DNA of 64,000 bases. It comes from Candidatus Micrarchaeota archaeon (GTDB lineage Archaea; Micrarchaeota; Micrarchaeia; Micrarchaeales; CABMGC01). The notes under the pieces are model-generated. The model was not told the origin of the DNA and did not search any database. It saw nothing but the letters and a program-made list of their open reading frames with translations. The first letter of the stretch is position 1, and the number at the start of each line of letters is the position of its first letter. Made by a program: the position numbers and the translations under genes. The DNA lies in the NCBI GenBank assembly GCA_028866995.1, contig JAGWHD010000001.1, forward strand, positions 465,030 through 529,029, in the 5' to 3' direction. This document shows, piece by piece, positions 1 through 64,000 of the stretch.

Positions 1-1
1 A

Positions 2-952
2 ATAGCGACGGGCTCCGAACCAACGACGATACCGGGATTCGAGTTCGGAGGAAACGTGATAGACTACAAGCAGGCGCTTATGCTTAACAGGGTCCCTGAG
101 AGCATGGCGATATTAGGAGCAGGATACGTGGCTGTAGAGATAGGGACCCTGTATGCAAAGATGGGCACCAAGGTCTCCATAATAGCAAGGTCCGACGTGC
201 TCTCGCACTTCGACAGGGACGCTGTCAATCTAGTCAAGAAAAGGATGGAGGAGCTAGGGATAAAGATATACGCAGGAGCGCAGCATGTGGCGCGCTCAGG
301 GAACAAGATATCGCTGGATAACGACCAAGCCATAGAGGCGGAGGTCATAGTGGTTGCGATAGGCCTAAAACCTTACACGCAGAGCCTCGGCCTTGACAAC
401 ACAGAGGTGACGCTGGACGACAAGGGCTTCGTAAGGGTCGACGACACGCTCCAGACGACAGACCCGAACATACTTGCGATAGGCGATGTGATAGGAGAAC
501 CGATGCTGGCCCACAAGGCGATGAGGCAGGGGGTCGTTGCTGCGGAGGTCGCTGCAGGCAAGAAGTCGGGATACGACAACACCGTGGTCCCCGCAGTCAT
601 ATTCTCGGATCCTGAGGTCGCAGTCGCTGGGAGCCTTGACGGCGACGGAATAAGCGTGAAGAAGTTTCCCCTATCTGCTCTCGGAAGGGCGATAGCGCTG
701 AACAAGACGATGGGATTCGTAAAGATCGCATACGATTCAAGCAGCATAGTGAAAGGGATAGAGATAGTCGGACAGGACGCGAACGCGATGATAGCCGAGG
801 CGGTGGTCGCAATAGAGATGGGCGCGACGCTCGAGGACATAGCAGACTCGATACATCCGCATCCGACATTCTCCGAGGCAATACAGGAGGCTGCAGAGGC
901 CGCATTGGGAAGGTCGATACATTTCTTCTACGGCAAACCTGGAAAGCAGTGA
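2..952 (+). CDS. lpdA: dihydrolipoyl dehydrogenase, C-terminal ~316 aa (5' end outside window)
   Basis: The frame stays open back to nt 2 (IATGSEPTTIPGFEFGG...). It has the second dinucleotide-binding motif ILGAGYVAVEIG, AIGD, and the dimerisation signature HPHPTFSEA of class-I pyridine nucleotide-disulfide oxidoreductases. Confidence 0.8.
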   Translation: MATGSEPTTIPGFEFGGNVIDYKQALMLNRVPESMAILGAGYVAVEIGTLYAKMGTKVSIIARSDVLSHFDRDAVNLVKKRMEELGIKIYAGAQHVARSGNKISLDNDQAIEAEVIVVAIGLKPYTQSLGLDNTEVTLDDKGFVRVDDTLQTTDPNILAIGDVIGEPMLAHKAMRQGVVAAEVAAGKKSGYDNTVVPAVIFSDPEVAVAGSLDGDGISVKKFPLSALGRAIALNKTMGFVKIAYDSSSIVKGIEIVGQDANAMIAEAVVAIEMGATLEDIADSIHPHPTFSEAIQEAAEAALGRSIHFFYGKPGKQ

Positions 953-956
953 TATC

Positions 957-1718
957 ATGAAGATAACGATAATGTCAAGCAGGGAATATCCGGAGATAAA
1001 GAAGCTCAGGGAGAGCTTCCAGGTATCAGCAAAAGGGGACATATGCATCGCCATAGGGGGCGACGGCACCTTCGTAAATGCTGCAAGGAACTTCGACGGA
1101 CCGATACTCCCGATAAGGAGCGGCGAGAGGGGCAGCATAGGGTATTATTCTGACCTTTGCCTTGACGACATCGACTTCGTTATAGACAGATTGAAGAGGA
1201 GGAAGTTCAGGATAGAGAAACTCGAGAACAAGATAGAGGTGCTCTACAAGGGCAAGGCGCATACGGCTGTGAACGAGGCGCTGCTGCACAACATAGACGT
1301 CGAGGTAAGCTTCAAGATATACGAGCTGGAAAAGGGCAAGAGGTACGAGGTGTATCCATACGTCATGAGCGGCGACGGAGCGCTCGTGACTGGGGTCATA
1401 GGCTCCACGGCGTACAACAAGTCCGCTGGAGGCCCGATAATACTCAGCCCCCATGTCGTGTGCCTCACCTTCCTGAACGTCGACGGGCCGTACAAGAACC
1501 CGATAGTAATAGACGCGACAAAGGAGCTGGAGATAGAGATATCTAAGTACTCGGGCATACTGAGGTGCGACGGCACCGAGATAGGCAGGCTGAAGAAGGG
1601 CGACAGCTTCAGGGTGAGGCTCTCCAAGAAGGAGCTTAACATAGTGAGGTTCAAGGACAGGTACGAGAAGTTGGCAGACAAGCTTGAAAGGGTAATCGTC
1701 AGCAGGATGGTCAAGTGA
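957..1718 (+). CDS. nadK: NAD kinase
   Basis: GGDGT motif (AIGGDGTFVNAA) in a ~250-aa protein with ATP-NAD kinase layout. Confidence 0.8.
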   Translation: MKITIMSSREYPEIKKLRESFQVSAKGDICIAIGGDGTFVNAARNFDGPILPIRSGERGSIGYYSDLCLDDIDFVIDRLKRRKFRIEKLENKIEVLYKGKAHTAVNEALLHNIDVEVSFKIYELEKGKRYEVYPYVMSGDGALVTGVIGSTAYNKSAGGPIILSPHVVCLTFLNVDGPYKNPIVIDATKELEIEISKYSGILRCDGTEIGRLKKGDSFRVRLSKKELNIVRFKDRYEKLADKLERVIVSRMVK

Positions 1719-1722
1719 TGAT

Positions 1723-2601
1723 ATGAAGATACTGAACGCGAATCCGCCGTACAACCTCTTCGGGATAGAGAATCCGGATTACGAGAAGGCGAAGGTGGCT
1801 GTGCTGCCGGTGCCGTATGACGCCGCTACAACATACAAAGGAGGAGCAAGAGAGGGTCCGCACGCGATAATAGACGCGAGCAGGAACATCGAGCTGTTCA
1901 GCGAGGAGCTGGATGGGGATACAAGCACGATAGGCATATACACGCTTGACGAGATGATGCCGGACATAAGCGGGCCCGAGGGCATGACAAGGCAGATAGA
2001 GAAAGAGGTATCGATACTGCTTGATGACGGCAAGGTCCCGCTGCTCCTAGGCGGCGACCATTCCATAGCGATAGGCTCCATAAGGGCCGTTGCGAAGAAG
2101 TTCAAGAACTTCACTGTCCTGCACTTCGACGCGCACAGCGATTCAAGGGACTCTTACATGAACAGCAAGTACTGCCACGCGTGCATAATGGCAAGAGCCA
2201 ACGAGGTATGCGACAGCTGCTACAGCATAGGCGTGAGGAGCACGGACGAGGAAGGCTTCGCCAAGTACGGCAAGAGCACCATATACCGGAAGGACATCCA
2301 CAAGATGGGCGTAGAAGGTGTCGTGAAGGACCTTCTCAAGAAAACTAAGGGCAAGGTATACGTCACCATAGACGTCGACGTCCTGGACCCGAGCGAGATG
2401 CCGAGCACAGGAACACCTGAGCCTGACGGCCTGTCTTTCTACGAACTGAAGTCGATACTAAAGGGTGTGCTTGAAAAGAGGGAGCTGATAGGCATGGACG
2501 TTACGGAGCTGAGCCCAATAGGCGGCATCGTGGCGCCGAACTACCTTGTGGCAAAGCTGCTGTACCTGTCTTTAGGCTTCGCCTTCCTGAACAAGAGATA
2601 G
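1723..2601 (+). CDS. speB: agmatinase / arginase-family ureohydrolase
   Basis: Mn-binding ureohydrolase motifs GGDHSIA, HFDAHSD and DVDVLDP. Confidence 0.75.
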   Translation: MKILNANPPYNLFGIENPDYEKAKVAVLPVPYDAATTYKGGAREGPHAIIDASRNIELFSEELDGDTSTIGIYTLDEMMPDISGPEGMTRQIEKEVSILLDDGKVPLLLGGDHSIAIGSIRAVAKKFKNFTVLHFDAHSDSRDSYMNSKYCHACIMARANEVCDSCYSIGVRSTDEEGFAKYGKSTIYRKDIHKMGVEGVVKDLLKKTKGKVYVTIDVDVLDPSEMPSTGTPEPDGLSFYELKSILKGVLEKRELIGMDVTELSPIGGIVAPNYLVAKLLYLSLGFAFLNKR

Positions 2602-2608
2602 GGATGAA

Positions 2609-3526
2609 ATGGAATTCATAGAGGAGCTCAGGACGCTAAAGGAGCAGGTGAAGTTTGACAAGGGGATAGACAATGCTGAGAGCTTCGGCAACGTTGTCAT
2701 CGCAGGAATGGGAGGATCAGGCATATCCGGAAAGATATTCCAGGAGCTCTACTCGAAGAAGCCGGTCCTGGCCATAGACGACTACCACTCCCCTGAGTTC
2801 ATATCCGACAATACGCTGTTCATAGGCATAAGCTACTCCGGGAACACGGAGGAGACCATCAGCGCGATAAACGAGGCAAAAGCGAAAGGGGCTCACATAG
2901 TCACTATAAGCTCCGGAGGAGCCCTGGAAAAGATGGGATTCGAGCATATCTCGATACCATCAGGGCTGCAGCCTAGATCCGCAACAGGCTACATGCTAAT
3001 GCCACTGCTCAGGAGCTTCTCGCTCGCTGACGACCAGGCTGTAGAGAGGACATATGCGCTGCTCGACGACCTTGACAAGGATAACAGCAAATGCATGGTA
3101 CATGCGAAGAGGATAGCGACAGGCAAGAAGATACCTGTGATATTCGGATCAAGCCCGTACAGGAGCGTGGCGATGAAGTGGAAGACGCAGTTCAACGAGA
3201 ACGCGAAGGTCATCTCATACGCGAACTACTTCCCGGAACTTAACCATAACGACTCGATGGCCCTGGCGCACACCTACAGGAAGAAGAACCTCTACTTCCT
3301 GGTATTCGAAAGCGACAGCGAAAGGATAAGGCAGAGGGTGGAGATAACCGGCGAGATAACGGACACGAACTTCAGGATCATCAAGCCAAAAGGCAAGAGC
3401 ACAGTGGAGAAGCTGTTCCACCTCATACACTACGGGGACTACGTATCGTACCATCTTGCTGGCATACGGGGAATAAACCCTACCGACGTCAGCATAATAG
3501 AGGAGCTCAAGAAGAGGCTTAAGTGA
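2609..3526 (+). CDS. bifunctional phosphoglucose/phosphomannose isomerase (SIS domain)
   Basis: SIS motifs GMGGSGISG and GISYSGNTEET. The ~300-aa size matches archaeal PGI/PMI. Confidence 0.7.
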   Translation: MEFIEELRTLKEQVKFDKGIDNAESFGNVVIAGMGGSGISGKIFQELYSKKPVLAIDDYHSPEFISDNTLFIGISYSGNTEETISAINEAKAKGAHIVTISSGGALEKMGFEHISIPSGLQPRSATGYMLMPLLRSFSLADDQAVERTYALLDDLDKDNSKCMVHAKRIATGKKIPVIFGSSPYRSVAMKWKTQFNENAKVISYANYFPELNHNDSMALAHTYRKKNLYFLVFESDSERIRQRVEITGEITDTNFRIIKPKGKSTVEKLFHLIHYGDYVSYHLAGIRGINPTDVSIIEELKKRLK

Positions 3527-3937
3527 CTACAGCTCCTTAGTTTCCCTGTCTATTGGCTTCTTCTCGTACTTGAAGACCGCTTCCTTTATCGCCCTGAGCG
3601 AGAGGGTCGCGCAGTGCATCCTTACAGGACCCGGGTCTATGCCTATGACCTGCAGCAGGCCTGCCTTGCCCATGCTTTCTAGCTCCTGCAGGCTCTTCCC
3701 CCTTATGTGGTCCGTCAGCATGCTCGCGCTGCCCATCGATATTACGCAGCCAGAGCCGTCGAACTTCACGTCGCTGACCTTCCCGTCCTCTATCTTGAGA
3801 TACACTGTTATCTTGTCGCCGCAGGAGATGTTCTCCTCGTGCATCTCCGCCTGCGCCCCTTCCATCCTGCCCTTGTTGTGCGGATGCTCGTAGCTGTAGA
3901 GCAGCTCCTCCGCGTACATGTCCAGGTCGCCCATCAA
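3527..3937 (-). CDS. sufU: Fe-S cluster assembly scaffold, SufU/IscU (NifU N-terminal) family
   Basis: HPHNKG..., Cys in ISCGDKITVYLKI, DGSGCVIS and a C-terminal HCATL, which are the three conserved Cys of the U-type scaffold. Confidence 0.7.
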   Translation of the reverse strand: MMGDLDMYAEELLYSYEHPHNKGRMEGAQAEMHEENISCGDKITVYLKIEDGKVSDVKFDGSGCVISMGSASMLTDHIRGKSLQELESMGKAGLLQVIGIDPGPVRMHCATLSLRAIKEAVFKYEKKPIDRETKEL

Positions 3938-4483
3938 CTACACCGTTATGCCTACCCTGGCCACGATAGGCCTGGCAATGTCGTTGATCCTTTTCCTATT
4001 GGAGTAAATTATGAACCCCACAATCAGCCCTACCGCAATCCCCGCGACAACGTCCGTAGGATAATGCGCTCCCAGGTAAACTCTTCCAAACAGGACTATT
4101 GCAAGCCACGCGATATACAGGATTCTCAGGTACTTATAGCCGCTCACGAAAAAGTAAAGGCCGGTAAGGGTTGTCGCATGGTTGGAAGGGAAGGAATAGC
4201 TGCCTTCGCATCCGACAACGTTTATCCACGAGAGGTCCGGATTCAGGCATGGCCTCGGCTCTCTTACAATGAGCTTGATTATATCCGTTACTATGTAAAG
4301 CGCTACGGCGGCCGCGATAAACGGGAAAGCGTCCTTCCTATTCCTGAAAAACAGGTAAATGAACAATAACGGTACCACTACGTAGAAGCTATCCGCGAAT
4401 AGGGACATGGCAACGTTCATCTGCGGGCTAACCAGGGGCTGAACGGCCTTGAATGCCCACGTATTGATGGAGATAATGTCCAT
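3938..4483 (-). CDS. PAP2-family membrane phosphatase
   Basis: Acid-phosphatase motifs K-x6-RP (KLIVREPRP), SFPSNHA and GAHYPTDV, plus several hydrophobic helices. Confidence 0.7.
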   Translation of the reverse strand: MDIISINTWAFKAVQPLVSPQMNVAMSLFADSFYVVVPLLFIYLFFRNRKDAFPFIAAAVALYIVTDIIKLIVREPRPCLNPDLSWINVVGCEGSYSFPSNHATTLTGLYFFVSGYKYLRILYIAWLAIVLFGRVYLGAHYPTDVVAGIAVGLIVGFIIYSNRKRINDIARPIVARVGITV

Positions 4484-4532
4484 TGGAAACCCAGGAGCGC
4501 TATTTAATATTGCCTAACGGATTATTAAAAAT

Positions 4533-4904
4533 ATGGATTATGTCATCCTCGATACGAGCTCCATACTCTTCTCCGCATCAAACAAGCACGACATATTCGC
4601 AGCGATAATGGAGAGATACCCGAAGCATTCAATCATGGTCTCGGAGGGGGTCCTGAAGGAGCTTAAAAGGCTCTCCTCGGGCAGGTCGAAGCACGCCAAA
4701 TACGCTGCCGTAGCAATATCTTTATTAAATAGATATGCGAGTATAAAGGTAGCAAATAATAGCACTTACGTGGATAAGTGGATCATCAGAGAAGCTAGTA
4801 AGCTAGGGGCTGTTGTTTGCTCGAATGATATTAAGCTTAAGAGGGCCCTCAGGGCTCATGGCATAACAACCATAAGCGCAACGAGGGAAGGCTCTTTCAG
4901 ATGA
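4533..4904 (+). CDS. PIN-domain protein (Fcf1/Utp24-like)
   Basis: N-terminal VILDTSS acidic motif and C-terminal VCSNDIKLKRAL with a conserved Asp, as in archaeal Fcf1-type PIN nucleases. Confidence 0.55.
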   Translation: MDYVILDTSSILFSASNKHDIFAAIMERYPKHSIMVSEGVLKELKRLSSGRSKHAKYAAVAISLLNRYASIKVANNSTYVDKWIIREASKLGAVVCSNDIKLKRALRAHGITTISATREGSFR

Positions 4905-4940
4905 CTCAATCTTATGGCACGATGGATGTTTGGTGAATAA

Positions 4941-5516
4941 TTGCACTACGTACACACAATAGAGGACACGATAAGCATACCACCAAGGTACTTCGGCAAG
5001 GACATTAAAAAGACCGCAGAGGAGATACTCAGGCTCAAGTACGAGAGGACCCTTGACAAGGACATGGGCGTGATGCTCGCCGTCTTCAACGTAAGGGACG
5101 TGAGCGACGGGAACCTGATGCCCGGAGACCCTTCTACTCATCACAGCGTAACGTTTGACGTACTCACATTCAGCCTTGAGATAGAGGAGGTTGTGGTTGG
5201 AGAGGTATCGGAGCTCGCCGAGTTCGGCTGCTTCGTAAGGCTTGGCCCAATAGACGGCCTTGTCCATCTCTCGCAGATAACCAGCGACTTCATAACATTC
5301 GACAGGAAGTCAGGCACGTTCACGTCGAAGAACACCAAGAGGAGCCTGAAGAAGGGGGACATGGTCTACGCCAAGGTATCCTCGATAAGCATGAAGTCGA
5401 ACCTCAAGGACACCAAGATCGCGCTGACGATGAGGCCTGACGGCCTCGGAAGGCCAGAGTGGCTCAAGGAGCCTAGGAGGGAGGTCACCTCAAGGCCAAG
5501 GCACAAGAGAAGGTGA
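4941..5516 (+). CDS. rpoE: DNA-directed RNA polymerase subunit E' (Rpo7) with S1 domain
   Basis: TTG start. The N-terminus (IEDTISIPPRYFG...) and the S1-like part (VVGEVSELAEFGCFVRLGPIDGLVHLSQI) are typical, and the spt4-like gene follows. Confidence 0.8.
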   Translation: MHYVHTIEDTISIPPRYFGKDIKKTAEEILRLKYERTLDKDMGVMLAVFNVRDVSDGNLMPGDPSTHHSVTFDVLTFSLEIEEVVVGEVSELAEFGCFVRLGPIDGLVHLSQITSDFITFDRKSGTFTSKNTKRSLKKGDMVYAKVSSISMKSNLKDTKIALTMRPDGLGRPEWLKEPRREVTSRPRHKRR

Positions 5517-5520
5517 ATGG

Positions 5521-5712
5521 ATGGCAGAATACGCGTGCAAGAACGACAAGCTGATAATCTCGCAGGGGAACGTCTGCCCCATCTGCGGCTCTACGAACCT
5601 CACCACCAAATGGAGCGGCCACATAGTCATACTCAATGTAGAAAAGTCTGAGATAGCGAAGAAGCTGGGCATAAAGGTTAACGGCACCTATGCCCTAAAC
5701 ATAAACGATTAG
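5521..5712 (+). CDS. spt4: transcription elongation factor Spt4 / RNAP subunit E''
   Basis: 63-aa zinc-ribbon protein (CKNDK...CPICGS) directly downstream of rpoE', the conserved archaeal arrangement. Confidence 0.7.
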   Translation: MAEYACKNDKLIISQGNVCPICGSTNLTTKWSGHIVILNVEKSEIAKKLGIKVNGTYALNIND

Positions 5713-5717
5713 CCTAA

Positions 5718-6395
5718 TTACTTGGACTTTGCGTATCCTTCATCTACTGTTATCTTCTCCAAATTCGAAAGATACTGGAAAGCGGCTCTTACGAATGCCG
5801 ATTTGTTGACGAAATAGTCGGCGTTCTTCTCAGTCTTGTCACCGAAAGACACCTTCGCTGTGCCTCCTGACACCGAAACGCTGTCAGGCTTCAGGTTGTA
5901 CGCCTCAGCAAGCGCTCCAAGCCTCTTGTCGTCCCCATCGACTTTCTCGACTATCTTCACATCATAAACCAGCTTCTCCCCTGCAAGCGGGTGGTTCGCA
6001 TCCACGACTACCCTTCCTCCGTTGACGCTCTTGACTACAGCCACGACACCGTCTAGGTCGACCTGCAATCCTGGCTCTGGGTTTATGTCCCTCTTCCTGA
6101 AGTCGTTAAGATGCATCACGGTAACGAGGTCATCTCTCCTTTCGCCGAACGCCTCTTCTGGGCTTACCTCTATCTTCTTCGACTCCCCGACGTCCATCTT
6201 CCTGAGTTCCTTGTCAACTCCCTTTATCACGCTCTCCTTGCCCACCACGACTAGCTGCGCCGCGTATCTGGAGTCCTTGTTGAATATGCCTGCATCCTTG
6301 GCCGCTTTCTCATCGGTCGTATAGACAACCGAATCGTCGGAAACCCTCTTTGCCGTATAGTCTATCTTTACAAAATCCCCATCGCTGAACGTCAT
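5718..6395 (-). CDS. FKBP-type peptidyl-prolyl cis-trans isomerase (SlyD-like, with insert-in-flap)
   Basis: DFVKIDYTAK..., VVGKESVIKGVDKELRKMDVGE and NHPLAGEKLVYDVKIV are typical of archaeal FKBPs. Confidence 0.8.
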   Translation of the reverse strand: MTFSDGDFVKIDYTAKRVSDDSVVYTTDEKAAKDAGIFNKDSRYAAQLVVVGKESVIKGVDKELRKMDVGESKKIEVSPEEAFGERRDDLVTVMHLNDFRKRDINPEPGLQVDLDGVVAVVKSVNGGRVVVDANHPLAGEKLVYDVKIVEKVDGDDKRLGALAEAYNLKPDSVSVSGGTAKVSFGDKTEKNADYFVNKSAFVRAAFQYLSNLEKITVDEGYAKSK

Positions 6396-6458
6396 CTAAT
6401 CAACCATTAAATAAGCAACCAACTATATAAGGTTCAAGCATATAAAGATAATGGATGG

Positions 6459-7070
6459 ATGAGAAATATGGATAGGAAGAAACTTACCCAGATACTGATC
6501 ACGCTGTTCATAGCAGTCATATTCATAACGTCATACTTCTCGCTGACCAACTACAACAGCAGCCAGGCGAACGCGACCACCACCGTGCCGCCAACGATCT
6601 TCACCTATGGCATAGCCAATGCTTCCATATACGATTACGGCAGCACCATGTCAATAACCATCTCGTGCGGGAACGCAACGAACGGCACAATGAGCGGCTT
6701 CAGCACCCTGCTTTCTGGATTGGAGACCAACGGCTCAGTTGTCACTGACTACTCGGTGGGGAACAGGATCAACATCGACATAGGCAGCCTCAATGCATCT
6801 GCATTGTACGGTCACCTGGCACAGCAATCCAGCACCAAAGAGCTTAACTGCAGCACGTTCTCTGGAACTGCAGTGCTCCTGCTCCCGCCATCTATCAAGG
6901 CGCAGGTGCAGGGATCAACGTACACGATATACCTGCCGGATAGCGTAAGGCGCTACTCAATACCTGTCACTTTCCCAATCAACTCTACGAGAAACATAAC
7001 CGTTAAGGTGTCAACTCTCATAACCGCAAACGGCACCGTGTATGGCAACATCAACGTTGCCAGGGTATAG
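6459..7070 (+). CDS. hypothetical membrane-anchored, probably N-glycosylated extracellular protein
   Basis: One N-terminal TM helix followed by more than 10 N-x-S/T sequons. No family recognised. Confidence 0.4.
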   Translation: MRNMDRKKLTQILITLFIAVIFITSYFSLTNYNSSQANATTTVPPTIFTYGIANASIYDYGSTMSITISCGNATNGTMSGFSTLLSGLETNGSVVTDYSVGNRINIDIGSLNASALYGHLAQQSSTKELNCSTFSGTAVLLLPPSIKAQVQGSTYTIYLPDSVRRYSIPVTFPINSTRNITVKVSTLITANGTVYGNINVARV

Positions 7071-7078
7071 GTAATGCG

Positions 7079-8806
7079 ATGGCTCTGAACAAATCAGCTA
7101 AGGAGAAGATACTGAAATTCGCGCTCAAGAACGCCATGGACTACGGCAAGGCTGTGGAAGGCGCAGTGATAAGCAAGGCGATAGCCTCTGACCCGTTGCT
7201 GAAGTCGGACATGAAGGAGCTCGTCATAGAGGTCAAGAAGACGATATCTGAAGTCAACGCGATGAACAGGAAGAAGCTAGACGATGCATTCTCCAAGTAC
7301 TCCGACGAGTTCGAGAAGAGGGAGATGGACAAGGCGATAGAATCGGCGAAGCACAGGTTCCAGATAGACGGCGTGGAGCAGGGCAAGTTCGTCACAAGGT
7401 TCCCTCCTGAGCCTGGGGGCTACATGCACATAGGCCACACGAAGCCCGTATTCATAGAGGACGAGCTGAAGAGGCTCTATGACGGCAAGGCCATGCTCTA
7501 TTTCGATGACACTAACCCGGACAACGAGAGGCAGGAGTTCGTCGATGCGTTCCACGAGGATCTCGAGTGGCTCGGAGTCAAATTTGAAGGAGAATATTAC
7601 GCGAGCGACAACCTTCCCAAGTTCTACGCTTATGCGGATACGGCGATAAGGAAGAAGAAAGCGTATGTCTGCACGTGCGATGCGGAAACGGTCAACAGCA
7701 ACAGGGGCAAGGGTATGGGGTGCGCACACAAGAGGCACAGCGTGGAGAAGAACCTTGAACTGTGGGGCGAGATGCTTGAAGGCAGGACCGATGTCAACGG
7801 CGCCATACTGCGCCTCAACTCCGACATGAAGGCGCTGAACACGACGCTAAGGGACCCCACGCTATTCAGGATAAAGAAGACTGAGCACTACAGGCAGGGC
7901 ATGAAGTACTCCGCATGGCCTACCTACGACTTCTGCACGCCCATAATGGACTCCACCAATGGCGTAACTGATGTGCTCCGCAGCAAGGAGTACGAGATGC
8001 GCGACGAACTCTATTTCGCAGTTCTTGACATACTCGAGCTTAGGAAACCCAGGATAACCAGCTTCTCGAGGCTTGAGATATCCGGCAACGTGACATCGAA
8101 GAGGAAGGTAAGGCAGATGATAGCCGATAATGTCATAAGCGGATGGGACGACCCAAGGCTTGTCACGATAAGGGCCCTGAGGAGGAGGGGCATAATGCCA
8201 GAGGCGATAAGGCAGTTCGCGCTAAGCTTCGGGATGGGCAAATCGGAAAGCAGCGTGCCCCTGGAGATGCTGCTGAGCATCAACAGGAAGATGGCGGACA
8301 AGGATGCGAAGCGCCTGTTCTTCGTGATAGAGCCATTCGAGATAGAGATAAGCGGCATTCCAGAATCCCTCAGGCACGTGCGCATGGACTTCCATCCGTC
8401 TGGCAGCATGGGCCACAGGGAGTACGACATCGAGGACATAGTCTACATAGCGAAGGAGGACGCAAAGCAGCTGAAGAAGGGCGACATAATACGGCTCAAG
8501 GGAGCATTCAACCTCAGGATAGATGGCAGGAAGGCAGGAAAGACGCTCGCAACGTTCACCGAGGAGAAAGGAGAGGGCATGCCTACTGTGCAGTGGGTAT
8601 CAAAGGGCAACTATTCAGAGGGCAGTCTGCTGATGATAAACGACCTGCTTGTTGGCGACAAGCTCAACAAGAACAGCATGTACGTTGTCAATGGGTATGT
8701 GGAAACTCATGCCGGAAGGTTCAAGGAAGGGGATATCGTGCAGTTCGAGAGGATTGGCATGTTCAAGTTCGACAGCAGGAAGGACATGTCCTTCATATCG
8801 CTGTAG
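7079..8806 (+). CDS. gltX: glutamyl-tRNA synthetase (archaeal type)
   Basis: Class-I HIGH motif (HIGHTKP), FDDTNPD, a KMSKS-like VTSKRK, and the archaeal N-terminal helical domain. Confidence 0.85.
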   Translation: MALNKSAKEKILKFALKNAMDYGKAVEGAVISKAIASDPLLKSDMKELVIEVKKTISEVNAMNRKKLDDAFSKYSDEFEKREMDKAIESAKHRFQIDGVEQGKFVTRFPPEPGGYMHIGHTKPVFIEDELKRLYDGKAMLYFDDTNPDNERQEFVDAFHEDLEWLGVKFEGEYYASDNLPKFYAYADTAIRKKKAYVCTCDAETVNSNRGKGMGCAHKRHSVEKNLELWGEMLEGRTDVNGAILRLNSDMKALNTTLRDPTLFRIKKTEHYRQGMKYSAWPTYDFCTPIMDSTNGVTDVLRSKEYEMRDELYFAVLDILELRKPRITSFSRLEISGNVTSKRKVRQMIADNVISGWDDPRLVTIRALRRRGIMPEAIRQFALSFGMGKSESSVPLEMLLSINRKMADKDAKRLFFVIEPFEIEISGIPESLRHVRMDFHPSGSMGHREYDIEDIVYIAKEDAKQLKKGDIIRLKGAFNLRIDGRKAGKTLATFTEEKGEGMPTVQWVSKGNYSEGSLLMINDLLVGDKLNKNSMYVVNGYVETHAGRFKEGDIVQFERIGMFKFDSRKDMSFISL

Positions 8807-9697
8807 CTACTTCAGCAACTCCATTATCCCCGCAGCAATGTCCGGAGATATGTCAACGACCTCTATGTCCTTGCACGGTATGGTATTAGACCCTACGACC
8901 CACGAGACCCCGCTTGCAGCTATCCTCTGCCTTGCGTCTCCTGCCATGAGCATGTGAACTGCCGCTGTGCCTACGCTCTTCGCACCGTTGCCTAGCGAGA
9001 ACTTTGATGATGCCACTATGGTGCCGCCGCCGCTTATCACGTCATCAACTATGACGACATCCCAGTCCCTGAAGCTGCCGTCTATGATGCTCTTTATGAG
9101 CACCTCCCCCGTGTTGTAGTCGCGCTCCTTGTCAAGGCTTGCTGAAGGGCAACCTAGCTCCTTCGCTACAGAGACCGCGAACTCAGATCCCCCCTTGTCT
9201 GGCGACAGAATCAGTGGCCTCTGGCATCTTTTCCTCACGGCCTCCGCAAAGGTCTTGACAGGCTCGACAACCTTAACCTTCCCTGTCATGCCCTTCAGCG
9301 GCTCTGAAGTATGCGGCCGTACCGTAATGAACCCGTCAGTTCCTACGGAATTCAGCAGCTTCACAACCGTATCTATGCTTATGCCCTCCCCTTCCAGGAA
9401 CCTCCTGTTCTGCCTGGCATATGCAAGGTACGGGACGACAACGATTACCTTGGATGCGCCCAAGCCTTTGGCTGCATCTATGATGAAGAGGAGCTCAAGG
9501 AGATGCTTTTCCTGGGGCCCGTACAACGATTGGACTATCACAACATCCTGGCCCTTCACATCCGCATTTATCCTTATCTTGAACTCGCCGTCCGGAAAGT
9601 TCTTCTTCTCGATCTTCACGACCTTCGCTCCAAGTGCAGCAGCTACGCCATCATCTATGCCGTTGGCTGCGGACCCTCCAACTATCAGCATACTCAC
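8807..9697 (-). CDS. prs: ribose-phosphate pyrophosphokinase
   Basis: PRPP-binding loop VVIVDDVISGGGT, VVVPYLAYARQ and an FPDGE N-terminal motif. Confidence 0.85.
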   Translation of the reverse strand: MSMLIVGGSAANGIDDGVAAALGAKVVKIEKKNFPDGEFKIRINADVKGQDVVIVQSLYGPQEKHLLELLFIIDAAKGLGASKVIVVVPYLAYARQNRRFLEGEGISIDTVVKLLNSVGTDGFITVRPHTSEPLKGMTGKVKVVEPVKTFAEAVRKRCQRPLILSPDKGGSEFAVSVAKELGCPSASLDKERDYNTGEVLIKSIIDGSFRDWDVVIVDDVISGGGTIVASSKFSLGNGAKSVGTAAVHMLMAGDARQRIAASGVSWVVGSNTIPCKDIEVVDISPDIAAGIMELLK

Positions 9698-9746
9698 AAC
9701 TCAAATCTAAGGTATATAAAGACAAACAGATAAATAGCATCTGGGG

Positions 9747-10412
9747 ATGAGGATGAAGATCGAAGATCTGAACTGGATAGGACATGCTGGATTCCTGATA
9801 AGGGATTCAGGGAAGAACATATACATGGACCCGTTCATGATAGACGGGGTTGAGGACAAGGCAGACATAGTCTTCATAACGCACCCGCACTTCGACCATC
9901 TGAACCAGGACGACCTGAAGAGGATAGTGACCGACAAGACAACTGTCATAGTCCCGAAGAGCTGCGCAGCAGAGATCAAGAAGGGCAAGGTATATCCTGT
10001 AGAGCCCAACAAGGAGTACGAAGTCGAAGGGATCAAGTTCAGGACAGTTCCTGCTTATAACGTGGTCAGCGAGAGGCTTGACAAGCATCCAAGGACGAAC
10101 AACTGGGTCGGTTACATAGCCGATATCAGCGGCACAAAGATCTACCATCCTGGGGATACCGATTTCATACCAGAAATGAACGGCCTCCAGACTGACATAG
10201 CGTTGCTTCCTATGAGCGGCACATACACCATGGACGTCAACGAGGCCATAGAGGCGGCCAAGGCCATCAAGGCAGGCAAGGTAATACCTATGCACTACAA
10301 GATGGTGCTGGGAGAAGAGAATTCAAGACTCGCAGAGAAGCTGTTCAAGGAGAAGGTGAAGAACAGCGTGTTCCTGAAGGAGATAATACCGGCGAAGTAC
10401 TCATTCCAGTAG
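9747..10412 (+). CDS. MBL-fold metallo-hydrolase
   Basis: HxHxDH motif (THPHFDH) and a later H/D ligand (PMHY). ~220 aa, UPF0173-like. Confidence 0.7.
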   Translation: MRMKIEDLNWIGHAGFLIRDSGKNIYMDPFMIDGVEDKADIVFITHPHFDHLNQDDLKRIVTDKTTVIVPKSCAAEIKKGKVYPVEPNKEYEVEGIKFRTVPAYNVVSERLDKHPRTNNWVGYIADISGTKIYHPGDTDFIPEMNGLQTDIALLPMSGTYTMDVNEAIEAAKAIKAGKVIPMHYKMVLGEENSRLAEKLFKEKVKNSVFLKEIIPAKYSFQ

Positions 10413-11183
10413 CGCGGATAGATGCTTGGATACCTCGAGGATTCTCTCAGGGGACAGCTTGAACACTCTCTCGCCTTTCAGCTCTATCCTATCCGCAATC
10501 TTCTCCAATTCGCCCTTATCCATGCCGATGGATGACGAAGAGTCAATTATGGCGTTCCTAAGAAGCTTCTTCTTGTGCTGCATTATCAGGCCTATGAGCT
10601 CCATCTCACGCTCGGTTATGGCAACCTTCTTCGGCTGCATGTAGATGATTGCGGAATCGACCTTCGGGACAGGCCTGAAGCTCCCCTTCTTCACGTTCAT
10701 GATCTTTACTATCCTGAAAAGAAGCGAGGACATGACGCTGAGCTTCGAGTAGCTCCTGGTGTCTGGTTTCGCGAGCATATGCTCCACGAACTCCTTCTGC
10801 AGGCAGAGCACAGCCTCAAGCCTGTTCTGCGCAAGCCATTCTATCACGCTGCTGGAAAGGTAGTAAGGTATGTTCGAGATGACTATGTCTACCTTGCCCA
10901 GCTTCTTGTCATCCTTAAGGTCCATGAAATCTGCTGGCAGGAGCTCAAGGTTCTTGTGCAGCTCCCCTAATCTGACTTCAAGGAGCCTGCACAGCCTCTC
11001 GTCCTTCTCAACAGCTATAACCTCCTTCGCGTTCTTGCACAACTCCTCTGTCAGTATCCCCTGTCCTGGGCCTATCTCAAGCACCGTCTTACCCACGGCA
11101 TGAGCCGCCTCGGCCGCGGCAACGTCCCTATTGATGAGGAAGACCTGCCCAAGGCTCTTCTTGGCCCTTAACACATCCATCAA
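10401..11183 (-). CDS. rsmA: 16S rRNA (adenine-N6,N6)-dimethyltransferase
   Basis: KSLGQVFL, the SAM motif VLEIGPGQGILT, and NIPYYLSS. Confidence 0.85.
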   Translation of the reverse strand: MMDVLRAKKSLGQVFLINRDVAAAEAAHAVGKTVLEIGPGQGILTEELCKNAKEVIAVEKDERLCRLLEVRLGELHKNLELLPADFMDLKDDKKLGKVDIVISNIPYYLSSSVIEWLAQNRLEAVLCLQKEFVEHMLAKPDTRSYSKLSVMSSLLFRIVKIMNVKKGSFRPVPKVDSAIIYMQPKKVAITEREMELIGLIMQHKKKLLRNAIIDSSSSIGMDKGELEKIADRIELKGERVFKLSPERILEVSKHLSALLE

Positions 11184-11242
11184 GATCGCTGGTAGTAATG
11201 CGGTCGGGCAGCTTAATAATCTTAATCCCGAATTTATCTGTT

Positions 11243-11840
11243 GTATGAAACAGATGAAGGAACAGTCGGCAGTGGAGTTCCTGACAATCTACGGCTTCAT
11301 GTTCGTCATAATAGGAGTAACGATAACGATAATCGCGTTCGTCGCATACACGACAAATGGCTACATACCGCAGCAATGCAGCGGCCTGACAGGTCTCAAC
11401 TGCCAATTTGTCATATACTACTCGAACTCATTGCAGGCAAACGCAATAATAACAATGCAGCTGACGAATTCGCAGAGCGTCCCAATCAACATATCGAACA
11501 TAACCGTCAGCGTGAGGAACTTCACCTTCAACGGAACCTGCTCCCCACAGTTCATCAACCCCAGCGGCTGGACCGTCTGCACGATCCAGGGACCGTACAC
11601 ACCAACACTCGGGAGTCAGATTCAGGGATCCTACATAATCAGGGCAAAATACTGCAATTCCCCCATATCCAACCTCAATCAGACCTCATGCAACTTCGAG
11701 AAGGTCTCATATGTAGGCACGTTCATGACAACTGCGAGCAAACTCAGCACCACAACAACCTCATCAACATCCACAACATCTACCGCCTCTACGACCTCGT
11801 CGACCAGCACCACCACAACCTCTACATCAACATCTACCAC
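11243..11840 (+). repeat. ~598-bp direct repeat, copy 1 (5' module of paralog A)
   Basis: Translations in two + frames and one - frame are letter-identical to those 1544 nt downstream. Compare ORFs 11241-11882 with 12614-13420, and 11418-11600 with 12962-13144. Confidence 0.85.
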
Positions 11841-12744
11841 ATCAACAGTAGCTTACGTCTATTGCTCTGGGGGCGGAACTAATGGAGTATACTATGCTCC
11901 GATCTCTAGTACAGGAGTAGGAACCTGGAGTGTGGGCACCAACTATCCGTTAAGCAGTTGGGGGGAGCAAGGATGTGTGGCATACAACAACATAATCTAC
12001 TGTGTAGGTGGGCAGAGTGGTGGCACTAACACTCAAACGGTTTACTACGCCCCCATCTCCAGCACCGGCGTCGGCACCTGGACTGCAACAACCAGCTATC
12101 CCACTTCTTATACCTACAGAATCCAATGTGTCAATAGCAACAATTACATATACTGCATAGGCGGTTATTATTCTGCTTCTTCGATCAGCAATGTCTACTA
12201 CGCCCCCATCTCCAGCACCGGCGTCGGCACCTGGACCAGCACCACCAATTATCCTACGGTGATATGGGGCCACATATGCTCCGCTACCAACGGAGTGGCA
12301 TATTGTGTAGGCGGAACAAATAGCATTTCTGATACAAGTGCAGCATACTATTCCCCCCTTTCTAGCACTGGAGCAGGATTATGGGGCACTGGTACTGCTT
12401 ACCCTAGGATTGTTGAGGAAGCAGGCTGTACAGCTGCACCATCCGGTTACATATACTGTGCAACAGGTGGCTTCAACAACGGCGCCCTGAATGCAAAGGC
12501 CAGCTACTATGCAGCCATAAGCTCTGGAGTGGGGTCATGGGCAGCAACGACTGCGTACCCACTCAACGAAACCGACATAGCCTGTCTAAACAAAGACGGA
12601 TACATGTATTGCTTTGGAGGGTATACAAGCGGTGCGGTCAGCAACGTCTACTACGCACCCATCAGCAGCACCGGCGTCGGCACCTGGAGCGCAGGCACCA
12701 ATCTTCCTGTTGCCGAAACATCACCTATCTGCGTTACGCAATAA
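11245..12744 (+). CDS. pilin-like (class III signal peptide) surface protein: Cys-rich domain + Ser/Thr linker + six Kelch-like blades (paralog A)
   Basis: The start is chosen at MKQMKEQSAVEFL..., identical to paralog B. QSAxEFL plus a hydrophobic helix is the archaeal prepilin-type signal. A 30-aa S/T tract follows, then six repeats Y[IV]YC[VI]GG...VYYAPISSTGVGTW..T.YP. Confidence 0.6.
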   Translation: MKQMKEQSAVEFLTIYGFMFVIIGVTITIIAFVAYTTNGYIPQQCSGLTGLNCQFVIYYSNSLQANAIITMQLTNSQSVPINISNITVSVRNFTFNGTCSPQFINPSGWTVCTIQGPYTPTLGSQIQGSYIIRAKYCNSPISNLNQTSCNFEKVSYVGTFMTTASKLSTTTTSSTSTTSTASTTSSTSTTTTSTSTSTTSTVAYVYCSGGGTNGVYYAPISSTGVGTWSVGTNYPLSSWGEQGCVAYNNIIYCVGGQSGGTNTQTVYYAPISSTGVGTWTATTSYPTSYTYRIQCVNSNNYIYCIGGYYSASSISNVYYAPISSTGVGTWTSTTNYPTVIWGHICSATNGVAYCVGGTNSISDTSAAYYSPLSSTGAGLWGTGTAYPRIVEEAGCTAAPSGYIYCATGGFNNGALNAKASYYAAISSGVGSWAATTAYPLNETDIACLNKDGYMYCFGGYTSGAVSNVYYAPISSTGVGTWSAGTNLPVAETSPICVTQ

Positions 12745-12786
12745 GCTTATCAAACCATTAATAACCTTGACGCTGAAATTACGTCC

Positions 12787-13384
12787 GTATGAAACAGATG
12801 AAGGAACAGTCGGCAGTGGAGTTCCTGACAATCTACGGCTTCATGTTCGTCATAATAGGAGTAACGATAACGATAATCGCGTTCGTCGCATACACGACAA
12901 ATGGCTACATACCGCAGCAATGCAGCGGCCTGACAGGTCTCAACTGCCAATTTGTCATATACTACTCGAACTCATTGCAGGCAAACGCAATAATAACAAT
13001 GCAGCTGACGAATTCGCAGAGCGTCCCAATCAACATATCGAACATAACCGTCAGCGTGAGGAACTTCACCTTCAACGGAACCTGCTCCCCACAGTTCATC
13101 AACCCCAGCGGCTGGACCGTCTGCACGATCCAGGGACCGTACACACCAACACTCGGGAGTCAGATTCAGGGATCCTACATAATCAGGGCAAAATACTGCA
13201 ATTCCCCCATATCCAACCTCAATCAGACCTCATGCAACTTCGAGAAGGTCTCATATGTAGGCACGTTCATGACAACTGCGAGCAAACTCAGCACCACAAC
13301 AACCTCATCAACATCCACAACATCTACCGCCTCTACGACCTCGTCGACCAGCACCACCACAACCTCTACATCAACATCTACCAC
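12787..13384 (+). repeat. ~598-bp direct repeat, copy 2 (5' module of paralog B)
   Basis: Same as copy 1, at a constant offset of 1544 nt. Confidence 0.85.
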
Positions 13385-14303
13385 GACAACAGCACCATAC
13401 GTTTACTGCGTAGGCGGTAACACAGGCAGCGCGGTCAATAACGTCTATTATGCTCCAATTTCAACTACAGGTGTAGGTTCGTGGGCAGCAACAACAAACT
13501 ATCCAGTAAATATCAATGACTTTGTGTGCTCAACGTCAAATGGTTACGTTTACTGCGTAGGCGGATACACTGGTTCATCTTACCTAAGCACAGTCTACTA
13601 CGCCCCCATCTCCAGCACCGGCGTCGGCACCTGGACCAGCACAACGGCATATCCCCTCGCATCAGGCTATTATTCTACAAACGCATGCTCGGCATCAAAC
13701 GGTTACATATACTGTGTCGCAGGTTATACTCCTGGAGCATCGATCACAACAGTCTACTACGCCCCGATCTCCAGCACCGGCGTCGGCACCTGGACATCCA
13801 CTTCTAGTTATCCATTAAACGTCTATGTCCATACTTGCTCAATATCCAACGGTTACATATACTGTGTCGCAGGCGGGATTTACACCGGCGGTAACGACAA
13901 TCTTGTCAGCAACGTCTACTATGCTCCCATCTCCAGCACTGGCGTCGGCACCTGGACATCGACATCAAGTTACCTGGTAACCGATTACGGTCAGTCATGT
14001 TCCATATCAAGTGGCTACATCTACTGCTATGGCGGCGATGCTGCAGGATCATATACCACAGCAGTCTACTACGCCCCCATCTCCAGCACCGGCGTCGGCG
14101 CATGGTCCAGCACCGCAGCATATCCTCTCGCACTATTTAACTCACAATGCTCCATCTCCAATGGATACTTCTATTGCATCGCAGGTCATGGCAATACAAA
14201 CGCAGTCTACTACGCCCCGATCTCCAGCACAGGCGTCGGCACTTGGACAGCGTCAACATCCTATCCTCTCTCTATTTACTCGCATTCTTGCAATATTGGT
14301 TGA
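12789..14303 (+). CDS. pilin-like surface protein with six Kelch-like blades (paralog B)
   Basis: The first ~197 aa are identical to paralog A, followed by a diverged six-blade region with the same blade consensus. Confidence 0.6.
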   Translation: MKQMKEQSAVEFLTIYGFMFVIIGVTITIIAFVAYTTNGYIPQQCSGLTGLNCQFVIYYSNSLQANAIITMQLTNSQSVPINISNITVSVRNFTFNGTCSPQFINPSGWTVCTIQGPYTPTLGSQIQGSYIIRAKYCNSPISNLNQTSCNFEKVSYVGTFMTTASKLSTTTTSSTSTTSTASTTSSTSTTTTSTSTSTTTTAPYVYCVGGNTGSAVNNVYYAPISTTGVGSWAATTNYPVNINDFVCSTSNGYVYCVGGYTGSSYLSTVYYAPISSTGVGTWTSTTAYPLASGYYSTNACSASNGYIYCVAGYTPGASITTVYYAPISSTGVGTWTSTSSYPLNVYVHTCSISNGYIYCVAGGIYTGGNDNLVSNVYYAPISSTGVGTWTSTSSYLVTDYGQSCSISSGYIYCYGGDAAGSYTTAVYYAPISSTGVGAWSSTAAYPLALFNSQCSISNGYFYCIAGHGNTNAVYYAPISSTGVGTWTASTSYPLSIYSHSCNIG

Positions 14304-14317
14304 TAGACTGTCAATCT

Positions 14318-15343
14318 CTATTTTAGAATGCATGCGATGTTCTTGAAACTTGCGAGTTGCATCCCTGCATCGTCTTCAGAGTTGAAGATCTCAATCTTGA
14401 TACCGTGCCTGTCTGCGCTATCAAGAACGGTTTTTATCTCATCGTTGTTTATCACGCTATCATTGACTAACACGGTGTTGGCCGTACCATCGTCAATCAT
14501 GGACTTGACGCCATCAATCCCTGAATGGGCCCTTCCCATCCTGAGCTCAGTTATGAATAGGTTTAGATATTCGAACTCCTTCCTGACATGCTCATTCGAA
14601 AGCAGCTTCGCCACAACCTCCCCTTGCATCACCTCCCTTATTCCTGATCTTTCGGCATCGCTGGCAGGAGCATAGGCAAGCCTCTTGTTCATCTCTACGT
14701 GCTTCGACTCTATGTACTTCTTGATGTCGTCCTTCATGAAGCCTGGACCTGAGATTACCACTATATCTACCTTCATGCTGTTGACAAGGCCGAGAACCTC
14801 GTCGAAGTACTTGCTTAATGTCTTCGCATAGTCCTTCTCGCTCAGCCTCTTGCTCAGATGGCTGTAAATCTCGCTTATTATATCGATGCCGTATCCCTTG
14901 ATGTACGAGAAGAGCGCCTTCTCATCGTCCATGACGACTATACCGAGCTTTGGCTTCCTCGAGTCCACGACTGCCTGCTTGAGCCTCTTGATTACATAAT
15001 CCTTCCATTCCTTCTTCTGTATGTCAATGATATCCCCACCTCCTATGTTCACCGTGTGGTAGCTGCCTATGTTGATGAACTCCTCGGGATGGCCGCTGAT
15101 TATCTTGCCTGTGAACCGTATCCTTCCAGCATTCTTGTCTATCTCCGATTTCTCGACCAGTATCCTTACTGTTATGTCCTTCTGCTCCCCCTCGTCCCTC
15201 TCGTTGCCCCTGAACCTCCTGGTGCTCCTGGCCTCTATGACATCCCCTTTAGATATCACTATCGCCAGCAGGTAGAGATCGTCGAAGCTGTGCGGCTCCA
15301 CCTTCAGGCTGCTAGTGACTGGATTGAACCTTATTATCTTCAT
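14318..15343 (-). CDS. pelA: Pelota (Dom34) mRNA surveillance factor
   Basis: MKIIRF...SFDDLYLLAIVISKGDVIEARSTRR N-terminal domain and an eRF1-like central/C-terminal part. The start is placed at the MKII Met; the ORF opens 15 nt further upstream. Confidence 0.8.
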   Translation of the reverse strand: MKIIRFNPVTSSLKVEPHSFDDLYLLAIVISKGDVIEARSTRRFRGNERDEGEQKDITVRILVEKSEIDKNAGRIRFTGKIISGHPEEFINIGSYHTVNIGGGDIIDIQKKEWKDYVIKRLKQAVVDSRKPKLGIVVMDDEKALFSYIKGYGIDIISEIYSHLSKRLSEKDYAKTLSKYFDEVLGLVNSMKVDIVVISGPGFMKDDIKKYIESKHVEMNKRLAYAPASDAERSGIREVMQGEVVAKLLSNEHVRKEFEYLNLFITELRMGRAHSGIDGVKSMIDDGTANTVLVNDSVINNDEIKTVLDSADRHGIKIEIFNSEDDAGMQLASFKNIACILK

Positions 15344-16415
15344 GGGCACCAATTCCATATCTCTTCAGCAAGATTAAAAGCCCCTTTGCATCTGAGAAGC
15401 CGGAGTGGCTGGATGCCTTCCTGAGCCTGTTCATGATTGCAAGCCCTATTCCGCTGTCGCTGAACGATTCCACAACGGCAAAGTCAGCTCCAATAGAATC
15501 CACTCTTATCAGCGCGTCGAACAGGTTCCTTGCAATGTCTCCCATGTCCCTTCTCCTTCCCAGCTGTATCTTCCTGCCCTTTCCTATGGGGAGCATCGAG
15601 CATGCCTCATCCGTTCCTATGAAAGCGTACCTGGTCCTGATCCCGGAAAGGATTCCGGTAAGCGCACTCTTCCTGCCAGTATACATGAACAGCGGTGTGC
15701 TTGGGGCGTAGTGCCTGTACTTCGTACCTGGGCTTATCGCCTTCGTGACGCCCTTCTCCCCCTTCGTGACCGCATCCACCCTTGCTTTCCTCCCGAACGC
15801 AGTCTCTATATCGCGTTTTGTGAAGACTCCTGGCCTGAGTATGGCAAAGGTGCGCAGGTCAAGGACTGTCGATTCCAAACCAAGCCTGCTGTCCTTCGAG
15901 CCTATTATCACATCCACCTTGCCCTTGAAGTACCTCAGCGCGTGCCTGAATGCTGTAGATGATGGCATCTTCGAGGGGTTGGCGCTCGGAGCTGCTATCG
16001 GCACCCCTGCCTTCCCTATCAGCTCCAGCGCAACCTTGTTGTCAGGCATCCTTATCGCTATGGTGTCAAGCCCTCCGGTCACAGACCTGGGCACCTTGCC
16101 CGTTGACTTGACCACAACTGTGAGCGGCGCTGGCCATACCCTTGCCAGAATCTTCCTGTTCCTGCCATCTATCCTACCTATACCGCATGCCATCTCCATG
16201 TCAGACACATGGACAATGAGCGGATTGTCGCCTTCCCTGCCCTTTACCCTAAAGATCTCTCTACAGGCCCTGGCATCCAGCGCGTTAGCGCCTATGCCGT
16301 AGACGGTCTCGGTCGGGAATACGACTACCTTGCCCTTCCTTATTGCAGTTGCTGCCTGCGCTATCTTTTCCTTCTGGGGCTTGTCTGCGTCTATCCTTAG
16401 TATGCGCGTCCTCAT
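15312..16415 (-). CDS. sua5: L-threonylcarbamoyladenylate synthase (Sua5/YwlC with Sua5 C-terminal domain)
   Basis: VVVFPTETVYGIGANA, NPLIVHV and SANPS motifs. The 367-aa two-domain size fits. Confidence 0.85.
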   Translation of the reverse strand: MRTRILRIDADKPQKEKIAQAATAIRKGKVVVFPTETVYGIGANALDARACREIFRVKGREGDNPLIVHVSDMEMACGIGRIDGRNRKILARVWPAPLTVVVKSTGKVPRSVTGGLDTIAIRMPDNKVALELIGKAGVPIAAPSANPSKMPSSTAFRHALRYFKGKVDVIIGSKDSRLGLESTVLDLRTFAILRPGVFTKRDIETAFGRKARVDAVTKGEKGVTKAISPGTKYRHYAPSTPLFMYTGRKSALTGILSGIRTRYAFIGTDEACSMLPIGKGRKIQLGRRRDMGDIARNLFDALIRVDSIGADFAVVESFSDSGIGLAIMNRLRKASSHSGFSDAKGLLILLKRYGIGAHEDNKVQSSH

Positions 16416-16436
16416 CTGCTCACTGGCTAGAAGAAG

Positions 16437-17201
16437 CTACTTGTGCTTGGAGAATATGCCGTTTGCTGTAGATGCAGCTATCTCCGCAGGGCTTATTATC
16501 GTTGCATTGCTGCCCGCGAGGTTCCTCAGGTGCCTCTCGGTCTCCCTGTTCGGCGCTATCACAACGGTCTTGACCCTCTTTGCCAGCTCCCTTACCACCA
16601 TCAGGGTATAGACGGTTTTGGAGCTGTCCCTGTTGTCTATGACTATCCCGCTTGCCTTGTCAAGCCCGAATACCCTCATGTCGGATTCAGATATGGAATC
16701 TGCGACGAAGGCCCTTATTCCGTTGTCCCTCATCTTGTCCACTATGGTCTTGTCCGAGCTTATGAGTATGAACTTCTCGCCCTTCTCCTTGAACATGTCA
16801 GCGAGCGTCATGTTTGTCGTATTCGACCCTATCAGGACTATGTGCTTGTTCAGCACGCGCTTGTCGAAGGCAGTCAATCTGCCGGTCAATGCCTCTATCC
16901 TCTCGTTCATTATATCGCCAGCAAGCAGGACTATCGTGCTAAGGAAGGTAGTGACTCCTGTTATTATTAATACCATGACAAAGACCTTCGCCTCGCCAGT
17001 CACGGGGTATATGTCCCCGTAACCCAGCGTCGATATCGTGATTATGGTGAAGTATATGGAGTTGAGGAAGGAGCCTATCGGCTGGTTGAAGCCGTCATGG
17101 TTTCCTATGTAATACGTGCCTACTGTGCCGAATACCAGCACAGCTACGAACGTGCCCATGTATATAGCTGCCGTCACCTTCGAGACCATACCCTCACTCA
17201 C
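16437..17201 (-). CDS. potassium channel with C-terminal RCK/TrkA-N domain
   Basis: K+ selectivity filter TLGYGD between two TM helices, then a Rossmann-like HIVLIGSN domain. Confidence 0.8.
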   Translation of the reverse strand: MSEGMVSKVTAAIYMGTFVAVLVFGTVGTYYIGNHDGFNQPIGSFLNSIYFTIITISTLGYGDIYPVTGEAKVFVMVLIITGVTTFLSTIVLLAGDIMNERIEALTGRLTAFDKRVLNKHIVLIGSNTTNMTLADMFKEKGEKFILISSDKTIVDKMRDNGIRAFVADSISESDMRVFGLDKASGIVIDNRDSSKTVYTLMVVRELAKRVKTVVIAPNRETERHLRNLAGSNATIISPAEIAASTANGIFSKHK

Positions 17202-17348
17202 ATATTCCAGCAGAAAATAATTAAGCCTTTGTCCAAGGCCTTCTCCTCTGCCTCAGCCTGTTGGCCATCCCCATCATGGCCGATATCTCCGGAGAGATGC
17301 TCTTTGCAAGGCCCCTGAGCGGCGCGGTCATCGGCTCCAGCCGATACG

Positions 17349-18149
17349 CTATAAAAAATCGTTCATGCGCCCTATGTCCTCCTTGGACATCTCGAAGCCC
17401 GATGCCGCGGCGTTCTCAGCCATGTGTTTCGGGTTCCCTGCCTTAGGTATCGCAACAACGTTCTCCTTTGAAAGCAGCCAGTTGAGCGCTATCTGCGCAA
17501 CGCTCTTTCCGTATTTCTTGCCTATCTCCTCGAGCATGCCGCACACCCTTGAGTACTTGGCATCGTACAGCCTTCCCATCGCCAATGGGCTGTAGGCTAT
17601 GACAGTGACCTTCTCCTTCTGGCAGTAGTCCAGGAGGCCGTCCTCCACGTCCCTCACAAGAACGCTGTACTCAACCTGGTTGGATACTATCTCGTTCCTC
17701 TTCAGCGAATCCTGTGCAGCCTTCATCTCATCAACGGAGAAGTTGCTGACTCCTATGTATCTTATCTTGCCATCCTCTACCAGCTTCTCCATGGCCTTCA
17801 TGGTTTCCGCAATTGGAACCCTTGGATTGGGCCAATGCAGCTGGTAAAGGTCAATTGTCTTGATCCCGAGCTTCTCCAGGCTCGCGTTGCACGATTTTAT
17901 GACATCATCATATGCAAAATGGCTCGGGGAGACCTTTGTCGCTACGAACACCTCCTTCTCACCGTTCAGCGCCCTTCCCACTATGTCCTCAGTATGGTAC
18001 ATCTCAGCAGTATCAACGAACCTCATGCCTAACGAGAATCCTTCCTTGAGCGCGGCAAGCTCCTTCTCAGGGTCCTGCCCCAGCTTCCACGTTCCCATGC
18101 CCAGCTCAGGAATCATCTCCTTTGTCTTCCCAAGCTCCTTTTTCCTCAT
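17349..18149 (-). CDS. aldo/keto reductase
   Basis: LGMGTWKLG, DTAEMYHTE, LYQLHWP and IRYIGVSNF are AKR signatures. Confidence 0.8.
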   Translation of the reverse strand: MRKKELGKTKEMIPELGMGTWKLGQDPEKELAALKEGFSLGMRFVDTAEMYHTEDIVGRALNGEKEVFVATKVSPSHFAYDDVIKSCNASLEKLGIKTIDLYQLHWPNPRVPIAETMKAMEKLVEDGKIRYIGVSNFSVDEMKAAQDSLKRNEIVSNQVEYSVLVRDVEDGLLDYCQKEKVTVIAYSPLAMGRLYDAKYSRVCGMLEEIGKKYGKSVAQIALNWLLSKENVVAIPKAGNPKHMAENAAASGFEMSKEDIGRMNDFL

Positions 18150-18204
18150 GATTCTTATCTTGACAGCATGCTATATAAGATTGTTACGCAAATTCGGTTT
18201 GCGA

Positions 18205-18945
18205 ATGGCAATGGACTACGACAAGGACTTCGAGAGCGCGATGGTGCAGACAAGGCACGGCAGGATAAACACCATGCACCACAAGGGCAGCAGCGGCTTC
18301 CCGATGATATTCATACATGGTTTTGGCGCCAGCACAAGGACCTTCAAGAGGCTCATGCCCTACCTTGACAGCAAGCTGGACATATACCTGATAGACCTTC
18401 TCGGCCACGGAATGTCAGAAGATCCCGAAATAAGCTACTCGGTGCAGACACAGCTCGACGTACTCAGCGACTTCATATCGCAGCTCAAGCTCCCATCCCC
18501 TGTCCTATTCGGTCACTCCTACGGCGGATGGATAGCAACGCTCCACACCCTGAACACTGGCAACGTAAAGGGACTGATACTGGAGGATTCTGCAGGCCTG
18601 GAGGAGTTCTCCAAGGAGATGCACGAGGAAGGGCCAAAGTACAAGGCTGAGATGCTCAGGCAGGCTACGATGCTGAACGGCAGGGCCCACGTGATAAAGA
18701 GCGCCCTCGAAGCGGATGACAACGACCATCATATAGACGAGCATGATCTGGACAGGATAAAGGTGCCAACCCAGATAATATGGGGCAGCGCTGATGATAT
18801 AACGGCTGTGAAGTATGCGAGGATATTCGGCGACCACATAGAAGGCAGCAGGCTGAAGATAATGGAAGGGGTAGGCCATACGCCGCATTTCACAAACGCG
18901 GAGGAGGTTGCCTACGCCATAATGTACTTCCTCGGCGACCTTTGA
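18205..18945 (+). CDS. alpha/beta hydrolase
   Basis: The ATG at 18205 (MAMDYDK) avoids the overlap with the AKR gene. It has the HG oxyanion motif (IFIHGFGAS), the nucleophile elbow GHSYGG and a C-terminal GHTPH. Confidence 0.7.
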   Translation: MAMDYDKDFESAMVQTRHGRINTMHHKGSSGFPMIFIHGFGASTRTFKRLMPYLDSKLDIYLIDLLGHGMSEDPEISYSVQTQLDVLSDFISQLKLPSPVLFGHSYGGWIATLHTLNTGNVKGLILEDSAGLEEFSKEMHEEGPKYKAEMLRQATMLNGRAHVIKSALEADDNDHHIDEHDLDRIKVPTQIIWGSADDITAVKYARIFGDHIEGSRLKIMEGVGHTPHFTNAEEVAYAIMYFLGDL

Positions 18946-18969
18946 GCTAGCTTCTGTATCGTAACCCGC

Positions 18970-19770
18970 TTATCTCGCATTGTGCAGTAGCATTCTAGTA
19001 ATCTTTGTCCGGAACAGTTTTGTATAGCTTCTAAGCGCTACCAGAATAACGAATATAACTGAAAAAAGCACCAAATTGGTAAAATGTATTTGTATGGTCA
19101 TTTGCGGAAATCCTGTAAAGTTTGCTACCAATTGAATCACAGAGAAATACACTAGAAGCATAAGGAATAGTATGCCAATTACGCTTACGCATAAAATGGC
19201 AACTTTCATAATCGGTTTTTTACCTTTTGCTTTTAACCTGGCCAGATTCCCTAACATGAATATATCTATCAAAGAGAACACCAGGATTATTGCAATCCCC
19301 TGCACACCGAACTCCGAAATTCCAGTACCGAAAATATTCTGAAAATACTCTATAACTACTGTGGAATATATGGATAGTATGGACGACAGGAAGAATACGA
19401 TTGCTAGGTAGTTTCCAAGTGCGTGGTGGTTTATGCGCCGTACCTCTATTTTCAAGGATTTTGTGCGATTATATAGCGTACTGAAGATTAAGAGGGACAA
19501 ATAAGCTAAGAATATCTCCAATATCACCACCTGAAGATCCATATAGAAGGTCTCATAATCAACAGTTCCGTTATTGGATACCTGTTCAGTATAAGCGTTG
19601 AAACTGCTGGTCAGATAATAAAAGATTTTGTCTGTAGGGAATATGGCGGTATAATAATGCGTGAAGTTGGTTTCATAGTAGTTGGTAACCGAGACTATCG
19701 CGTACACAGTAACAAGGACTAGAATAGGATAAGCCGCATACTGCAAGATGCTTCTCAATGACACTACCAT
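18970..19770 (-). CDS. hypothetical polytopic membrane protein (AT-rich gene)
   Basis: Five to six hydrophobic helices and no recognisable motif. One 60-nt line counted by hand has 20/60 G+C. Confidence 0.45.
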   Translation of the reverse strand: MVVSLRSILQYAAYPILVLVTVYAIVSVTNYYETNFTHYYTAIFPTDKIFYYLTSSFNAYTEQVSNNGTVDYETFYMDLQVVILEIFLAYLSLLIFSTLYNRTKSLKIEVRRINHHALGNYLAIVFFLSSILSIYSTVVIEYFQNIFGTGISEFGVQGIAIILVFSLIDIFMLGNLARLKAKGKKPIMKVAILCVSVIGILFLMLLVYFSVIQLVANFTGFPQMTIQIHFTNLVLFSVIFVILVALRSYTKLFRTKITRMLLHNAR

Positions 19771-19811
19771 GAAGATCTTTTATTCTACTACTCTATTCAG
19801 ATAATAAAATA

Positions 19812-21428
19812 CTATCTCTTCAAGTTCGAAAAGCCAAGACTCTTACTGTTCGATTCAGGTGCCGAGGTACTGCTTGGTTTCGGATCCTCAACAACTGTCT
19901 TGTTTGCGGGCTTTGGCTGTGTCGCTTCAAATGTACTGACCCATGCAGATATTGCCACTCCTAATAGTGACGTATCAACACCGACAGGTGCCAACGCAAC
20001 ATCCCCTACCTTTCCTACCAAGGTAGGTATATCCTGAGTAAGCACGGCAGCTCCTGTGTTTATCCTGCTTAGCACTGACTCAAGCTGTCCCATCACAGGG
20101 TCACCATCTACACTTGCAATTATCCTAGTCACTTCATCTGCAAATCCAACCCCCTGGTTGACTCCAGTAGCAGTCCCTACGACTTGCGTGACATTTATGG
20201 GCTGCGCAGATCCAGTGGTATCTTGATTGACTGTTGTGGTTGTCTGTTGTGTACTGGTTCCTGTAGTGGTGCTTGTGGTCGTTGTAACTCCCTGTGCCGG
20301 ATCTGCTTTCTGCGCGGTTGTCTGACCCTCTGCTTTTGTCATGGTCGTGAGGGTGCCGACTCCGGTCTTTATGGTTATTGGACGTACTGTTGCAGCAGAA
20401 CCTGGTGCATTTGATTGCGAGGTAGACGGAGTACCTTGCTTTCCAGGCGCAATCAAATATGCGACATCTGTTGGATTCTGCACTCCTGCACTGTTGTTCT
20501 GCGAGAAGTTCGTGTACCAACCTTCCCCGACGAATCCCTGCTGCGCATCATAAGGTTGCTTTCCAGGGGCAACTAAATATACGACGGCTGTTGAATCGGG
20601 CACGCCTGCGTTATTGTTCGGAGAGAAGTTAGTGTACCATCCCATCCCAAGAAAGCCCTTCTGCGCATCATAAGGATTGCCCTTTGAGCCTGTTGCTTGT
20701 GCAAACTGAGAGGCAGGCAGAGGCCCTTGCTTTCCAGGCGCAATCAAATATGCGACATCTGTTGGATTCTGCACTCCTGCACTGTTTCCCTTGGAAAAAT
20801 CGGTATAGTATCCCACGCCTACGAATCCCTTCTGTGCATCGTATGGGTTGTTCTTTGAACCATCTGGAGACTCAGCATTGCTTTGGGAGCTGCCCTGCGA
20901 TGTCGCAGGCGCTGATGGTTGCACTTGCGTTGTTGCTGGCGTCGTTGTTGTAACCTGAGACGCAGTTGCTGTCGGGTCTTGGTTCTGCTGTGCTGCCGCT
21001 GAAGGGTCCTGGCTGGTATTTTGGGGCTGGGCTGGAACCTGGACTGGCTGTTGAGAGGGCATAGGTGCTGGCCCCTGGGTCCCTGGGGCTACCAAATAAA
21101 CTACATCGGTGGCGTTGGGCACCCCCGCTGCATTTCCTTGGGAAAAGTCGGTATAGTATCCTGGCTGGACGAATCCGTTCTGCGCGTTATATGGGTTGCC
21201 CTGCGAACCTACGGATGAGTCTGCCTGCGCCAATCCTGGAGACAGTGCTGTCACTACGGCTACGGCCGGAACAGCCATTGCTTTCGCTAGAGTCTTCACG
21301 ATCCTCCTATCTCTATGACCCACATCCCTTTCCACCTGCCTCAATGCATCTGGCAGTGCATTCCCTTCTGCATGGCTAACGCGCATCTCGCTTACTTTTG
21401 ACTTACTCCTCATCCATACACCAATCAA
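19812..21428 (-). CDS. secreted repeat protein (probable Tat signal; four ~41-aa GNPYDAQ.GF..G.YT.FS...AGV...T.V.YL.APG repeats; Thr/Gln-rich linkers)
   Basis: DRRIVKTLAKAMAVPAVAVVTALSPGLAQA resembles a twin-arginine signal with an AxA cleavage site. The four internal repeats are read directly from the translation. Confidence 0.5.
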   Translation of the reverse strand: MIGVWMRSKSKVSEMRVSHAEGNALPDALRQVERDVGHRDRRIVKTLAKAMAVPAVAVVTALSPGLAQADSSVGSQGNPYNAQNGFVQPGYYTDFSQGNAAGVPNATDVVYLVAPGTQGPAPMPSQQPVQVPAQPQNTSQDPSAAAQQNQDPTATASQVTTTTPATTQVQPSAPATSQGSSQSNAESPDGSKNNPYDAQKGFVGVGYYTDFSKGNSAGVQNPTDVAYLIAPGKQGPLPASQFAQATGSKGNPYDAQKGFLGMGWYTNFSPNNNAGVPDSTAVVYLVAPGKQPYDAQQGFVGEGWYTNFSQNNSAGVQNPTDVAYLIAPGKQGTPSTSQSNAPGSAATVRPITIKTGVGTLTTMTKAEGQTTAQKADPAQGVTTTTSTTTGTSTQQTTTTVNQDTTGSAQPINVTQVVGTATGVNQGVGFADEVTRIIASVDGDPVMGQLESVLSRINTGAAVLTQDIPTLVGKVGDVALAPVGVDTSLLGVAISAWVSTFEATQPKPANKTVVEDPKPSSTSAPESNSKSLGFSNLKR

Positions 21429-21703
21429 ACGTGAATCCTGTAGGAATAGTGGCAGACTACTTCGCCGAACCTGCCCCTGTAGTTCCTTGATATGTAGCTG
21501 CGCAGCCTGTCCTGCCCTTCAGCGCAGTCAGCCTTAACCATCAGACCGTAATCCCCTTCCGATACGAAGACCTCGCTTATGCCCTTAAACCTGAGCAGCC
21601 TGCATGCCGCATCCCTTATGTTCCCATTCGCGTCGGGCTTGATGAAGAAGAACCTCTGCAGGCTCTCCCTCCTCACGGTAACCCTATTGTTTTTGCCTTC
21701 CAT
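21425..21703 (-). CDS. small stand-alone RAM (Lrp/AsnC ligand-binding)-like protein
   Basis: RFFFIKPD...GISEVFVSEGDYGLMVKADC resembles the beta-alpha-beta-beta-alpha-beta RAM pattern (V.ev..vtG.yD.l.kv). Its stop overlaps the start of the next gene. Confidence 0.35.
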   Translation of the reverse strand: MEGKNNRVTVRRESLQRFFFIKPDANGNIRDAACRLLRFKGISEVFVSEGDYGLMVKADCAEGQDRLRSYISRNYRGRFGEVVCHYSYRIHV

Positions 21704-21728
21704 CCCATCCCTTTATAGTGTCTATTTA

Positions 21729-21929
21729 TTACGCTTTACAGTCCTGAATGTGCCAAAGAAACGCAGCAGGCTCGTCAGATGTGAACTCTTTGCAAACAAA
21801 GCAAGTATAAGAGTGCGTATGGTTGGTTGGGTTATCGGGTCCCATACGCTGGGATTGTGGAACGGGCTTGGGTATCAGGTCAGAAAGAGAAAGTTGGGTT
21901 AGGTTGTTTAGCGCCTTCATTCCACACAT
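21729..21929 (-). CDS. small putative zinc-finger protein
   Basis: C-terminal C-x2-C-x12-H-x4-C (YTCFVCKEFTSDEPAAFLWHIQDC). The start is uncertain (M1 or M29). Confidence 0.25.
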   Translation of the reverse strand: MCGMKALNNLTQLSLSDLIPKPVPQSQRMGPDNPTNHTHSYTCFVCKEFTSDEPAAFLWHIQDCKA

Positions 21930-22074
21930 CCCACAACTATTATGAACGTCCTACTATTTATATCAATCGTGGATAAGCTAATAAACTTTTTAGTCTTGAA
22001 GAGAAATATCGCATAATTAAATCATATATAAGCTAATAAAACACCCAAGAATGTAAAAAGTGGGATTGGAAATA

Positions 22075-22082
22075 TTTAAATA
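22075..22082 (+). promoter_or_regulatory. candidate archaeal TATA box (TTTAAATA)
   Basis: It lies ~24 nt upstream of the ATG at 22106, a spacing consistent with a near-leaderless archaeal transcript. Confidence 0.3.
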
Positions 22083-22105
22083 TTACCCACCATATAAATA
22101 TAATT

Positions 22106-23434
22106 ATGAAAAGTTTACCAGATAAAGTTAAGGAAGCATTAATAAAGTTGAAGGCAACGCACATCCATTATGTAGAGGCAAAGTCGATTAAGGGGCGCTA
22201 TTATGCCTTTGAAGTTACTGGTAAATGGGACAAGAAACTGAAGAAGAAATTCAAGGTAACTCATTATCTTGGCAGAATAAGGGAAGACGGCGCGTTCCTG
22301 CCCGCAAAACACAGAAACAGGACCTCACAAACACCGTCGCCGAAAAGTCCGGCGGAAGAACCCGTCCATAAATATGACGAGGTAATATTAAGGAACCTTA
22401 CCATGAATGGTAGAATGCCTATGCCATTCCTGGCAAAGAAACTGGGCCTTAGCGTTACTGCGACAAGATATCAGGTCAACAGAGTAGAGGAAAAATATGG
22501 CATAAGATACATAGCAGAAATAGATTTTGGCAGAATTATCGGATATACTACATATGTTGCCTTTGTCAAGTTCGTTGACAAGGTTCCCAATGCTGACGAT
22601 ATAAGGACTGCAATGCAGAATGAACCCTCCATATCGGCAGCAGCATTGATTAGTGGCACATATGATTTGGCAATATTTTTGATAATAACCGATAACCAGC
22701 AATTGCTGAACCTGATAAACAGACTTAGGACGCAAACTGCGCTTAAGGATTACGAATCGTTGTGGTACTTCTCATTGAGATATAATACCTATAACTTTAT
22801 CCCTGCTCGCGCCAAGTTCTTTGATCTACTCGAAGAAAAGATATGGAAAAAGACGGCAGAGCAGCCAAGACCGAAAGGAGGGGAACTGAATTACCGCGAA
22901 TTTATAGTTCTGAAGGAACTGACCAACGATGGAAAGATCAACTTCTCGGAGATAGACAAAAAATATGGATGGGATTCAGGTGCCTCTCAATACACCTTCC
23001 ATAAATTGATGGAGGAGGGCACTATAGTAAGGACCACAATAACAATGGAAAAGCTCCCGATAAAATATAATGCACTGTTCATAGCAAATATTATAGACGA
23101 TGAAAAATTCTTGAAGGCAAGGTTCCATAGGCTTCAAATGATGATCACTGACAAGAACGCTCTAATCAATAACTACGTTTTCATAGCCACCATCGGAACA
23201 CCCTACAGTCAGATATACATATGTCCGATTTTTGAAGAGTCTAATCTAATAGACTATAAGAATGATATGCAGGAGATAAACAAAGGTAGCAGCATAAGTA
23301 TGTCAATCATAACTAATGTGCTTGTAGGTAATCTTTGCTATAGAAATCTAGATAATATGTATTCTTACCCCTACAAAACACTAGTGAATGAATATAAGAT
23401 ACCCCAACCAAAGCAGCCTGTAGAATACGAATAA
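22106..23434 (+). CDS. fused tandem Lrp/AsnC-like regulator (unassigned ~90-aa N-domain + two HTH-plus-RAM modules)
   Basis: Module 1: ILRNLTMNGRMPMPFLAKKLGLSVTATRYQVNRVEEKYGI plus SGTYDLAIFLI. Module 2: EFIVLKELTNDGKINFSEIDKKYG...HKLMEEGTIV. The gene is AT-rich (19/60 G+C on one counted line). Confidence 0.5.
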   Translation: MKSLPDKVKEALIKLKATHIHYVEAKSIKGRYYAFEVTGKWDKKLKKKFKVTHYLGRIREDGAFLPAKHRNRTSQTPSPKSPAEEPVHKYDEVILRNLTMNGRMPMPFLAKKLGLSVTATRYQVNRVEEKYGIRYIAEIDFGRIIGYTTYVAFVKFVDKVPNADDIRTAMQNEPSISAAALISGTYDLAIFLIITDNQQLLNLINRLRTQTALKDYESLWYFSLRYNTYNFIPARAKFFDLLEEKIWKKTAEQPRPKGGELNYREFIVLKELTNDGKINFSEIDKKYGWDSGASQYTFHKLMEEGTIVRTTITMEKLPIKYNALFIANIIDDEKFLKARFHRLQMMITDKNALINNYVFIATIGTPYSQIYICPIFEESNLIDYKNDMQEINKGSSISMSIITNVLVGNLCYRNLDNMYSYPYKTLVNEYKIPQPKQPVEYE

Positions 23435-23559
23435 GTGCTTCCCGATCTATGTTTCTAGGTTCCTCCTCCGTCCATCAACAACACCTCAATTAGAGAGTCG
23501 TAAGTCGGTTTTAAAAACCTATTCTATGACCATATTTACTGGAATAACCGGTCTTTTTT

Positions 23560-24078
23560 ATGAGGATAAGATACGCAAAACCAGGCGATTTCAAGGATAT
23601 CGCTACCATGGTTTATGATATGTACGTAGAAGTCGGGAAGAATTCCAGTTTTGGCGATTATGTCAGGCTTAACCGACCCAATACCCATCTAGTAAAGGAC
23701 TGGTTTGCAAATATCTATAAAGAATCAAAGAATGGCCATTCCGTATATCTTGTGGCCGAGGAGAAGGGTCACGTAATAGGACATTGTTTTGTGAGGAAGA
23801 GGGACATACCAGACTCGGAGAGATCCCATGTGGGTGTTCTTTCCATATTAGTGAACAGGACATGGAGAAATAGCGGCGTAGGCACGCGTTTGATTAAGAA
23901 GACTTTGAAGCTCAGCAGGAAAAAGTTCGATGTAGTGCAACTATCCGTATTGGCCATAAACAAAAGAGCGATACGACTTTATGAACGTTTTGGTTTCAAG
24001 AGATGGGGAATCGAACCAATGTATGCCAAAAGAAAAGGGAAGTATATCGATTCGGTCCATATGTATCTGAAACTATAA
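23560..24078 (+). CDS. GNAT-family N-acetyltransferase
   Basis: Acetyl-CoA motif A R-x-x-G-x-G (WRNSGVGTRLI) and a C-terminal YERFGF. Confidence 0.75.
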   Translation: MRIRYAKPGDFKDIATMVYDMYVEVGKNSSFGDYVRLNRPNTHLVKDWFANIYKESKNGHSVYLVAEEKGHVIGHCFVRKRDIPDSERSHVGVLSILVNRTWRNSGVGTRLIKKTLKLSRKKFDVVQLSVLAINKRAIRLYERFGFKRWGIEPMYAKRKGKYIDSVHMYLKL

Positions 24079-24092
24079 TCGCCCTTTGGAAC

Positions 24093-25001
24093 TTATCCCT
24101 TTGCCTTCTTGGCAAGGTGCTTTATGAGAAGCCCTGCAACGTCTATCTTGGTAGCTTCCTTGAATCCCTGCCATGACATGGTTGGATTGGCCTCGAGTAT
24201 GCTGTATCCGTCCTTGTCCTCAGCTATGTCTATGCCTGCATAATCAAGGTTCAATACCTCTGCAGCCTTCACCGCGATCTCCCCCATCTCCTTCGGTGTC
24301 TTCACAGCTGTAGGTACCGCTCCCTGCGCCACATTGCTCTTCCAGTCCTTTCCCTTCCTGAATTCAGTCCCTATGACCTTGCCTCCTATCACGACCACCC
24401 TGTAATCTCCTCCTCCCTTCTTCTCGATGTATTTCTGCATGTACAGCGGCTTGCTGAGGTTTGTGAAATAGCTGAATATATGCATCGCTACATCTGGGTC
24501 CTTGACGCGGAAGACACCGAAGCCCATCGCGCCCCTGAGCGGCTTTATGACCACCTCCCCCATCTCCTTTACTGCTTTGTACGCGACGTACATGTCCTCG
24601 GACATGAAGGTCCTTGGAACCGGCAATCCCTTCTTCGCCAGGAGCGTGAGTGAGGCAAGCTTGTCGCTTGCAGTGAGCCAGCTGAGGGCACTGTTCATGA
24701 CGTAGACTCCTGATTCCTCTATGGCCCTGACCGACCACACCCTGCTGGACAGCTGTTCGAAGTCCTTCACGACACCAAGGTGCCTGAGCATCGCAGCATC
24801 AACCTCTATCCTTTCAGGATGCCCCTTCGAGACCATCTGCGACAGCTCGATCTTTCCGTTCCTCAGGTCTATGCCGAGCTTGTCTATGAATATGCTGCCT
24901 ATCTCATGTCCCAGTGCCTTTGCAGCCCTCTCAAGGTCCTGATGCCCCTCATTGCTGTACTCGACCCCGTGAGGCCTTATGAGCCCTATCCTCAAGCACA
25001 C
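24093..25001 (-). CDS. RimK/LysX-type ATP-grasp ligase
   Basis: ATP-grasp layout: VVIKPLRGAMGFGV, YMQKYIEKKGGGDYRVVVIGG and GIDIAEDKDGYSILEANP. Confidence 0.75.
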   Translation of the reverse strand: MCLRIGLIRPHGVEYSNEGHQDLERAAKALGHEIGSIFIDKLGIDLRNGKIELSQMVSKGHPERIEVDAAMLRHLGVVKDFEQLSSRVWSVRAIEESGVYVMNSALSWLTASDKLASLTLLAKKGLPVPRTFMSEDMYVAYKAVKEMGEVVIKPLRGAMGFGVFRVKDPDVAMHIFSYFTNLSKPLYMQKYIEKKGGGDYRVVVIGGKVIGTEFRKGKDWKSNVAQGAVPTAVKTPKEMGEIAVKAAEVLNLDYAGIDIAEDKDGYSILEANPTMSWQGFKEATKIDVAGLLIKHLAKKAKG

Positions 25002-25044
25002 ACCCAGAATAGATCCCAGAGCAGGTATAAATAGATTGCAAGGC

Positions 25045-26436
25045 TCAGTCCCTGAGAACTGCCTCTATGCTCCTCAGGTACCTGCTCCTAGGCATCTCAT
25101 GGAAGTTCCTCCTCTGCATGTCCGCCATGTTTGTGCCAGAATCCACTATCTCCTGCGCGTATGCAAGGTATCTCTCGTTCTCCCCCGCAAGCCTCAAGCC
25201 TTCAAGCGCAAGCCTTACCATGTCCCTTGCGACCTCAAGCATAGGCTCTCCATCATAGGCGCCCTTCAGGCCGCTGTCTATCGCAGAGACCCTCGCTGCC
25301 CCTATTGTATCGTCACCGTGCATCGCCAGCCTCTCCATAGCAGCATCAGCATTCGCCACAAGCCCCCTTACTATGGCAGCGATCGACATTATGCCGCTTA
25401 TGCTTCTTGGAGTATCTGCTATCCTGACCTCGAGCCTTCCCTTGACCTCTCCGTCAGACTCCCCTATCCTTGGCCTCACGCAGTGCCTCAATGCGCCAAG
25501 CTGCGTATACAGCTCCTCCCTTCCAGGGATCACAGTAACGGCCCTTTCATGGTGCTCCACGCTGTAGGCATCCGCGCTTCCGTTGCCTATTACAGAGCGC
25601 AGCGTAGTGGGCTCCCTGTATGCAAGGTAATCCTTGCCTTTGCTTGTAACGAAGGCAGGCATGTCCAGCACCATGTCAAGGACATCGTGCATGCTCTCGA
25701 CCTTAGGAGGTATGCCGACCAGCTGCAGGTACTTCCAGGTCATCTGGTCCCAGAATCCTTCTCTTACGCTGGACCTGCCGCTGTCCCTTCCCATGTATAT
25801 CGGCGAGTTGCCGAACACCGCGGATATCGGCGGTATGTATCTTTTCAGCATCTCCATCAGCCTAGGCACCTCCTCCAAAGACACCTCTATGTTGGGGTGC
25901 ACGACAGCGCTGATCGTATGCAAGTATATGAGGTCTCCTAGGAAAGGCCTGAATGCCCTGTACCTCCTCCCAGGGGTCATCTGTCTCTCATCAGGAACAG
26001 CATACGGGCTTATGCCTGAACCCAGGTCCAGAAGTCCCAGCTCCCTAGCTGTCCTGGTTATCGTAGGCAGGTTCTCCCTGAGCTCGAGCTCAAGCGCCTC
26101 TAGCGATGTATGCGGGGCCCCAGCAAATTCTACTATGCTTATCCCCAGCTCCCTCTGTATGCTTAGCGGGTAGCCGTTGTTCTGCTTCCACAGCGTCTGT
26201 TCGCCATTAAGGACCCATGCCGGATCCGCAGCGGCAACTCCCTCTATCAGCTCCTTCCTCCTAGCAGCGGTCATCGGGCTTCCGTCCTTGGCCTCCACTA
26301 TGACCCTCTCGACCTCAAGCCCCATCCTCCTCCTGCGCTCGCTGATGCTGGTCCTGAAGCTGCTCCTGAGCGCATCCCCCATCATCCTTACGGTGTAAGG
26401 CCTGGGAGTTTCATCAGGATGGATTTTTGTTGGCAT
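25045..26436 (-). CDS. glutamate-cysteine ligase family 2 (GCS2/YbdK-like carboxylate-amine ligase)
   Basis: MGLEVERVIVE resembles the GxExE N-terminal strand of GCS2 enzymes, and the ~460-aa size fits. The assignment comes from motif memory only. Confidence 0.5.
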   Translation of the reverse strand: MPTKIHPDETPRPYTVRMMGDALRSSFRTSISERRRRMGLEVERVIVEAKDGSPMTAARRKELIEGVAAADPAWVLNGEQTLWKQNNGYPLSIQRELGISIVEFAGAPHTSLEALELELRENLPTITRTARELGLLDLGSGISPYAVPDERQMTPGRRYRAFRPFLGDLIYLHTISAVVHPNIEVSLEEVPRLMEMLKRYIPPISAVFGNSPIYMGRDSGRSSVREGFWDQMTWKYLQLVGIPPKVESMHDVLDMVLDMPAFVTSKGKDYLAYREPTTLRSVIGNGSADAYSVEHHERAVTVIPGREELYTQLGALRHCVRPRIGESDGEVKGRLEVRIADTPRSISGIMSIAAIVRGLVANADAAMERLAMHGDDTIGAARVSAIDSGLKGAYDGEPMLEVARDMVRLALEGLRLAGENERYLAYAQEIVDSGTNMADMQRRNFHEMPRSRYLRSIEAVLRD

Positions 26437-26616
26437 ATACTATCATCGTTTGTAAAAAGCTGCAAGAGGATCTGGCAGCTTAAGCGCTAAACCAGAAGCC
26501 GAAGAAGAAGACGGAAGCAGAGCTGGAGGCCGAATAGGTCCTTGAACTGCCCTTTGCCTGCATGCTATCTGCTGAAAGGAGGTGTTTTCAGGTATTTAAA
26601 GCTTGGTCTTGGCGGT

Positions 26617-26660
26617 CCTGTCGCTTATTCGTCAGTTTATATGCCTGTCGCATTCGTCAG
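26617..26660 (+). repeat. imperfect direct repeat CCTGTCGC(TT)ATTCGTCAG x2 flanking TTTATAT
   Basis: Read directly: 26617-26635 and 26644-26660. It sits at the left edge of the AT-rich islet. Confidence 0.6.
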
Positions 26661-26790
26661 GTGCTTTGGGGTGATTAAATGAAATTACCCTCTCTTTCAG
26701 AGCAAGATAAACTCGCAATTATAGGCATAGTAGCAACCAGGATACTTCTTATTCTTTTCTTGGTTATAACTTCTTGAATAGGGTATTCAA

Positions 26791-27558
26791 GTGGATGTGT
26801 ATGATTTTCTTATAACACTCGTGTTAGTTTCAGGACTCGCAATAATTGTAATAGGCCTTCTAACTCATCAATCTACATATTTCCTATCGGGAGGATTTAT
26901 AGCTATAGGTTTTTACCTATATCTCCTATTTCTAATGAAATTAACGTCATTTGAAGTTCATTCTACGGTCTATAGAGTAGGGTTATACGTTATCGCTATT
27001 CTTTTCATATGTGTGGTATTGGGATATATCATATCATTTATAATGCAGGTAAATGTCCCACATATAGCTCAATTCGAAATTTCCATTTTCGAAGCAATAC
27101 ACACAAATCTAATAGTCGGTTCAAGCATACTTGTTGCGATAGCTGGAATTTTTGGTAAGAACAACAAGATTCTATTAAAACAAACAATTTTCATCGCTTT
27201 GATAGTAATACTTATGTCTTTAGGTTCACTGGAGTTCTATTCATTATATAATTCTTACAAATTTGATTTTCTTATAATAATAAATGCAGAATTTCTGTTA
27301 ATTATAATTTTGTTCAAGATTTTGTATAATATAATAGGAAGGCCAGGTTATCCATTCGAAATAACATATACTACATCTGAAGGAACATTAGGTCATGAGA
27401 AAGAGCACGTGGCGATATTGAATATAGCGGCACGCACGCCACACGAAGCATTTATGAGTATACGGGCGGATAATAGACTACGCAATAGAAGAAACGCTGA
27501 GGATAGGTTATTCCTTGAAATAAAGAATGGTGAAATTAAAAGGATAAGGAAATTATAA
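26791..27558 (+). CDS. hypothetical ~6-TM membrane protein with basic C-terminal cytoplasmic tail
   Basis: GTG start. Six hydrophobic segments are followed by ~75 soluble residues (GRPGYPFEITYTTSEG...RADNRLRNRRNAEDRL). One counted line has 19/60 G+C. Confidence 0.5.
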   Translation: MDVYDFLITLVLVSGLAIIVIGLLTHQSTYFLSGGFIAIGFYLYLLFLMKLTSFEVHSTVYRVGLYVIAILFICVVLGYIISFIMQVNVPHIAQFEISIFEAIHTNLIVGSSILVAIAGIFGKNNKILLKQTIFIALIVILMSLGSLEFYSLYNSYKFDFLIIINAEFLLIIILFKILYNIIGRPGYPFEITYTTSEGTLGHEKEHVAILNIAARTPHEAFMSIRADNRLRNRRNAEDRLFLEIKNGEIKRIRKL

Positions 27559-27785
27559 TGACGAATGTTTAATCAGATTTAACCATCTATTCCTTTCACT
27601 ACCAATACTTATCCCTACCATCTCCGAAGGCGTAAGTCCGTTGAAATTTGTGCGATTATCTCCGCTCAAAGAACCATGTGGCTTGCACCAACGAAATTCT
27701 TTTGAAGGTTCTATGCCATAATATATGTGTGCTGATACAGGAAATGTTTGAATTAGGGATAAAACCTGAGTTTTTAAGTGTATAA

Positions 27786-28406
27786 ATGTCGTCTACAAAG
27801 ATTTTTATTAGTCATGCTGCCGAAGGTAAATTTCTTGCAGGTCAGATTAAAGGCTATCTATTATACAATTTTGGGTTAGATGTGTTTGTAGCGCATGATG
27901 ACATCAAACCATTATCAGATTGGAGAGAAGAACTTTTGAAAGGGATGAAAGAAAGTAATGTCATTATTATACTTCTCACAAAAGATTGCAGAGAATCTGA
28001 ATGGGTTGATCAAGAAAGTGGAATGGGAGTAATTTTAGGACATAAGATAATACCGATTTCTGTCGATGGTACAACTCCACATGGATTTATTAATAAGTAT
28101 CAAGCGTTTAAATGGTCTGGTGAATTCGATGCAGGTATGTCTCGCCTAATTACTCTTATGACTCGACAGGGACTTATAACTATTGACAATTTTATTGATA
28201 AATTAGACAGAACAACAGATTTTCACGATGCTAAAAGAAACTTGAAAACTATAATGAATATGGAAGATGATGGAGTGAAACTTGACCAAAAGCAAGTTAA
28301 TAGGATAGTAGATATTACAAAACATAACTATGCTGTCTCTAATTCTTTTTCTGCCGAATCACTTATTGCGGAGTTTATTAAAAAACATAAAAAAGATATA
28401 GAATGA
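27786..28406 (+). CDS. TIR-like (TIR_2/DUF1863-type) domain protein with unassigned helical C-terminal half
   Basis: KIFISHA..., GLDVFVAHDDIKPLSDWREEL, SNVIIILLTKDCRESEWVDQESG and HKIIPISVD match the TIR beta-alpha pattern, including the S-x-W...E segment. Confidence 0.65.
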   Translation: MSSTKIFISHAAEGKFLAGQIKGYLLYNFGLDVFVAHDDIKPLSDWREELLKGMKESNVIIILLTKDCRESEWVDQESGMGVILGHKIIPISVDGTTPHGFINKYQAFKWSGEFDAGMSRLITLMTRQGLITIDNFIDKLDRTTDFHDAKRNLKTIMNMEDDGVKLDQKQVNRIVDITKHNYAVSNSFSAESLIAEFIKKHKKDIE

Positions 28407-28411
28407 GGATA

Positions 28412-28469
28412 ATTTCCGTTTTCCGACAAAATTAGGACTTTTCCGACAACTTCAAAGTTTTCCTACAAA
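28412..28469 (+). repeat. three direct repeats TTTTCC(G/T)ACAA at 20/19-nt spacing
   Basis: Read directly at 28419-28430, 28439-28450 and 28458-28469, with a partial ATTTCCG at 28412. They lie between the TIR gene stop and the convergent Nre gene stop. Confidence 0.6.
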
Positions 28470-28523
28470 GCCAAACTAAACATAATATACTTAAGTACAA
28501 GTATGGCATCTAAAGGTTCGGAT

Positions 28524-29732
28524 TTAGCCGGTAAGGCGCTTCTGGTACATCTCCTTAGTGAGGAGGGTGCTGTTCCTTATCCATGTCTTGATCGGTATCT
28601 CCATCTTGGTGGAGATGTAAGAATAGAGCTGCTCCCTAGTCTCGAAGTACAGCGGTGTTCCTCTCAATGCCTCCCTTACGTGCTCCCTTACGTTCCAGAC
28701 TCCTACAGGCATTATGTAGCCTTCGTGCGCCTCCCTGAGTATGACGACTCTTGCCTGCTTCTCCATCTTGTCGAGCAGCTCTGTGGAAGCGAGCTTCGCC
28801 GCGTAGTAGCAGCCGCCTATCTCTGCATACTTGGTTCTGCCTGTGAAAGGCTCGTACGATGAGTATATGTCTATGGACTTGCCGTCCGGATTCCAAGAGG
28901 TCTTCGGATACCAAGCTTCTACAAGCTCGTATTCCCAAGCTCCTGGGAACATTATGACCAGCCAGCGGTTGTCAAGCGCGTTGTTAGGGTATACCCTTAT
29001 GCAGTCTATGCTGTCATACTCCTTGACACCCTTGAGCTTGTACTTGCCCAGTGTGTCGTCTACAGCGGTTATGCTCCATCTGGTAGGCACAAACTTCCTG
29101 TTCTTCCCAGTTCCCAGCACTCCTGCGGACAACGCCTTCTGGATCTTCGATACAAGCACATCCTTCTCGTAGAGCTCTATGATGGCATCCTTCGCAGGCA
29201 TCGCCGTATCGCGGTAGGCGCTCTCCACCTTCTGGTTTACAGTAGTGTTGTCTATGCGCATGTCCTTGAGCGTAGCGCTCGGCCCGTACGGCTGGCTGTT
29301 CTCATCGAAGCTCATCCTGAGCACGGGCCTGTGCGCCAACGTCTCTGTGACCCCGCTGTACTTGTCCGATATGGCAAGCTCCTTGACCATCTCCTCTATC
29401 CTTCCATTATCGGCGTTGGTGACCTTGGTCCTGTACATGCCCCTTATCAGCATCGACCTCATCTCCACTATCTCGGGTATGCTCTTGCCGACCCATCTCT
29501 CGGGAGTGCTCATTATGGAGGTGTCGCCGAACTGCGGCGGCACCATCGGCCCTATGTTTACGTTCGGGTACCCGAACCTGCCAACGAATATGTCTGGAGG
29601 GGACGATCCCTGCACGTCATTGCCGGAAAGATGCTCCAGTGCCTTGAACTTGTAGTAGTACTTGAGCAGGGACGGATCTCTCATGTTCTTGTAGACTGCT
29701 ATGGACCTTACAACATCCATGCCTGCCATCAT
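28524..29732 (-). CDS. nreA: archaeal Nre-family DNA repair protein (DUF650/DUF651)
   Basis: SSPPDIFVGRFGYPNVNIGPM and a ~400-aa size match my recollection of the Nre family. Confidence 0.55.
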   Translation of the reverse strand: MMAGMDVVRSIAVYKNMRDPSLLKYYYKFKALEHLSGNDVQGSSPPDIFVGRFGYPNVNIGPMVPPQFGDTSIMSTPERWVGKSIPEIVEMRSMLIRGMYRTKVTNADNGRIEEMVKELAISDKYSGVTETLAHRPVLRMSFDENSQPYGPSATLKDMRIDNTTVNQKVESAYRDTAMPAKDAIIELYEKDVLVSKIQKALSAGVLGTGKNRKFVPTRWSITAVDDTLGKYKLKGVKEYDSIDCIRVYPNNALDNRWLVIMFPGAWEYELVEAWYPKTSWNPDGKSIDIYSSYEPFTGRTKYAEIGGCYYAAKLASTELLDKMEKQARVVILREAHEGYIMPVGVWNVREHVREALRGTPLYFETREQLYSYISTKMEIPIKTWIRNSTLLTKEMYQKRLTG

Positions 29733-29904
29733 TTAGCACCCTTATAAATCCTAAGCCCTCATTACAGAATAAGCAGCTCAGATATTAAAAGGTGTCAAGA
29801 TAAACGTTTTACTCAGGAGAGTATCAAAGGTCTTCGCGAACTGCAAAGGGGTAAGCCGCATAATCCTGATCAACACAGGAAGCCGTGACCCTAACTTCAC
29901 CTAC

Positions 29905-30879
29905 ATGACTGGGTTCTCGAGCGGGCTGTTCGAAGGGAACTCGCTGATAATCGGGAGAAAAGGGATAGAGCTGTTCACGAACTCCCTGGAGTACGAGGAC
30001 GCGATGAAGCAGAGGGGTGCGGGGCTCAAGGTCACTAAGGTCGTGAGCTCGAGGCAGCTCAAAGGCCTGCTTGCAAAGGCGATAAAGGGAAAGGTAATAG
30101 GGATAAACGAGGGCTTCCTTCCAGCGAGCCTTTACAACAGGATAAGGAAGACGTACAAGCCCAGGAAGATAATAGACGCTTCAGAGGCTTTCTCAAAGGC
30201 AAGGTCGGTAAAGGACCAGGCAGAGGCCGCAAACATAAAGAGGGCGGCACGGATAACAAAGACGGCAATGTCAATGATAAAGACAAAGCTGAAGATTGGC
30301 ATAACAGAGAAGCAGATTGCCGCAGAGTTCGACTACATATCAGGTACGCTCGGATCAGAGGGCCCTTCCTTCAGCACCATAGTGTGCTTCGGCAGGAACG
30401 CGTCGATACCGCACCACATGCCTGACAACACGAAGCTCAAGGAAGGGGATTTCGTGCTGATAGACGCTGGTGCAAGGTTCCGCAACTACTGTTCAGACAT
30501 AACCCGTACATTCATATTCAGGGGAAAGGCAAAGGCCAACGCAAGGGAGCAGGAGATGTATAACGTCGTCAAGGAGGCGCAAAGGATAGCCATATCAATG
30601 ATAAAGGAAGGAACAGTCGCGTCAAAGGTGGACAAGGCCGCACGCGACTACATAGACGGCTTCGCAAAAGGGAGGTACAAGGGAAGGTTCATACATTCTC
30701 TTGGCCATTCTCTAGGGATAGAGGTGCACGACGGCGACGGCCTGTATCCGGGCAACAACCAAAGGCTTAAGGCCGGGATGGTCGTCACAGTAGAACCAGG
30801 AGTATATGTCCCGGGATTCGGCGGCGTGAGGATAGAGGACGACGTGCTCGTAGGGAAGAAAAACGCAATCATACTTTAA
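29905..30879 (+). CDS. Xaa-Pro (M24B) aminopeptidase/dipeptidase; true start probably upstream
   Basis: Metal ligands are in FVLIDAGARFRNYCSDITRT, HSLGHSLGIEVHD, VEPG and IED. The open frame continues upstream to 29773 with family-typical sequence but has no ATG/GTG/TTG there. Confidence 0.8.
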   Translation: MTGFSSGLFEGNSLIIGRKGIELFTNSLEYEDAMKQRGAGLKVTKVVSSRQLKGLLAKAIKGKVIGINEGFLPASLYNRIRKTYKPRKIIDASEAFSKARSVKDQAEAANIKRAARITKTAMSMIKTKLKIGITEKQIAAEFDYISGTLGSEGPSFSTIVCFGRNASIPHHMPDNTKLKEGDFVLIDAGARFRNYCSDITRTFIFRGKAKANAREQEMYNVVKEAQRIAISMIKEGTVASKVDKAARDYIDGFAKGRYKGRFIHSLGHSLGIEVHDGDGLYPGNNQRLKAGMVVTVEPGVYVPGFGGVRIEDDVLVGKKNAIIL

Positions 30880-30953
30880 GGGGGGCTCTGCTAGCTTGGT
30901 CAGGCTTCAGCCTTCGGGAGGCTGCGACCCGTGTTCAAATCACGGGCCCCCCG
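30880..30953 (+). tRNA. tRNA-Pro (anticodon CGG), no encoded CCA
   Basis: Hand-folded. The acceptor stem GGGGGGC/GCCCCCC has 7 perfect bp. The anticodon stem is CAGCC/GGCTG with loop TTCGGGA. The T arm is CCGTG-TTCAAAT-CACGG. The D loop has A14, GG and A21. There is one T-T mismatch at 10-25. Confidence 0.8.
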
Positions 30954-30959
30954 TAATAT

Positions 30960-31217
30960 TCACTTATCCTTTCCCTTTGTCACGTAGTTGTAGACGCATG
31001 CTGTTATCGCTCCTGCTATGGCTCCGTCTATGAAGCCCAAAACGAGGCCTATCAGCGCTCCGAGCGGCGTTGCGCTGTATCCTATGTACAGCGAGCCGAG
31101 CGTGCTCACGAAGGCTCCGCCCCAGCCGAACATAGCCAGAAATCCTGCCCCTCCAACTCCCAGGCCCCAGGTCGTCCCTGCGGCTATTGCCAATCCCTTT
31201 ATAGATACTTTTGCCAT
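30960..31217 (-). CDS. small Gly-rich (glycine-zipper) membrane protein
   Basis: 85 aa with two hydrophobic Gly/Ala-rich helices (GxxxG repeats). No family assigned. Confidence 0.45.
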   Translation of the reverse strand: MAKVSIKGLAIAAGTTWGLGVGGAGFLAMFGWGGAFVSTLGSLYIGYSATPLGALIGLVLGFIDGAIAGAITACVYNYVTKGKDK

Positions 31218-31265
31218 TTTATCCCGGAAACTATCTGGCAGGAAAAGCTTAAAGCGCTTGTCATC

Positions 31266-31898
31266 TCAAAGGCACAGGGGGTCCGCAGGAGTGCACGGCG
31301 CTCCTGTGTTGGAATCCCTTGCTCCGCTGCCTGGCTTTATTGTGTCGGCAAGGAACTTCATCTGCACCGCTGCTGACTGACGGCTGCCGAGCGTCACCTT
31401 CGACACGAAGATGCCTATTACCGGATTTGTCTGGTTTTGTGACGTTGCCGGGAACTCCATGTAGGACTCGGTGCCCTCCGCAACCGACCTCTGGTAAGAT
31501 GCGCCATTGGGTTCGTAGACATCGAATGCGGCTGCACTGACAGCCTGCCCATTGACCGAGGTCGTGCCGACGGCCGCCAGAACGACCGTATACCCATGCA
31601 TGCTTATCGCGTCATGCCCTTTCTGGTTCGGGTATAATATCCGCACGCCGCTGAGCTGCGATACGGGGCTTATGCTGTCATAGGCCCCCGAAGCGGTCTT
31701 CGCAGTCGGGTCCTTCTTTACCGGATCTTTTCTCGCGACCTCCTTGGCAGCTACCGCATGCACTGCAGCGACAGCCCTGTGGCTGCCATCCCTTACGGCA
31801 TGCCTGAGATAGGCTCCCGAGGCTACTGCAACTGCTAACGCGGTGCCGTACACAGCCACTACGGTCCTTGTGCTGACTCCCATAAGCCCCACCTGCAC
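31266..31898 (-). CDS. hypothetical membrane-anchored protein
   Basis: GTG start, an N-terminal hydrophobic helix and an Ala-rich sequence. No motif recognised. Confidence 0.4.
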   Translation of the reverse strand: MQVGLMGVSTRTVVAVYGTALAVAVASGAYLRHAVRDGSHRAVAAVHAVAAKEVARKDPVKKDPTAKTASGAYDSISPVSQLSGVRILYPNQKGHDAISMHGYTVVLAAVGTTSVNGQAVSAAAFDVYEPNGASYQRSVAEGTESYMEFPATSQNQTNPVIGIFVSKVTLGSRQSAAVQMKFLADTIKPGSGARDSNTGAPCTPADPLCL

Positions 31899-31944
31899 GA
31901 ATCTAGACCCATTGCCTGATTCTTAAGGCTTTCGTCCGAACGCA

Positions 31945-33588
31945 TCAGCCTGCCGCAGCTGTCGCATTGCCGGTATAATACAGCTTCGCCTGGAAAGGCA
32001 TGCCTGCTGCCTGGACTGCAGATGTGACGCTGTCAGGATAACTTGGATAAAGGACGAGATTCCAGTAAGGGCACTGGACGGGATCGGGGGTGTAGTTCAG
32101 GTTGAACGCCGAGTAGTACTTCGGTATTATCACGTAGACATTGCTGGGTATGCCCCTGCAGTCCCTTATGCTGTCGTACGCATGGAACCTGCTCATGTTG
32201 TCGTATCCAGTATAAACGAGCACGTCGGCGAACCCCGACTCGTAGTATATGCCTGTGCTGTCCGGCAGGGTCGTGATGTAGTTGGCTATGCTCCTCTGGT
32301 CGTATGTCTGGTACTTGACCACGCTGTGCCAATACAGGCTTATCTGGAGCCCGCTCAGCACCAGCAGGCAGACGATTGCGGCTGATGCCGACAGCGCTGC
32401 GTATCTCCTTGCCTTCCTCCTGTTGTCATGGACGAACCTTACGATGCCCATTGAAATCAGGAGCACTGTCGGGACGCTGACTATGGTCAAATACCTCCAT
32501 AGCCTGTGCGTCACTATGTACTCGAACGGGAAGAGCCTGAAGTATATCGGTCCGAACTCCAGGTAGAGGAAAGCGACACCGAACCATACGAACGGTACGT
32601 AAGCCCGCTTCTCCTTCCTTGCGAGTAGGTACAACGAGGAGAGCACAAAGGCGTAGAAGTAGAACCCAACGTTGTTGTGGTTCGACGAGTAGATAGCGCT
32701 CCATATGGACAGCGGGTTCAGGATCCCGTAATGCGCCGCGTTTCCCAGCACAGAGATTATCCTGTAAGGGAACATGGTGTTGAAGTAGAAGTACGGATTG
32801 GTGTTGATCAGTATGCCCTCGACGGCGGTGCCGGCAGTGCTGTATATTGCAGCGGTCCCGGTTATCGTTATGAAAGGCCTTCCAGCATTGCCGTAGTTGA
32901 AGGCCATGAGGCATGCCCCTGCGGCAAGCAGCCCGTAAATGAGGTATGCGCTGGTCCTGTCGAGCCTTATCCTGCCCATGACAAGCTCCGCAGCCAGGTA
33001 TACTGCCAGCACCACGATTATTATCGCGCCTGCAGGGGTCGTCAGCGGAGCCGCAACTACGAAGATTCCGCAGAGGAAGTACCACAGCCATGACCTGCTC
33101 CTCTGCGCCCTTATCACGGACAGCATCACAAGGCCGGTCACGAGCGCCTCCACCATGTTGGGGCTTGGGGTCCCTGCCAGAACAGTCATGAGCGGGAAGA
33201 AGCCCATGAGAAGCGCAGCAAGCAGGCCTGCGTAATCGTTGTAGAGCTCCCTGCCTATGCAGAACGTTATGACTATCGCGCCTGCGAACGCGGTTATCGC
33301 CCATGCGGCGCTGCTGAGGGCGCTGATTCCGAAGAGCTTGAAGAAGACCGCGATAGGGAATATGCTCAGGAGCCTGAAGCTGAATATGTCCGTCGCATAC
33401 TCGTGGAAGCTTCCATTGGCTGCCACGTTTGCATAGTAGGTATAGACAGAATCGTCGCCGAAGTACGCAGGCCCTTCCACCATCGCTATCTCGTAGACAA
33501 CTGCGCATGCCACTATAAGGCCGAGAGCGAAAAGGAAAAGCCTATGGCGCGGCGCACCGGTGCGTGCACTCCTACCTCTCTTTCTCAT
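31945..33588 (-). CDS. GT-C fold glycosyltransferase (ArnT/PMT, GT39-like)
   Basis: More than 10 TM helices, with an acidic DD motif in the first extracytoplasmic loop (PAYFGDDSVYTYY). Confidence 0.5.
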   Translation of the reverse strand: MRKRGRSARTGAPRHRLFLFALGLIVACAVVYEIAMVEGPAYFGDDSVYTYYANVAANGSFHEYATDIFSFRLLSIFPIAVFFKLFGISALSSAAWAITAFAGAIVITFCIGRELYNDYAGLLAALLMGFFPLMTVLAGTPSPNMVEALVTGLVMLSVIRAQRSRSWLWYFLCGIFVVAAPLTTPAGAIIIVVLAVYLAAELVMGRIRLDRTSAYLIYGLLAAGACLMAFNYGNAGRPFITITGTAAIYSTAGTAVEGILINTNPYFYFNTMFPYRIISVLGNAAHYGILNPLSIWSAIYSSNHNNVGFYFYAFVLSSLYLLARKEKRAYVPFVWFGVAFLYLEFGPIYFRLFPFEYIVTHRLWRYLTIVSVPTVLLISMGIVRFVHDNRRKARRYAALSASAAIVCLLVLSGLQISLYWHSVVKYQTYDQRSIANYITTLPDSTGIYYESGFADVLVYTGYDNMSRFHAYDSIRDCRGIPSNVYVIIPKYYSAFNLNYTPDPVQCPYWNLVLYPSYPDSVTSAVQAAGMPFQAKLYYTGNATAAAG

Positions 33589-33639
33589 ATCCTTAACTAT
33601 CTTCCTATAACTTAAAAAATAATCAGGAGCCCGGTCTTC

Positions 33640-34590
33640 ATGAGAAGCAACAGAAGCAACATCGGATTGGCTGACATCCTAGTGTCAAGGATCATGTTCC
33701 TGGTAAGGGCGGTCAACCTCAGCATAAGCTACGCGATAGTCACGTATCCTGTAATAGACAACTGGTACGACATACTGCTGCTAAAGGGCGGGGCCAGGAC
33801 CGAAGTGAAGATACGGCTGAGAAGGGCGAACAGCAGGAGGCGCGGGATATCCTCATACGCATTGAGGCTGCGCAAGCTCCTGCTGCCAAGCAGAGGAACG
33901 TTCGAGTCCATAGGGAACGGAATATGCAGCGTGGACTACCTAGGCAAGACTGTGCGCTTCTCGTACGCCAACGGCAAGCAGCTGCTGGACGTGGTGCAGC
34001 TGGTCACTGACCAGTTCATGCTGGACCAGTACCAGTGGTTGAAGCCAAATGGCAAGGAGATTGTGGACATAGGGGCGTGCATAGGCGACACTGCGATATA
34101 CTTCGCCATGAACGGCGCCAGGCACGTCTACTCGTTCGAGCCATACCCGTACTCATTCAGGATAGCAAGGAAGAACATACGACTTAACGGCATGTCCAAC
34201 CGCATAACCCTGCTTAACGAGGGCTGCGGCGCGAGAAACTGCACGATAGCAGTGAACGAGGGCTTCGAGAGCGACGAGCTGAGCTCCATCCGCGACTTCG
34301 GCAAAGGGAAGCGGATAAGCATGGTCACGCTCGAGGGGATCGTCAAAAGGTACGGACTCGAAGATGCGCTGCTGAAGATCGACTGCGAGGGCTCGGAATA
34401 CGGCATAATCATTGGAGCGGACAAGGGCACGTTGCGGAAGTTCTCCAAGATGATGATAGAGTACCATAACGGATACAGGAACCTGAAGGAGAAGCTCGAG
34501 AGCGCCGGATTCTCGGTCAGCGTCGAGCCGCCAACGTACCTTGCGAACAGGAAGGTCTACTTCGGCTTCCTCTTCGCGCGAAGAATATGA
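33640..34590 (+). CDS. FkbM-family methyltransferase
   Basis: VDIGACIGDTAIYFAMNGARHVYSFEPYPYSF...NGMSNRITLLNEG is the typical FkbM SAM-MT core. Confidence 0.65.
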   Translation: MRSNRSNIGLADILVSRIMFLVRAVNLSISYAIVTYPVIDNWYDILLLKGGARTEVKIRLRRANSRRRGISSYALRLRKLLLPSRGTFESIGNGICSVDYLGKTVRFSYANGKQLLDVVQLVTDQFMLDQYQWLKPNGKEIVDIGACIGDTAIYFAMNGARHVYSFEPYPYSFRIARKNIRLNGMSNRITLLNEGCGARNCTIAVNEGFESDELSSIRDFGKGKRISMVTLEGIVKRYGLEDALLKIDCEGSEYGIIIGADKGTLRKFSKMMIEYHNGYRNLKEKLESAGFSVSVEPPTYLANRKVYFGFLFARRI

Positions 34591-34593
34591 GGA

Positions 34594-36390
34594 CTACTCT
34601 GTCGCTGTCTGTCTTGCAGGTATGCCCCCTTCGCTATCGCCTGATTGTCCGATGCGCTTCCTCTTCCTGACCACGAATTTCCCTATGACCAGCGTATCGG
34701 CTCCAGTGTTCATCAGCGTCCAGAGAGCATCCTCAGGCCTCATGACCATCGGCTTCCCGTGCTTGTTCAGGCTCGTGTTAAGCACCGCTCCCGTGCCGGT
34801 CATCCTCCTGACATGCTCTATCAGCCTCCTGTACATCGGGTTCTCGTCCCCGAGTATCTGCGGCCTCGTGGTATGGTCGACATGCGATGCTGCTGACATG
34901 GCTAGCCTGTACTCCTCCCTTACGACATTGGCCCCTGTCATGAACCTGTTCGCATGCGCATAATCCTGAAGCAGCTCTTCGGCGTCCTCCTCAAGCACAG
35001 TGCTCGCGAACGGCTGGTAATACGGCCTCTTCTTTATTATCAAGTTTATCCTGTTCCTGTTCTCGGGATCCGAAGGAAGGGCAAGCACGCTCCTGTTGCC
35101 CAGTGCCCTCGGTCCGTACTCCATGGGCCCCTGGAACCACAGTATTATCCTGTTCTCAGCGATGAGGTCAGCAGCATGTCTCGCCGGATCCGATACCTCC
35201 TCATACTCGAGCTCCTGCGGATTCTCCCTTACCGCCTCATTGACTGCCTTGCCTACCTGCCCGTCGGTGTACGAAGGGCCAAAGTACGCGCTCTCTATCT
35301 GCCTTGCGTTGAACTTCCCGTTGAGCATGAAATCGATGCCTGCGGCTGCGCCGAGCGACAAGCCTCCGTCTCCCATGTGCGGGAACACGAAAAGGCTCTT
35401 GACCTCCGGAAGGCGCTCTATCATCATGTTGGTTATCACATTCGAGAAGAAGCCCCCTGCGACTGCAACGTTGTGTATCCCTGTCTCCTCTATCCACTGC
35501 TTTACTATCTTCAGCACCTGCTCCTCCACGTGCGCCTGCACCGCATACGCGAACTGCTCCCTCTCCACATGCGAGAGTATGTGGTCCTTCATGTATTCTG
35601 CGAGCAGGAACTCGTTCCTGGTGCCTATGTCGGATACGAGCTGCCTGCTCCTTGCGTCGTACCTGCATATCCTGGCCAGCTCGTCTATCCTCTTGGGATA
35701 AGAATAAGCCGCGAGGCTCATCAGCTTGCCCTCGTCCTCCCCATATCTCATGTCGCAGGCGATGGTGGCTGCTCCGTACAGTATGCCGAGGCTTGCGCTG
35801 GCCCTGAACTCCGCCAGCCTGGTTATATCGCCGTTGCTCCCTACCGACACTGTGCCGCTGAGACCGTCCCCGGCCCCGTCAAGGGTGATGACCAGAGCCT
35901 CCTTGAATCCTGAAGTGTAATAGGCAGAGGATGCGTGCGCAAGGTGGTGCTCCATCATGTAAACCTTCTTTCCGGCGAGCTCCTTCGAGATCCCTCCTAG
36001 CCTCTTCCTTACCGTTCTCATACCTACGTACGCGCCAGCAAGCTCCCACATCTTCCTCGGGTGCTGGTCCTGTATCAGCCTGTACGCGAGATTTGACAGG
36101 TGCATGCCGATCCTGGATGGCTTGGGCACCTCCCTCCTCCACATCCTCCTCCTCAGCGATCCCCATCTGGGCACGAGCCTGGATATCAGCGCGTTGCCCC
36201 CTATCCATGCAAGCGCTATGGCATCTGTATCCTGTCCGAGCCCATGGATGTGCCTTACCGAATCGTACGGGAAGCCGAACTCGTTCTTGTTCCTGGTGAA
36301 GCGCTCCTCGTTTACCGCGCAGACCACCGAACCGTTGCCTACCATCGCGGCTCCCGAATCGTGCGCATCGCCTATTCCAAGAACCGCCAT
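34594..36390 (-). CDS. carbamoyltransferase (NodU/CmcH family)
   Basis: N-terminal LGIGDAHDSGAAMV...NEERFTRNKNEFGFP, an HHLAHA motif and a C-terminal carbamoyltransferase domain. ~600 aa. Confidence 0.8.
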   Translation of the reverse strand: MAVLGIGDAHDSGAAMVGNGSVVCAVNEERFTRNKNEFGFPYDSVRHIHGLGQDTDAIALAWIGGNALISRLVPRWGSLRRRMWRREVPKPSRIGMHLSNLAYRLIQDQHPRKMWELAGAYVGMRTVRKRLGGISKELAGKKVYMMEHHLAHASSAYYTSGFKEALVITLDGAGDGLSGTVSVGSNGDITRLAEFRASASLGILYGAATIACDMRYGEDEGKLMSLAAYSYPKRIDELARICRYDARSRQLVSDIGTRNEFLLAEYMKDHILSHVEREQFAYAVQAHVEEQVLKIVKQWIEETGIHNVAVAGGFFSNVITNMMIERLPEVKSLFVFPHMGDGGLSLGAAAGIDFMLNGKFNARQIESAYFGPSYTDGQVGKAVNEAVRENPQELEYEEVSDPARHAADLIAENRIILWFQGPMEYGPRALGNRSVLALPSDPENRNRINLIIKKRPYYQPFASTVLEEDAEELLQDYAHANRFMTGANVVREEYRLAMSAASHVDHTTRPQILGDENPMYRRLIEHVRRMTGTGAVLNTSLNKHGKPMVMRPEDALWTLMNTGADTLVIGKFVVRKRKRIGQSGDSEGGIPARQTATE

Positions 36391-36477
36391 AGCCCCACTT
36401 CTACATCTAATTGATGGCCATCATTTATTAATTCTCCATGAGAGCATATCGCGTTACTCCTATACAGAAGTGGTCAA

Positions 36478-37875
36478 TTGGAACAACCTGAGACATACGA
36501 CAAGGCCTACGCCAGAAAGGCGCTTATACTCTTCTCAGGCTTCATCATAATCGTCATGTACATAGAGACGATGCTGGTGCCGTCGCTGCCATCGATAGCC
36601 AGGAGCTACAACGCGACTCCTGCACAGATAAGCCTCATACTCTCCCTTTACCTCATATCCGGCATAGCGCTGAATCCCATAGTCGGCAGGCTTGCAGACA
36701 TATACGGCAAGAAGAAGATGCTCACATACATACTTCCCATATACACTGTCGCAGTCGGCATAACGGGCTTCGCCCCCAATCTCCCGTTCATATTCGTGGC
36801 AAGGTTCATACAGGGCATAGGGCTTACCATATTCCCCCTCGCGATGAGCCTGGTCAGGGAGCAGTTCCCAAGGGAGGAGATACCAAGGGCGCAGGGCATG
36901 CTCAGCGCCATGTTCGGCGTCGGTGCGGCCATAGGCCTTCCGATAGGCGCGTCGATATCGAATGCGTACGGCTGGCAGACCACGTATCATACCGCATTGC
37001 CTTTCGTAGCAATATTCACGGCGTTGATACTGATATACATAAAGGAGTCGAAGTACCTGAAGCCCAACATAAAGATCGACTACCTGGGGGCGGTGCTGCT
37101 TGCAGTTTCGCTAGCTGCGCTGGTCTTCGTGCTGTCCGAAGGCACGGCCATAGGATGGACATCGATGCCGATGATTGCACTGATGGCCATAGGCCTGGCT
37201 TCGCTTGCGGCCTTCCTCAAGTTCGACAGGAAGGACAGAGCATCTGTCATCGACTTCCCGATGCTAAGGAAGAGGAACATCCTGATATCAAACCTGATAG
37301 TGCTAGTAGTCGGGCTGAGCTTCTTCCTCGGTTACCAGGCATACGCATACGAATTCGAGTCTCCTGCACCTCTGGGATACGGCTTCGACATATCCCAGAC
37401 AGGGCTTGCCCTGGTCCCGTTCGCGATAACAAACATAATAATGGCGCCGATTGTCGGAAGGTCGGTATCGCGCATCGGCACTAAGCCATTCCTTTACATA
37501 GGCGCCATAATAACGATACTTGGCTTTGCAGTGTCTGCGTACGTGCACAGCTCGCTCATGCTGATATTCGGGGCCGCTATAGTGGGCGCAGGATTGTCGA
37601 TGCTCCAGGTATCTCTCATAAACGTCCTCGTATTCAGCGTCAACCCGGCAGACATGGGCCTCGCGACGTCGATGAACACCGTATTCAGGTTCATAGGCGC
37701 CGCGCTGGGGGCACCCATAGCGGGAGTGATGATAGCCGAGATAGCCTCAAGGGAGGCCTTCGTCTATTCATTCCTGATAGGCATACTGGGCTTCGCGATA
37801 ATACTCGCGATATCGTTCTACGCGCACGAGGTCCTCGGCAGGCACAAGAAGGAGATGGCGCAGTTCAACTACTGA
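36478..37875 (+). CDS. MFS transporter (14-TMS DHA2/EmrB-like)
   Basis: TTG start, the MFS motif GRLADIYGKKKM and about 14 hydrophobic segments. Confidence 0.8.
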   Translation: MEQPETYDKAYARKALILFSGFIIIVMYIETMLVPSLPSIARSYNATPAQISLILSLYLISGIALNPIVGRLADIYGKKKMLTYILPIYTVAVGITGFAPNLPFIFVARFIQGIGLTIFPLAMSLVREQFPREEIPRAQGMLSAMFGVGAAIGLPIGASISNAYGWQTTYHTALPFVAIFTALILIYIKESKYLKPNIKIDYLGAVLLAVSLAALVFVLSEGTAIGWTSMPMIALMAIGLASLAAFLKFDRKDRASVIDFPMLRKRNILISNLIVLVVGLSFFLGYQAYAYEFESPAPLGYGFDISQTGLALVPFAITNIIMAPIVGRSVSRIGTKPFLYIGAIITILGFAVSAYVHSSLMLIFGAAIVGAGLSMLQVSLINVLVFSVNPADMGLATSMNTVFRFIGAALGAPIAGVMIAEIASREAFVYSFLIGILGFAIILAISFYAHEVLGRHKKEMAQFNY

Positions 37876-38636
37876 TCTCCGTTCTCTAGGAAGTCGCTTA
37901 TCTTGAGCTGCCTTATGATGTCTATGGTCTTCCAGCGCTCGCGTATGTAAGGTGTCACAGTCTTGTCCTTCAGGTACGTCCTCAGCGCGTCAACCGTCTT
38001 CATGTCGGACGGATAGCCAGAGCCTATGTCTATGCCCAGCTTCTCCTTTATCCTGTCTATCTCGTCGTCGCGCTCCACCTTCGCCATTATGCTCGCGCAC
38101 GAGACCACGGGATACCTCAGATCCGCCTTGTGCTCAGCAATCAGCGTTATCCTCTTCTGGTTTATCTCAGGAGTAGGTGTCTTTGCCTTCACCTTGGTCC
38201 CGAAGACCCTCATGCTCAGGTTCGAGAAGAGGCTCACCCGTATCCCGAACCTCTCCGATACTACATCAGGCGAGTCAAGGTATATCTTGGAAGGGTACTC
38301 CTTTAGCGAGTCTATCAACTTCGCGAAGTTGAGCGCCTCCAGCTCGTTTAGCGACATGCCTCCTTGCATAGCCCTGTTTATCTCGTCGTTGCCTATCTTG
38401 TATACCTTGACATCCTCAGCAATCGAATGTATCTCATCAACAAGGAACTCGCGCTTCCTCCTGGTGAGCAGCTTGGAATCCCTGACCCCGATCCTTGAGA
38501 GCTTTGCCTCCTTGCCCTTGCTTATGCTCACGACGCTTACAGTAAGGGGTCCAAAAACAGCGCCTCTACCGGCTTCGTCGCCGCCGGCGATTATTATCCT
38601 AACACCTTGGTTATCAGAAACCCTTCTTGTCAACAA
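37869..38636 (-). CDS. rnhB: ribonuclease HII
   Basis: GGDEAGRGAVFGPL catalytic N-terminal motif and DSKLL. Confidence 0.8.
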   Translation of the reverse strand: MLTRRVSDNQGVRIIIAGGDEAGRGAVFGPLTVSVVSISKGKEAKLSRIGVRDSKLLTRRKREFLVDEIHSIAEDVKVYKIGNDEINRAMQGGMSLNELEALNFAKLIDSLKEYPSKIYLDSPDVVSERFGIRVSLFSNLSMRVFGTKVKAKTPTPEINQKRITLIAEHKADLRYPVVSCASIMAKVERDDEIDRIKEKLGIDIGSGYPSDMKTVDALRTYLKDKTVTPYIRERWKTIDIIRQLKISDFLENGDQ

Positions 38637-38886
38637 CTATGAAGTCGTTGACAGCCATGACGCTTGAATATGGCACGCTGAGCTTCCCTCCCTTCACGTT
38701 GAGCTTGTTGACGAACTCGCTGTCGACATTCGGCTCTATCACAAGAGCCGCAAGCTTGCCGTTCGTCTCGTTGACTTCAGCGTCAACGAACTTGCCAACA
38801 TCAAACCCATCGCTTGTCACAACTTCCTTCCCTACAAGTTGCTCTGCTATAACGTATTTTACCATATCAGCACCATTCTCGAGCAA
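38614..38886 (-). CDS. PRC-barrel domain protein
   Basis: LVGKEVVTSDGFDVGKFVDAEVNETNGKLAALVI is a typical PRC barrel. Confidence 0.6.
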   Translation of the reverse strand: MLENGADMVKYVIAEQLVGKEVVTSDGFDVGKFVDAEVNETNGKLAALVIEPNVDSEFVNKLNVKGGKLSVPYSSVMAVNDFIVVDKKGF

Positions 38887-38946
38887 ATATACAAATGCTT
38901 TAATATTTATATATCCATATCCCAGTTGCGACGACGGGTTTTCGCC

Positions 38947-39288
38947 ATGGCAGACTCGATTGGCACCCTATTTTTCAAGGATAAGCAGGTCAGGCTACTC
39001 CTCACGCTGAGCAACGCCTCAAGGGAATGGCACATTGCGGACCTCGCGAAGGAGGCCAAGGTCACGTACATACACACGACAAAGTTCATCAACAAGTGCG
39101 AGCAGATGGGGATAATACAGACAGAGAGGCACGGAAGGATGAAGAGGCTCTACCTCACCAACAAGGGCACCTCCATAGCCAAGGAGATAACCACGACGAT
39201 GGACAAGGTGACGAACAGCAGCTACGAGGAGCCGCCACCGCAGCCGAAACCGGAAGAGCAGCAGCCTTCTAAGAAACAGGAAGCGTGA
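38947..39288 (+). CDS. winged-helix transcriptional regulator (MarR/TrmB-like)
   Basis: The ATG at 38947 (MADSIG) was chosen. HIADLAKEAKVTYIHTTKFINKCEQMGIIQTERHGRMKRLYLT forms an HTH plus wing. Confidence 0.5.
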   Translation: MADSIGTLFFKDKQVRLLLTLSNASREWHIADLAKEAKVTYIHTTKFINKCEQMGIIQTERHGRMKRLYLTNKGTSIAKEITTTMDKVTNSSYEEPPPQPKPEEQQPSKKQEA

Positions 39289-39295
39289 GAGCTGA

Positions 39296-39532
39296 CTACC
39301 AGCTGCATGCCTTTTGCGAAAGCCTCACTCCCCTATCCTCAATCCTCCTCCTGAGCCAACTCAACTCCTTGGCCTTCTCCAGTCTTCCCACCTTGAAGCA
39401 GTCGAGCGATTCCCTAGATAAGGCCGCTGAAGACCTGTAGGCATGCCTTGCCGCCAGTTCGAAAGCGCCCCTATCCCTCGCGGCGTTTGATCTAAGTAGA
39501 TGATCGCGCGCATCTGCTATGTTGCTCGCCAT
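39296..39532 (-). CDS. hypothetical small helical protein
   Basis: An ORF only. The start is placed at MASNIAD to avoid overlapping the upstream gene. No motif. Confidence 0.3.
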   Translation of the reverse strand: MASNIADARDHLLRSNAARDRGAFELAARHAYRSSAALSRESLDCFKVGRLEKAKELSWLRRRIEDRGVRLSQKACSW

Positions 39533-39569
39533 GTCAAACAAAAGCAGATGAAATTTCCTGATATTTAAA

Positions 39570-39983
39570 CTACACTGCTTCAACTATTGTCCTCTTCTTC
39601 ATCGCGTTGAGGACATGCGCATAATCCCTGTAATGGACGAACGCTGTTATGGTGAGCGTGTACTCCCCCTTGTCCGTCCCAGAATCTCCGAAAAGCCCTA
39701 TTATCGCGTCCTTCTCCTCGTCAGGCGCGAGCGTTCCGAGCCTTACCTCCTTCTGCTTGGTGAACCCGGTCTCGTCAAGGCTTATCCTCTCAGGAACTTC
39801 AACTACCACAGAGCTCACGACAGGCTCTCCCGTCTGGTTCTTCAGGCTTATCCTTAGGCTTGAGCTGCTCCTGACGTTTGCCTTCATCTTGTATGGCACG
39901 AGCTCGGTCTTTATCGCGTACGGCATCTGCCTGCCGAGGTCCTTTGATACGTCCTTCTTTCCGAATAGGTCGAAGAATCCCAT
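39570..39983 (-). CDS. hypothetical protein (beta-rich, Ig-like?)
   Basis: An ORF with coherent codon usage. No motif recognised. Confidence 0.4.
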   Translation of the reverse strand: MGFFDLFGKKDVSKDLGRQMPYAIKTELVPYKMKANVRSSSSLRISLKNQTGEPVVSSVVVEVPERISLDETGFTKQKEVRLGTLAPDEEKDAIIGLFGDSGTDKGEYTLTITAFVHYRDYAHVLNAMKKRTIVEAV

Positions 39984-40037
39984 TGAAATCACTAATCGCC
40001 TGATTGAAATGCTGCGGATACTTATTTAATGCTTATT

Positions 40038-40763
40038 CTAGAGCGGATCAAGTGTTATGCCTATGCGCTTGCTGTGCTTGCCGTTGTTCTCGAACTTCGT
40101 CAGCCTTATCGTGCCCACCTCCTTGGTCGATTGGACGTGGGTGCCGCCGTCGTTCTGGATGTCCAATCCCTCGATCTCTATCACTCGTATGGTGTCGAGG
40201 CTCTTGAGAAGGTCGTCTCCTGGCATGGTCCTGGACAGGTTAGGTATGGACCTTGCTTCTTCCTGGCTCAGGAACTTCGCTGTCACCTTCCTGTCCTCAA
40301 GCGCCACCGCGTTAGAATCGGCTATTATCTTTTCCGCCATCTCCCTGTTGAAGCCCTCGACGTCGAAGTCCATCCTCGCCCTGTCCTCGTATATCTGGCC
40401 TCCGGTGCTCCTGCCGTTGGGGTCGTACTTCGTGACTATGATGCCTATGATTATGTGGAGAGCGGTATGGTGGCGCATGAGCCTGTACCTCCTGTCCCAG
40501 TCTATCGAGCAGTGAACCGTTGTCCCTGGCCTTATGACGCATTCCTTGTCCAGCGTATGGAATATCTCGCCGTTCTCCTCCTTGACATCGGTGACACTGA
40601 ACTCATCGGATTCAAGGATTATCTTGCCTGTGTCGTTCTGCTGCCCTCCGCTGGTCGGATAGAAAGCGGTCTTGTCCAATACGAGCGTATTCCCGTGCGT
40701 CCTGACTACCTCCGCATCGAATGCGTGAAGGTATGGATCCCTCCAGTAGAGCTTGTCGGTCAT
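40038..40763 (-). CDS. alaX: alanyl-tRNA editing protein AlaX-M
   Basis: MTDKLYWRDPY...DKTAFYPTSGGQQNDTG and the zinc motifs HTALH and GGTH. The upstream part of the ORF is implausible. Confidence 0.75.
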   Translation of the reverse strand: MTDKLYWRDPYLHAFDAEVVRTHGNTLVLDKTAFYPTSGGQQNDTGKIILESDEFSVTDVKEENGEIFHTLDKECVIRPGTTVHCSIDWDRRYRLMRHHTALHIIIGIIVTKYDPNGRSTGGQIYEDRARMDFDVEGFNREMAEKIIADSNAVALEDRKVTAKFLSQEEARSIPNLSRTMPGDDLLKSLDTIRVIEIEGLDIQNDGGTHVQSTKEVGTIRLTKFENNGKHSKRIGITLDPL

Positions 40764-40786
40764 AAACCCCATCATACTGGGCACGC

Positions 40787-40800
40787 TAATAAATTTATAT
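40787..40800. promoter_or_regulatory. candidate shared TATA element (TAATAAATTTATAT) of divergent alaX / rnhA
   Basis: This is the only AT-rich box in the 55-nt divergent spacer. Its centre lies about 24-26 nt upstream of the rnhA ATG (40819) and about 24-37 nt upstream of the alaX start (40763). Confidence 0.35.
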
Positions 40801-40818
40801 CCAGTATATTCTCGTGAT

Positions 40819-41256
40819 ATGATGCTGATAACGATATACACCGACGGCGCCTCAAGGTCCAATCCGGGAGAGAGCGCATCAGGGTACCAGATGCTTGACG
40901 ACAAGGGGAAGACGCTCATCGAGAAGGAGTTCTACAACGGCGTAAGGACCAACAACGAAGCTGAGTACTTGGCGATAATAGCGGCCCTGGAGGCTGCAGG
41001 GAACCTCTACGGCTTACAGAACGAGATAAGGCTCTTCTCTGATAGCCAACTGGTCGTTAAGCAGATAAACGGCGAGTTCAAGATCAAGGGCGACAACCTG
41101 AAGGCGCTGAACCTGAAGGCTAGGGCGCTGGCAAAGAGGTTCCAGGCATGCTCGCTGGGCAACGTCCCGAGGGAAGAGAAGCACATATCGCAGGTCGACA
41201 AACGGCTCAACCTGCTTCTCGACGAGAGGGCTAAAAAAGTATATAAACCACAATAA
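40819..41256 (+). CDS. rnhA: ribonuclease HI
   Basis: IYTDGASRSNPG, NNEAEYLAIIAAL and FSDSQLVV carry the DEDD catalytic residues. Confidence 0.8.
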   Translation: MMLITIYTDGASRSNPGESASGYQMLDDKGKTLIEKEFYNGVRTNNEAEYLAIIAALEAAGNLYGLQNEIRLFSDSQLVVKQINGEFKIKGDNLKALNLKARALAKRFQACSLGNVPREEKHISQVDKRLNLLLDERAKKVYKPQ

Positions 41257-41266
41257 AGAGGTAGTA

Positions 41267-42775
41267 GTGATAGCTTTGGCAGCAGAAGAGAAGGAGAGCT
41301 CAGAGCAGCAGAAAAAGGACACCGGCAATCCGAAGGCTAAGGAGCTCTACAAGAAGGCTGGAACCTTCTTCGAGGACAACAAGTTCGAGGAGGCGATAGA
41401 CCTATACTCGCAGGCGATAGAGGAGGATCCGAAATACTCGAGCGCATACTTCAACAGGGCACTCTCCTATGCGATACTCAACAAGTACGAGGAGGCCACA
41501 AGGGACGCTGAGCACGTTCTCGAGATAGAGCCTGAGAGCTACGACGCGCCGTACGTCATGGGGATAATAGCGGAGTACCAGCAGGACTACGAAGGCGCAA
41601 AGGAATGGTACCAGGCGGCACTGGCCAAGAACCCGAAGTACGAGCAGGCGAAGGCCAGGCTGGAGCAGCTGAAGAGCAAGTCCAAGAGGCATCCCGAGGC
41701 TGAGAGCTCCACTGCGGAGATAAAGGAGACGCAGACCGAGGACGGCCAGATCAAGAAGGTCAAGTGGCACAAGTCGAAGATCAACTTCAAGGACGTAGTG
41801 GGCATGAAGAGGGAGAAGAAGCTGATACACGAGAACATAATACTTGCGATAAAGAAGCCTGAGCTGCTGAAGGCGTACGGCAAGAAGCTGGGCCTCGGCG
41901 TCATCTTCTACGGCCCGCCGGGGTGTGGAAAAACATTTTTTGTAAATGCAATAGGTGGGGAGACCGGCGCCAACGTGCTGATTGCGAGGATAAACGAGAT
42001 AGTGGACATGTACGCAGGCAATACTGAGAAGAACATGCACGCCATATTCGAGCAGGCTAGGAAGGCAGCTCCATGCGTAGTATTCTTCGACGAGCTAGAC
42101 GCACTTGGAGTCAAGAGGGGCGGCGGAGACGGCGGTGGCGGCGGAGACGGCGGAGGGCAGAGCTTCATGCGCATGGCTGTCAACCAGTTCCTCCAGGAGA
42201 TGGACGGAGTAGAGACGAATCCTGAAGGACTTTTCGTCATAGGGGCAACCAACCAACCTTGGGACATTGATCCTGCATTGAAGAGGAGCAAGAGATTCGG
42301 CGAAGCAATATACATCCCTCCACCCGACTACGCGACAAGGCGCGAGGCATTCAAGTACAACACCAGGAACATGCCTCTGGCGCACATAAGCTACGGCAGG
42401 CTCGCAAGAGCAACGATGGGCTTCTCGCAGGCAGACATCGAGGAGATCTGCGATAAGGCAGCCCTCATACCTGCAGCGGAGGAGGACAGGACCGGCAAGA
42501 GAAGGAAGATAACGATGAAGGACTTCCTGAGCATGATAAGGACGCACGGGAATACGCTGGACGAATGGTACGCGATGGTCAGGAAGGACATAATCAACAA
42601 GCGCGAGACGCAGATAGTCGACGGCAAGAAGCAGGAGATAGTCAAGGAGGGAAAACTATCACCTGAGGAGAAGTCGAGGTACAAGAAGATGGTGAAGGAC
42701 GTGAAGAGGAATGCGAGTCCCTTCTACATATTCGTCAAGAGGTTCGTCAGGAGCTTCTCGCTCTACGTCATCTGA
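41267..42775 (+). CDS. TPR-repeat + single AAA+ ATPase
   Basis: GTG start, three N-terminal TPRs, Walker A GPPGCGKT, Walker B VVFFDELD, and sensor-1 region VIGATNQPWDID. Confidence 0.75.
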   Translation: MIALAAEEKESSEQQKKDTGNPKAKELYKKAGTFFEDNKFEEAIDLYSQAIEEDPKYSSAYFNRALSYAILNKYEEATRDAEHVLEIEPESYDAPYVMGIIAEYQQDYEGAKEWYQAALAKNPKYEQAKARLEQLKSKSKRHPEAESSTAEIKETQTEDGQIKKVKWHKSKINFKDVVGMKREKKLIHENIILAIKKPELLKAYGKKLGLGVIFYGPPGCGKTFFVNAIGGETGANVLIARINEIVDMYAGNTEKNMHAIFEQARKAAPCVVFFDELDALGVKRGGGDGGGGGDGGGQSFMRMAVNQFLQEMDGVETNPEGLFVIGATNQPWDIDPALKRSKRFGEAIYIPPPDYATRREAFKYNTRNMPLAHISYGRLARATMGFSQADIEEICDKAALIPAAEEDRTGKRRKITMKDFLSMIRTHGNTLDEWYAMVRKDIINKRETQIVDGKKQEIVKEGKLSPEEKSRYKKMVKDVKRNASPFYIFVKRFVRSFSLYVI

Positions 42776-42808
42776 AGGCAGGAGTTCTGCAAGCCTTTAA
42801 AAACATTC

Positions 42809-43552
42809 ATGGCAATTACTCTTTCATCAGAAACCGTACAGACGGAAAAAGGCGCAACCACTCTGATGAAAATGGCAAATGCTCTGAATCTCAGCAGCAG
42901 CGATGTATCAAGGAGGAACAACGGCCAGAGACTGGACGAGAGCATACTCAAGAGCGTCATTAGGAACAACTGGCAGTCGAAGATGGATGCAAGCGAGAGG
43001 CACGTTAACAAAAAGCTCCTGGAGGAGATAGAGCAGCATGCATCCAACATGTACGGGATACTCAACGGCTACGACTACGAAGCGCTCTGCATACCGAACA
43101 TAATGGCAAACGCCAAGCACATGTCTAAGGAAGACTTCAGGACATACCTGAGGCTCATGGAGTCGATGGCGATAGGCTACAGCAACCTCCTCGACAGGGA
43201 GATCGCCAACCTGCTGATGATAGGCCTTACGTCGAAGACGAGGAACCTTGGGTCGGCGCAGAGGTACTTCGAGCTCCTGTCAAAGGACATAGAGCAGCGG
43301 GTCGGCATCTACAATAGGATAATAGAGAGGCACGGCAGGAAGTCAGACGCGATGCTCGCTAGGCTGAAGACAACAGAGCGCAACATCTTCAGGATATTCA
43401 TGAAGAGGAGGATAAGGGTCATAAAGAAGGCGATATCGAAAAGCGCCTCTAAGAAGCAGAGGTTCGAGGAGAAGAAGATAAGGTACTCGAAGCTCATGAG
43501 CGACGTCAGGCAGAGGGCATCACCTCCAAATCCTCCGCAGACGGGCACCTGA
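42809..43552 (+). CDS. hypothetical helical/coiled-coil protein
   Basis: An ORF only, with a basic C-terminus. Confidence 0.4.
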   Translation: MAITLSSETVQTEKGATTLMKMANALNLSSSDVSRRNNGQRLDESILKSVIRNNWQSKMDASERHVNKKLLEEIEQHASNMYGILNGYDYEALCIPNIMANAKHMSKEDFRTYLRLMESMAIGYSNLLDREIANLLMIGLTSKTRNLGSAQRYFELLSKDIEQRVGIYNRIIERHGRKSDAMLARLKTTERNIFRIFMKRRIRVIKKAISKSASKKQRFEEKKIRYSKLMSDVRQRASPPNPPQTGT

Positions 43553-43638
43553 CAACGGCAACATAAAAACCTTCAACATATTCCATCGTCTCTTATTTAA
43601 GCAATAACTTTATTAAGTAGTAACTTTACAACATCTCT

Positions 43639-43965
43639 ATGGATGCATTCTACGCCCTTGCAGAGCCCAGGAGAAGGAGGATAATGGAGATACTTGCTGG
43701 GAAGGGGAGACTATCAGCAACAGACATATACAGCAACTTCGACATAAGCCCGCAGGCGATATCCCAGCATCTGAAGGTGCTTCTTGATTCAAAGCTGTTG
43801 AGGATGGAGAAGAGGGCACAGCAGCACATCTACGAGATAAACCCGGATTCGGTCATGAGGATTGGGGAATGGTCAAGGGAGACGCTAAGGATGTGGAACG
43901 GACGCCTCGACAGACTTGACAGGGTGCTTGAGGATGAGAAGAAAAAGAGCGCTAAAAAAAGATGA
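43639..43965 (+). CDS. ArsR-family transcriptional regulator
   Basis: [14 protein letters not shown]...[13 protein letters not shown] is the classic ArsR HTH. Confidence 0.75.
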
Positions 43966-43969
43966 TGGA

Positions 43970-44383
43970 ATGGCAACGAACAAGAGCGGATTGTCGAAGG
44001 AGGAGATCGCTGCGATGAAGGAGACTCTCGAAGAGCGGAAGAGCGGCGCAGGCGAAGGGGAGGGCGCCGTGCTCAAGAAGATAAACCAGATGCCCGAGCC
44101 AGACCGCAGCATGGGCAAGAGGATCCACCAGGTCGTGATGGCAAGCGCGCCGTCCCTGGCGCCAAGGACCTGGTACGGGATGCCTGCGTATTCCAAGGAT
44201 GACAAGGTGATCTGCTTCTTCCAGAATGCAAGCAAGTTCAAGGCAAGATATGCGACGTTCGGCTTCAGCGACAAGGCCCATCTTGACGAGGGCGCAATGT
44301 GGCCCACATCCTTCGCTATAAAGAAGCTGACAGCGTCAGAAGAGGCAAGGATCGCGGCATTGGTGAAGAAGGCCGTAGGCTGA
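43970..44383 (+). CDS. DUF1801 (YdhG-like) domain protein
   Basis: The ATG at 43970 was chosen. [17 protein letters not shown]...FGFSD is a DUF1801-type pattern. Confidence 0.6.
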
Positions 44384-44403
44384 ATGCTGAAAAGGTGATT
44401 GGA

Positions 44404-44892
44404 ATGGCGAACGAAACTAAGGAGCTGACAATAACGCGCGTCTTCGACGCGCCAGTTGATCTTGTCTGGAAGGCATGGACAGACAAGAAGATACTGCAGA
44501 GATGGTGGGGCCCCAAGGGGGTGACGAACCCGACGTGCGAATGGGACGCGAGAAAGAATGGCAAGATCTACATAGTGATGCTTGCAGGAAAAGAGCTGGG
44601 CCCAGCGGAAGGGATGAAATGGCCCATGAAAGGGACGTTCAAGGAGGTAGTGCCTATGAAGAGGCTGGTATTCACCGGAGGAGCGCTTGACGATGTGGAC
44701 AGGAGCAGCAACACCTTCATAGAGAACGAGACCACTGTAGATTTCGAGGACATGAACGGAAAGACGAAGATGGTGCTGCGCATTGTGGTCACCAAGGCCG
44801 AAGGGCCAAAGGCTCCAGGAGCGCTTCAGGGAATGGCCATGGGGTGGAACCAGCAGGTGGACAAGCTGGGGGAGCTCCTTCAGGCATTCTGA
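44404..44892 (+). CDS. SRPBCC / Aha1-like (activator of Hsp90 ATPase homolog) domain protein
   Basis: LTITRVFDAPVDLVWKAWTD...RWWGPKG is typical of the AHSA1/SRPBCC family, which is commonly linked to ArsR. Confidence 0.7.
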   Translation: MANETKELTITRVFDAPVDLVWKAWTDKKILQRWWGPKGVTNPTCEWDARKNGKIYIVMLAGKELGPAEGMKWPMKGTFKEVVPMKRLVFTGGALDDVDRSSNTFIENETTVDFEDMNGKTKMVLRIVVTKAEGPKAPGALQGMAMGWNQQVDKLGELLQAF

Positions 44893-44898
44893 CACGAT

Positions 44899-46971
44899 TC
44901 ATCGCGGCCTGAACCTTGCAAGCAGGAGCGAGTTCGTGACAACAGTAACGGAGCTGAATGCCATCGCGAACGCAGCCAGCAGCGGCAGGAAGCTGTAGAT
45001 GCTTATCGTAAACAGGGGTATGAGGGCTCCAGCTGCCACAGGTATCAGTATTGCATTGTAGCCGAAGGCCCAGAAGAGGTTCTGCCTTATCTTCGACATT
45101 GTCCTCTTGCCCAGCTCCAGCGCAACGTATGCGTCGTATATGCTGTTCCTTATCAGGATTATGCCGCCTGCCTGCACCGCAACCTCAGTCCCTGCTCCTA
45201 TTGCTATGCCCAGGTCCGCCTTGGTAAGAGCAGGAGCGTCGTTCACGCCATCTCCCACCATTGCGACTACCTTGCCTGATCTCTGCAGCTCCGCGATCTT
45301 CTCCATCTTCTGCTCCGGCTTTGACTGAGCTATTACGTTCTTTATGCCAAGCTGCCTTGCGACAGCCTTGGCAACGCGTTCATTATCCCCGGTGACGAGC
45401 CACACCTCCTTCCCGGAGCCCTGAAGCGCCTCTATGGCCTTCCTGCTGTCATCCTTCAGCACGTCAGCCAGTGCTATAAGCCCTATTATCTTACCATCGA
45501 CGCCAACTATCAGCGTCGTTTTCCCGTCAGCCTCCAGCTTCTGGAGCCTTCTCTCAGGTCCATCTGGCAGCTCCTTGCCGAACAGCTCCCTGTTGCCTAC
45601 CATTATCTTCCTGCCACCCTTGTCGATCGCTGTTATCCCGAAACCCTGCTTATAGCTGAACCTCTTCGGGAACTCTGCCCTTATCCTTTCCTTGCCTGCC
45701 CTGCCGACTATCGACCTGCCGAGCACGTGCTCCGAATTCATCTCGGCAACTGCAGCGAGCCCGAGCACCTGCTTCTCGCTGTATGTCGAGAGCGTTACTA
45801 TGTCGGTGACCTCTGGTTTTCCTTTTGTAAGCGTCCCCGTCTTGTCAAGGACAACCGCATCAACCCTGCTTGCCGTCTGCAGGCTCTCCCCGCTCTTTAC
45901 GAGTATGCCCTCCTTGGCGGCCTTTCCAGAAGAGACAAGGAGCGCCGCAGGAGTAGCAATGCCAAGCGCGCACGGGCATGCGATGATAAGCACGCTTACG
46001 AATATGAGCAAGGCAACGTTGAGCCCAACTCCTCCCACGAAATACCATGCAAGCGCAGCCACAACGCCTATCAGCACCACTGTCGGGACGAAATAGGACG
46101 ATACTGTGTCGGCAAGCTTCTGTATCGGTACCTTGCTCGAAGCCGCATCCCTGACTATCCTCACTATCTGCGCCAGCGCTGTGTCCTCGCCCACCTTCGT
46201 TGCCTTTATCCTCAGCGAACTGGTGGAGTTTATGGTCCCTCCTATAACCTTATCACCTTTTCTCTTTGTGACAGGTATGCTCTCGCCCGTGATCATCGAC
46301 TCGTCAACTGAGCTTTCGCCTTCAACGACAACGGAATCCGTAGGTATCCTCTCGCCAGGCCTGACAAGGAGCACATCGCCTTCCCTGATACGCTCTATCT
46401 GGACGTCCGTTATCCTGCTTCCCTTTACCAGGTGCGCTGTCTTCGGCTGCATCGCCACTAGCGCGGATACAGCATTGGACGCCCGCTCCTCAGCAATCCT
46501 CTGCATGTAAGTTCCGGTAAGTATTAGCGATATGATTATCGTCGACGTGTCGAAATAGATGCCGCCTGTGGGGAAGGCTGCAGGGAAGAGCACGACGACT
46601 GTGCTGTACATCCACGCCGCGCTTGTGCCTATCGCTATAAGCGTATCCATGTTTGCAGATCTGTTCTTCACCGCATCGATTATGCCCGCATAGAACCTCT
46701 GCCCGGCATAGAACTGGACTATGCTGGCCAGCGCAAGCATCGCATAGCCGCTATATCCAACGTGCAGTACGTACGTGAGCATGGCAACTATTGCTGTCAG
46801 CGGCCATGAGACTATGAGGGCGCGTCTCAGGGTCCTCATCTCAAGCTCAGGCTTGTCGAACTGGAGCTTGCAGCTTGTGCTGCAGAAATAGTACTTCCTG
46901 CCCTCGCGCACGCTGTCCAGCTCCGTGCTCTTCTCATCGACATACATACCGCATACCGGATCAGTGGCCAC
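44899..46971 (-). CDS. copA: copper-translocating P1B-type ATPase with N-terminal TRASH/YHS-type metal-binding domain
   Basis: GTG start. DPVCGM...YYFCSTSC N-domain, TGES, the CPC transmembrane motif (ACPCALG), DKTGT, HP-region and GDGVNDAP. Confidence 0.9.
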
Positions 46972-47121
46972 TCATCTCACCCAGACGTGCCTTTCGGCCT
47001 CCATCGACTGCCTGCCTATCTCAAGGTTGCAGCTGTGGTGCGCAGAGCACCATGCGTAGCATCTGTCAGCCAGCTCCCTGCTCCTGTAATGCAGCCCGCA
47101 TATAGTGCACTTATACTCCAT
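46972..47121 (-). CDS. 49-aa Cys/His-rich protein (not in the ORF track, below its length cut-off)
   Basis: My own translation is MEYKCTICGLHYRSRELADRCYAWCSAHHSCNLEIGRQSMEAERHVWVR. Its TGA stop abuts the copA GTG start. Confidence 0.4.
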   Translation of the reverse strand: MEYKCTICGLHYRSRELADRCYAWCSAHHSCNLEIGRQSMEAERHVWVR

Positions 47122-47128
47122 GGCGCAG

Positions 47129-47272
47129 CTAACCCTTCGCGTACCTCCCAGGCTCCTTCTCGAAAGCCTGCTTGCACGATGCCGAGCAGAAGAGATATTT
47201 CTTGCCCCTGTACTCGCTCCTGAAGCCGGAGCTCTCCTTGACCTCCATCCCGCATACCGGGTCCTTCATCAT
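47129..47272 (-). CDS. small TRASH/YHS-domain metallochaperone-like protein (CopM-like)
   Basis: MMKDPVCGMEV...KKYLFCSASCKQAF has the same motif as the copA N-domain. The start is placed at MMKD within the longer ORF. Confidence 0.6.
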   Translation of the reverse strand: MMKDPVCGMEVKESSGFRSEYRGKKYLFCSASCKQAFEKEPGRYAKG

Positions 47273-47277
47273 AGCAC

Positions 47278-47544
47278 CTACTTCAGCTTCAGGGCCCAGT
47301 TGTACGAGACTCCTATCACAGCCCCGACAAATGCGCCGAGGACGACGCCAAAAACCACGACCAGCAGACCGTATGCTGGGTATGCACCGTACATCATGCC
47401 CATCCCATAACCGCTCCCGTAGCCCATCATGCCATAGCCGCCGTATCCGAACAGCGCGGCCATCAGCCAGCACAGGAAACCTACGATTGCTCCGGTAATG
47501 GCAGCAGCCTTCACGTTTATCTCCGAAAACGCTTGTTTAGCCAT
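47278..47544 (-). CDS. 88-aa two-helix membrane protein with Met/Gly/Tyr-rich loop
   Basis: The start is at MAKQAF. The loop is GYGGYGMMGYGSGYGMGMMYGAYPAYG. Confidence 0.45.
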   Translation of the reverse strand: MAKQAFSEINVKAAAITGAIVGFLCWLMAALFGYGGYGMMGYGSGYGMGMMYGAYPAYGLLVVVFGVVLGAFVGAVIGVSYNWALKLK

Positions 47545-47558
47545 ATTTCCACCAAACG

Positions 47559-47738
47559 TCATACATTCATGTACATGAACGGGTTGCCATCGAATGCAGC
47601 TTTGCAGTCCTTGCAGCAGAAGTAATACCTGCGCTGTTTGAATGTTGAGGCGAATCTCGTCTCCCTGCTGACAAGCATGCTGCATACAGGGCATACCGCC
47701 CTTGCACCGCCCATGTTCTTATCTCCCGCGTCATGCAT
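47559..47738 (-). CDS. small TRASH-domain protein
   Basis: C-x2-C-x21-C-x3-C (CPVCSM...YYFCCKDCK). The start at M6 avoids overlap with the upstream gene. Confidence 0.55.
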   Translation of the reverse strand: MHDAGDKNMGGARAVCPVCSMLVSRETRFASTFKQRRYYFCCKDCKAAFDGNPFMYMNV

Positions 47739-47746
47739 ATAAGCAC

Positions 47747-48685
47747 CTAGCACGATGTCCCCCCAGCGGCAGGCGCAAGACCGTTCTCCCTGAGGTACTG
47801 CAGCGCACTTGCAGCGCCAGCTGCGCTGGAATAATTGTAGCTCATCGCTATAGACGGATCAACGCTCTTCCACTCTGCCCCATGCATTTCAGAGTATGCG
47901 GCAAGGTACGTGTACTGCTGCGGGAACTGGATACTGTTGAAGTTTTCAAGTGCAGAGAAGATGCTCTGCTCGCTGGCTCCCTGCGACGCCATCAACTCTA
48001 TCAGTCCCAGGGCCGCAGCCCCATGGTTGCAGTCCGGGAAGAAGGTGGGATTGTTGCAGCATGGCCTGTAGCTGTTCTGCGCAGTGTAGTTCGCAACCAG
48101 TTGCTGCGAACCTGACAGGTTCACTATGTTGAGGTTGCCTAGCTGAAGCACGCCGAGCTGGCCGTATCCACCGGTGCTCGCAAAGGCGTAGGGATCACCG
48201 CTGTGCGTTACAGGCCCGTTGTTTATTATCGTATTGTTGTTGTTTATCCCGAGCGCCCAAAGCACAAGCAACGTGAACATGGCATCGCTCCTGTTCATTG
48301 TTATATTGCCCTCATACGTTCCGTTCAATATGCCCTTTTCAACTACGGTAAGGGGATGACCGTTTCCTGAAAGCGTCCTGTTAAGGAAAGACACGTTGAG
48401 GGCGTTGCTCGCAACAAGCCGCTCTATCGACGCGCCCCACCTGGTCTGCAGGACTACGTCTCCTGCAGGCACGGCATCCCTCTCAGCAGCTGTCAGCGTG
48501 CTGTTTTGGGCTGCGCCTGTCCCAACAGCCGTGGTGGACACTGCGGAAGAGTCCGATAAAAGCGGAAAAGATGTGCCAATGATATACGAGACCGCAAATA
48601 CTAGCATGATTCCCAATGCAACTGACACGGCCTTCCATTCCTTCGCCCCAATCTTCTTGCTCGTTCTGTGCGTGACCTTTACCAT
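47747..48685 (-). CDS. hypothetical membrane-anchored extracytoplasmic protein with PCCNNPTFFPDCNHG motif
   Basis: N-terminal TM anchor, many N-x-S/T sequons and a clustered CC-x9-C-x-H motif. No family recognised. Confidence 0.45.
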   Translation of the reverse strand: MVKVTHRTSKKIGAKEWKAVSVALGIMLVFAVSYIIGTSFPLLSDSSAVSTTAVGTGAAQNSTLTAAERDAVPAGDVVLQTRWGASIERLVASNALNVSFLNRTLSGNGHPLTVVEKGILNGTYEGNITMNRSDAMFTLLVLWALGINNNNTIINNGPVTHSGDPYAFASTGGYGQLGVLQLGNLNIVNLSGSQQLVANYTAQNSYRPCCNNPTFFPDCNHGAAALGLIELMASQGASEQSIFSALENFNSIQFPQQYTYLAAYSEMHGAEWKSVDPSIAMSYNYSSAAGAASALQYLRENGLAPAAGGTSC

Positions 48686-48686
48686 A

Positions 48687-49073
48687 TCAGACACCTCCAT
48701 CTGCCCTATACGCCCTTGTCACCACCGCAGTCCCGTCACCATTTATCCTCAGCGTGACAATGTCTCCGTCCGAAAGACACGGTTTCAGCATCATATCGTG
48801 CTCATAGTTGAAATGTATCGTACCGTTAGGCGTGCTTATGCCTGCTGTGCAGTTGTTAAGCTGCGTCTTTGGGTCTATGCCGCATCCCTCGTCAGACAGG
48901 ACGTGAAGGCCCGTCAGTGTCTGCGCCGTCAATCCTGGCTCTACCATAGTCCCGAAAAACACCCTAGGATCGTTGCTGAGGCGCTGTGCAGCTCCGTTAA
49001 GGAATCCCAGATACGACCCCAGCAGCGTCGCTGCTAGGAGAGCCGCGCCTATGTAAATGTGCATCGCCTGCAT
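48687..49073 (-). CDS. hypothetical secreted/anchored protein
   Basis: N-terminal hydrophobic helix and three Cys. An ORF only. Confidence 0.4.
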   Translation of the reverse strand: MQAMHIYIGAALLAATLLGSYLGFLNGAAQRLSNDPRVFFGTMVEPGLTAQTLTGLHVLSDEGCGIDPKTQLNNCTAGISTPNGTIHFNYEHDMMLKPCLSDGDIVTLRINGDGTAVVTRAYRADGGV

Positions 49074-49074
49074 G

Positions 49075-49746
49075 CTAGTCAACAATTATCCTTCCGTACA
49101 TGCCCTTCTGTGCGTGGCCGGTCACCGTGCACACGTAGTACATGCCCTGCTCTGCGACAAAGGAGATACTCTGGCCCGCAAACCCTCCGGAGCTCTCAGG
49201 AGCAAGCATCATGCTCGTTCCGTACGAATGCATCATCATAGGCATAGTGTACTGCGCATAAGGCGGCTGCTGGCCTGTAAGTGTGAGCGAATGGACGGCA
49301 TCTGTGTCTATGTTGATGATCAGGAACGTGACGTTGGCGCCCTTCCTGAACTCAAGGGTAGGATTCGTCATGTTGTCTATCACGAACGAATACATGCTCT
49401 GGTTATCATCCATAGGCCCCATCATGACAACGACCCTGACATCGCTGCCGTTGAACAGCAGCGTGTTGTTGGACGCGATTGCAGCGGACTCCGAAGAGAC
49501 CAACTCGCCCAGCCGGCTCGAGTTCAGCGACGCATAGCTGCTGCCATGGCTGTTCCAATAGTACTGCATCATCCCCTGCACCGACCCGTTTCCGTAATCC
49601 ATCATCCCAGGCACACCGGAATACCTGGAGCCCCGCGAATATTGCGACGAGAACCAGATCGCAAGCACTACAAGGATGAAGGCAAGGGCCGCGACAAGCA
49701 TCGCCCCGGAATTCCCGCCTCTTGCAGAGGGCCTTTTCATGCGCAT
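49075..49746 (-). CDS. membrane-anchored type-1 blue copper protein (sulfocyanin/rusticyanin-like cupredoxin)
   Basis: N-terminal anchor, an upstream His ligand (DTDAVHSLTL), and the C-terminal C-x4-H-x4-M ligand loop (YYVCTVTGHAQKGMYGRIIV). Confidence 0.7.
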   Translation of the reverse strand: MRMKRPSARGGNSGAMLVAALAFILVVLAIWFSSQYSRGSRYSGVPGMMDYGNGSVQGMMQYYWNSHGSSYASLNSSRLGELVSSESAAIASNNTLLFNGSDVRVVVMMGPMDDNQSMYSFVIDNMTNPTLEFRKGANVTFLIINIDTDAVHSLTLTGQQPPYAQYTMPMMMHSYGTSMMLAPESSGGFAGQSISFVAEQGMYYVCTVTGHAQKGMYGRIIVD

Positions 49747-49809
49747 CTATCATGTTGCCAATCCGAGATATTTAAAAAAGGCCCGTCCAATAATTACTCG
49801 GAATAAACC

Positions 49810-50237
49810 ATGATACTGGAACCAAAGCATGCGAGGATCTTCGTATCGAACGCGCTCATCGGCAGCGCCGAGAGCCGCGGCGATGCGGCCAAGAGGGGAC
49901 CGGGCAGGCCTCCGCTGCACGCCGAATGCCTCATACTCGGCATACTTGCGGCGAAATCCGTTTTCGGGCTGGTTACAGGATGACATTAGACCTCTTCTCC
50001 GATGCCGGATGGCCCAACCTTCCTGACTTCAGGACCGTGCAGTGGAGGGCGAAGAAGCTGTCCAACGGCAGGATCTCGATGGACATCGCATGGTGCGACA
50101 GCGCCACCTGCATATTGATAATCGCAACAAGGCCAGACTCCTCCAAGGCGATCAAGGCGCCAAGGAGAGTGCCCCTGCATGAGGCAAGGAAGCTCGTGCG
50201 CGCGCTAGGCTCCGACTATACTGAAATGGCGCTGTGA
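49810..50237 (+). pseudogene. frameshifted, truncated transposase N-terminal fragment (IS5/DUF772-like)
   Basis: My own translation gives ...GRPPLHAECLILGILAAKSVFGL in one frame. It continues as GYRMTLDLFSDAGWPNLPDFRTVQWRAKKL in the next frame (ORF 49926-50237). This resembles the GRP...LSYR...PDFSTL.RR.KKL pattern of IS transposase N-termini. No DDE domain follows. Confidence 0.45.
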
Positions 50238-50297
50238 AGGAAAACCGCTTCCGAAAGCTGCGCTAGGCCAATTAAAAACATTATGGCAAGGGTCTAT

Positions 50298-50489
50298 TCA
50301 GATCTTCTTGACGTTCTTGGCCCTAGGTCCGCGCTCTCCTTCCTCTACTTCGTACTCCACTGCGTCTCCGACGGCAAGTGAAGCTCCTCCTTCTACTGCA
50401 GTCTTGTGCACGTAGACATCCTTTCCATCATCTCCGGTTATGAAACCGAAGCCACGCTCTGCGTTGAACATCTTTACTTTCCCTTTCAT
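50298..50489 (-). CDS. cspA: cold-shock domain protein (CspA family)
   Basis: MKGKVKMFNAERGFGFI (RNP1) and DVYVH (RNP2). Confidence 0.8.
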   Translation of the reverse strand: MKGKVKMFNAERGFGFITGDDGKDVYVHKTAVEGGASLAVGDAVEYEVEEGERGPRAKNVKKI

Positions 50490-50566
50490 TATATGACCTC
50501 TAGTCATAATGCTTGGGAAGCATTACCTTATATACTATTCAGTATCGGGCCGTGAATGCCCAGAAA

Positions 50567-50637
50567 TGGAGGCAAAGGGAATCGAACCCATGCCCTCGCC
50601 GTGTAAAGGCGATGTCCTACCATTAGACTATGCCTCC
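50567..50637 (-). tRNA. tRNA-Val (anticodon TAC), no encoded CCA
   Basis: Hand-folded reverse complement. Acceptor GGAGGCA/TGCCTCC. D arm GTCT-AATGGTA-GGAC. Anticodon arm TCGCC-TTTACAC-GGCGA. T arm ATGGG-TTCGATT-CCCTT with one U-U mismatch. Confidence 0.75.
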
Positions 50638-50654
50638 GTAAGTGAAAGATGTGG

Positions 50655-51551
50655 TCAGACCGTTATAATATAACCGTCTGTAGCCGCGCGGCTGTTCCTG
50701 AAGATTTTCCTTGCCTCTTGCTCCAGCTGGCCCGCGTCGCTGTACCTCGCGCTTATGTGCGTGAGCAGGAGCGCCTTCACCTTCGCCTTCTTCGCAAGGT
50801 TGGCGACCTCGACAGCGGTCGAGTGCTTCCTCTCGACGGCAAGCGCCTTCTCCCTGTCTGCGTACGAAGATTCATGTATCAGCAGCTCCGCGCCCTCCGC
50901 AGCGTTGGCAGTTGCCGCAACGGGCCTGGTGTCAGTCGCATATACTACCTTCTTTCCAGCCCTGGGAACCGTTACGTCCTCTATCCTTACCGACTTCTTG
51001 CCAATGGTTATCTTGCCCCTCTTCTCGAGCTCCGAGTACATGATGCCCTTCATCCCGAGCCTGGTGCATCTATCCTTGAGGAACTTCCTCCTGTCGTGCT
51101 CCTTCAGCACGTATCCAAGTGTGGGTATCGTGTGGTTCAGCCTGAACGAGGACACGCTGAACCATTTTGTCCTGTAGGCCTCGCCAGCGCCTATGCCCTT
51201 CACGGCTATCGGATAGCCGAGCATCGCGCTGTCGAACGACAGCAGCGATTTTATGACGCTCTCATAGCCCTTCGGCACGAATATCATTAGCTCGTTCTTC
51301 CTGCCGTTGAGCGCCATGCTCCTGACAAGCCCGGCAATGCCTATTATGTGGTCGCCGTGCGCATGGCTTATGAATATCGACTTTATCCTCGCCGGGTTGA
51401 CGCCGTACCTCAGCATCTGCATCTGCGTCCCCTCGCCGCAGTCGAACAGCACCACCTCGCCCTCGTATATCACGGCAGCGCTAGGAAGGCCCCTGGACTT
51501 GGTCGGCAGCGAGCCCGATGTCCCCAGCATCACGACCTTGATATCCATCAT
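50655..51551 (-). CDS. rnz: ribonuclease Z
   Basis: LGTSGSLPT, the HxHxDH motif (ISHAHGDH) and a C-terminal LTHIS. Confidence 0.8.
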   Translation of the reverse strand: MMDIKVVMLGTSGSLPTKSRGLPSAAVIYEGEVVLFDCGEGTQMQMLRYGVNPARIKSIFISHAHGDHIIGIAGLVRSMALNGRKNELMIFVPKGYESVIKSLLSFDSAMLGYPIAVKGIGAGEAYRTKWFSVSSFRLNHTIPTLGYVLKEHDRRKFLKDRCTRLGMKGIMYSELEKRGKITIGKKSVRIEDVTVPRAGKKVVYATDTRPVAATANAAEGAELLIHESSYADREKALAVERKHSTAVEVANLAKKAKVKALLLTHISARYSDAGQLEQEARKIFRNSRAATDGYIITV

Positions 51552-52654
51552 CGCACCTCTATTATTACCGTCTTGTTCTTGAGGTCAAGTCCCTTGACAA
51601 TGTCCCCGAACTCGGCCCTCAGCTCCTGCAGCGTCACTCCCTTCCTGCTCCTGAACGAGCCTATGATTGAGTTTATCATGTGCATGTTCTCATATATCTT
51701 CCCTGCAGCTGCGGCGAGCTCCTCCGACTCCTTCATCAGGTTGATGGCAAGCTCCCTCTGCTTGGCTATGTTCACGTCAAGCTCCTCGATGCGCCTCTTC
51801 CTGGGGTCCTCCACAGCGGTCCTCTCCCGCATGTGCAGCTCGTCAAGCATTGCGTCAAGGCTCCCGTACTCCTTGGACTCGAGGGTGTCGTACTTCCTTA
51901 TGTCTGCCAAAGCGTAGTCCACGACCTTGCCGTCCTCGATGTAGGCCCTTGGCCTTGGCTCCTTGATCCTGGCGAAGAGGTCTGCGATGCTGCCCGCTAT
52001 CCTGGCCTCGTCTTCGCGCGACAGCTTCGCCTTCGGGTCCAGCCCCGCCCTCAGTATCGCGTCCTCCATGTACAGCGGCCCGACGTTCACGTACTTCGAG
52101 AGCGCTACTATCATCTTCGAGCCGTCATCGACAGCGAGCGCTGCAACCTCGCGCAGCTTGCCCGCGTCAAGCTCCTCGAATGGATAGCTGCTGCTCTTCG
52201 GGAACCTGTACCTCTCCTTGGGCCTGATGGCCCTGTCCGCGTATTCGAGCCTCTTGTAGCAGAGCTCTATGGTGCCGTTGCCGTCTGCCAGTATCATGTT
52301 CCCCTTGCCGAACATCTCGATTATTATGTCGTGCCTGCTCCCCGCGGCCTCCAATCCTATGATGACTATCCTGTCCGAGCCCTTCTGCGATATGCCAACC
52401 ACCTTCGCATTCTCGATCCTCTTCCTCATGGCCATCGCGAACTGCGTAGCCTCTCCGGCCTCCTCCGCGAACCCTGTCAGGTTCATCACCTCAGCCAGCC
52501 TTATGTACAGCATGTGGTTCTGCGAATCCGAGTAGAAGCCTATCCTGAAGGACCCGTTGCCGAGGTCGTAGAACTTCCTCAGGTAGCCGTTCCCCACTGT
52601 GGCGCTGAGATTGTCCACTACCACCTTTAGCTCTATAGACGAAAGCTCCCGCAT
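51548..52654 (-). CDS. NFACT-N (FbpA/RqcH-like) protein, short form lacking an NFACT-R/DUF814 part
   Basis: L..EL...L.G.YLRKFY, QFAMAMRKRIENAKVVGISQKGSDRIV and IIEMFGKGNMIL match the NFACT-N pattern. The ORF ends after one coiled-coil arm. Confidence 0.6.
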   Translation of the reverse strand: MRELSSIELKVVVDNLSATVGNGYLRKFYDLGNGSFRIGFYSDSQNHMLYIRLAEVMNLTGFAEEAGEATQFAMAMRKRIENAKVVGISQKGSDRIVIIGLEAAGSRHDIIIEMFGKGNMILADGNGTIELCYKRLEYADRAIRPKERYRFPKSSSYPFEELDAGKLREVAALAVDDGSKMIVALSKYVNVGPLYMEDAILRAGLDPKAKLSREDEARIAGSIADLFARIKEPRPRAYIEDGKVVDYALADIRKYDTLESKEYGSLDAMLDELHMRERTAVEDPRKRRIEELDVNIAKQRELAINLMKESEELAAAAGKIYENMHMINSIIGSFRSRKGVTLQELRAEFGDIVKGLDLKNKTVIIEVR

Positions 52655-52665
52655 GAAACCAGCAA

Positions 52666-53469
52666 CTACTTCTTGAGCTTCTTGAGCCCCTGCTCCTTTA
52701 TTATCCTTGAGAAGAAGCTCGTGCGCTCCTTTGCGTTGGTCGCAGTCTCTATCGCGGTCCCTATCTGCACTATGTCGGCGCCGCTAGTCAACGTCTCCTT
52801 CAGCGTCTTCTCGTCCCTTATGCCTCCTGCCACGACGTAAGGCACCGATATCGCGCTCTTTACAGCTCTCACCATCTCAGGGGGCACCGGCCCCTTGCCC
52901 TGCAGCTGCGGGTTCGAGCCCACGTCAGTGACTATTATCCTGTTGCCGAGCAGCTCCCCTGCAAGCGCCAGCGCAGCTGCTATCTTCGGCTTCTCCCTCG
53001 GCACCAGGTTCACGTCGCCTACCCATCCGACAGTCCCTCCTGGAGCCACCACAACGTATCCTACGGGCAGCGGCTCTATCTTCATCTGCCTGATCAGCGG
53101 CGCAGCAAGCATCTGCGCGTGCGTTATCCAGTAGGTGTTCCTCGCGTTAAGCAAGGACATGAAATATACTGCATCCGCGTACTTCGTAAGCGTGGCTATG
53201 TTCCCTGGAAAGAGGACAACAGGCACGCTCACCTTCTTCTTCACCTCCTTTGTAACGTAATCCAGCAGCTCTCCCTGCGCCCCTATGCTGCCCCCCATGA
53301 GTATCAGGTCCGCGCCCCCCTCATCGGCGCCGACAGCGGTCCTTATCGCATCCTCTGTGCTCTTGTAGTCTACGGGGTCTATGAGCGAGAACATCAATGC
53401 GCCTTTCTTCTCAAGCCTCTCGTATATGTACCTCTCTACCTTCCCTATCCTATCCATCTCATCTGCCAT
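52666..53469 (-). CDS. geranylgeranylglyceryl phosphate synthase (PcrB/GGGPS family)
   Basis: FSLIDP, ADLILMGGS and a C-terminal VAGGIRD...IVQIGT; TIM-barrel GGGPS pattern. Confidence 0.75.
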   Translation of the reverse strand: MADEMDRIGKVERYIYERLEKKGALMFSLIDPVDYKSTEDAIRTAVGADEGGADLILMGGSIGAQGELLDYVTKEVKKKVSVPVVLFPGNIATLTKYADAVYFMSLLNARNTYWITHAQMLAAPLIRQMKIEPLPVGYVVVAPGGTVGWVGDVNLVPREKPKIAAALALAGELLGNRIIVTDVGSNPQLQGKGPVPPEMVRAVKSAISVPYVVAGGIRDEKTLKETLTSGADIVQIGTAIETATNAKERTSFFSRIIKEQGLKKLKK

Positions 53470-54451
53470 CTTTCATATTCACGAACATGTTTATTAGCTC
53501 TAGCATGCCCTGCTTCATGCTGACCTTGGGCTCGAAGCCAAGGTCCCTCCTTATCTTGCTTATGTCCATGGTCCTGTTGCTGGTTATGAACCTGAACTCG
53601 TCGCTGTCTATGTCCCTGCTCCTGGCGACGAACCTTGCGACCAGTTCGCTCACGTGCCTTGTGGGCTTCTGGACGTTGAGCAGCTCCGCAGCCATGGCGA
53701 ACAGCTGGCTGAGCGTGTATACGTTGCCGTCGCTGACGTTGTAGATGTTGTTGGCCGCCCTGTCGTTCTCTATTCCCAGTATGAACGCGTTGACGCTGTC
53801 CCTCGCGTGCAGCAGCGCTATGCGGTTCATCCCATCGCCTATTATCGCGGCCTTGCCCTCCTTTATCGCCCTGAAGACCTTGAAGTAAGCCGACTCGAAT
53901 CCCGGGCCGTAGATCGCGGCCATCCTGAATATCGTCGGCGACAGCTCCTTCCTGTGCTCGAGTATCTTCTCCTCCGCGAGCATCTTGCTCAGCCCGTACT
54001 TGTCTGACGGCTTGAGCGGCGACTCCTCGGTCAGCATGTCAGCCCGCTTCCTGCCGTAGACGTCTATCGTGCTCGCGAATATCAGCCTGCCGACGCTGTT
54101 GCCTATGCACGCCTCTACGACGTTCTCAGTGCCTTTCACGTTGACCTCCATCAGCTTCTGCGTGTACTCCTTGTACTCGCTCACTATCGCTGCCAGGTGT
54201 ATTACAATGTCTGCGCCCTCGGACGCCTCCTTCAGCGTCTTCTTGTCGCTTATGTCGCCTATGTACGGCACTATGCCGCTCGGCATGTCCATGAGATAGC
54301 TCTTCTTCTCGGCGAGAGCCCTGACGGTGTACCCGTGCATGAGCAGCTCCTGCACTATCGGCCTTCCCAGCCTGCCGGTAGAGCCTGTTATGAATACCGT
54401 CTTCTTGCCTTTTTTCCTAGCCGCGTCTGCGTTGCTCCTCAAATCAAGCAC
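53459..54451 (-). CDS. NAD-dependent epimerase/dehydratase (SDR)
   Basis: GSTGRLG Rossmann motif and catalytic YGLSK (YxxxK). Confidence 0.75.
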   Translation of the reverse strand: MLDLRSNADAARKKGKKTVFITGSTGRLGRPIVQELLMHGYTVRALAEKKSYLMDMPSGIVPYIGDISDKKTLKEASEGADIVIHLAAIVSEYKEYTQKLMEVNVKGTENVVEACIGNSVGRLIFASTIDVYGRKRADMLTEESPLKPSDKYGLSKMLAEEKILEHRKELSPTIFRMAAIYGPGFESAYFKVFRAIKEGKAAIIGDGMNRIALLHARDSVNAFILGIENDRAANNIYNVSDGNVYTLSQLFAMAAELLNVQKPTRHVSELVARFVARSRDIDSDEFRFITSNRTMDISKIRRDLGFEPKVSMKQGMLELINMFVNMKDGR

Positions 54452-55268
54452 CAGGCCTGTTGTCGTTCAGCAGCCTTCCGGCGAGGAAGCGCGTATATCC
54501 TTCAGGAACGTTGTTCATAGCATATCTTGCCCAGTCCTTCCCGAATGGCACGAAGATGCAGAGCTTCGCGCCCTTCTTAAGGGCCTTCTTGATGCCGCTG
54601 TTGCTGTAACCTAATCTGAATTCAAAGATTAAATTCCTTTCGCTGGAGGTGCTCCTGAGCAGCTGCCAGAAGGCCTTGTCGGGCAGCGACGAAAGGACCG
54701 GGGTCATGTGGCTCCTCCTGCCCTTCGTCACCTCCTTGGCCAGCCTCTCGTAGTAATCCCTTCCCCTGTACTCCTTCTCACGGAATATGATCTTGAATGC
54801 TTTCAGTCCTCTGTACTGCCTCAGGCACCTCTCTGCATTGGAATCCTGGAACGCGACCCCGAAGCCCCTCGCCTCGTCGAACTCGTCGAGGCTGTCGGCG
54901 CCGTCCCTGACCTCGGCCCAGACGAAGACTCCGTGCCTGTTCCCTATCTTCAGCAGCTCCCTGAGGTTGGCATAGGCTATCTCCTTCCCTATCCCCATGC
55001 CTATCTGGTCAAGGGGCACCTGCACGGACGCGTTGAGGCCAAGCCTCGATATCCTCCTTATTATCTCGGCATAGGTCGTCATTACGTACCTCGCCTTGGA
55101 CCTGTCAGTGACGTCGGCGCTCAGGAAGTTTATCGACGCGAGCATGCCGCTCTTGTTGGCCTCCTTGGCCCTGTCCGTCGCAGAATCCATGGTGGTGCCT
55201 GATATGTGCTTCTCAACCAGCCTCTCAAATACTCTCTCTAGAATGGGCTCCTCGGCCAACCTGCTCAC
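54444..55268 (-). CDS. proline dehydrogenase family protein
   Basis: FISGTT..., an internal DQIG segment and the C-terminal VPFGKDWARY..RLL resemble the ProDH beta8-alpha8 barrel signature. Confidence 0.6.
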   Translation of the reverse strand: MSRLAEEPILERVFERLVEKHISGTTMDSATDRAKEANKSGMLASINFLSADVTDRSKARYVMTTYAEIIRRISRLGLNASVQVPLDQIGMGIGKEIAYANLRELLKIGNRHGVFVWAEVRDGADSLDEFDEARGFGVAFQDSNAERCLRQYRGLKAFKIIFREKEYRGRDYYERLAKEVTKGRRSHMTPVLSSLPDKAFWQLLRSTSSERNLIFEFRLGYSNSGIKKALKKGAKLCIFVPFGKDWARYAMNNVPEGYTRFLAGRLLNDNRPGA

Positions 55269-55327
55269 CAGTGCAAAGCTATATTACGTGGGAACGAATT
55301 TAATGCTTGATACTGCAAGGTTGTTTC

Positions 55328-56557
55328 ATGCAGACGCTCTCAAAGCCAAAAGGCATAGGAGGAATCCTCAAGTCGGCTCCTGAGGACTTCATAGTCAAGG
55401 AGATAACAGGCAAGGGCGTGGTCCTAGAACTAGGCAAGGCATACCTGCCATCGGACCTCAAGGAAGAGGAGGTTCCCGACGGCAAGTTCAGCACCATCGT
55501 CATGCAGAAGCGCGACTGGAACACCATAGGCGCGCTCACAAAGATAGCTGGCCTTGTGAACAGGGGCAAGAAGTCGGTATCGTACGCGGGCACAAAGGAC
55601 AGGACATCCATATCGGTGCAGCTCGCGAGCATCTTCGGCGCGACTCCGGAGCAGCTGATGCGCATAAGGCTCAAGGACATATCGATAAACGGCGCATGGA
55701 AGAGCAACGGCGTGGAGATGGGCACGAACATAGGGAACGCGTTCGAGATAACTCTGAGGGAAACCTCTTCGACAGCAATCGAGCCGATAATGGAGGAGCT
55801 GGACGGAAGGTTCCCCAACTACTTCGACAGGCAGAGGTTCGGCTCAAGGCTCAACAACGCGTCTATAGGCGCATGCATAATGCGCAACGACTTCAAGGGA
55901 GCCGCGATGCATTACCTGACCGACACGCAGAACGAGACCAATCCAGAGGCGATAGAAGCAAGGAAGAGGCTCGCGGATGAGCAGGACTTCAAGAATGCGC
56001 TCTCATACTTCCCGAGGCACCTCAAGGGAGAGAGGAGCGTGATAGCTTACATGGCTATGTACGACAACTACGCCAACGCGCTGAGGAAGATACCGAGGGG
56101 CATAACCACGATGTTCATACATGCTGTTGAGAGCCTTGTATTCAACATGGCGCTGGAGCAACGGATAAAGGCAGGGGATTTCAAGGCAAAGGTATCATGC
56201 AGGGCAAACTTCTACGGATTCCCGGACATAGGATCGCTCAGCACATCCGAATCCGATTTCTGCGTAATGCCTTTGATAGGCTACGAGACAAAGGAGGAGC
56301 ATGTATCGGAGTACGAGAATGAGGCCATGGAGATGCTTGAAATAAAGGCCCAGGACTTCAAGATAAAGGGCATGCCTGAGCTGTCCATGAAAGGCGCATT
56401 CAGGTCTATGCTGGCCCCTGTGAAGGAGATGAGCCATTCGTTCGACGGCAATTCGGCAATGATAAGGTTCTCGATACCGTCAGGCAGCTACGCCACAGTC
56501 CTCCTCAACGAGATCATGAAGACAGAAAGCCTGGACATAAAGGAACTTATGCATTGA
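55328..56557 (+). CDS. truD: tRNA pseudouridine synthase D (TruD/Pus7)
   Basis: PEDFIVKE, the catalytic YAGTKDRTS and NYFDRQRFG. Confidence 0.75.
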   Translation: MQTLSKPKGIGGILKSAPEDFIVKEITGKGVVLELGKAYLPSDLKEEEVPDGKFSTIVMQKRDWNTIGALTKIAGLVNRGKKSVSYAGTKDRTSISVQLASIFGATPEQLMRIRLKDISINGAWKSNGVEMGTNIGNAFEITLRETSSTAIEPIMEELDGRFPNYFDRQRFGSRLNNASIGACIMRNDFKGAAMHYLTDTQNETNPEAIEARKRLADEQDFKNALSYFPRHLKGERSVIAYMAMYDNYANALRKIPRGITTMFIHAVESLVFNMALEQRIKAGDFKAKVSCRANFYGFPDIGSLSTSESDFCVMPLIGYETKEEHVSEYENEAMEMLEIKAQDFKIKGMPELSMKGAFRSMLAPVKEMSHSFDGNSAMIRFSIPSGSYATVLLNEIMKTESLDIKELMH

Positions 56558-56572
56558 GAATGTTGTTATACC

Positions 56573-57058
56573 ATGGATAGGGTCAAGCGGAGGAAGCTTT
56601 TCATGCTCGCAAGGCAGCTCAAGCGGAATGGCTCCCAGTGGCACTGGCACCTGCTTGGCGCGAGATGCGCCTTCAACAGGCACAAGGGCAGGTTCGCGAT
56701 AGTCCTTGAGGACAGCCGCAGCCGCACGAACTACGTCTGCCTGTTCTCAAAGAAGCCAAAGCGCGAGGCGAAGACCCTGGCGAACATGGCATACGGCAAG
56801 GGATTCATGGACAAGAAAGGGGCCGGAAGGCACAACCCGAGGTTCGATGCGATTATCAGGAGGGCGAAGGAGCTCAGCGCCCAGGGCATCGAATGGCACC
56901 ACCACCACCTCAATCCGGAATGCGTGTTCAACTACAGGAAGGGAAAGGACTGCATAATACTCGAGGACCCGGTAAGGAAGAGGACGATGGTGGCTGTGTA
57001 CAAGGGAAAGCCGATGAGAGACCTCACAAGGCTGGAGAAGCTGTTCTATTCCCAATGA
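56573..57058 (+). CDS. hypothetical protein made of two copies of a ~67-aa W-H-x-H...C-x-F-N...ILED domain
   Basis: Internal duplication read from the translation: ARQLKRNGSQWHWHLLGARCAFNRHKGRFAIVLED versus AKELSAQGIEWHHHHLNPECVFNYRKGKDCIILED. Confidence 0.45.
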   Translation: MDRVKRRKLFMLARQLKRNGSQWHWHLLGARCAFNRHKGRFAIVLEDSRSRTNYVCLFSKKPKREAKTLANMAYGKGFMDKKGAGRHNPRFDAIIRRAKELSAQGIEWHHHHLNPECVFNYRKGKDCIILEDPVRKRTMVAVYKGKPMRDLTRLEKLFYSQ

Positions 57059-57098
57059 AAAGAATGCGCCGGGATAGGGAATCTCATCAGCTTTTGGT

Positions 57099-57119
57099 TA
57101 AGCTTTTGCCAAAAGCTTA
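57099..57119. promoter_or_regulatory. perfect 10-1-10 palindrome TAAGCTTTTG-C-CAAAAGCTTA (operator or terminator hairpin)
   Basis: Read directly. A third half-site, AGCTTTTGG, lies at 57089-57097. The site is in the spacer between 56573-57058 and the GT2 gene. Confidence 0.35.
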
Positions 57120-57233
57120 TTTTGAACCCTAAAAGCCCGAAGGCCACCAGATCTCGAGTTTCGCCAAATGCTTCTGGCGCGATACCTGATTCTGCCATCC
57201 CGGCATGGCAATACCTATTGCAGACCAAGGTTA

Positions 57234-58835
57234 ATGAATATTATTAATATACTGCTGGAGTATAGGGTAATGTTAGCGGATAGCATGGAACTGCTCGACA
57301 GGGCGCTCTCGATGGTGCCCATAGTGTTCTTCATACTGCTTACTATAGCGGGCATGACGTTCGCCCTCTACCTGCTCTACAGCAGCTCCGGGAGCGCGTA
57401 CGGCTCGTCTTTGTCAGTGCTCTTCCTGGTCCTTGCTTCTGTATCGGGCTTCTTCAACATCTTCGCCTCATACTCTTACTACAGGTCATCCCTCTACGAC
57501 AAGTACATGGAGAACCTTGAAAGGGGCACCAAGGAGCTTGCTGCGCTGCCAACGGTCGCGATAGCGATACCTGTCTACAACGAGGACCCTGGGATGGTGA
57601 AGAAGAACCTGCAGAGGATGAAGGAGATCGACTACCCTTCATCGAAGCTCAGCTTCTACCTACTCGACGACTCTACAGACAAGGAGACGTCAAAGGAGCT
57701 CAAGGCTTTCGCATCGAAGAACGGCTATGCTTACATACACAGGAGGGTCAGGAAGGGCTTCAAGGCAGGGGCATTGAACAACATGCTGAAGCAGTCAAAG
57801 GAGGATTTCATAGCGATATTCGATTCCGACGAGCACCTCAAAGACAAAGGTTTCCTAAAGGACCTCCTCAAGTACTTCCAGGACGAATCCGTGTCATACA
57901 TACAGACGGAGAAGAGGTACTCGAAGGGCACCTTCTTCTCAGATACCGTTGACCTGTTCGACGCATTCTTCTTCAAGTTCATACAGCCTTCAAGGGCATT
58001 GAACAACACGGCCATATTCGCAGGCTCCTGCGGAATAATAAGGAGAAGCGCGCTCGATAGGATAGGCGGCTTCCCCGAATACATAGTCGAGGACACGTTC
58101 TTCAGCCTGGAATCGGACATGCACAAGTACAAGAGCCTGTACATACCCAAGGTCTACGCACTGGGAAGGCCGATAAAGACCTTCACCGAGCTGGTGAAGC
58201 AGCAGTGGAGGTACAATTACGGTGACACTCAATTCCTAGGATACTTCCTCAAGAGGGGGAGCTTCTTCGGCAAGAAGCCGATGTCTGCGATGTCCAACAT
58301 CGACTACATAACACATGGATTCGGCCTCAACTACATCTCCACATTCCTGATATTCTTCACTATTGTCTCTGTACTCATAGTCTTCTCTTCTGTACCGCTT
58401 GCAAAGATAACACTGGAGCAGATAGCGCAGGTCAGGTCCTTGACAACGACAATGGAGATACTGGGCTTCGGAACATTCGCGCTCTCGCTGATAGCGCCCG
58501 TGATACTGACCAAGATACACTTCAAGTCCATACGCAAGGGCTTCATGGTATTCATACTCAACTTCGCGCTCGCATTCATAAGGGCAAAGGCGGCGCTCTC
58601 CGCGGTGCTGAACCTCTCGCCTTCTATGCCTTGGCATACTGGAACAGGGGACGGGACTAACAGGAAGATGGGCATAGCGCTCAGGAACTCGCTGTCTGAG
58701 GTGCTATTCTCGAGCTCCCTATTCGTGCTGGGCATGTTCGCCTTCACGATACACGACCTGTCCGGAGCCCTGTGGCTGCTCTGGTACGCATTCCTTTATA
58801 TCTCAACATTCTACTTCTTCTACAAATACGGGTGA
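57234..58835 (+). CDS. processive family-2 glycosyltransferase (cellulose/chitin-synthase-like) with C-terminal TM domain
   Basis: YNED, LLDDSTD, FDSDE and the Q-x-x-R-W-type motif QQWRY. N- and C-terminal TM helices are present. The start is one of several Mets (57234, 57270 or 57285). Confidence 0.75.
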   Translation: MNIINILLEYRVMLADSMELLDRALSMVPIVFFILLTIAGMTFALYLLYSSSGSAYGSSLSVLFLVLASVSGFFNIFASYSYYRSSLYDKYMENLERGTKELAALPTVAIAIPVYNEDPGMVKKNLQRMKEIDYPSSKLSFYLLDDSTDKETSKELKAFASKNGYAYIHRRVRKGFKAGALNNMLKQSKEDFIAIFDSDEHLKDKGFLKDLLKYFQDESVSYIQTEKRYSKGTFFSDTVDLFDAFFFKFIQPSRALNNTAIFAGSCGIIRRSALDRIGGFPEYIVEDTFFSLESDMHKYKSLYIPKVYALGRPIKTFTELVKQQWRYNYGDTQFLGYFLKRGSFFGKKPMSAMSNIDYITHGFGLNYISTFLIFFTIVSVLIVFSSVPLAKITLEQIAQVRSLTTTMEILGFGTFALSLIAPVILTKIHFKSIRKGFMVFILNFALAFIRAKAALSAVLNLSPSMPWHTGTGDGTNRKMGIALRNSLSEVLFSSSLFVLGMFAFTIHDLSGALWLLWYAFLYISTFYFFYKYG

Positions 58836-58839
58836 TCCA

Positions 58840-59166
58840 TTGGCAAGCGGAAAGATATACATCAAGACATACGAGACGGAGAAGGGCACCATGATCGCCA
58901 TGTGCGACGAGGAGCTTCTCGGCAAGGAGTTCGGCGACGGCAAGGCGAAGCTCGACCTCAACAGGTACGCATCGTTCTACAAGGGCGAGCTGCAGGAAGA
59001 GGGCAAGATAAGCATAGACATGGAAAGCATATACTCTGCCAACGTTGTCGGCGAAAGGTCAGTGGCAATAATGATAAGGACCGGCGTGGCAACAGAGGAC
59101 GAGATAAAGAGGGTGAGCGGGATCCCGTTCCTCCAGGTCTACAGGGTTCTGGGAGCGCAGTCCTAG
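58840..59166 (+). CDS. DUF424 family archaeal protein
   Basis: TTG start. IYIKTYETEKGTMIAMCDEELLGK matches my recollection of DUF424. Confidence 0.55.
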   Translation: MASGKIYIKTYETEKGTMIAMCDEELLGKEFGDGKAKLDLNRYASFYKGELQEEGKISIDMESIYSANVVGERSVAIMIRTGVATEDEIKRVSGIPFLQVYRVLGAQS

Positions 59167-59172
59167 CAATGT

Positions 59173-59514
59173 CTACTGCTCCTTCAGCCTTATTATCGCT
59201 TCTGCAATGTCTCCATTCGTCTCCTCAAGCGTCTTCCTGACAAGAGCATCGTCAGCAACTCCTGTCTGCTCCTTAACCATCCTGACATCATCGTCGCTGA
59301 CCTCAACCTTTACGTTGCTGACCTCTTTCGCATCTCCCGCTATCTGGAAGGTCTGCGTTCCCTGCGCCTCTATGATCGTGACTTGAGGGTTCTCGATTAT
59401 TATGTTGGTGTCCTTGCCTTCTATGACTACTCGAAGGGCATCAATCTCCTTCTGCTTTATGCCCATCTTGTCCATCATGCTCTTGAGCTGCCTTGGGTCT
59501 ATGTTCGGGAACAT
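59173..59514 (-). CDS. nac: nascent polypeptide-associated complex protein (aNAC, NAC + UBA domains)
   Basis: PRQLKSMMDKMGIK..., a NAC beta-barrel and a C-terminal UBA-like LEETNGDIAEAIIRL. Confidence 0.8.
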   Translation of the reverse strand: MFPNIDPRQLKSMMDKMGIKQKEIDALRVVIEGKDTNIIIENPQVTIIEAQGTQTFQIAGDAKEVSNVKVEVSDDDVRMVKEQTGVADDALVRKTLEETNGDIAEAIIRLKEQ

Positions 59515-59586
59515 GCAATCAGCAATACTCTGCGCTGCAAAAGGCTTTTAATACTTTATACTCAAGAATTAGTTCGTGGTATTGAT

Positions 59587-60762
59587 ATGTTTGGCCGAAT
59601 TTTCCTAGCATTCGCAATGCTTTCATCAGTATTCCTGCTTGACAGCATAAACATCGTGAGCGCTTCGACGTCATACGTTTGCGATGGCTATTCAACAGGG
59701 GGCGCTGCTGCCGCAAACATCATATGCAGGACGAACGGCAACATCATAGTAACAAATACAGTAATAGATATAGGCCAGTATTCCTTCATAACTGTCAATG
59801 GCATAGCCAACACTGTTGGAACCGCTCCTCTTCCGATGACTGCAAACATCGTCTACACACTTCCAAACAACGTCCCTACGAGCAACACAATACTATTCGG
59901 ACTCAACTCAACAGGTAATGTAATAATAGGCCTTAACGCCTTCCAGGCCAACCAGCTTGTGATAACGGCCAACAGTTATAGCGCAGGCAAGTCGGTATCG
60001 GTGACTGCTTTCAATGCAGTATCAAGTTCTACTACCAATACGGTCTACGGCTCGTGGACCTTCAACGCTTTCGTACGTGACGCATCAGGAGGCGCAACGC
60101 CACTGAACACCTTGACAACCAATCAGATACCGCTGATACAGATTAACCCAGCGTTGGTCATCCCTACGCCAACCACAACATCGACATCTGTAGTGCAGCT
60201 GAACCAGGTCACGCTCAGCGTAAACGCACCGACAACAGGCACGTCACCTTACACTTACCAATGGTATCAGGAGAATCCAGGCAAGAATTATGTGCTGCTG
60301 TCAGGAGCAACCAGCAACTCATACGCTTTCGGGACCAGCCAGTTCACAGCTGAGGGTACTCACAACTTCGTACTTCAGATAACGGATTCGGCCTCAACGC
60401 CGGTTACTGTTAATTCATCTACGATGAGTGTGGTTGTAAACGCAACCTCGGTAGGCTCCAGCTCCGGCGGCTCAGTATCGACCAGCTCCGGCGGTACCGC
60501 ATACACGACCCGAGCCACGACTACGACGACAACAGTAGCGACTACCGTAAGCACCACTGCGCAATCCACAGTTCCTACTACAACGCCATCAACGACAGTC
60601 CTTCCTGCCAATACGACGGTAGCGAGCACCGTAGCTACAACGGCATCGACTTCGGTCCCAACAACTACCATCCAGCCTTCGCCACAGCCCAGCTCCCAGA
60701 ATCCGCTGTCAGGCATAATAAATGCGATAGCGAAGTTCTTCTCGAGCCTCTTCGGACACTGA
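59587..60762 (+). CDS. secreted cell-surface protein with Ig-like domain and Thr/Ser-rich C-terminal stalk
   Basis: The ATG at 59587 gives the signal peptide MFGRIFLAFAMLSSVFLL...SAST. SPYTYQWYQ is typical of Ig/PKD-like surface domains. A long T/S tract follows. Confidence 0.5.
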   Translation: MFGRIFLAFAMLSSVFLLDSINIVSASTSYVCDGYSTGGAAAANIICRTNGNIIVTNTVIDIGQYSFITVNGIANTVGTAPLPMTANIVYTLPNNVPTSNTILFGLNSTGNVIIGLNAFQANQLVITANSYSAGKSVSVTAFNAVSSSTTNTVYGSWTFNAFVRDASGGATPLNTLTTNQIPLIQINPALVIPTPTTTSTSVVQLNQVTLSVNAPTTGTSPYTYQWYQENPGKNYVLLSGATSNSYAFGTSQFTAEGTHNFVLQITDSASTPVTVNSSTMSVVVNATSVGSSSGGSVSTSSGGTAYTTRATTTTTTVATTVSTTAQSTVPTTTPSTTVLPANTTVASTVATTASTSVPTTTIQPSPQPSSQNPLSGIINAIAKFFSSLFGH

Positions 60763-60768
60763 CGGTTT

Positions 60769-61668
60769 TTGCTACCGAACCGTGACATACCAATGCAATC
60801 TTACAGTCATAACTTTATTTTTGCATTAGCTGCATTACTGGTTCTTGCTTTTGCCGCCTATGAAAACGCAACATCGGTATACGGCACGAAAATGATAGGA
60901 AACATAAAGTATTGCTCTTTCGATAGCCATAACTATTCTCTTGATCTTTACATGCCTGTATCTCAACTCCAGGAGCAACGGCCTTTGATAATATATGTCC
61001 ACGGAGGGGCATTCACTTCCGGAGATAAGAACAATAGTGTGGGAAACCAAATCTTTCCATATTTGGTATCTAACGGTTTTGTGGTTGCCTCAATAGACTA
61101 TGGGCTCTTACAGAATGACACTATCGTCCAGGAAATAGAAGAAACGAAGTGTTCGATAAGGTTTCTGAGGGTCAATGCCCGACTATATGGGATAGATCCG
61201 CAACAGATTGGCATATGGGGAGCATCAGCAGGAGGCTATCTTGCAACAATAACGGGAACAACGAACAGCATATCCTCATTCAACCAAGGCCAGTATCTCA
61301 ATTACTCAAGCAACGTATCGGCCGTCTGCGATTGGTTTGGTGTAACTGTTATAGCGAGATACATCGGTGTCGACGCGCACAGCAGTCTCCAAGAGCAAGA
61401 GACCGCAAAGCAGTTGCAGCCAGGATACTATGCCTCAAAGAACGATCCTCCTTTCATAATATTCCACGGCACGAATGATTCTGTCGTGCCTCTTAACGAC
61501 TCATTGCAGTTATATGACGAGCTTACTTCGAACGACGTGAACGTTGAACTCGTGCTCGTTAAAAACTCAGGACATGACTTTATGCAAGTGGGGAACAAAT
61601 CAATATCGCCATCCTTTACAAATATAACCGACGAAACGATATCCTTTTTCAAGAAGAACCTGCAATGA
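60769..61668 (+). CDS. alpha/beta hydrolase (esterase/lipase, HGG type)
   Basis: VHGGAF oxyanion motif, nucleophile elbow GASAGG and a C-terminal GHDF. N-terminal anchor present. The start is at 60769 (TTG) or 60793 (ATG). Confidence 0.7.
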   Translation: MLPNRDIPMQSYSHNFIFALAALLVLAFAAYENATSVYGTKMIGNIKYCSFDSHNYSLDLYMPVSQLQEQRPLIIYVHGGAFTSGDKNNSVGNQIFPYLVSNGFVVASIDYGLLQNDTIVQEIEETKCSIRFLRVNARLYGIDPQQIGIWGASAGGYLATITGTTNSISSFNQGQYLNYSSNVSAVCDWFGVTVIARYIGVDAHSSLQEQETAKQLQPGYYASKNDPPFIIFHGTNDSVVPLNDSLQLYDELTSNDVNVELVLVKNSGHDFMQVGNKSISPSFTNITDETISFFKKNLQ

Positions 61669-61671
61669 CTG

Positions 61672-63999
61672 TCACTTGTAGTCGATCTTGAATATTTTGG
61701 TGTCATTGTTTAGATATACTGCATCGTACGTTACATTGGATGTGTCTGCAGGGCATACGTAGGCGTTGCATAGGACTGTGAACTTGAAGAAGTTGCTCTT
61801 GTACAGCTCAGGTCCAACTATCGTTCCTCCAACTATCTCGTTGTTCTTGTACGTTACCAGCAGCGTGTAGTTCAACGAGTTTGTGACATTCGACGTGGCT
61901 ATGCTGTAGTTGAAGTTCTGCGTATTGTAGAATACCACATTCCTTATAAGAACAAGGGTATCGGAAGAGACGGTGCCTATGAAAGCGGCAAATCTTGTCG
62001 TTTGGTTCGACTGTGGCGCAACCACCAGCTCTGCCCTATAGCCGCTTGTGTTGTTCCCCGAAGAAAATCTGTAGTATACTGTATTGTTTATGATTGTCCT
62101 GTTGAGATCGGTCAGTGTCTGGTAGCTGTAAGGGGTAACATTGGTGAGGCCGGCCTCAAAGAAAAGTCCCTGGAGTTCAGCATACCAAAACGTCCTTGAA
62201 ACAAGGTAATCTGGCTTTCCAATAGAATACAGGAAATCGGTGGCGTTGCTGGTGTTGAAGAGCCATCTGTTGAATGGAGCTATCTTGGTGCCGTTCTCGC
62301 CGCCGACGCTGTCCAGATAGCTCGTTCTGTTCGCCCACCCCTCGACCACGCTTCCATCGGTCCATACGGCTGCAACTGTCGCGTTCGTAGGTGTGTTGTT
62401 CCTCATCCACTGCATCGCCTCGAGCAGTCTGCCATTTATGCCGTCGGCAGGATGGCTGGTCGCCGCAGCTATGTACGCAGAATAGAATCCGTATATCAGC
62501 AGCACCGCCACGAGGCACGCGTAGGCTTGCGCAGCAAATTCCCTGTTCCTTGCATAGCCGTATGCGATGTAACCTATAGCAAATACGATTGCTCCAACAG
62601 ATACTATGCGCGCCACTATTCCCACGATAAAGTAAGAGCCAGGTATGGATAGCGGCGATGTGATGTAGAGGCAGACAAGAAGGGATGCGCCAAGGGCCAA
62701 AGCCGACGCTGTCCTAAGCATCCTGCCGCTGCGAATTGCGTTGGCATGCTTCCTGAACAGCGCCAAAGGGAGAAAGAGGCAGTATGCGGCAAATATCGCC
62801 ATGGGAACTGCAAATACGGCATTGAAGCGGACCGCCGACCCTTGCAGTATTCCTGTCACGATGATATATGAGACTATAGAGAGAAATGCCGGGCTTATGT
62901 TGAGGTGGAGCTTCCCAACCTTGCGATGCTCATTATCCTCGGCATAACTGGAAAGGAGCAGGAAGAAGAGGAAGCCAAGCGGCGCGAGCAAAATCTGCAT
63001 GTTGAATACCCTTGCGAGGAAGTCAAGCGTGGTGGGCTGCAGCTCAAGTGTCGTAAGGCCAACTGCATTGTGCCCGAATACCGCGTTGTAATGGCTGATG
63101 ATCTGTCCGGAGAGGAGTACAAGCGCTACCGCTGCAAAGGCTATAACTGCAAGTAGTCTATTCGTGCTGCTACTGAGGAATCTGAACCTCTGCCTGCTGC
63201 CTAGTGCGTAATATGCCGCTGCCAAGCCTGCTAGCACCGGCAGGTAAATGACGAAGAAATCAAGGCCTGTCAGAGGGAGGCTTAGTCTGGATAGATCGAC
63301 ATAGGCATATAGGTGCTGGAGCAGGTACGCGAGAAGGAGCGATAGCGAGGCGACAATGCCCTTTTTCAAGAGCGGTTCCCTGTCTGCGATGAAGGCGTAT
63401 AATGATATCAGGACAACAGCGCCAAGATACACGAGAAAAGTATAAGGGAAGCCGTTCCAGACAACGGATCCAAGGCTGAGCACCACGCCTGAAAGGGCAA
63501 TGGCATAGTAGGCCTTCCTGACATTTCCGGTTTCCTCAAGACCCTTGAGCATAAGGTACAGTGCAGCCAGTATGAAGACACCGATGAAGGTATCTCCTCT
63601 GTACTCCGTTCCTGCAGTCCTTGAAAGGCTGCCTATGGAGACTGCTGTAAGGAATAACACCAGGAGCCCGAAAACAGGGCTCTTGGAGAGCCTCCTGGCA
63701 AGCATCCATGTGCCTATCATGGTGAGGACACCGAACAGGATCGGCACCAGCCTCATTACTGTATAATAGCTGACTCCGAGGTACCTGAGGAAAAAGTACG
63801 GTATGGCGCTCATGTATATGATTCCAGGAGCCTCCCCTATGTGGTTATGTGCCGGAAAGCCAGAAAGGTATGAGTATGTGGGCACAATGAAGCCATTCTG
63901 GATGGTCTCCCTTAATACTGAATAATAGAAGTATACATCAGGCTCGAAAAACCCCAGGTTCTTGAGCATTACTGCCCTTATGACGACCCCCATGGTCAC
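61672..63999 (-). CDS. aglB: AglB/STT3-like oligosaccharyltransferase (5' end probably outside window)
   Basis: FFEPDVYFYYSVLRETIQNG resembles the first-loop D-x-D region. There are 13 or more TM helices. The C-terminal soluble domain is preceded by MQWMRNNTP...AAVWTDGSVVEGW, at the position of the WWDYG motif. Confidence 0.65.
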   Translation of the reverse strand: MTMGVVIRAVMLKNLGFFEPDVYFYYSVLRETIQNGFIVPTYSYLSGFPAHNHIGEAPGIIYMSAIPYFFLRYLGVSYYTVMRLVPILFGVLTMIGTWMLARRLSKSPVFGLLVLFLTAVSIGSLSRTAGTEYRGDTFIGVFILAALYLMLKGLEETGNVRKAYYAIALSGVVLSLGSVVWNGFPYTFLVYLGAVVLISLYAFIADREPLLKKGIVASLSLLLAYLLQHLYAYVDLSRLSLPLTGLDFFVIYLPVLAGLAAAYYALGSRQRFRFLSSSTNRLLAVIAFAAVALVLLSGQIISHYNAVFGHNAVGLTTLELQPTTLDFLARVFNMQILLAPLGFLFFLLLSSYAEDNEHRKVGKLHLNISPAFLSIVSYIIVTGILQGSAVRFNAVFAVPMAIFAAYCLFLPLALFRKHANAIRSGRMLRTASALALGASLLVCLYITSPLSIPGSYFIVGIVARIVSVGAIVFAIGYIAYGYARNREFAAQAYACLVAVLLIYGFYSAYIAAATSHPADGINGRLLEAMQWMRNNTPTNATVAAVWTDGSVVEGWANRTSYLDSVGGENGTKIAPFNRWLFNTSNATDFLYSIGKPDYLVSRTFWYAELQGLFFEAGLTNVTPYSYQTLTDLNRTIINNTVYYRFSSGNNTSGYRAELVVAPQSNQTTRFAAFIGTVSSDTLVLIRNVVFYNTQNFNYSIATSNVTNSLNYTLLVTYKNNEIVGGTIVGPELYKSNFFKFTVLCNAYVCPADTSNVTYDAVYLNNDTKIFKIDYK

Positions 64000-64000
64000 T

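Follow-up and report, generated by a model that had tools for sequence, protein, structure and literature searches.

Whether a TIR-like protein encoded beside a membrane protein in an AT-rich segment of an archaeal genome works with its neighbour as a two-gene defence or signalling system, or acts on its own, is the question raised by the locus described here. The locus lies within a 64,000-nucleotide stretch of DNA (the window) whose source is a member of the Micrarchaeota, a DPANN archaeon. The original prediction, made from the letters alone, held that a segment from ~26.68 to 28.50 kb drops to low G+C and carries two same-strand genes between an Nre gene and a ligase gene, and all of this was borne out. 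In particular, the islet has a G+C of 0.334, whereas the window as a whole averages 0.517 (z = -5.5), and all other non-overlapping 1.86-kb stretches of the window are richer in G+C, with a minimum of 0.387. Values run at 0.28–0.36 across ~26.65–28.5 kb and at 0.52–0.59 in the flanks, which do encode Nre and a ligase, namely a GCS2-type glutamate–cysteine ligase. The two same-strand ORFs, 26791–27558 (+, GTG start, 255 aa) and 27786–28406 (+, 206 aa), are both intact, and their coordinates and the length of the spacer between them are as predicted (Table 1).

Table 1 Features of the islet and its flanks (positions are those of the window)
Feature	Position	Strand	Remarks
GCS2-type glutamate–cysteine ligase gene	25045–26436	-	Flank of islet
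AT-rich cargo islet	26663–28523	.	1861 bp, G+C 0.334; edges set by sequence conserved in closest sibling genome
Orphan membrane protein	26791–27558	+	255 aa; residues 1–~182 are a 6-TM module, to which the tail module is fused
Tail module of membrane protein	27343–27555	+	Residues ~185–255 (~70 residues), beta-rich, cytoplasmic; C-terminal part of protein
Intergenic spacer	27559–27785	.	227 nt, between membrane and TIR genes
TATA-like ATAAAA	27759–27764		~22–27 nt upstream of TIR ATG; putative promoter role
TIR domain	27786–28121	+	Residues 1–112 of 206-aa protein; predicted NAD+-cleaving effector
Glu77 codon	28014–28016	+	In TIR domain; putative catalytic residue
C-terminal six-helix domain	28122–28406	+	Residues 113–206 plus stop codon, ~95 residues; proposed sensor
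Repeat family D1	28419–28468	+	3 copies of TTTTCC(G/T)ACAA spaced 19–20 nt; right islet edge
Nre gene	28524–29732	-	Other flank of islet
tRNA-Pro	30880–30953		Nearest tRNA, 2.4 kb from islet, past Nre and M24

Comparison with the closest sibling bears on how the islet came to occupy this position. In the sibling MAG (L016), the Nre of which is 90% identical to that of the window, blastn homology reaches the Nre stop (window 28524) and picks up again at window 26662–26479; between these points the sibling carries a different AT-rich insert of 2046 bp, encoding an N6_N4 methyltransferase (N6_N4_Mtase) fused to an Mrr-type endonuclease domain (Mrr_cat). Because the closest sibling holds a methyltransferase–Mrr gene between the same flanks, we regard the site as a cargo hotspot, which is what the check for presence or absence of the islet in sibling genomes, suggested with the original prediction, brought to light. 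The islet thus looks like horizontally acquired defence cargo. The hotspot would be bounded on one side by the Nre gene and on the other by the promoter region of a GCS2/RimK operon, and the TIR gene would have been acquired horizontally as cargo of the 1.86-kb islet. At the islet borders no integrase, no tRNA and no att-like direct repeats or target-site duplication were found, and an Rfam search of 26300–28700 gave no match at E ≤ 1. The D1 repeats sit between the convergent stop codons of the TIR and Nre genes; their three copies are all the matches in the 64-kb window, with 4 of 100 shuffles also giving three, and they may represent oligo-T terminator signals or an array of protein-binding sites. 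(An upstream ORF of 32 aa, 26679–26777, was dismissed as a gene; its conservation at the homologous locus L002 was absent.)

ORF 27786–28406 encodes a TIR-superfamily protein with a flavodoxin-like TIR fold. The prediction of a TIR core had been drawn from the motifs KIFISHA, GLDVFVAHDDI and SEWVDQESG, all of which are present, and profile and structure searches uphold it. Pfam TIR_2 (PF13676) matches the window protein with 54.1 bits against a curated cut-off of 28, covering model positions 1–122 of 122, and also matches all 25 relatives, being the sole family above cut-off in 25/25. The AlphaFold model (pLDDT 92.7, pTM 0.84) has as its top Foldseek matches TIRs that consume NAD+, those of SPARTA TIR-APAZ, SARM1, AbTIR and SpbK, and it also matches ThsB, all with a probability of 1.00; a PDB profile search matches 7uxr, Cat1 and SARM1. 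Ten residues are invariant in the 25 full-length relatives (F34, A36, H37, D39, W46, E77, G79, P98, G100 and F101), and the window protein retains every one, E77 included. The stretch S71-E-W73-V-D-Q-E77 had been proposed as the S-x-W...E segment that bears the NAD+-cleaving Glu; indeed, E77 aligns with the Glu of the AbTIR WTNYE motif and with that of the 7uxr WTEYE motif. A TIR fold with this conserved, putatively catalytic Glu is also what SPARTA (TIR-APAZ/short Argonaute), SARM1, TIR-STING, Cat1 and SpbK have, and the domain is a predicted NAD+-cleaving effector.

We consider next the proposal that the TIR protein and the membrane protein are a pair. In such an arrangement, for which type II Thoeris with its TIR and membrane effector provides a precedent, the TIR protein would, once infection sets in, make an NAD+-derived signal that the 6-TM protein senses through its tail, whereupon it would permeabilise the membrane. 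The two genes are adjacent on the same strand of a single 1.86-kb islet and have a similarly low G+C (0.324 and 0.329), so that they probably arrived together. Their homologs, whose co-occurrence had been named as the test of the pair, nevertheless proved to be linked nowhere else: 10 further contexts of TIR relatives contain no multi-TM neighbour, and 3 further membrane-family contexts contain no TIR gene.

The surroundings of the TIR relatives suggest a stand-alone gene found in defence or mobile-element contexts. Across the 10 other contexts there is no conserved neighbour, and the neighbours have one hydrophobic segment at most. Type IIG restriction-modification (R-M) enzymes adjoin three of the relatives (L001, L011 and L057), a fourth lies within a type I R-M locus (L047), and a fifth is followed by an OLD-family nuclease that starts 4 nt downstream (L048). 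IS transposases adjoin relatives at L001, L008, L009 and L010, a PD-T7-4-like protein is encoded near the relative at L001 and a second TIR protein near that at L057, and one relative is on an IMG/VR contig (L049). Some relatives, by contrast, have no obvious defence genes around them, which counts against a defence role; at L046, for instance, the surrounding genes are radical-SAM and cytochrome genes.

The membrane protein itself belongs to a tiny family, with 6 matches among 1.84 billion representatives; no further loci came up when collections of genomes, metagenomes and viruses were scanned with a two-sequence alignment. Hydropathy places six TM helices at residues 6–24, 31–49, 67–85, 99–117, 127–145 and 160–178, in agreement with the predicted six hydrophobic helices; the predicted basic tail of ~75 aa is in fact a charged tail of 77 residues that is only mildly basic, since it has 14 K+R and 10 D+E. 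Positive-inside topology puts the tail in the cytoplasm. Because the AlphaFold model of the membrane protein is poor (pLDDT 55), only its secondary structure was used and no fold was assigned. We found no match to the protein in Pfam, NCBIfam, PADLOC or PHROGs, and the best hits to the PDB had E = 1.9 in a profile search and E = 0.43 with Foldseek, the latter for the low-confidence model; membership of a housekeeping transporter family, raised beforehand as an objection to a defence role, did not emerge from these curated-family and PDB searches. As had been noted from the sequence, no SIR2, Macro or SLOG domain is found in the protein with Pfam, PADLOC or NCBIfam, and the tail module gives no Macro, SLOG, SIR2, CARF or SAVED match, which counts against the two-gene system. 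Some relatives are split into TM-only and tail-only genes, and the tail, as a separable and conserved cytoplasmic module, could be ligand-binding. The ThsA of type II Thoeris combines transmembrane segments with a Macro domain; the 6-TM neighbour shares with it the TM helices but has, in place of a Macro domain, a beta-rich tail of ~70 residues.

The company kept by the membrane gene is likewise informative. The gene downstream of it differs in each of the 3 other contexts and is never a TIR gene. In two of the three it heads a same-strand array that ends in R-M genes, which would speak for the two-gene system; at L014 and L045, however, a TFB-like gene and a further small gene form a backbone together with it, an arrangement that typifies mobile elements and not defence operons. 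A 381-aa partner at L045 was considered as a carrier of the sensor domain of the TIR protein and rejected (hhalign probability 0.8%), and this, too, argues against a two-gene system. (L002/L045 was also considered as an instance of the same Nre-adjacent hotspot and was rejected, its 402-aa gene being without Nre domains.) The spacer and the TATA-like box within it suggest that the TIR gene is transcribed separately from the membrane gene. Similarity between this spacer and the 243-nt spacer of L002 is at chance level, with no conserved element, and the region upstream of the membrane gene likewise aligns with that of L002 only at chance level. We conclude that the membrane gene is probably a mobile-element backbone gene and not a partner of the TIR gene, and that two-gene TIR signalling is very unlikely at this locus.

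If the TIR protein has no partner beside it, it might still signal to an effector whose gene lies at another place in the genome. ThsB (Thoeris types I and II) and ThcB4 (type III) are the closest matches to the TIR core at the sequence level (PADLOC PDLC00434, 1.6e-8; NCBIfam ThcB4, 2e-9), and Pfam ThsB_TIR is above its cut-off for the window TIR (24.9 bits against 21.2), a similarity at the level of the domain only. In two family members (P0013 and P0017), the matches to ThcB4 and PDLC00434 run ~50–60 residues past the TIR core into the C-terminal domain, so that a related domain may be present in some of the Thoeris TIR proteins. As far as the sequence goes, the TIR core would be compatible with either NAD+ depletion or signal synthesis. 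An orphan ThsB/ThcB-like sensor that makes a cyclic-ADPR-type or ADPR-conjugate signal, and does not itself deplete NAD+, nonetheless seems unlikely to us. The ThcB4 model (NF058526) scores 36.8 bits with the window protein and 28–62 bits with its relatives against an equivalog cut-off of 220. Moreover, the components of Thoeris are usually encoded side by side, and here every context lacks an adjacent effector of the ThsA/ThcA type; neither in the window nor in the 10 other contexts does a SIR2, SLOG, Macro or caspase gene lie next to the TIR gene.

What the TIR protein does carry is a second domain of its own. The ~100 aa that follow the TIR core had been described as helical and unassignable; helical they are, with helices spanning residues 114–200 in the high-confidence model, but they form a family-wide domain that appears to be related to PD-T7-3. 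The domain belongs to the family because relatives align across 90–99% of the length of the protein, and the C-domain of the window protein matches an HMM built from the 20 remaining C-domains of the family with 42.8 bits (E 2e-15). PADLOC PD-T7-3 is matched by 14 of 25 full-length members (best 2.1e-7) and by 13 of 21 isolated C-domains (best 3.8e-8), invariably at model positions ~320–419 of 432. The window protein itself gives no direct match to the PD-T7-3 model, so that its link to PD-T7-3 is transitive, through the family. Whole-model structure searches were dominated by the TIR domain, and a search with the C-domain gave no significant match to solved structures, in a PDB set that is without the DARNA structure. 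BxaP and ORF5348, which the literature describes as structurally homologous to PD-T7-3, went undetected by the C-domain HMM.

PD-T7-3, or DARNA, is a single-protein abortive-infection system of E. coli that is activated by ssDNA bound by phage SSB (bioRxiv 10.64898/2026.02.22.705581; Vassallo et al. 2022, PMC9519451). It is a HEPN RNase in which a distal C-terminal domain binds the ssDNA, with contacts made by F368, D372, N402, Q403, Y405, W406 and N408. For comparison, we recovered the DARNA sequence from a published alignment. The family profile matches this single E. coli sequence weakly, with a probability of 11% in hhalign (P = 0.0026) and a score of 8.9 bits in hmmsearch, and both programs give the same register, in which family F146 corresponds to F368, A149 to A371, Q170 to Q390, N181 to N401 and Q183 to Q403. 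It follows from this register that the most conserved residues of the family C-domain coincide with base-contact residues of DARNA: the equivalent of F368 is aromatic in 25/25 members, that of N401 is Asn in 24/25 and that of Q403 is Gln in 20/25, so that an aromatic residue and Gln/Asn are kept in register with F368, N401/N402 and Q403. These comparisons suggest that the C-domain is a relative of the ssDNA-binding end of DARNA/PD-T7-3, common to the whole TIR family, and raise the possibility that its ligand is ssDNA. Given a DARNA-related C-domain, the sensor that the original prediction looked for in the partner gene would sit in the TIR protein.

The window protein departs from its family in this very region. 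It retains F146 and N181 and has K150, Y182, A183, S185 and N186 at the other contact positions; the equivalents of DARNA Q403, Y405 and W406 are thus Ala183, Ser185 and Asn186, so that the protein may have a different ligand or bind more weakly. Also absent are the last ~12–35 residues of other family members. These two losses could be taken to mean that there is no working defence gene here and that the islet is a decaying mobile-element fragment, its TIR protein having another role (element maintenance or addiction, or nucleotide metabolism) or none. The islet has no integrase, target-site duplication or edge tRNA, it holds just two genes of elements that are larger elsewhere, and 9 of 25 family members weakly match nucleoside 2-deoxyribosyltransferase, a related fold. 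Yet both ORFs are intact, the ten invariant TIR residues are kept and TIR_2 alone clears its cut-off throughout the family; R-M enzymes, an OLD nuclease or a second TIR recur near relatives, and a restriction-type enzyme occupies the same site in the sibling genome. We therefore consider this reading improbable.

Since an intact TIR gene is fused to a domain apparently related to the ssDNA sensor of DARNA, the likeliest reading is a one-gene antiviral system. We favour, with somewhat better than even confidence, the view that ORF 27786–28406 is a self-contained antiviral protein of the abortive-infection type, with an N-terminal TIR domain and a C-terminal DARNA-like sensor domain, and that the 6-TM gene is not a dedicated partner. 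In the model that we propose, the TIR protein would be monomeric or inactive in an uninfected cell. Once a virus or mobile element has infected the cell, the C-domains would bind nucleic acid as the cue, with exposed ssDNA the likeliest candidate, and several copies on one strand would bring their TIR domains together. Such oligomerisation-driven activation would create composite active sites around Glu77, leading to NAD+ hydrolysis and the arrest of cell and virus. The adjacent 6-TM gene would be a co-traveller from an orphan, mobile-element-associated family. We infer the functional steps of this model, like the defence phenotype of the gene, from the relationships described above.

The proposed protein resembles DARNA in that one polypeptide has an effector at its N terminus and a helical domain at its C terminus; in the TIR family, the latter is matched to the final ~100 positions of the model for PD-T7-3. 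It differs from DARNA, a HEPN RNase with an R-x4-H motif, in that its effector is a TIR; it has in common only the distal third, ~100 of the ~300 C-terminal residues; it has no counterpart of the dodecamer scaffold that DARNA requires; it is without equivalents of Q403, Y405 and W406; and its host is an archaeon and not E. coli. By analogy, the logic would be that of sensor-activated TIR NADases, in which a sensing module drives TIR assembly and NAD+ depletion, and in SPARTA the cue is likewise nucleic acid. Unlike SPARTA, SARM1, TIR-STING and Cat1, which use Argonaute, ARM/SAM, STING and CARF modules, the sensor here would be a helical domain of ~95 residues that the small TIR protein itself carries. 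Two candidate single-gene systems in PADLOC each share one half of the protein: PDC-S34 shares the C-domain (13 of 21 isolated C-domains, best 2.8e-8, model positions ~294–380 of 384), PDC-S66 shares the TIR core (23 of 25 members), and neither model spans both halves. None of the papers searched mentions PDC-S34. A bolder combination would make the ~95-residue domain a portable ssDNA-sensing cassette placed on unrelated suicide effectors (the HEPN RNase of DARNA, a TIR NADase here and the effector of PDC-S34), the whole being, together, an archaeal Thoeris-like two-gene system without a known effector domain; we hold this to be the most improbable of the readings, and a long shot.

To our knowledge, the triggers of stand-alone prokaryotic TIR proteins are largely unknown. 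If the C-domain is a DARNA-type ssDNA sensor, this protein of 206 aa would offer a testable model in which ssDNA leads to TIR assembly and then to NAD+ loss, and one sensing module would be reused with different killing domains in bacteria and archaea. In a groundwater survey, the defence repertoires of DPANN archaea are reported to look sparse, and the survey suggests that the low counts may in part reflect systems that current tools miss (PMC12259885). The locus described here, if our reading is true, would add a candidate abortive-infection system to the DPANN archaea.

The downstream gene of the AT-rich islet encodes a protein that begins with a TIR domain, as the original prediction had held. 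In particular, the Pfam TIR_2 model covers residues 6–122 end to end with 54.1 bits (cut-off 28), and the protein also exceeds the Pfam cut-off for ThsB_TIR. An AlphaFold model with 25 relatives as input (pLDDT 92.7, pTM 0.84) contains β-A (5–9), α-A (12–29), β-B (32–35), α-B (46–56), β-C (59–64), α-C (72–83) and β-D (87–92); its first Foldseek matches in the PDB are NAD+-consuming TIR domains (SPARTA TIR-APAZ, SARM1, AbTIR, SpbK and ThsB), and a sequence-profile search of the PDB returned 7uxr, Cat1 and SARM1. The glutamate of S71-x-W73-x-x-x-E77, which had been picked as the key residue, was well chosen: E77 is invariant among 25 full-length relatives, as are F34, A36, H37, D39, W46, G79, P98, G100 and F101, and it aligns with the Glu of the AbTIR motif W-T-N-Y-E, which we take to be the catalytic E208.

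Residues 113–206 form six helices in the AlphaFold model. Whereas an initial search found one distant relative (33% identity over 98% of length), a profile search recovered about 25 proteins of 205–356 amino acids that align over both halves, one of them from a Candidatus Pacebacteria (CPR) genome. Conservation in the C-domain is concentrated at a few polar and aromatic positions: position 146 is aromatic (F, Y or W) in 25/25, N181 is conserved in 24/25, Q170 in 23/25 and Q183 in 20/25. The PADLOC model for PD-T7-3, a single-protein abortive-infection system of E. coli, is matched by 14 of 25 full-length members (best E 2.1e-7) and 13 of 21 isolated C-domains (best E 3.8e-8), and 13 members match the PADLOC candidate PDC-S34, always at the last ~100 model positions (~320–419 of 432 for PD-T7-3). 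The window protein's own C-domain has no match to the PADLOC PD-T7-3 model; an HMM of the other 20 C-domains gives it 42.8 bits (E 2e-15), so that its link to PD-T7-3 runs through the family and is solid within it.

A recent study characterised PD-T7-3 as DARNA, in which the N-terminus is a HEPN tRNA anticodon nuclease and a helical C-terminal domain binds the ssDNA that phage SSB presents, with base-specific contacts by F368, D372, N402, Q403, Y405, W406 and N408; the mutants F368A and W406A are dead (bioRxiv 10.64898/2026.02.22.705581). We took the DARNA C-terminal sequence from a published alignment, where the motifs ADF-ERAD and NQCYWRN match the preprint numbering exactly. Independent hhalign and hmmsearch runs agree on a register that equates F146 of the TIR family with F368, A149 with A371, Q170 with Q390, N181 with N401, Q183 with Q403, and positions 185 and 186 with Y405 and W406. 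Neither program scores the single DARNA sequence strongly (P = 0.0026; 8.9 bits), and the claim of C-domain homology therefore rests mainly on the family-model matches. The window protein retains F146, Q170 and N181; it has Ala, Ser and Asn at the Q403, Y405 and W406 positions of DARNA, and its N-terminal domain is TIR rather than HEPN. It also lacks the C-terminal extension found in other family members. A decaying or non-defence gene, a reading that the lost Q403 equivalent and the missing extension would favour and the retained E77 would not, seems to us improbable.

The protein is most likely a single-gene, sensor-activated TIR effector. Its C-terminal DARNA-like domain would recognise nucleic acid, ssDNA being the likeliest cue; with several molecules gathered on one strand, their TIR domains would meet and destroy NAD+ via Glu77. 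The closest models to the TIR core are ThsB and ThcB4 of Thoeris, which would fit an orphan ThsB-like signal generator. However, the TIR family scores only 28–62 bits for ThcB4, far under the equivalog cut-off of 220, and no ThsA-type effector adjoins the TIR gene in the window or in the relatives' loci; we consider such a generator unlikely.

It had further been proposed that the TIR protein and its six-TM neighbour form a two-gene defence or signalling pair, a logic that has precedent because in type II Thoeris a TIR protein is accompanied by a TM-Macro effector. Unlike that effector, the window membrane protein has no Macro domain. Linkage of homologues, the criterion set with the proposal itself, did not bear out the pair, which we regard as very unlikely: no immediate neighbour of the TIR relatives in the loci listed here has more than one hydrophobic segment, and no TIR gene is present in the membrane-family loci L045, L013 and L014. 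Genes near the TIR relatives encode transposases (loci L001, L008, L009 and L010), type IIG or type ISP restriction–modification (R-M) enzymes (L001, L011 and L057), a second TIR protein (L057), a PD-T7-4-like protein (L001), a serine recombinase (L011), a trypsin-TPR protein (L046) and, 4 nt downstream, an OLD-family nuclease (L048); one relative lies within a type I R-M locus (L047) and another on an IMG/VR contig (L049). At L011, unannotated genes of 121, 308 and 223 aa form a same-strand run with the Pacebacteria relative, which overlaps the stop of the 223-aa gene preceding it. Further upstream come DUF2130, DUF2779, an AAA_15 ATPase and a type ISP R-M enzyme; this may be a larger operon in this lineage.

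The membrane protein has six predicted TM helices, placed N-in/C-in by the positive-inside rule, and its charged tail is 77 residues long. Searches of Pfam, PADLOC, NCBIfam, PHROGs and the PDB gave no match, and Foldseek with its poor AlphaFold model (pLDDT 55) found nothing. HMMER, run exhaustively over 1.84 billion representatives, gave six family members in all. Since these include the TM-only proteins P0041 and P0038 and the tail-only P0039 and P0040 (72–73 aa), the window protein is a fusion of two separable modules; upstream of one tail-only gene are an in-frame stop and the apparent end of a TM-only gene. At L045, a divergent TFB-like gene is followed by the membrane gene, genes for 381-aa and 138-aa proteins and hsdM/S/R; at L014, a tail gene is followed by a TFB-like gene. 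Common to both loci are the TFB-like gene (41% identity) and a further small gene, a set resembling the backbone of a mobile element. The genes for the 381-aa and 138-aa proteins, for which Pfam, PADLOC, NCBIfam and PHROGs gave no match, could be unknown defence genes; no relation was found between the 381-aa protein and the putative sensor domain of the TIR family. At L013, the membrane gene is followed by a 117-aa membrane protein, a type IIG R-M enzyme and an SDH protease. The juxtaposition of the latter two, seen both there and at the TIR-relative locus L001, could be a recurring module.

Coordinates of the features discussed (window positions unless a locus is named)
Feature	Position	Strand	Details
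Membrane-protein ORF	26791-27558	+	255 aa, GTG start
TIR-protein ORF	27786-28406	+	206 aa
Islet	26663-28523		G+C 0.334, z = -5.5
Repeat TTTTCC(G/T)ACAA	28419-28468		3 copies, spacing 19-20 nt
Small ORF	26480-26563	-	27 aa, MQAKGSSRTYSASSSASVFFFGFWFSA
GCS2 carboxylate-amine ligase	25045-26436	-
RimK-like ATP-grasp gene	24093-25001	-
Second low-G+C patch	22106-24078		G+C about 0.39-0.42
G+C dip	19001-20000		0.39 (per kb)
G+C dip	61001-62000		0.445 (per kb)
Sibling cargo gene (L016)	9051-10256	+	401 aa
Counterpart of small ORF (L016)	about 10340-10430		MQAKGSSYGHSSASSSAFGFFFSFWEFSA
381-aa and 138-aa proteins (L045)	11030-12780	+	AT-rich stretch between membrane gene and type I R-M operon
R-M enzyme adjoining protease gene (L001)	8953-13248		type IIG (MmeI/Eco57I-like); ClpP-like SDH-type serine protease
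R-M enzyme adjoining protease gene (L013)	3841-8095		type IIG (MmeI/Eco57I-like); ClpP-like SDH-type serine protease
Gene run with the Pacebacteria TIR relative (L011)	5020-7981	+	TIR relative 326 aa, ~110-residue N-terminal extension

An ORF check and the G+C profile of the window confirmed the islet and its two same-strand ORFs: G+C is 0.28–0.36 across about 26.65–28.5 kb versus 0.52–0.59 in the flanking GCS2 and Nre genes, and the next-lowest 1.86-kb stretch in the window has 0.387. The islet limits were set by comparison with the closest sibling genome (L016), whose Nre is 90% identical. Homology with the sibling extends to the Nre stop codon and restarts at 26662-26479, directly after the sibling's own insert of 2046 bp, mostly AT-rich (~36% G+C). 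That insert encodes an N6_N4 DNA methyltransferase (207 bits) fused to Mrr_cat (Mrr-type endonuclease), a candidate compact one-polypeptide R-M system in a DPANN archaeon. The two siblings therefore carry different defence-type cargo between the same flanks, and the islet is a cargo hotspot. The window belongs to a Candidatus Micrarchaeota (DPANN) MAG, which is the source name given for both islet proteins, and 23 related Nre loci are all from Micrarchaeota or Micrarchaeaceae MAGs. M24 peptidase–Nre synteny is kept across Micrarchaeota and the opposite side of Nre is variable: where the islet lies in the window, other Micrarchaeota carry a PIN gene or HerA/VirB4-like ATPase elements. No integrase, tRNA or target duplication was found at the islet borders in the window.

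Several further features lie in and around the islet. The repeat lies where the TIR and Nre genes converge, between their stop codons; it has no further match in the window, reached three copies in 4/100 shuffles, and may represent oligo-T terminators or a binding array. A conserved small ORF, preceded at about 30 nt by a TATA-like TTTAAATA, lies directly upstream of the GCS2 gene and also upstream of the RimK-like gene, on the same strand as both; its product could be a peptide that serves the two ligases as RiPP-like precursor or substrate, or else a leader peptide. The second low-G+C patch holds genes for a GNAT acetyltransferase and a 442-aa protein with two winged-helix domains of AsnC and MarR types and weak PADLOC CARF3/Csa3 matches (1.6e-6); since homologues of both lie a few kb from Nre in other Micrarchaeota (L018 and L019), the pair seems to be part of the conserved neighbourhood rather than cargo. 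The two further G+C dips could be other small islets.

Domain shuffling is common among defence proteins. What is new here is a TIR effector, in an archaeon, with what would be a sensor module taken over from a HEPN system, and the hypothesis for this protein is concrete and testable.
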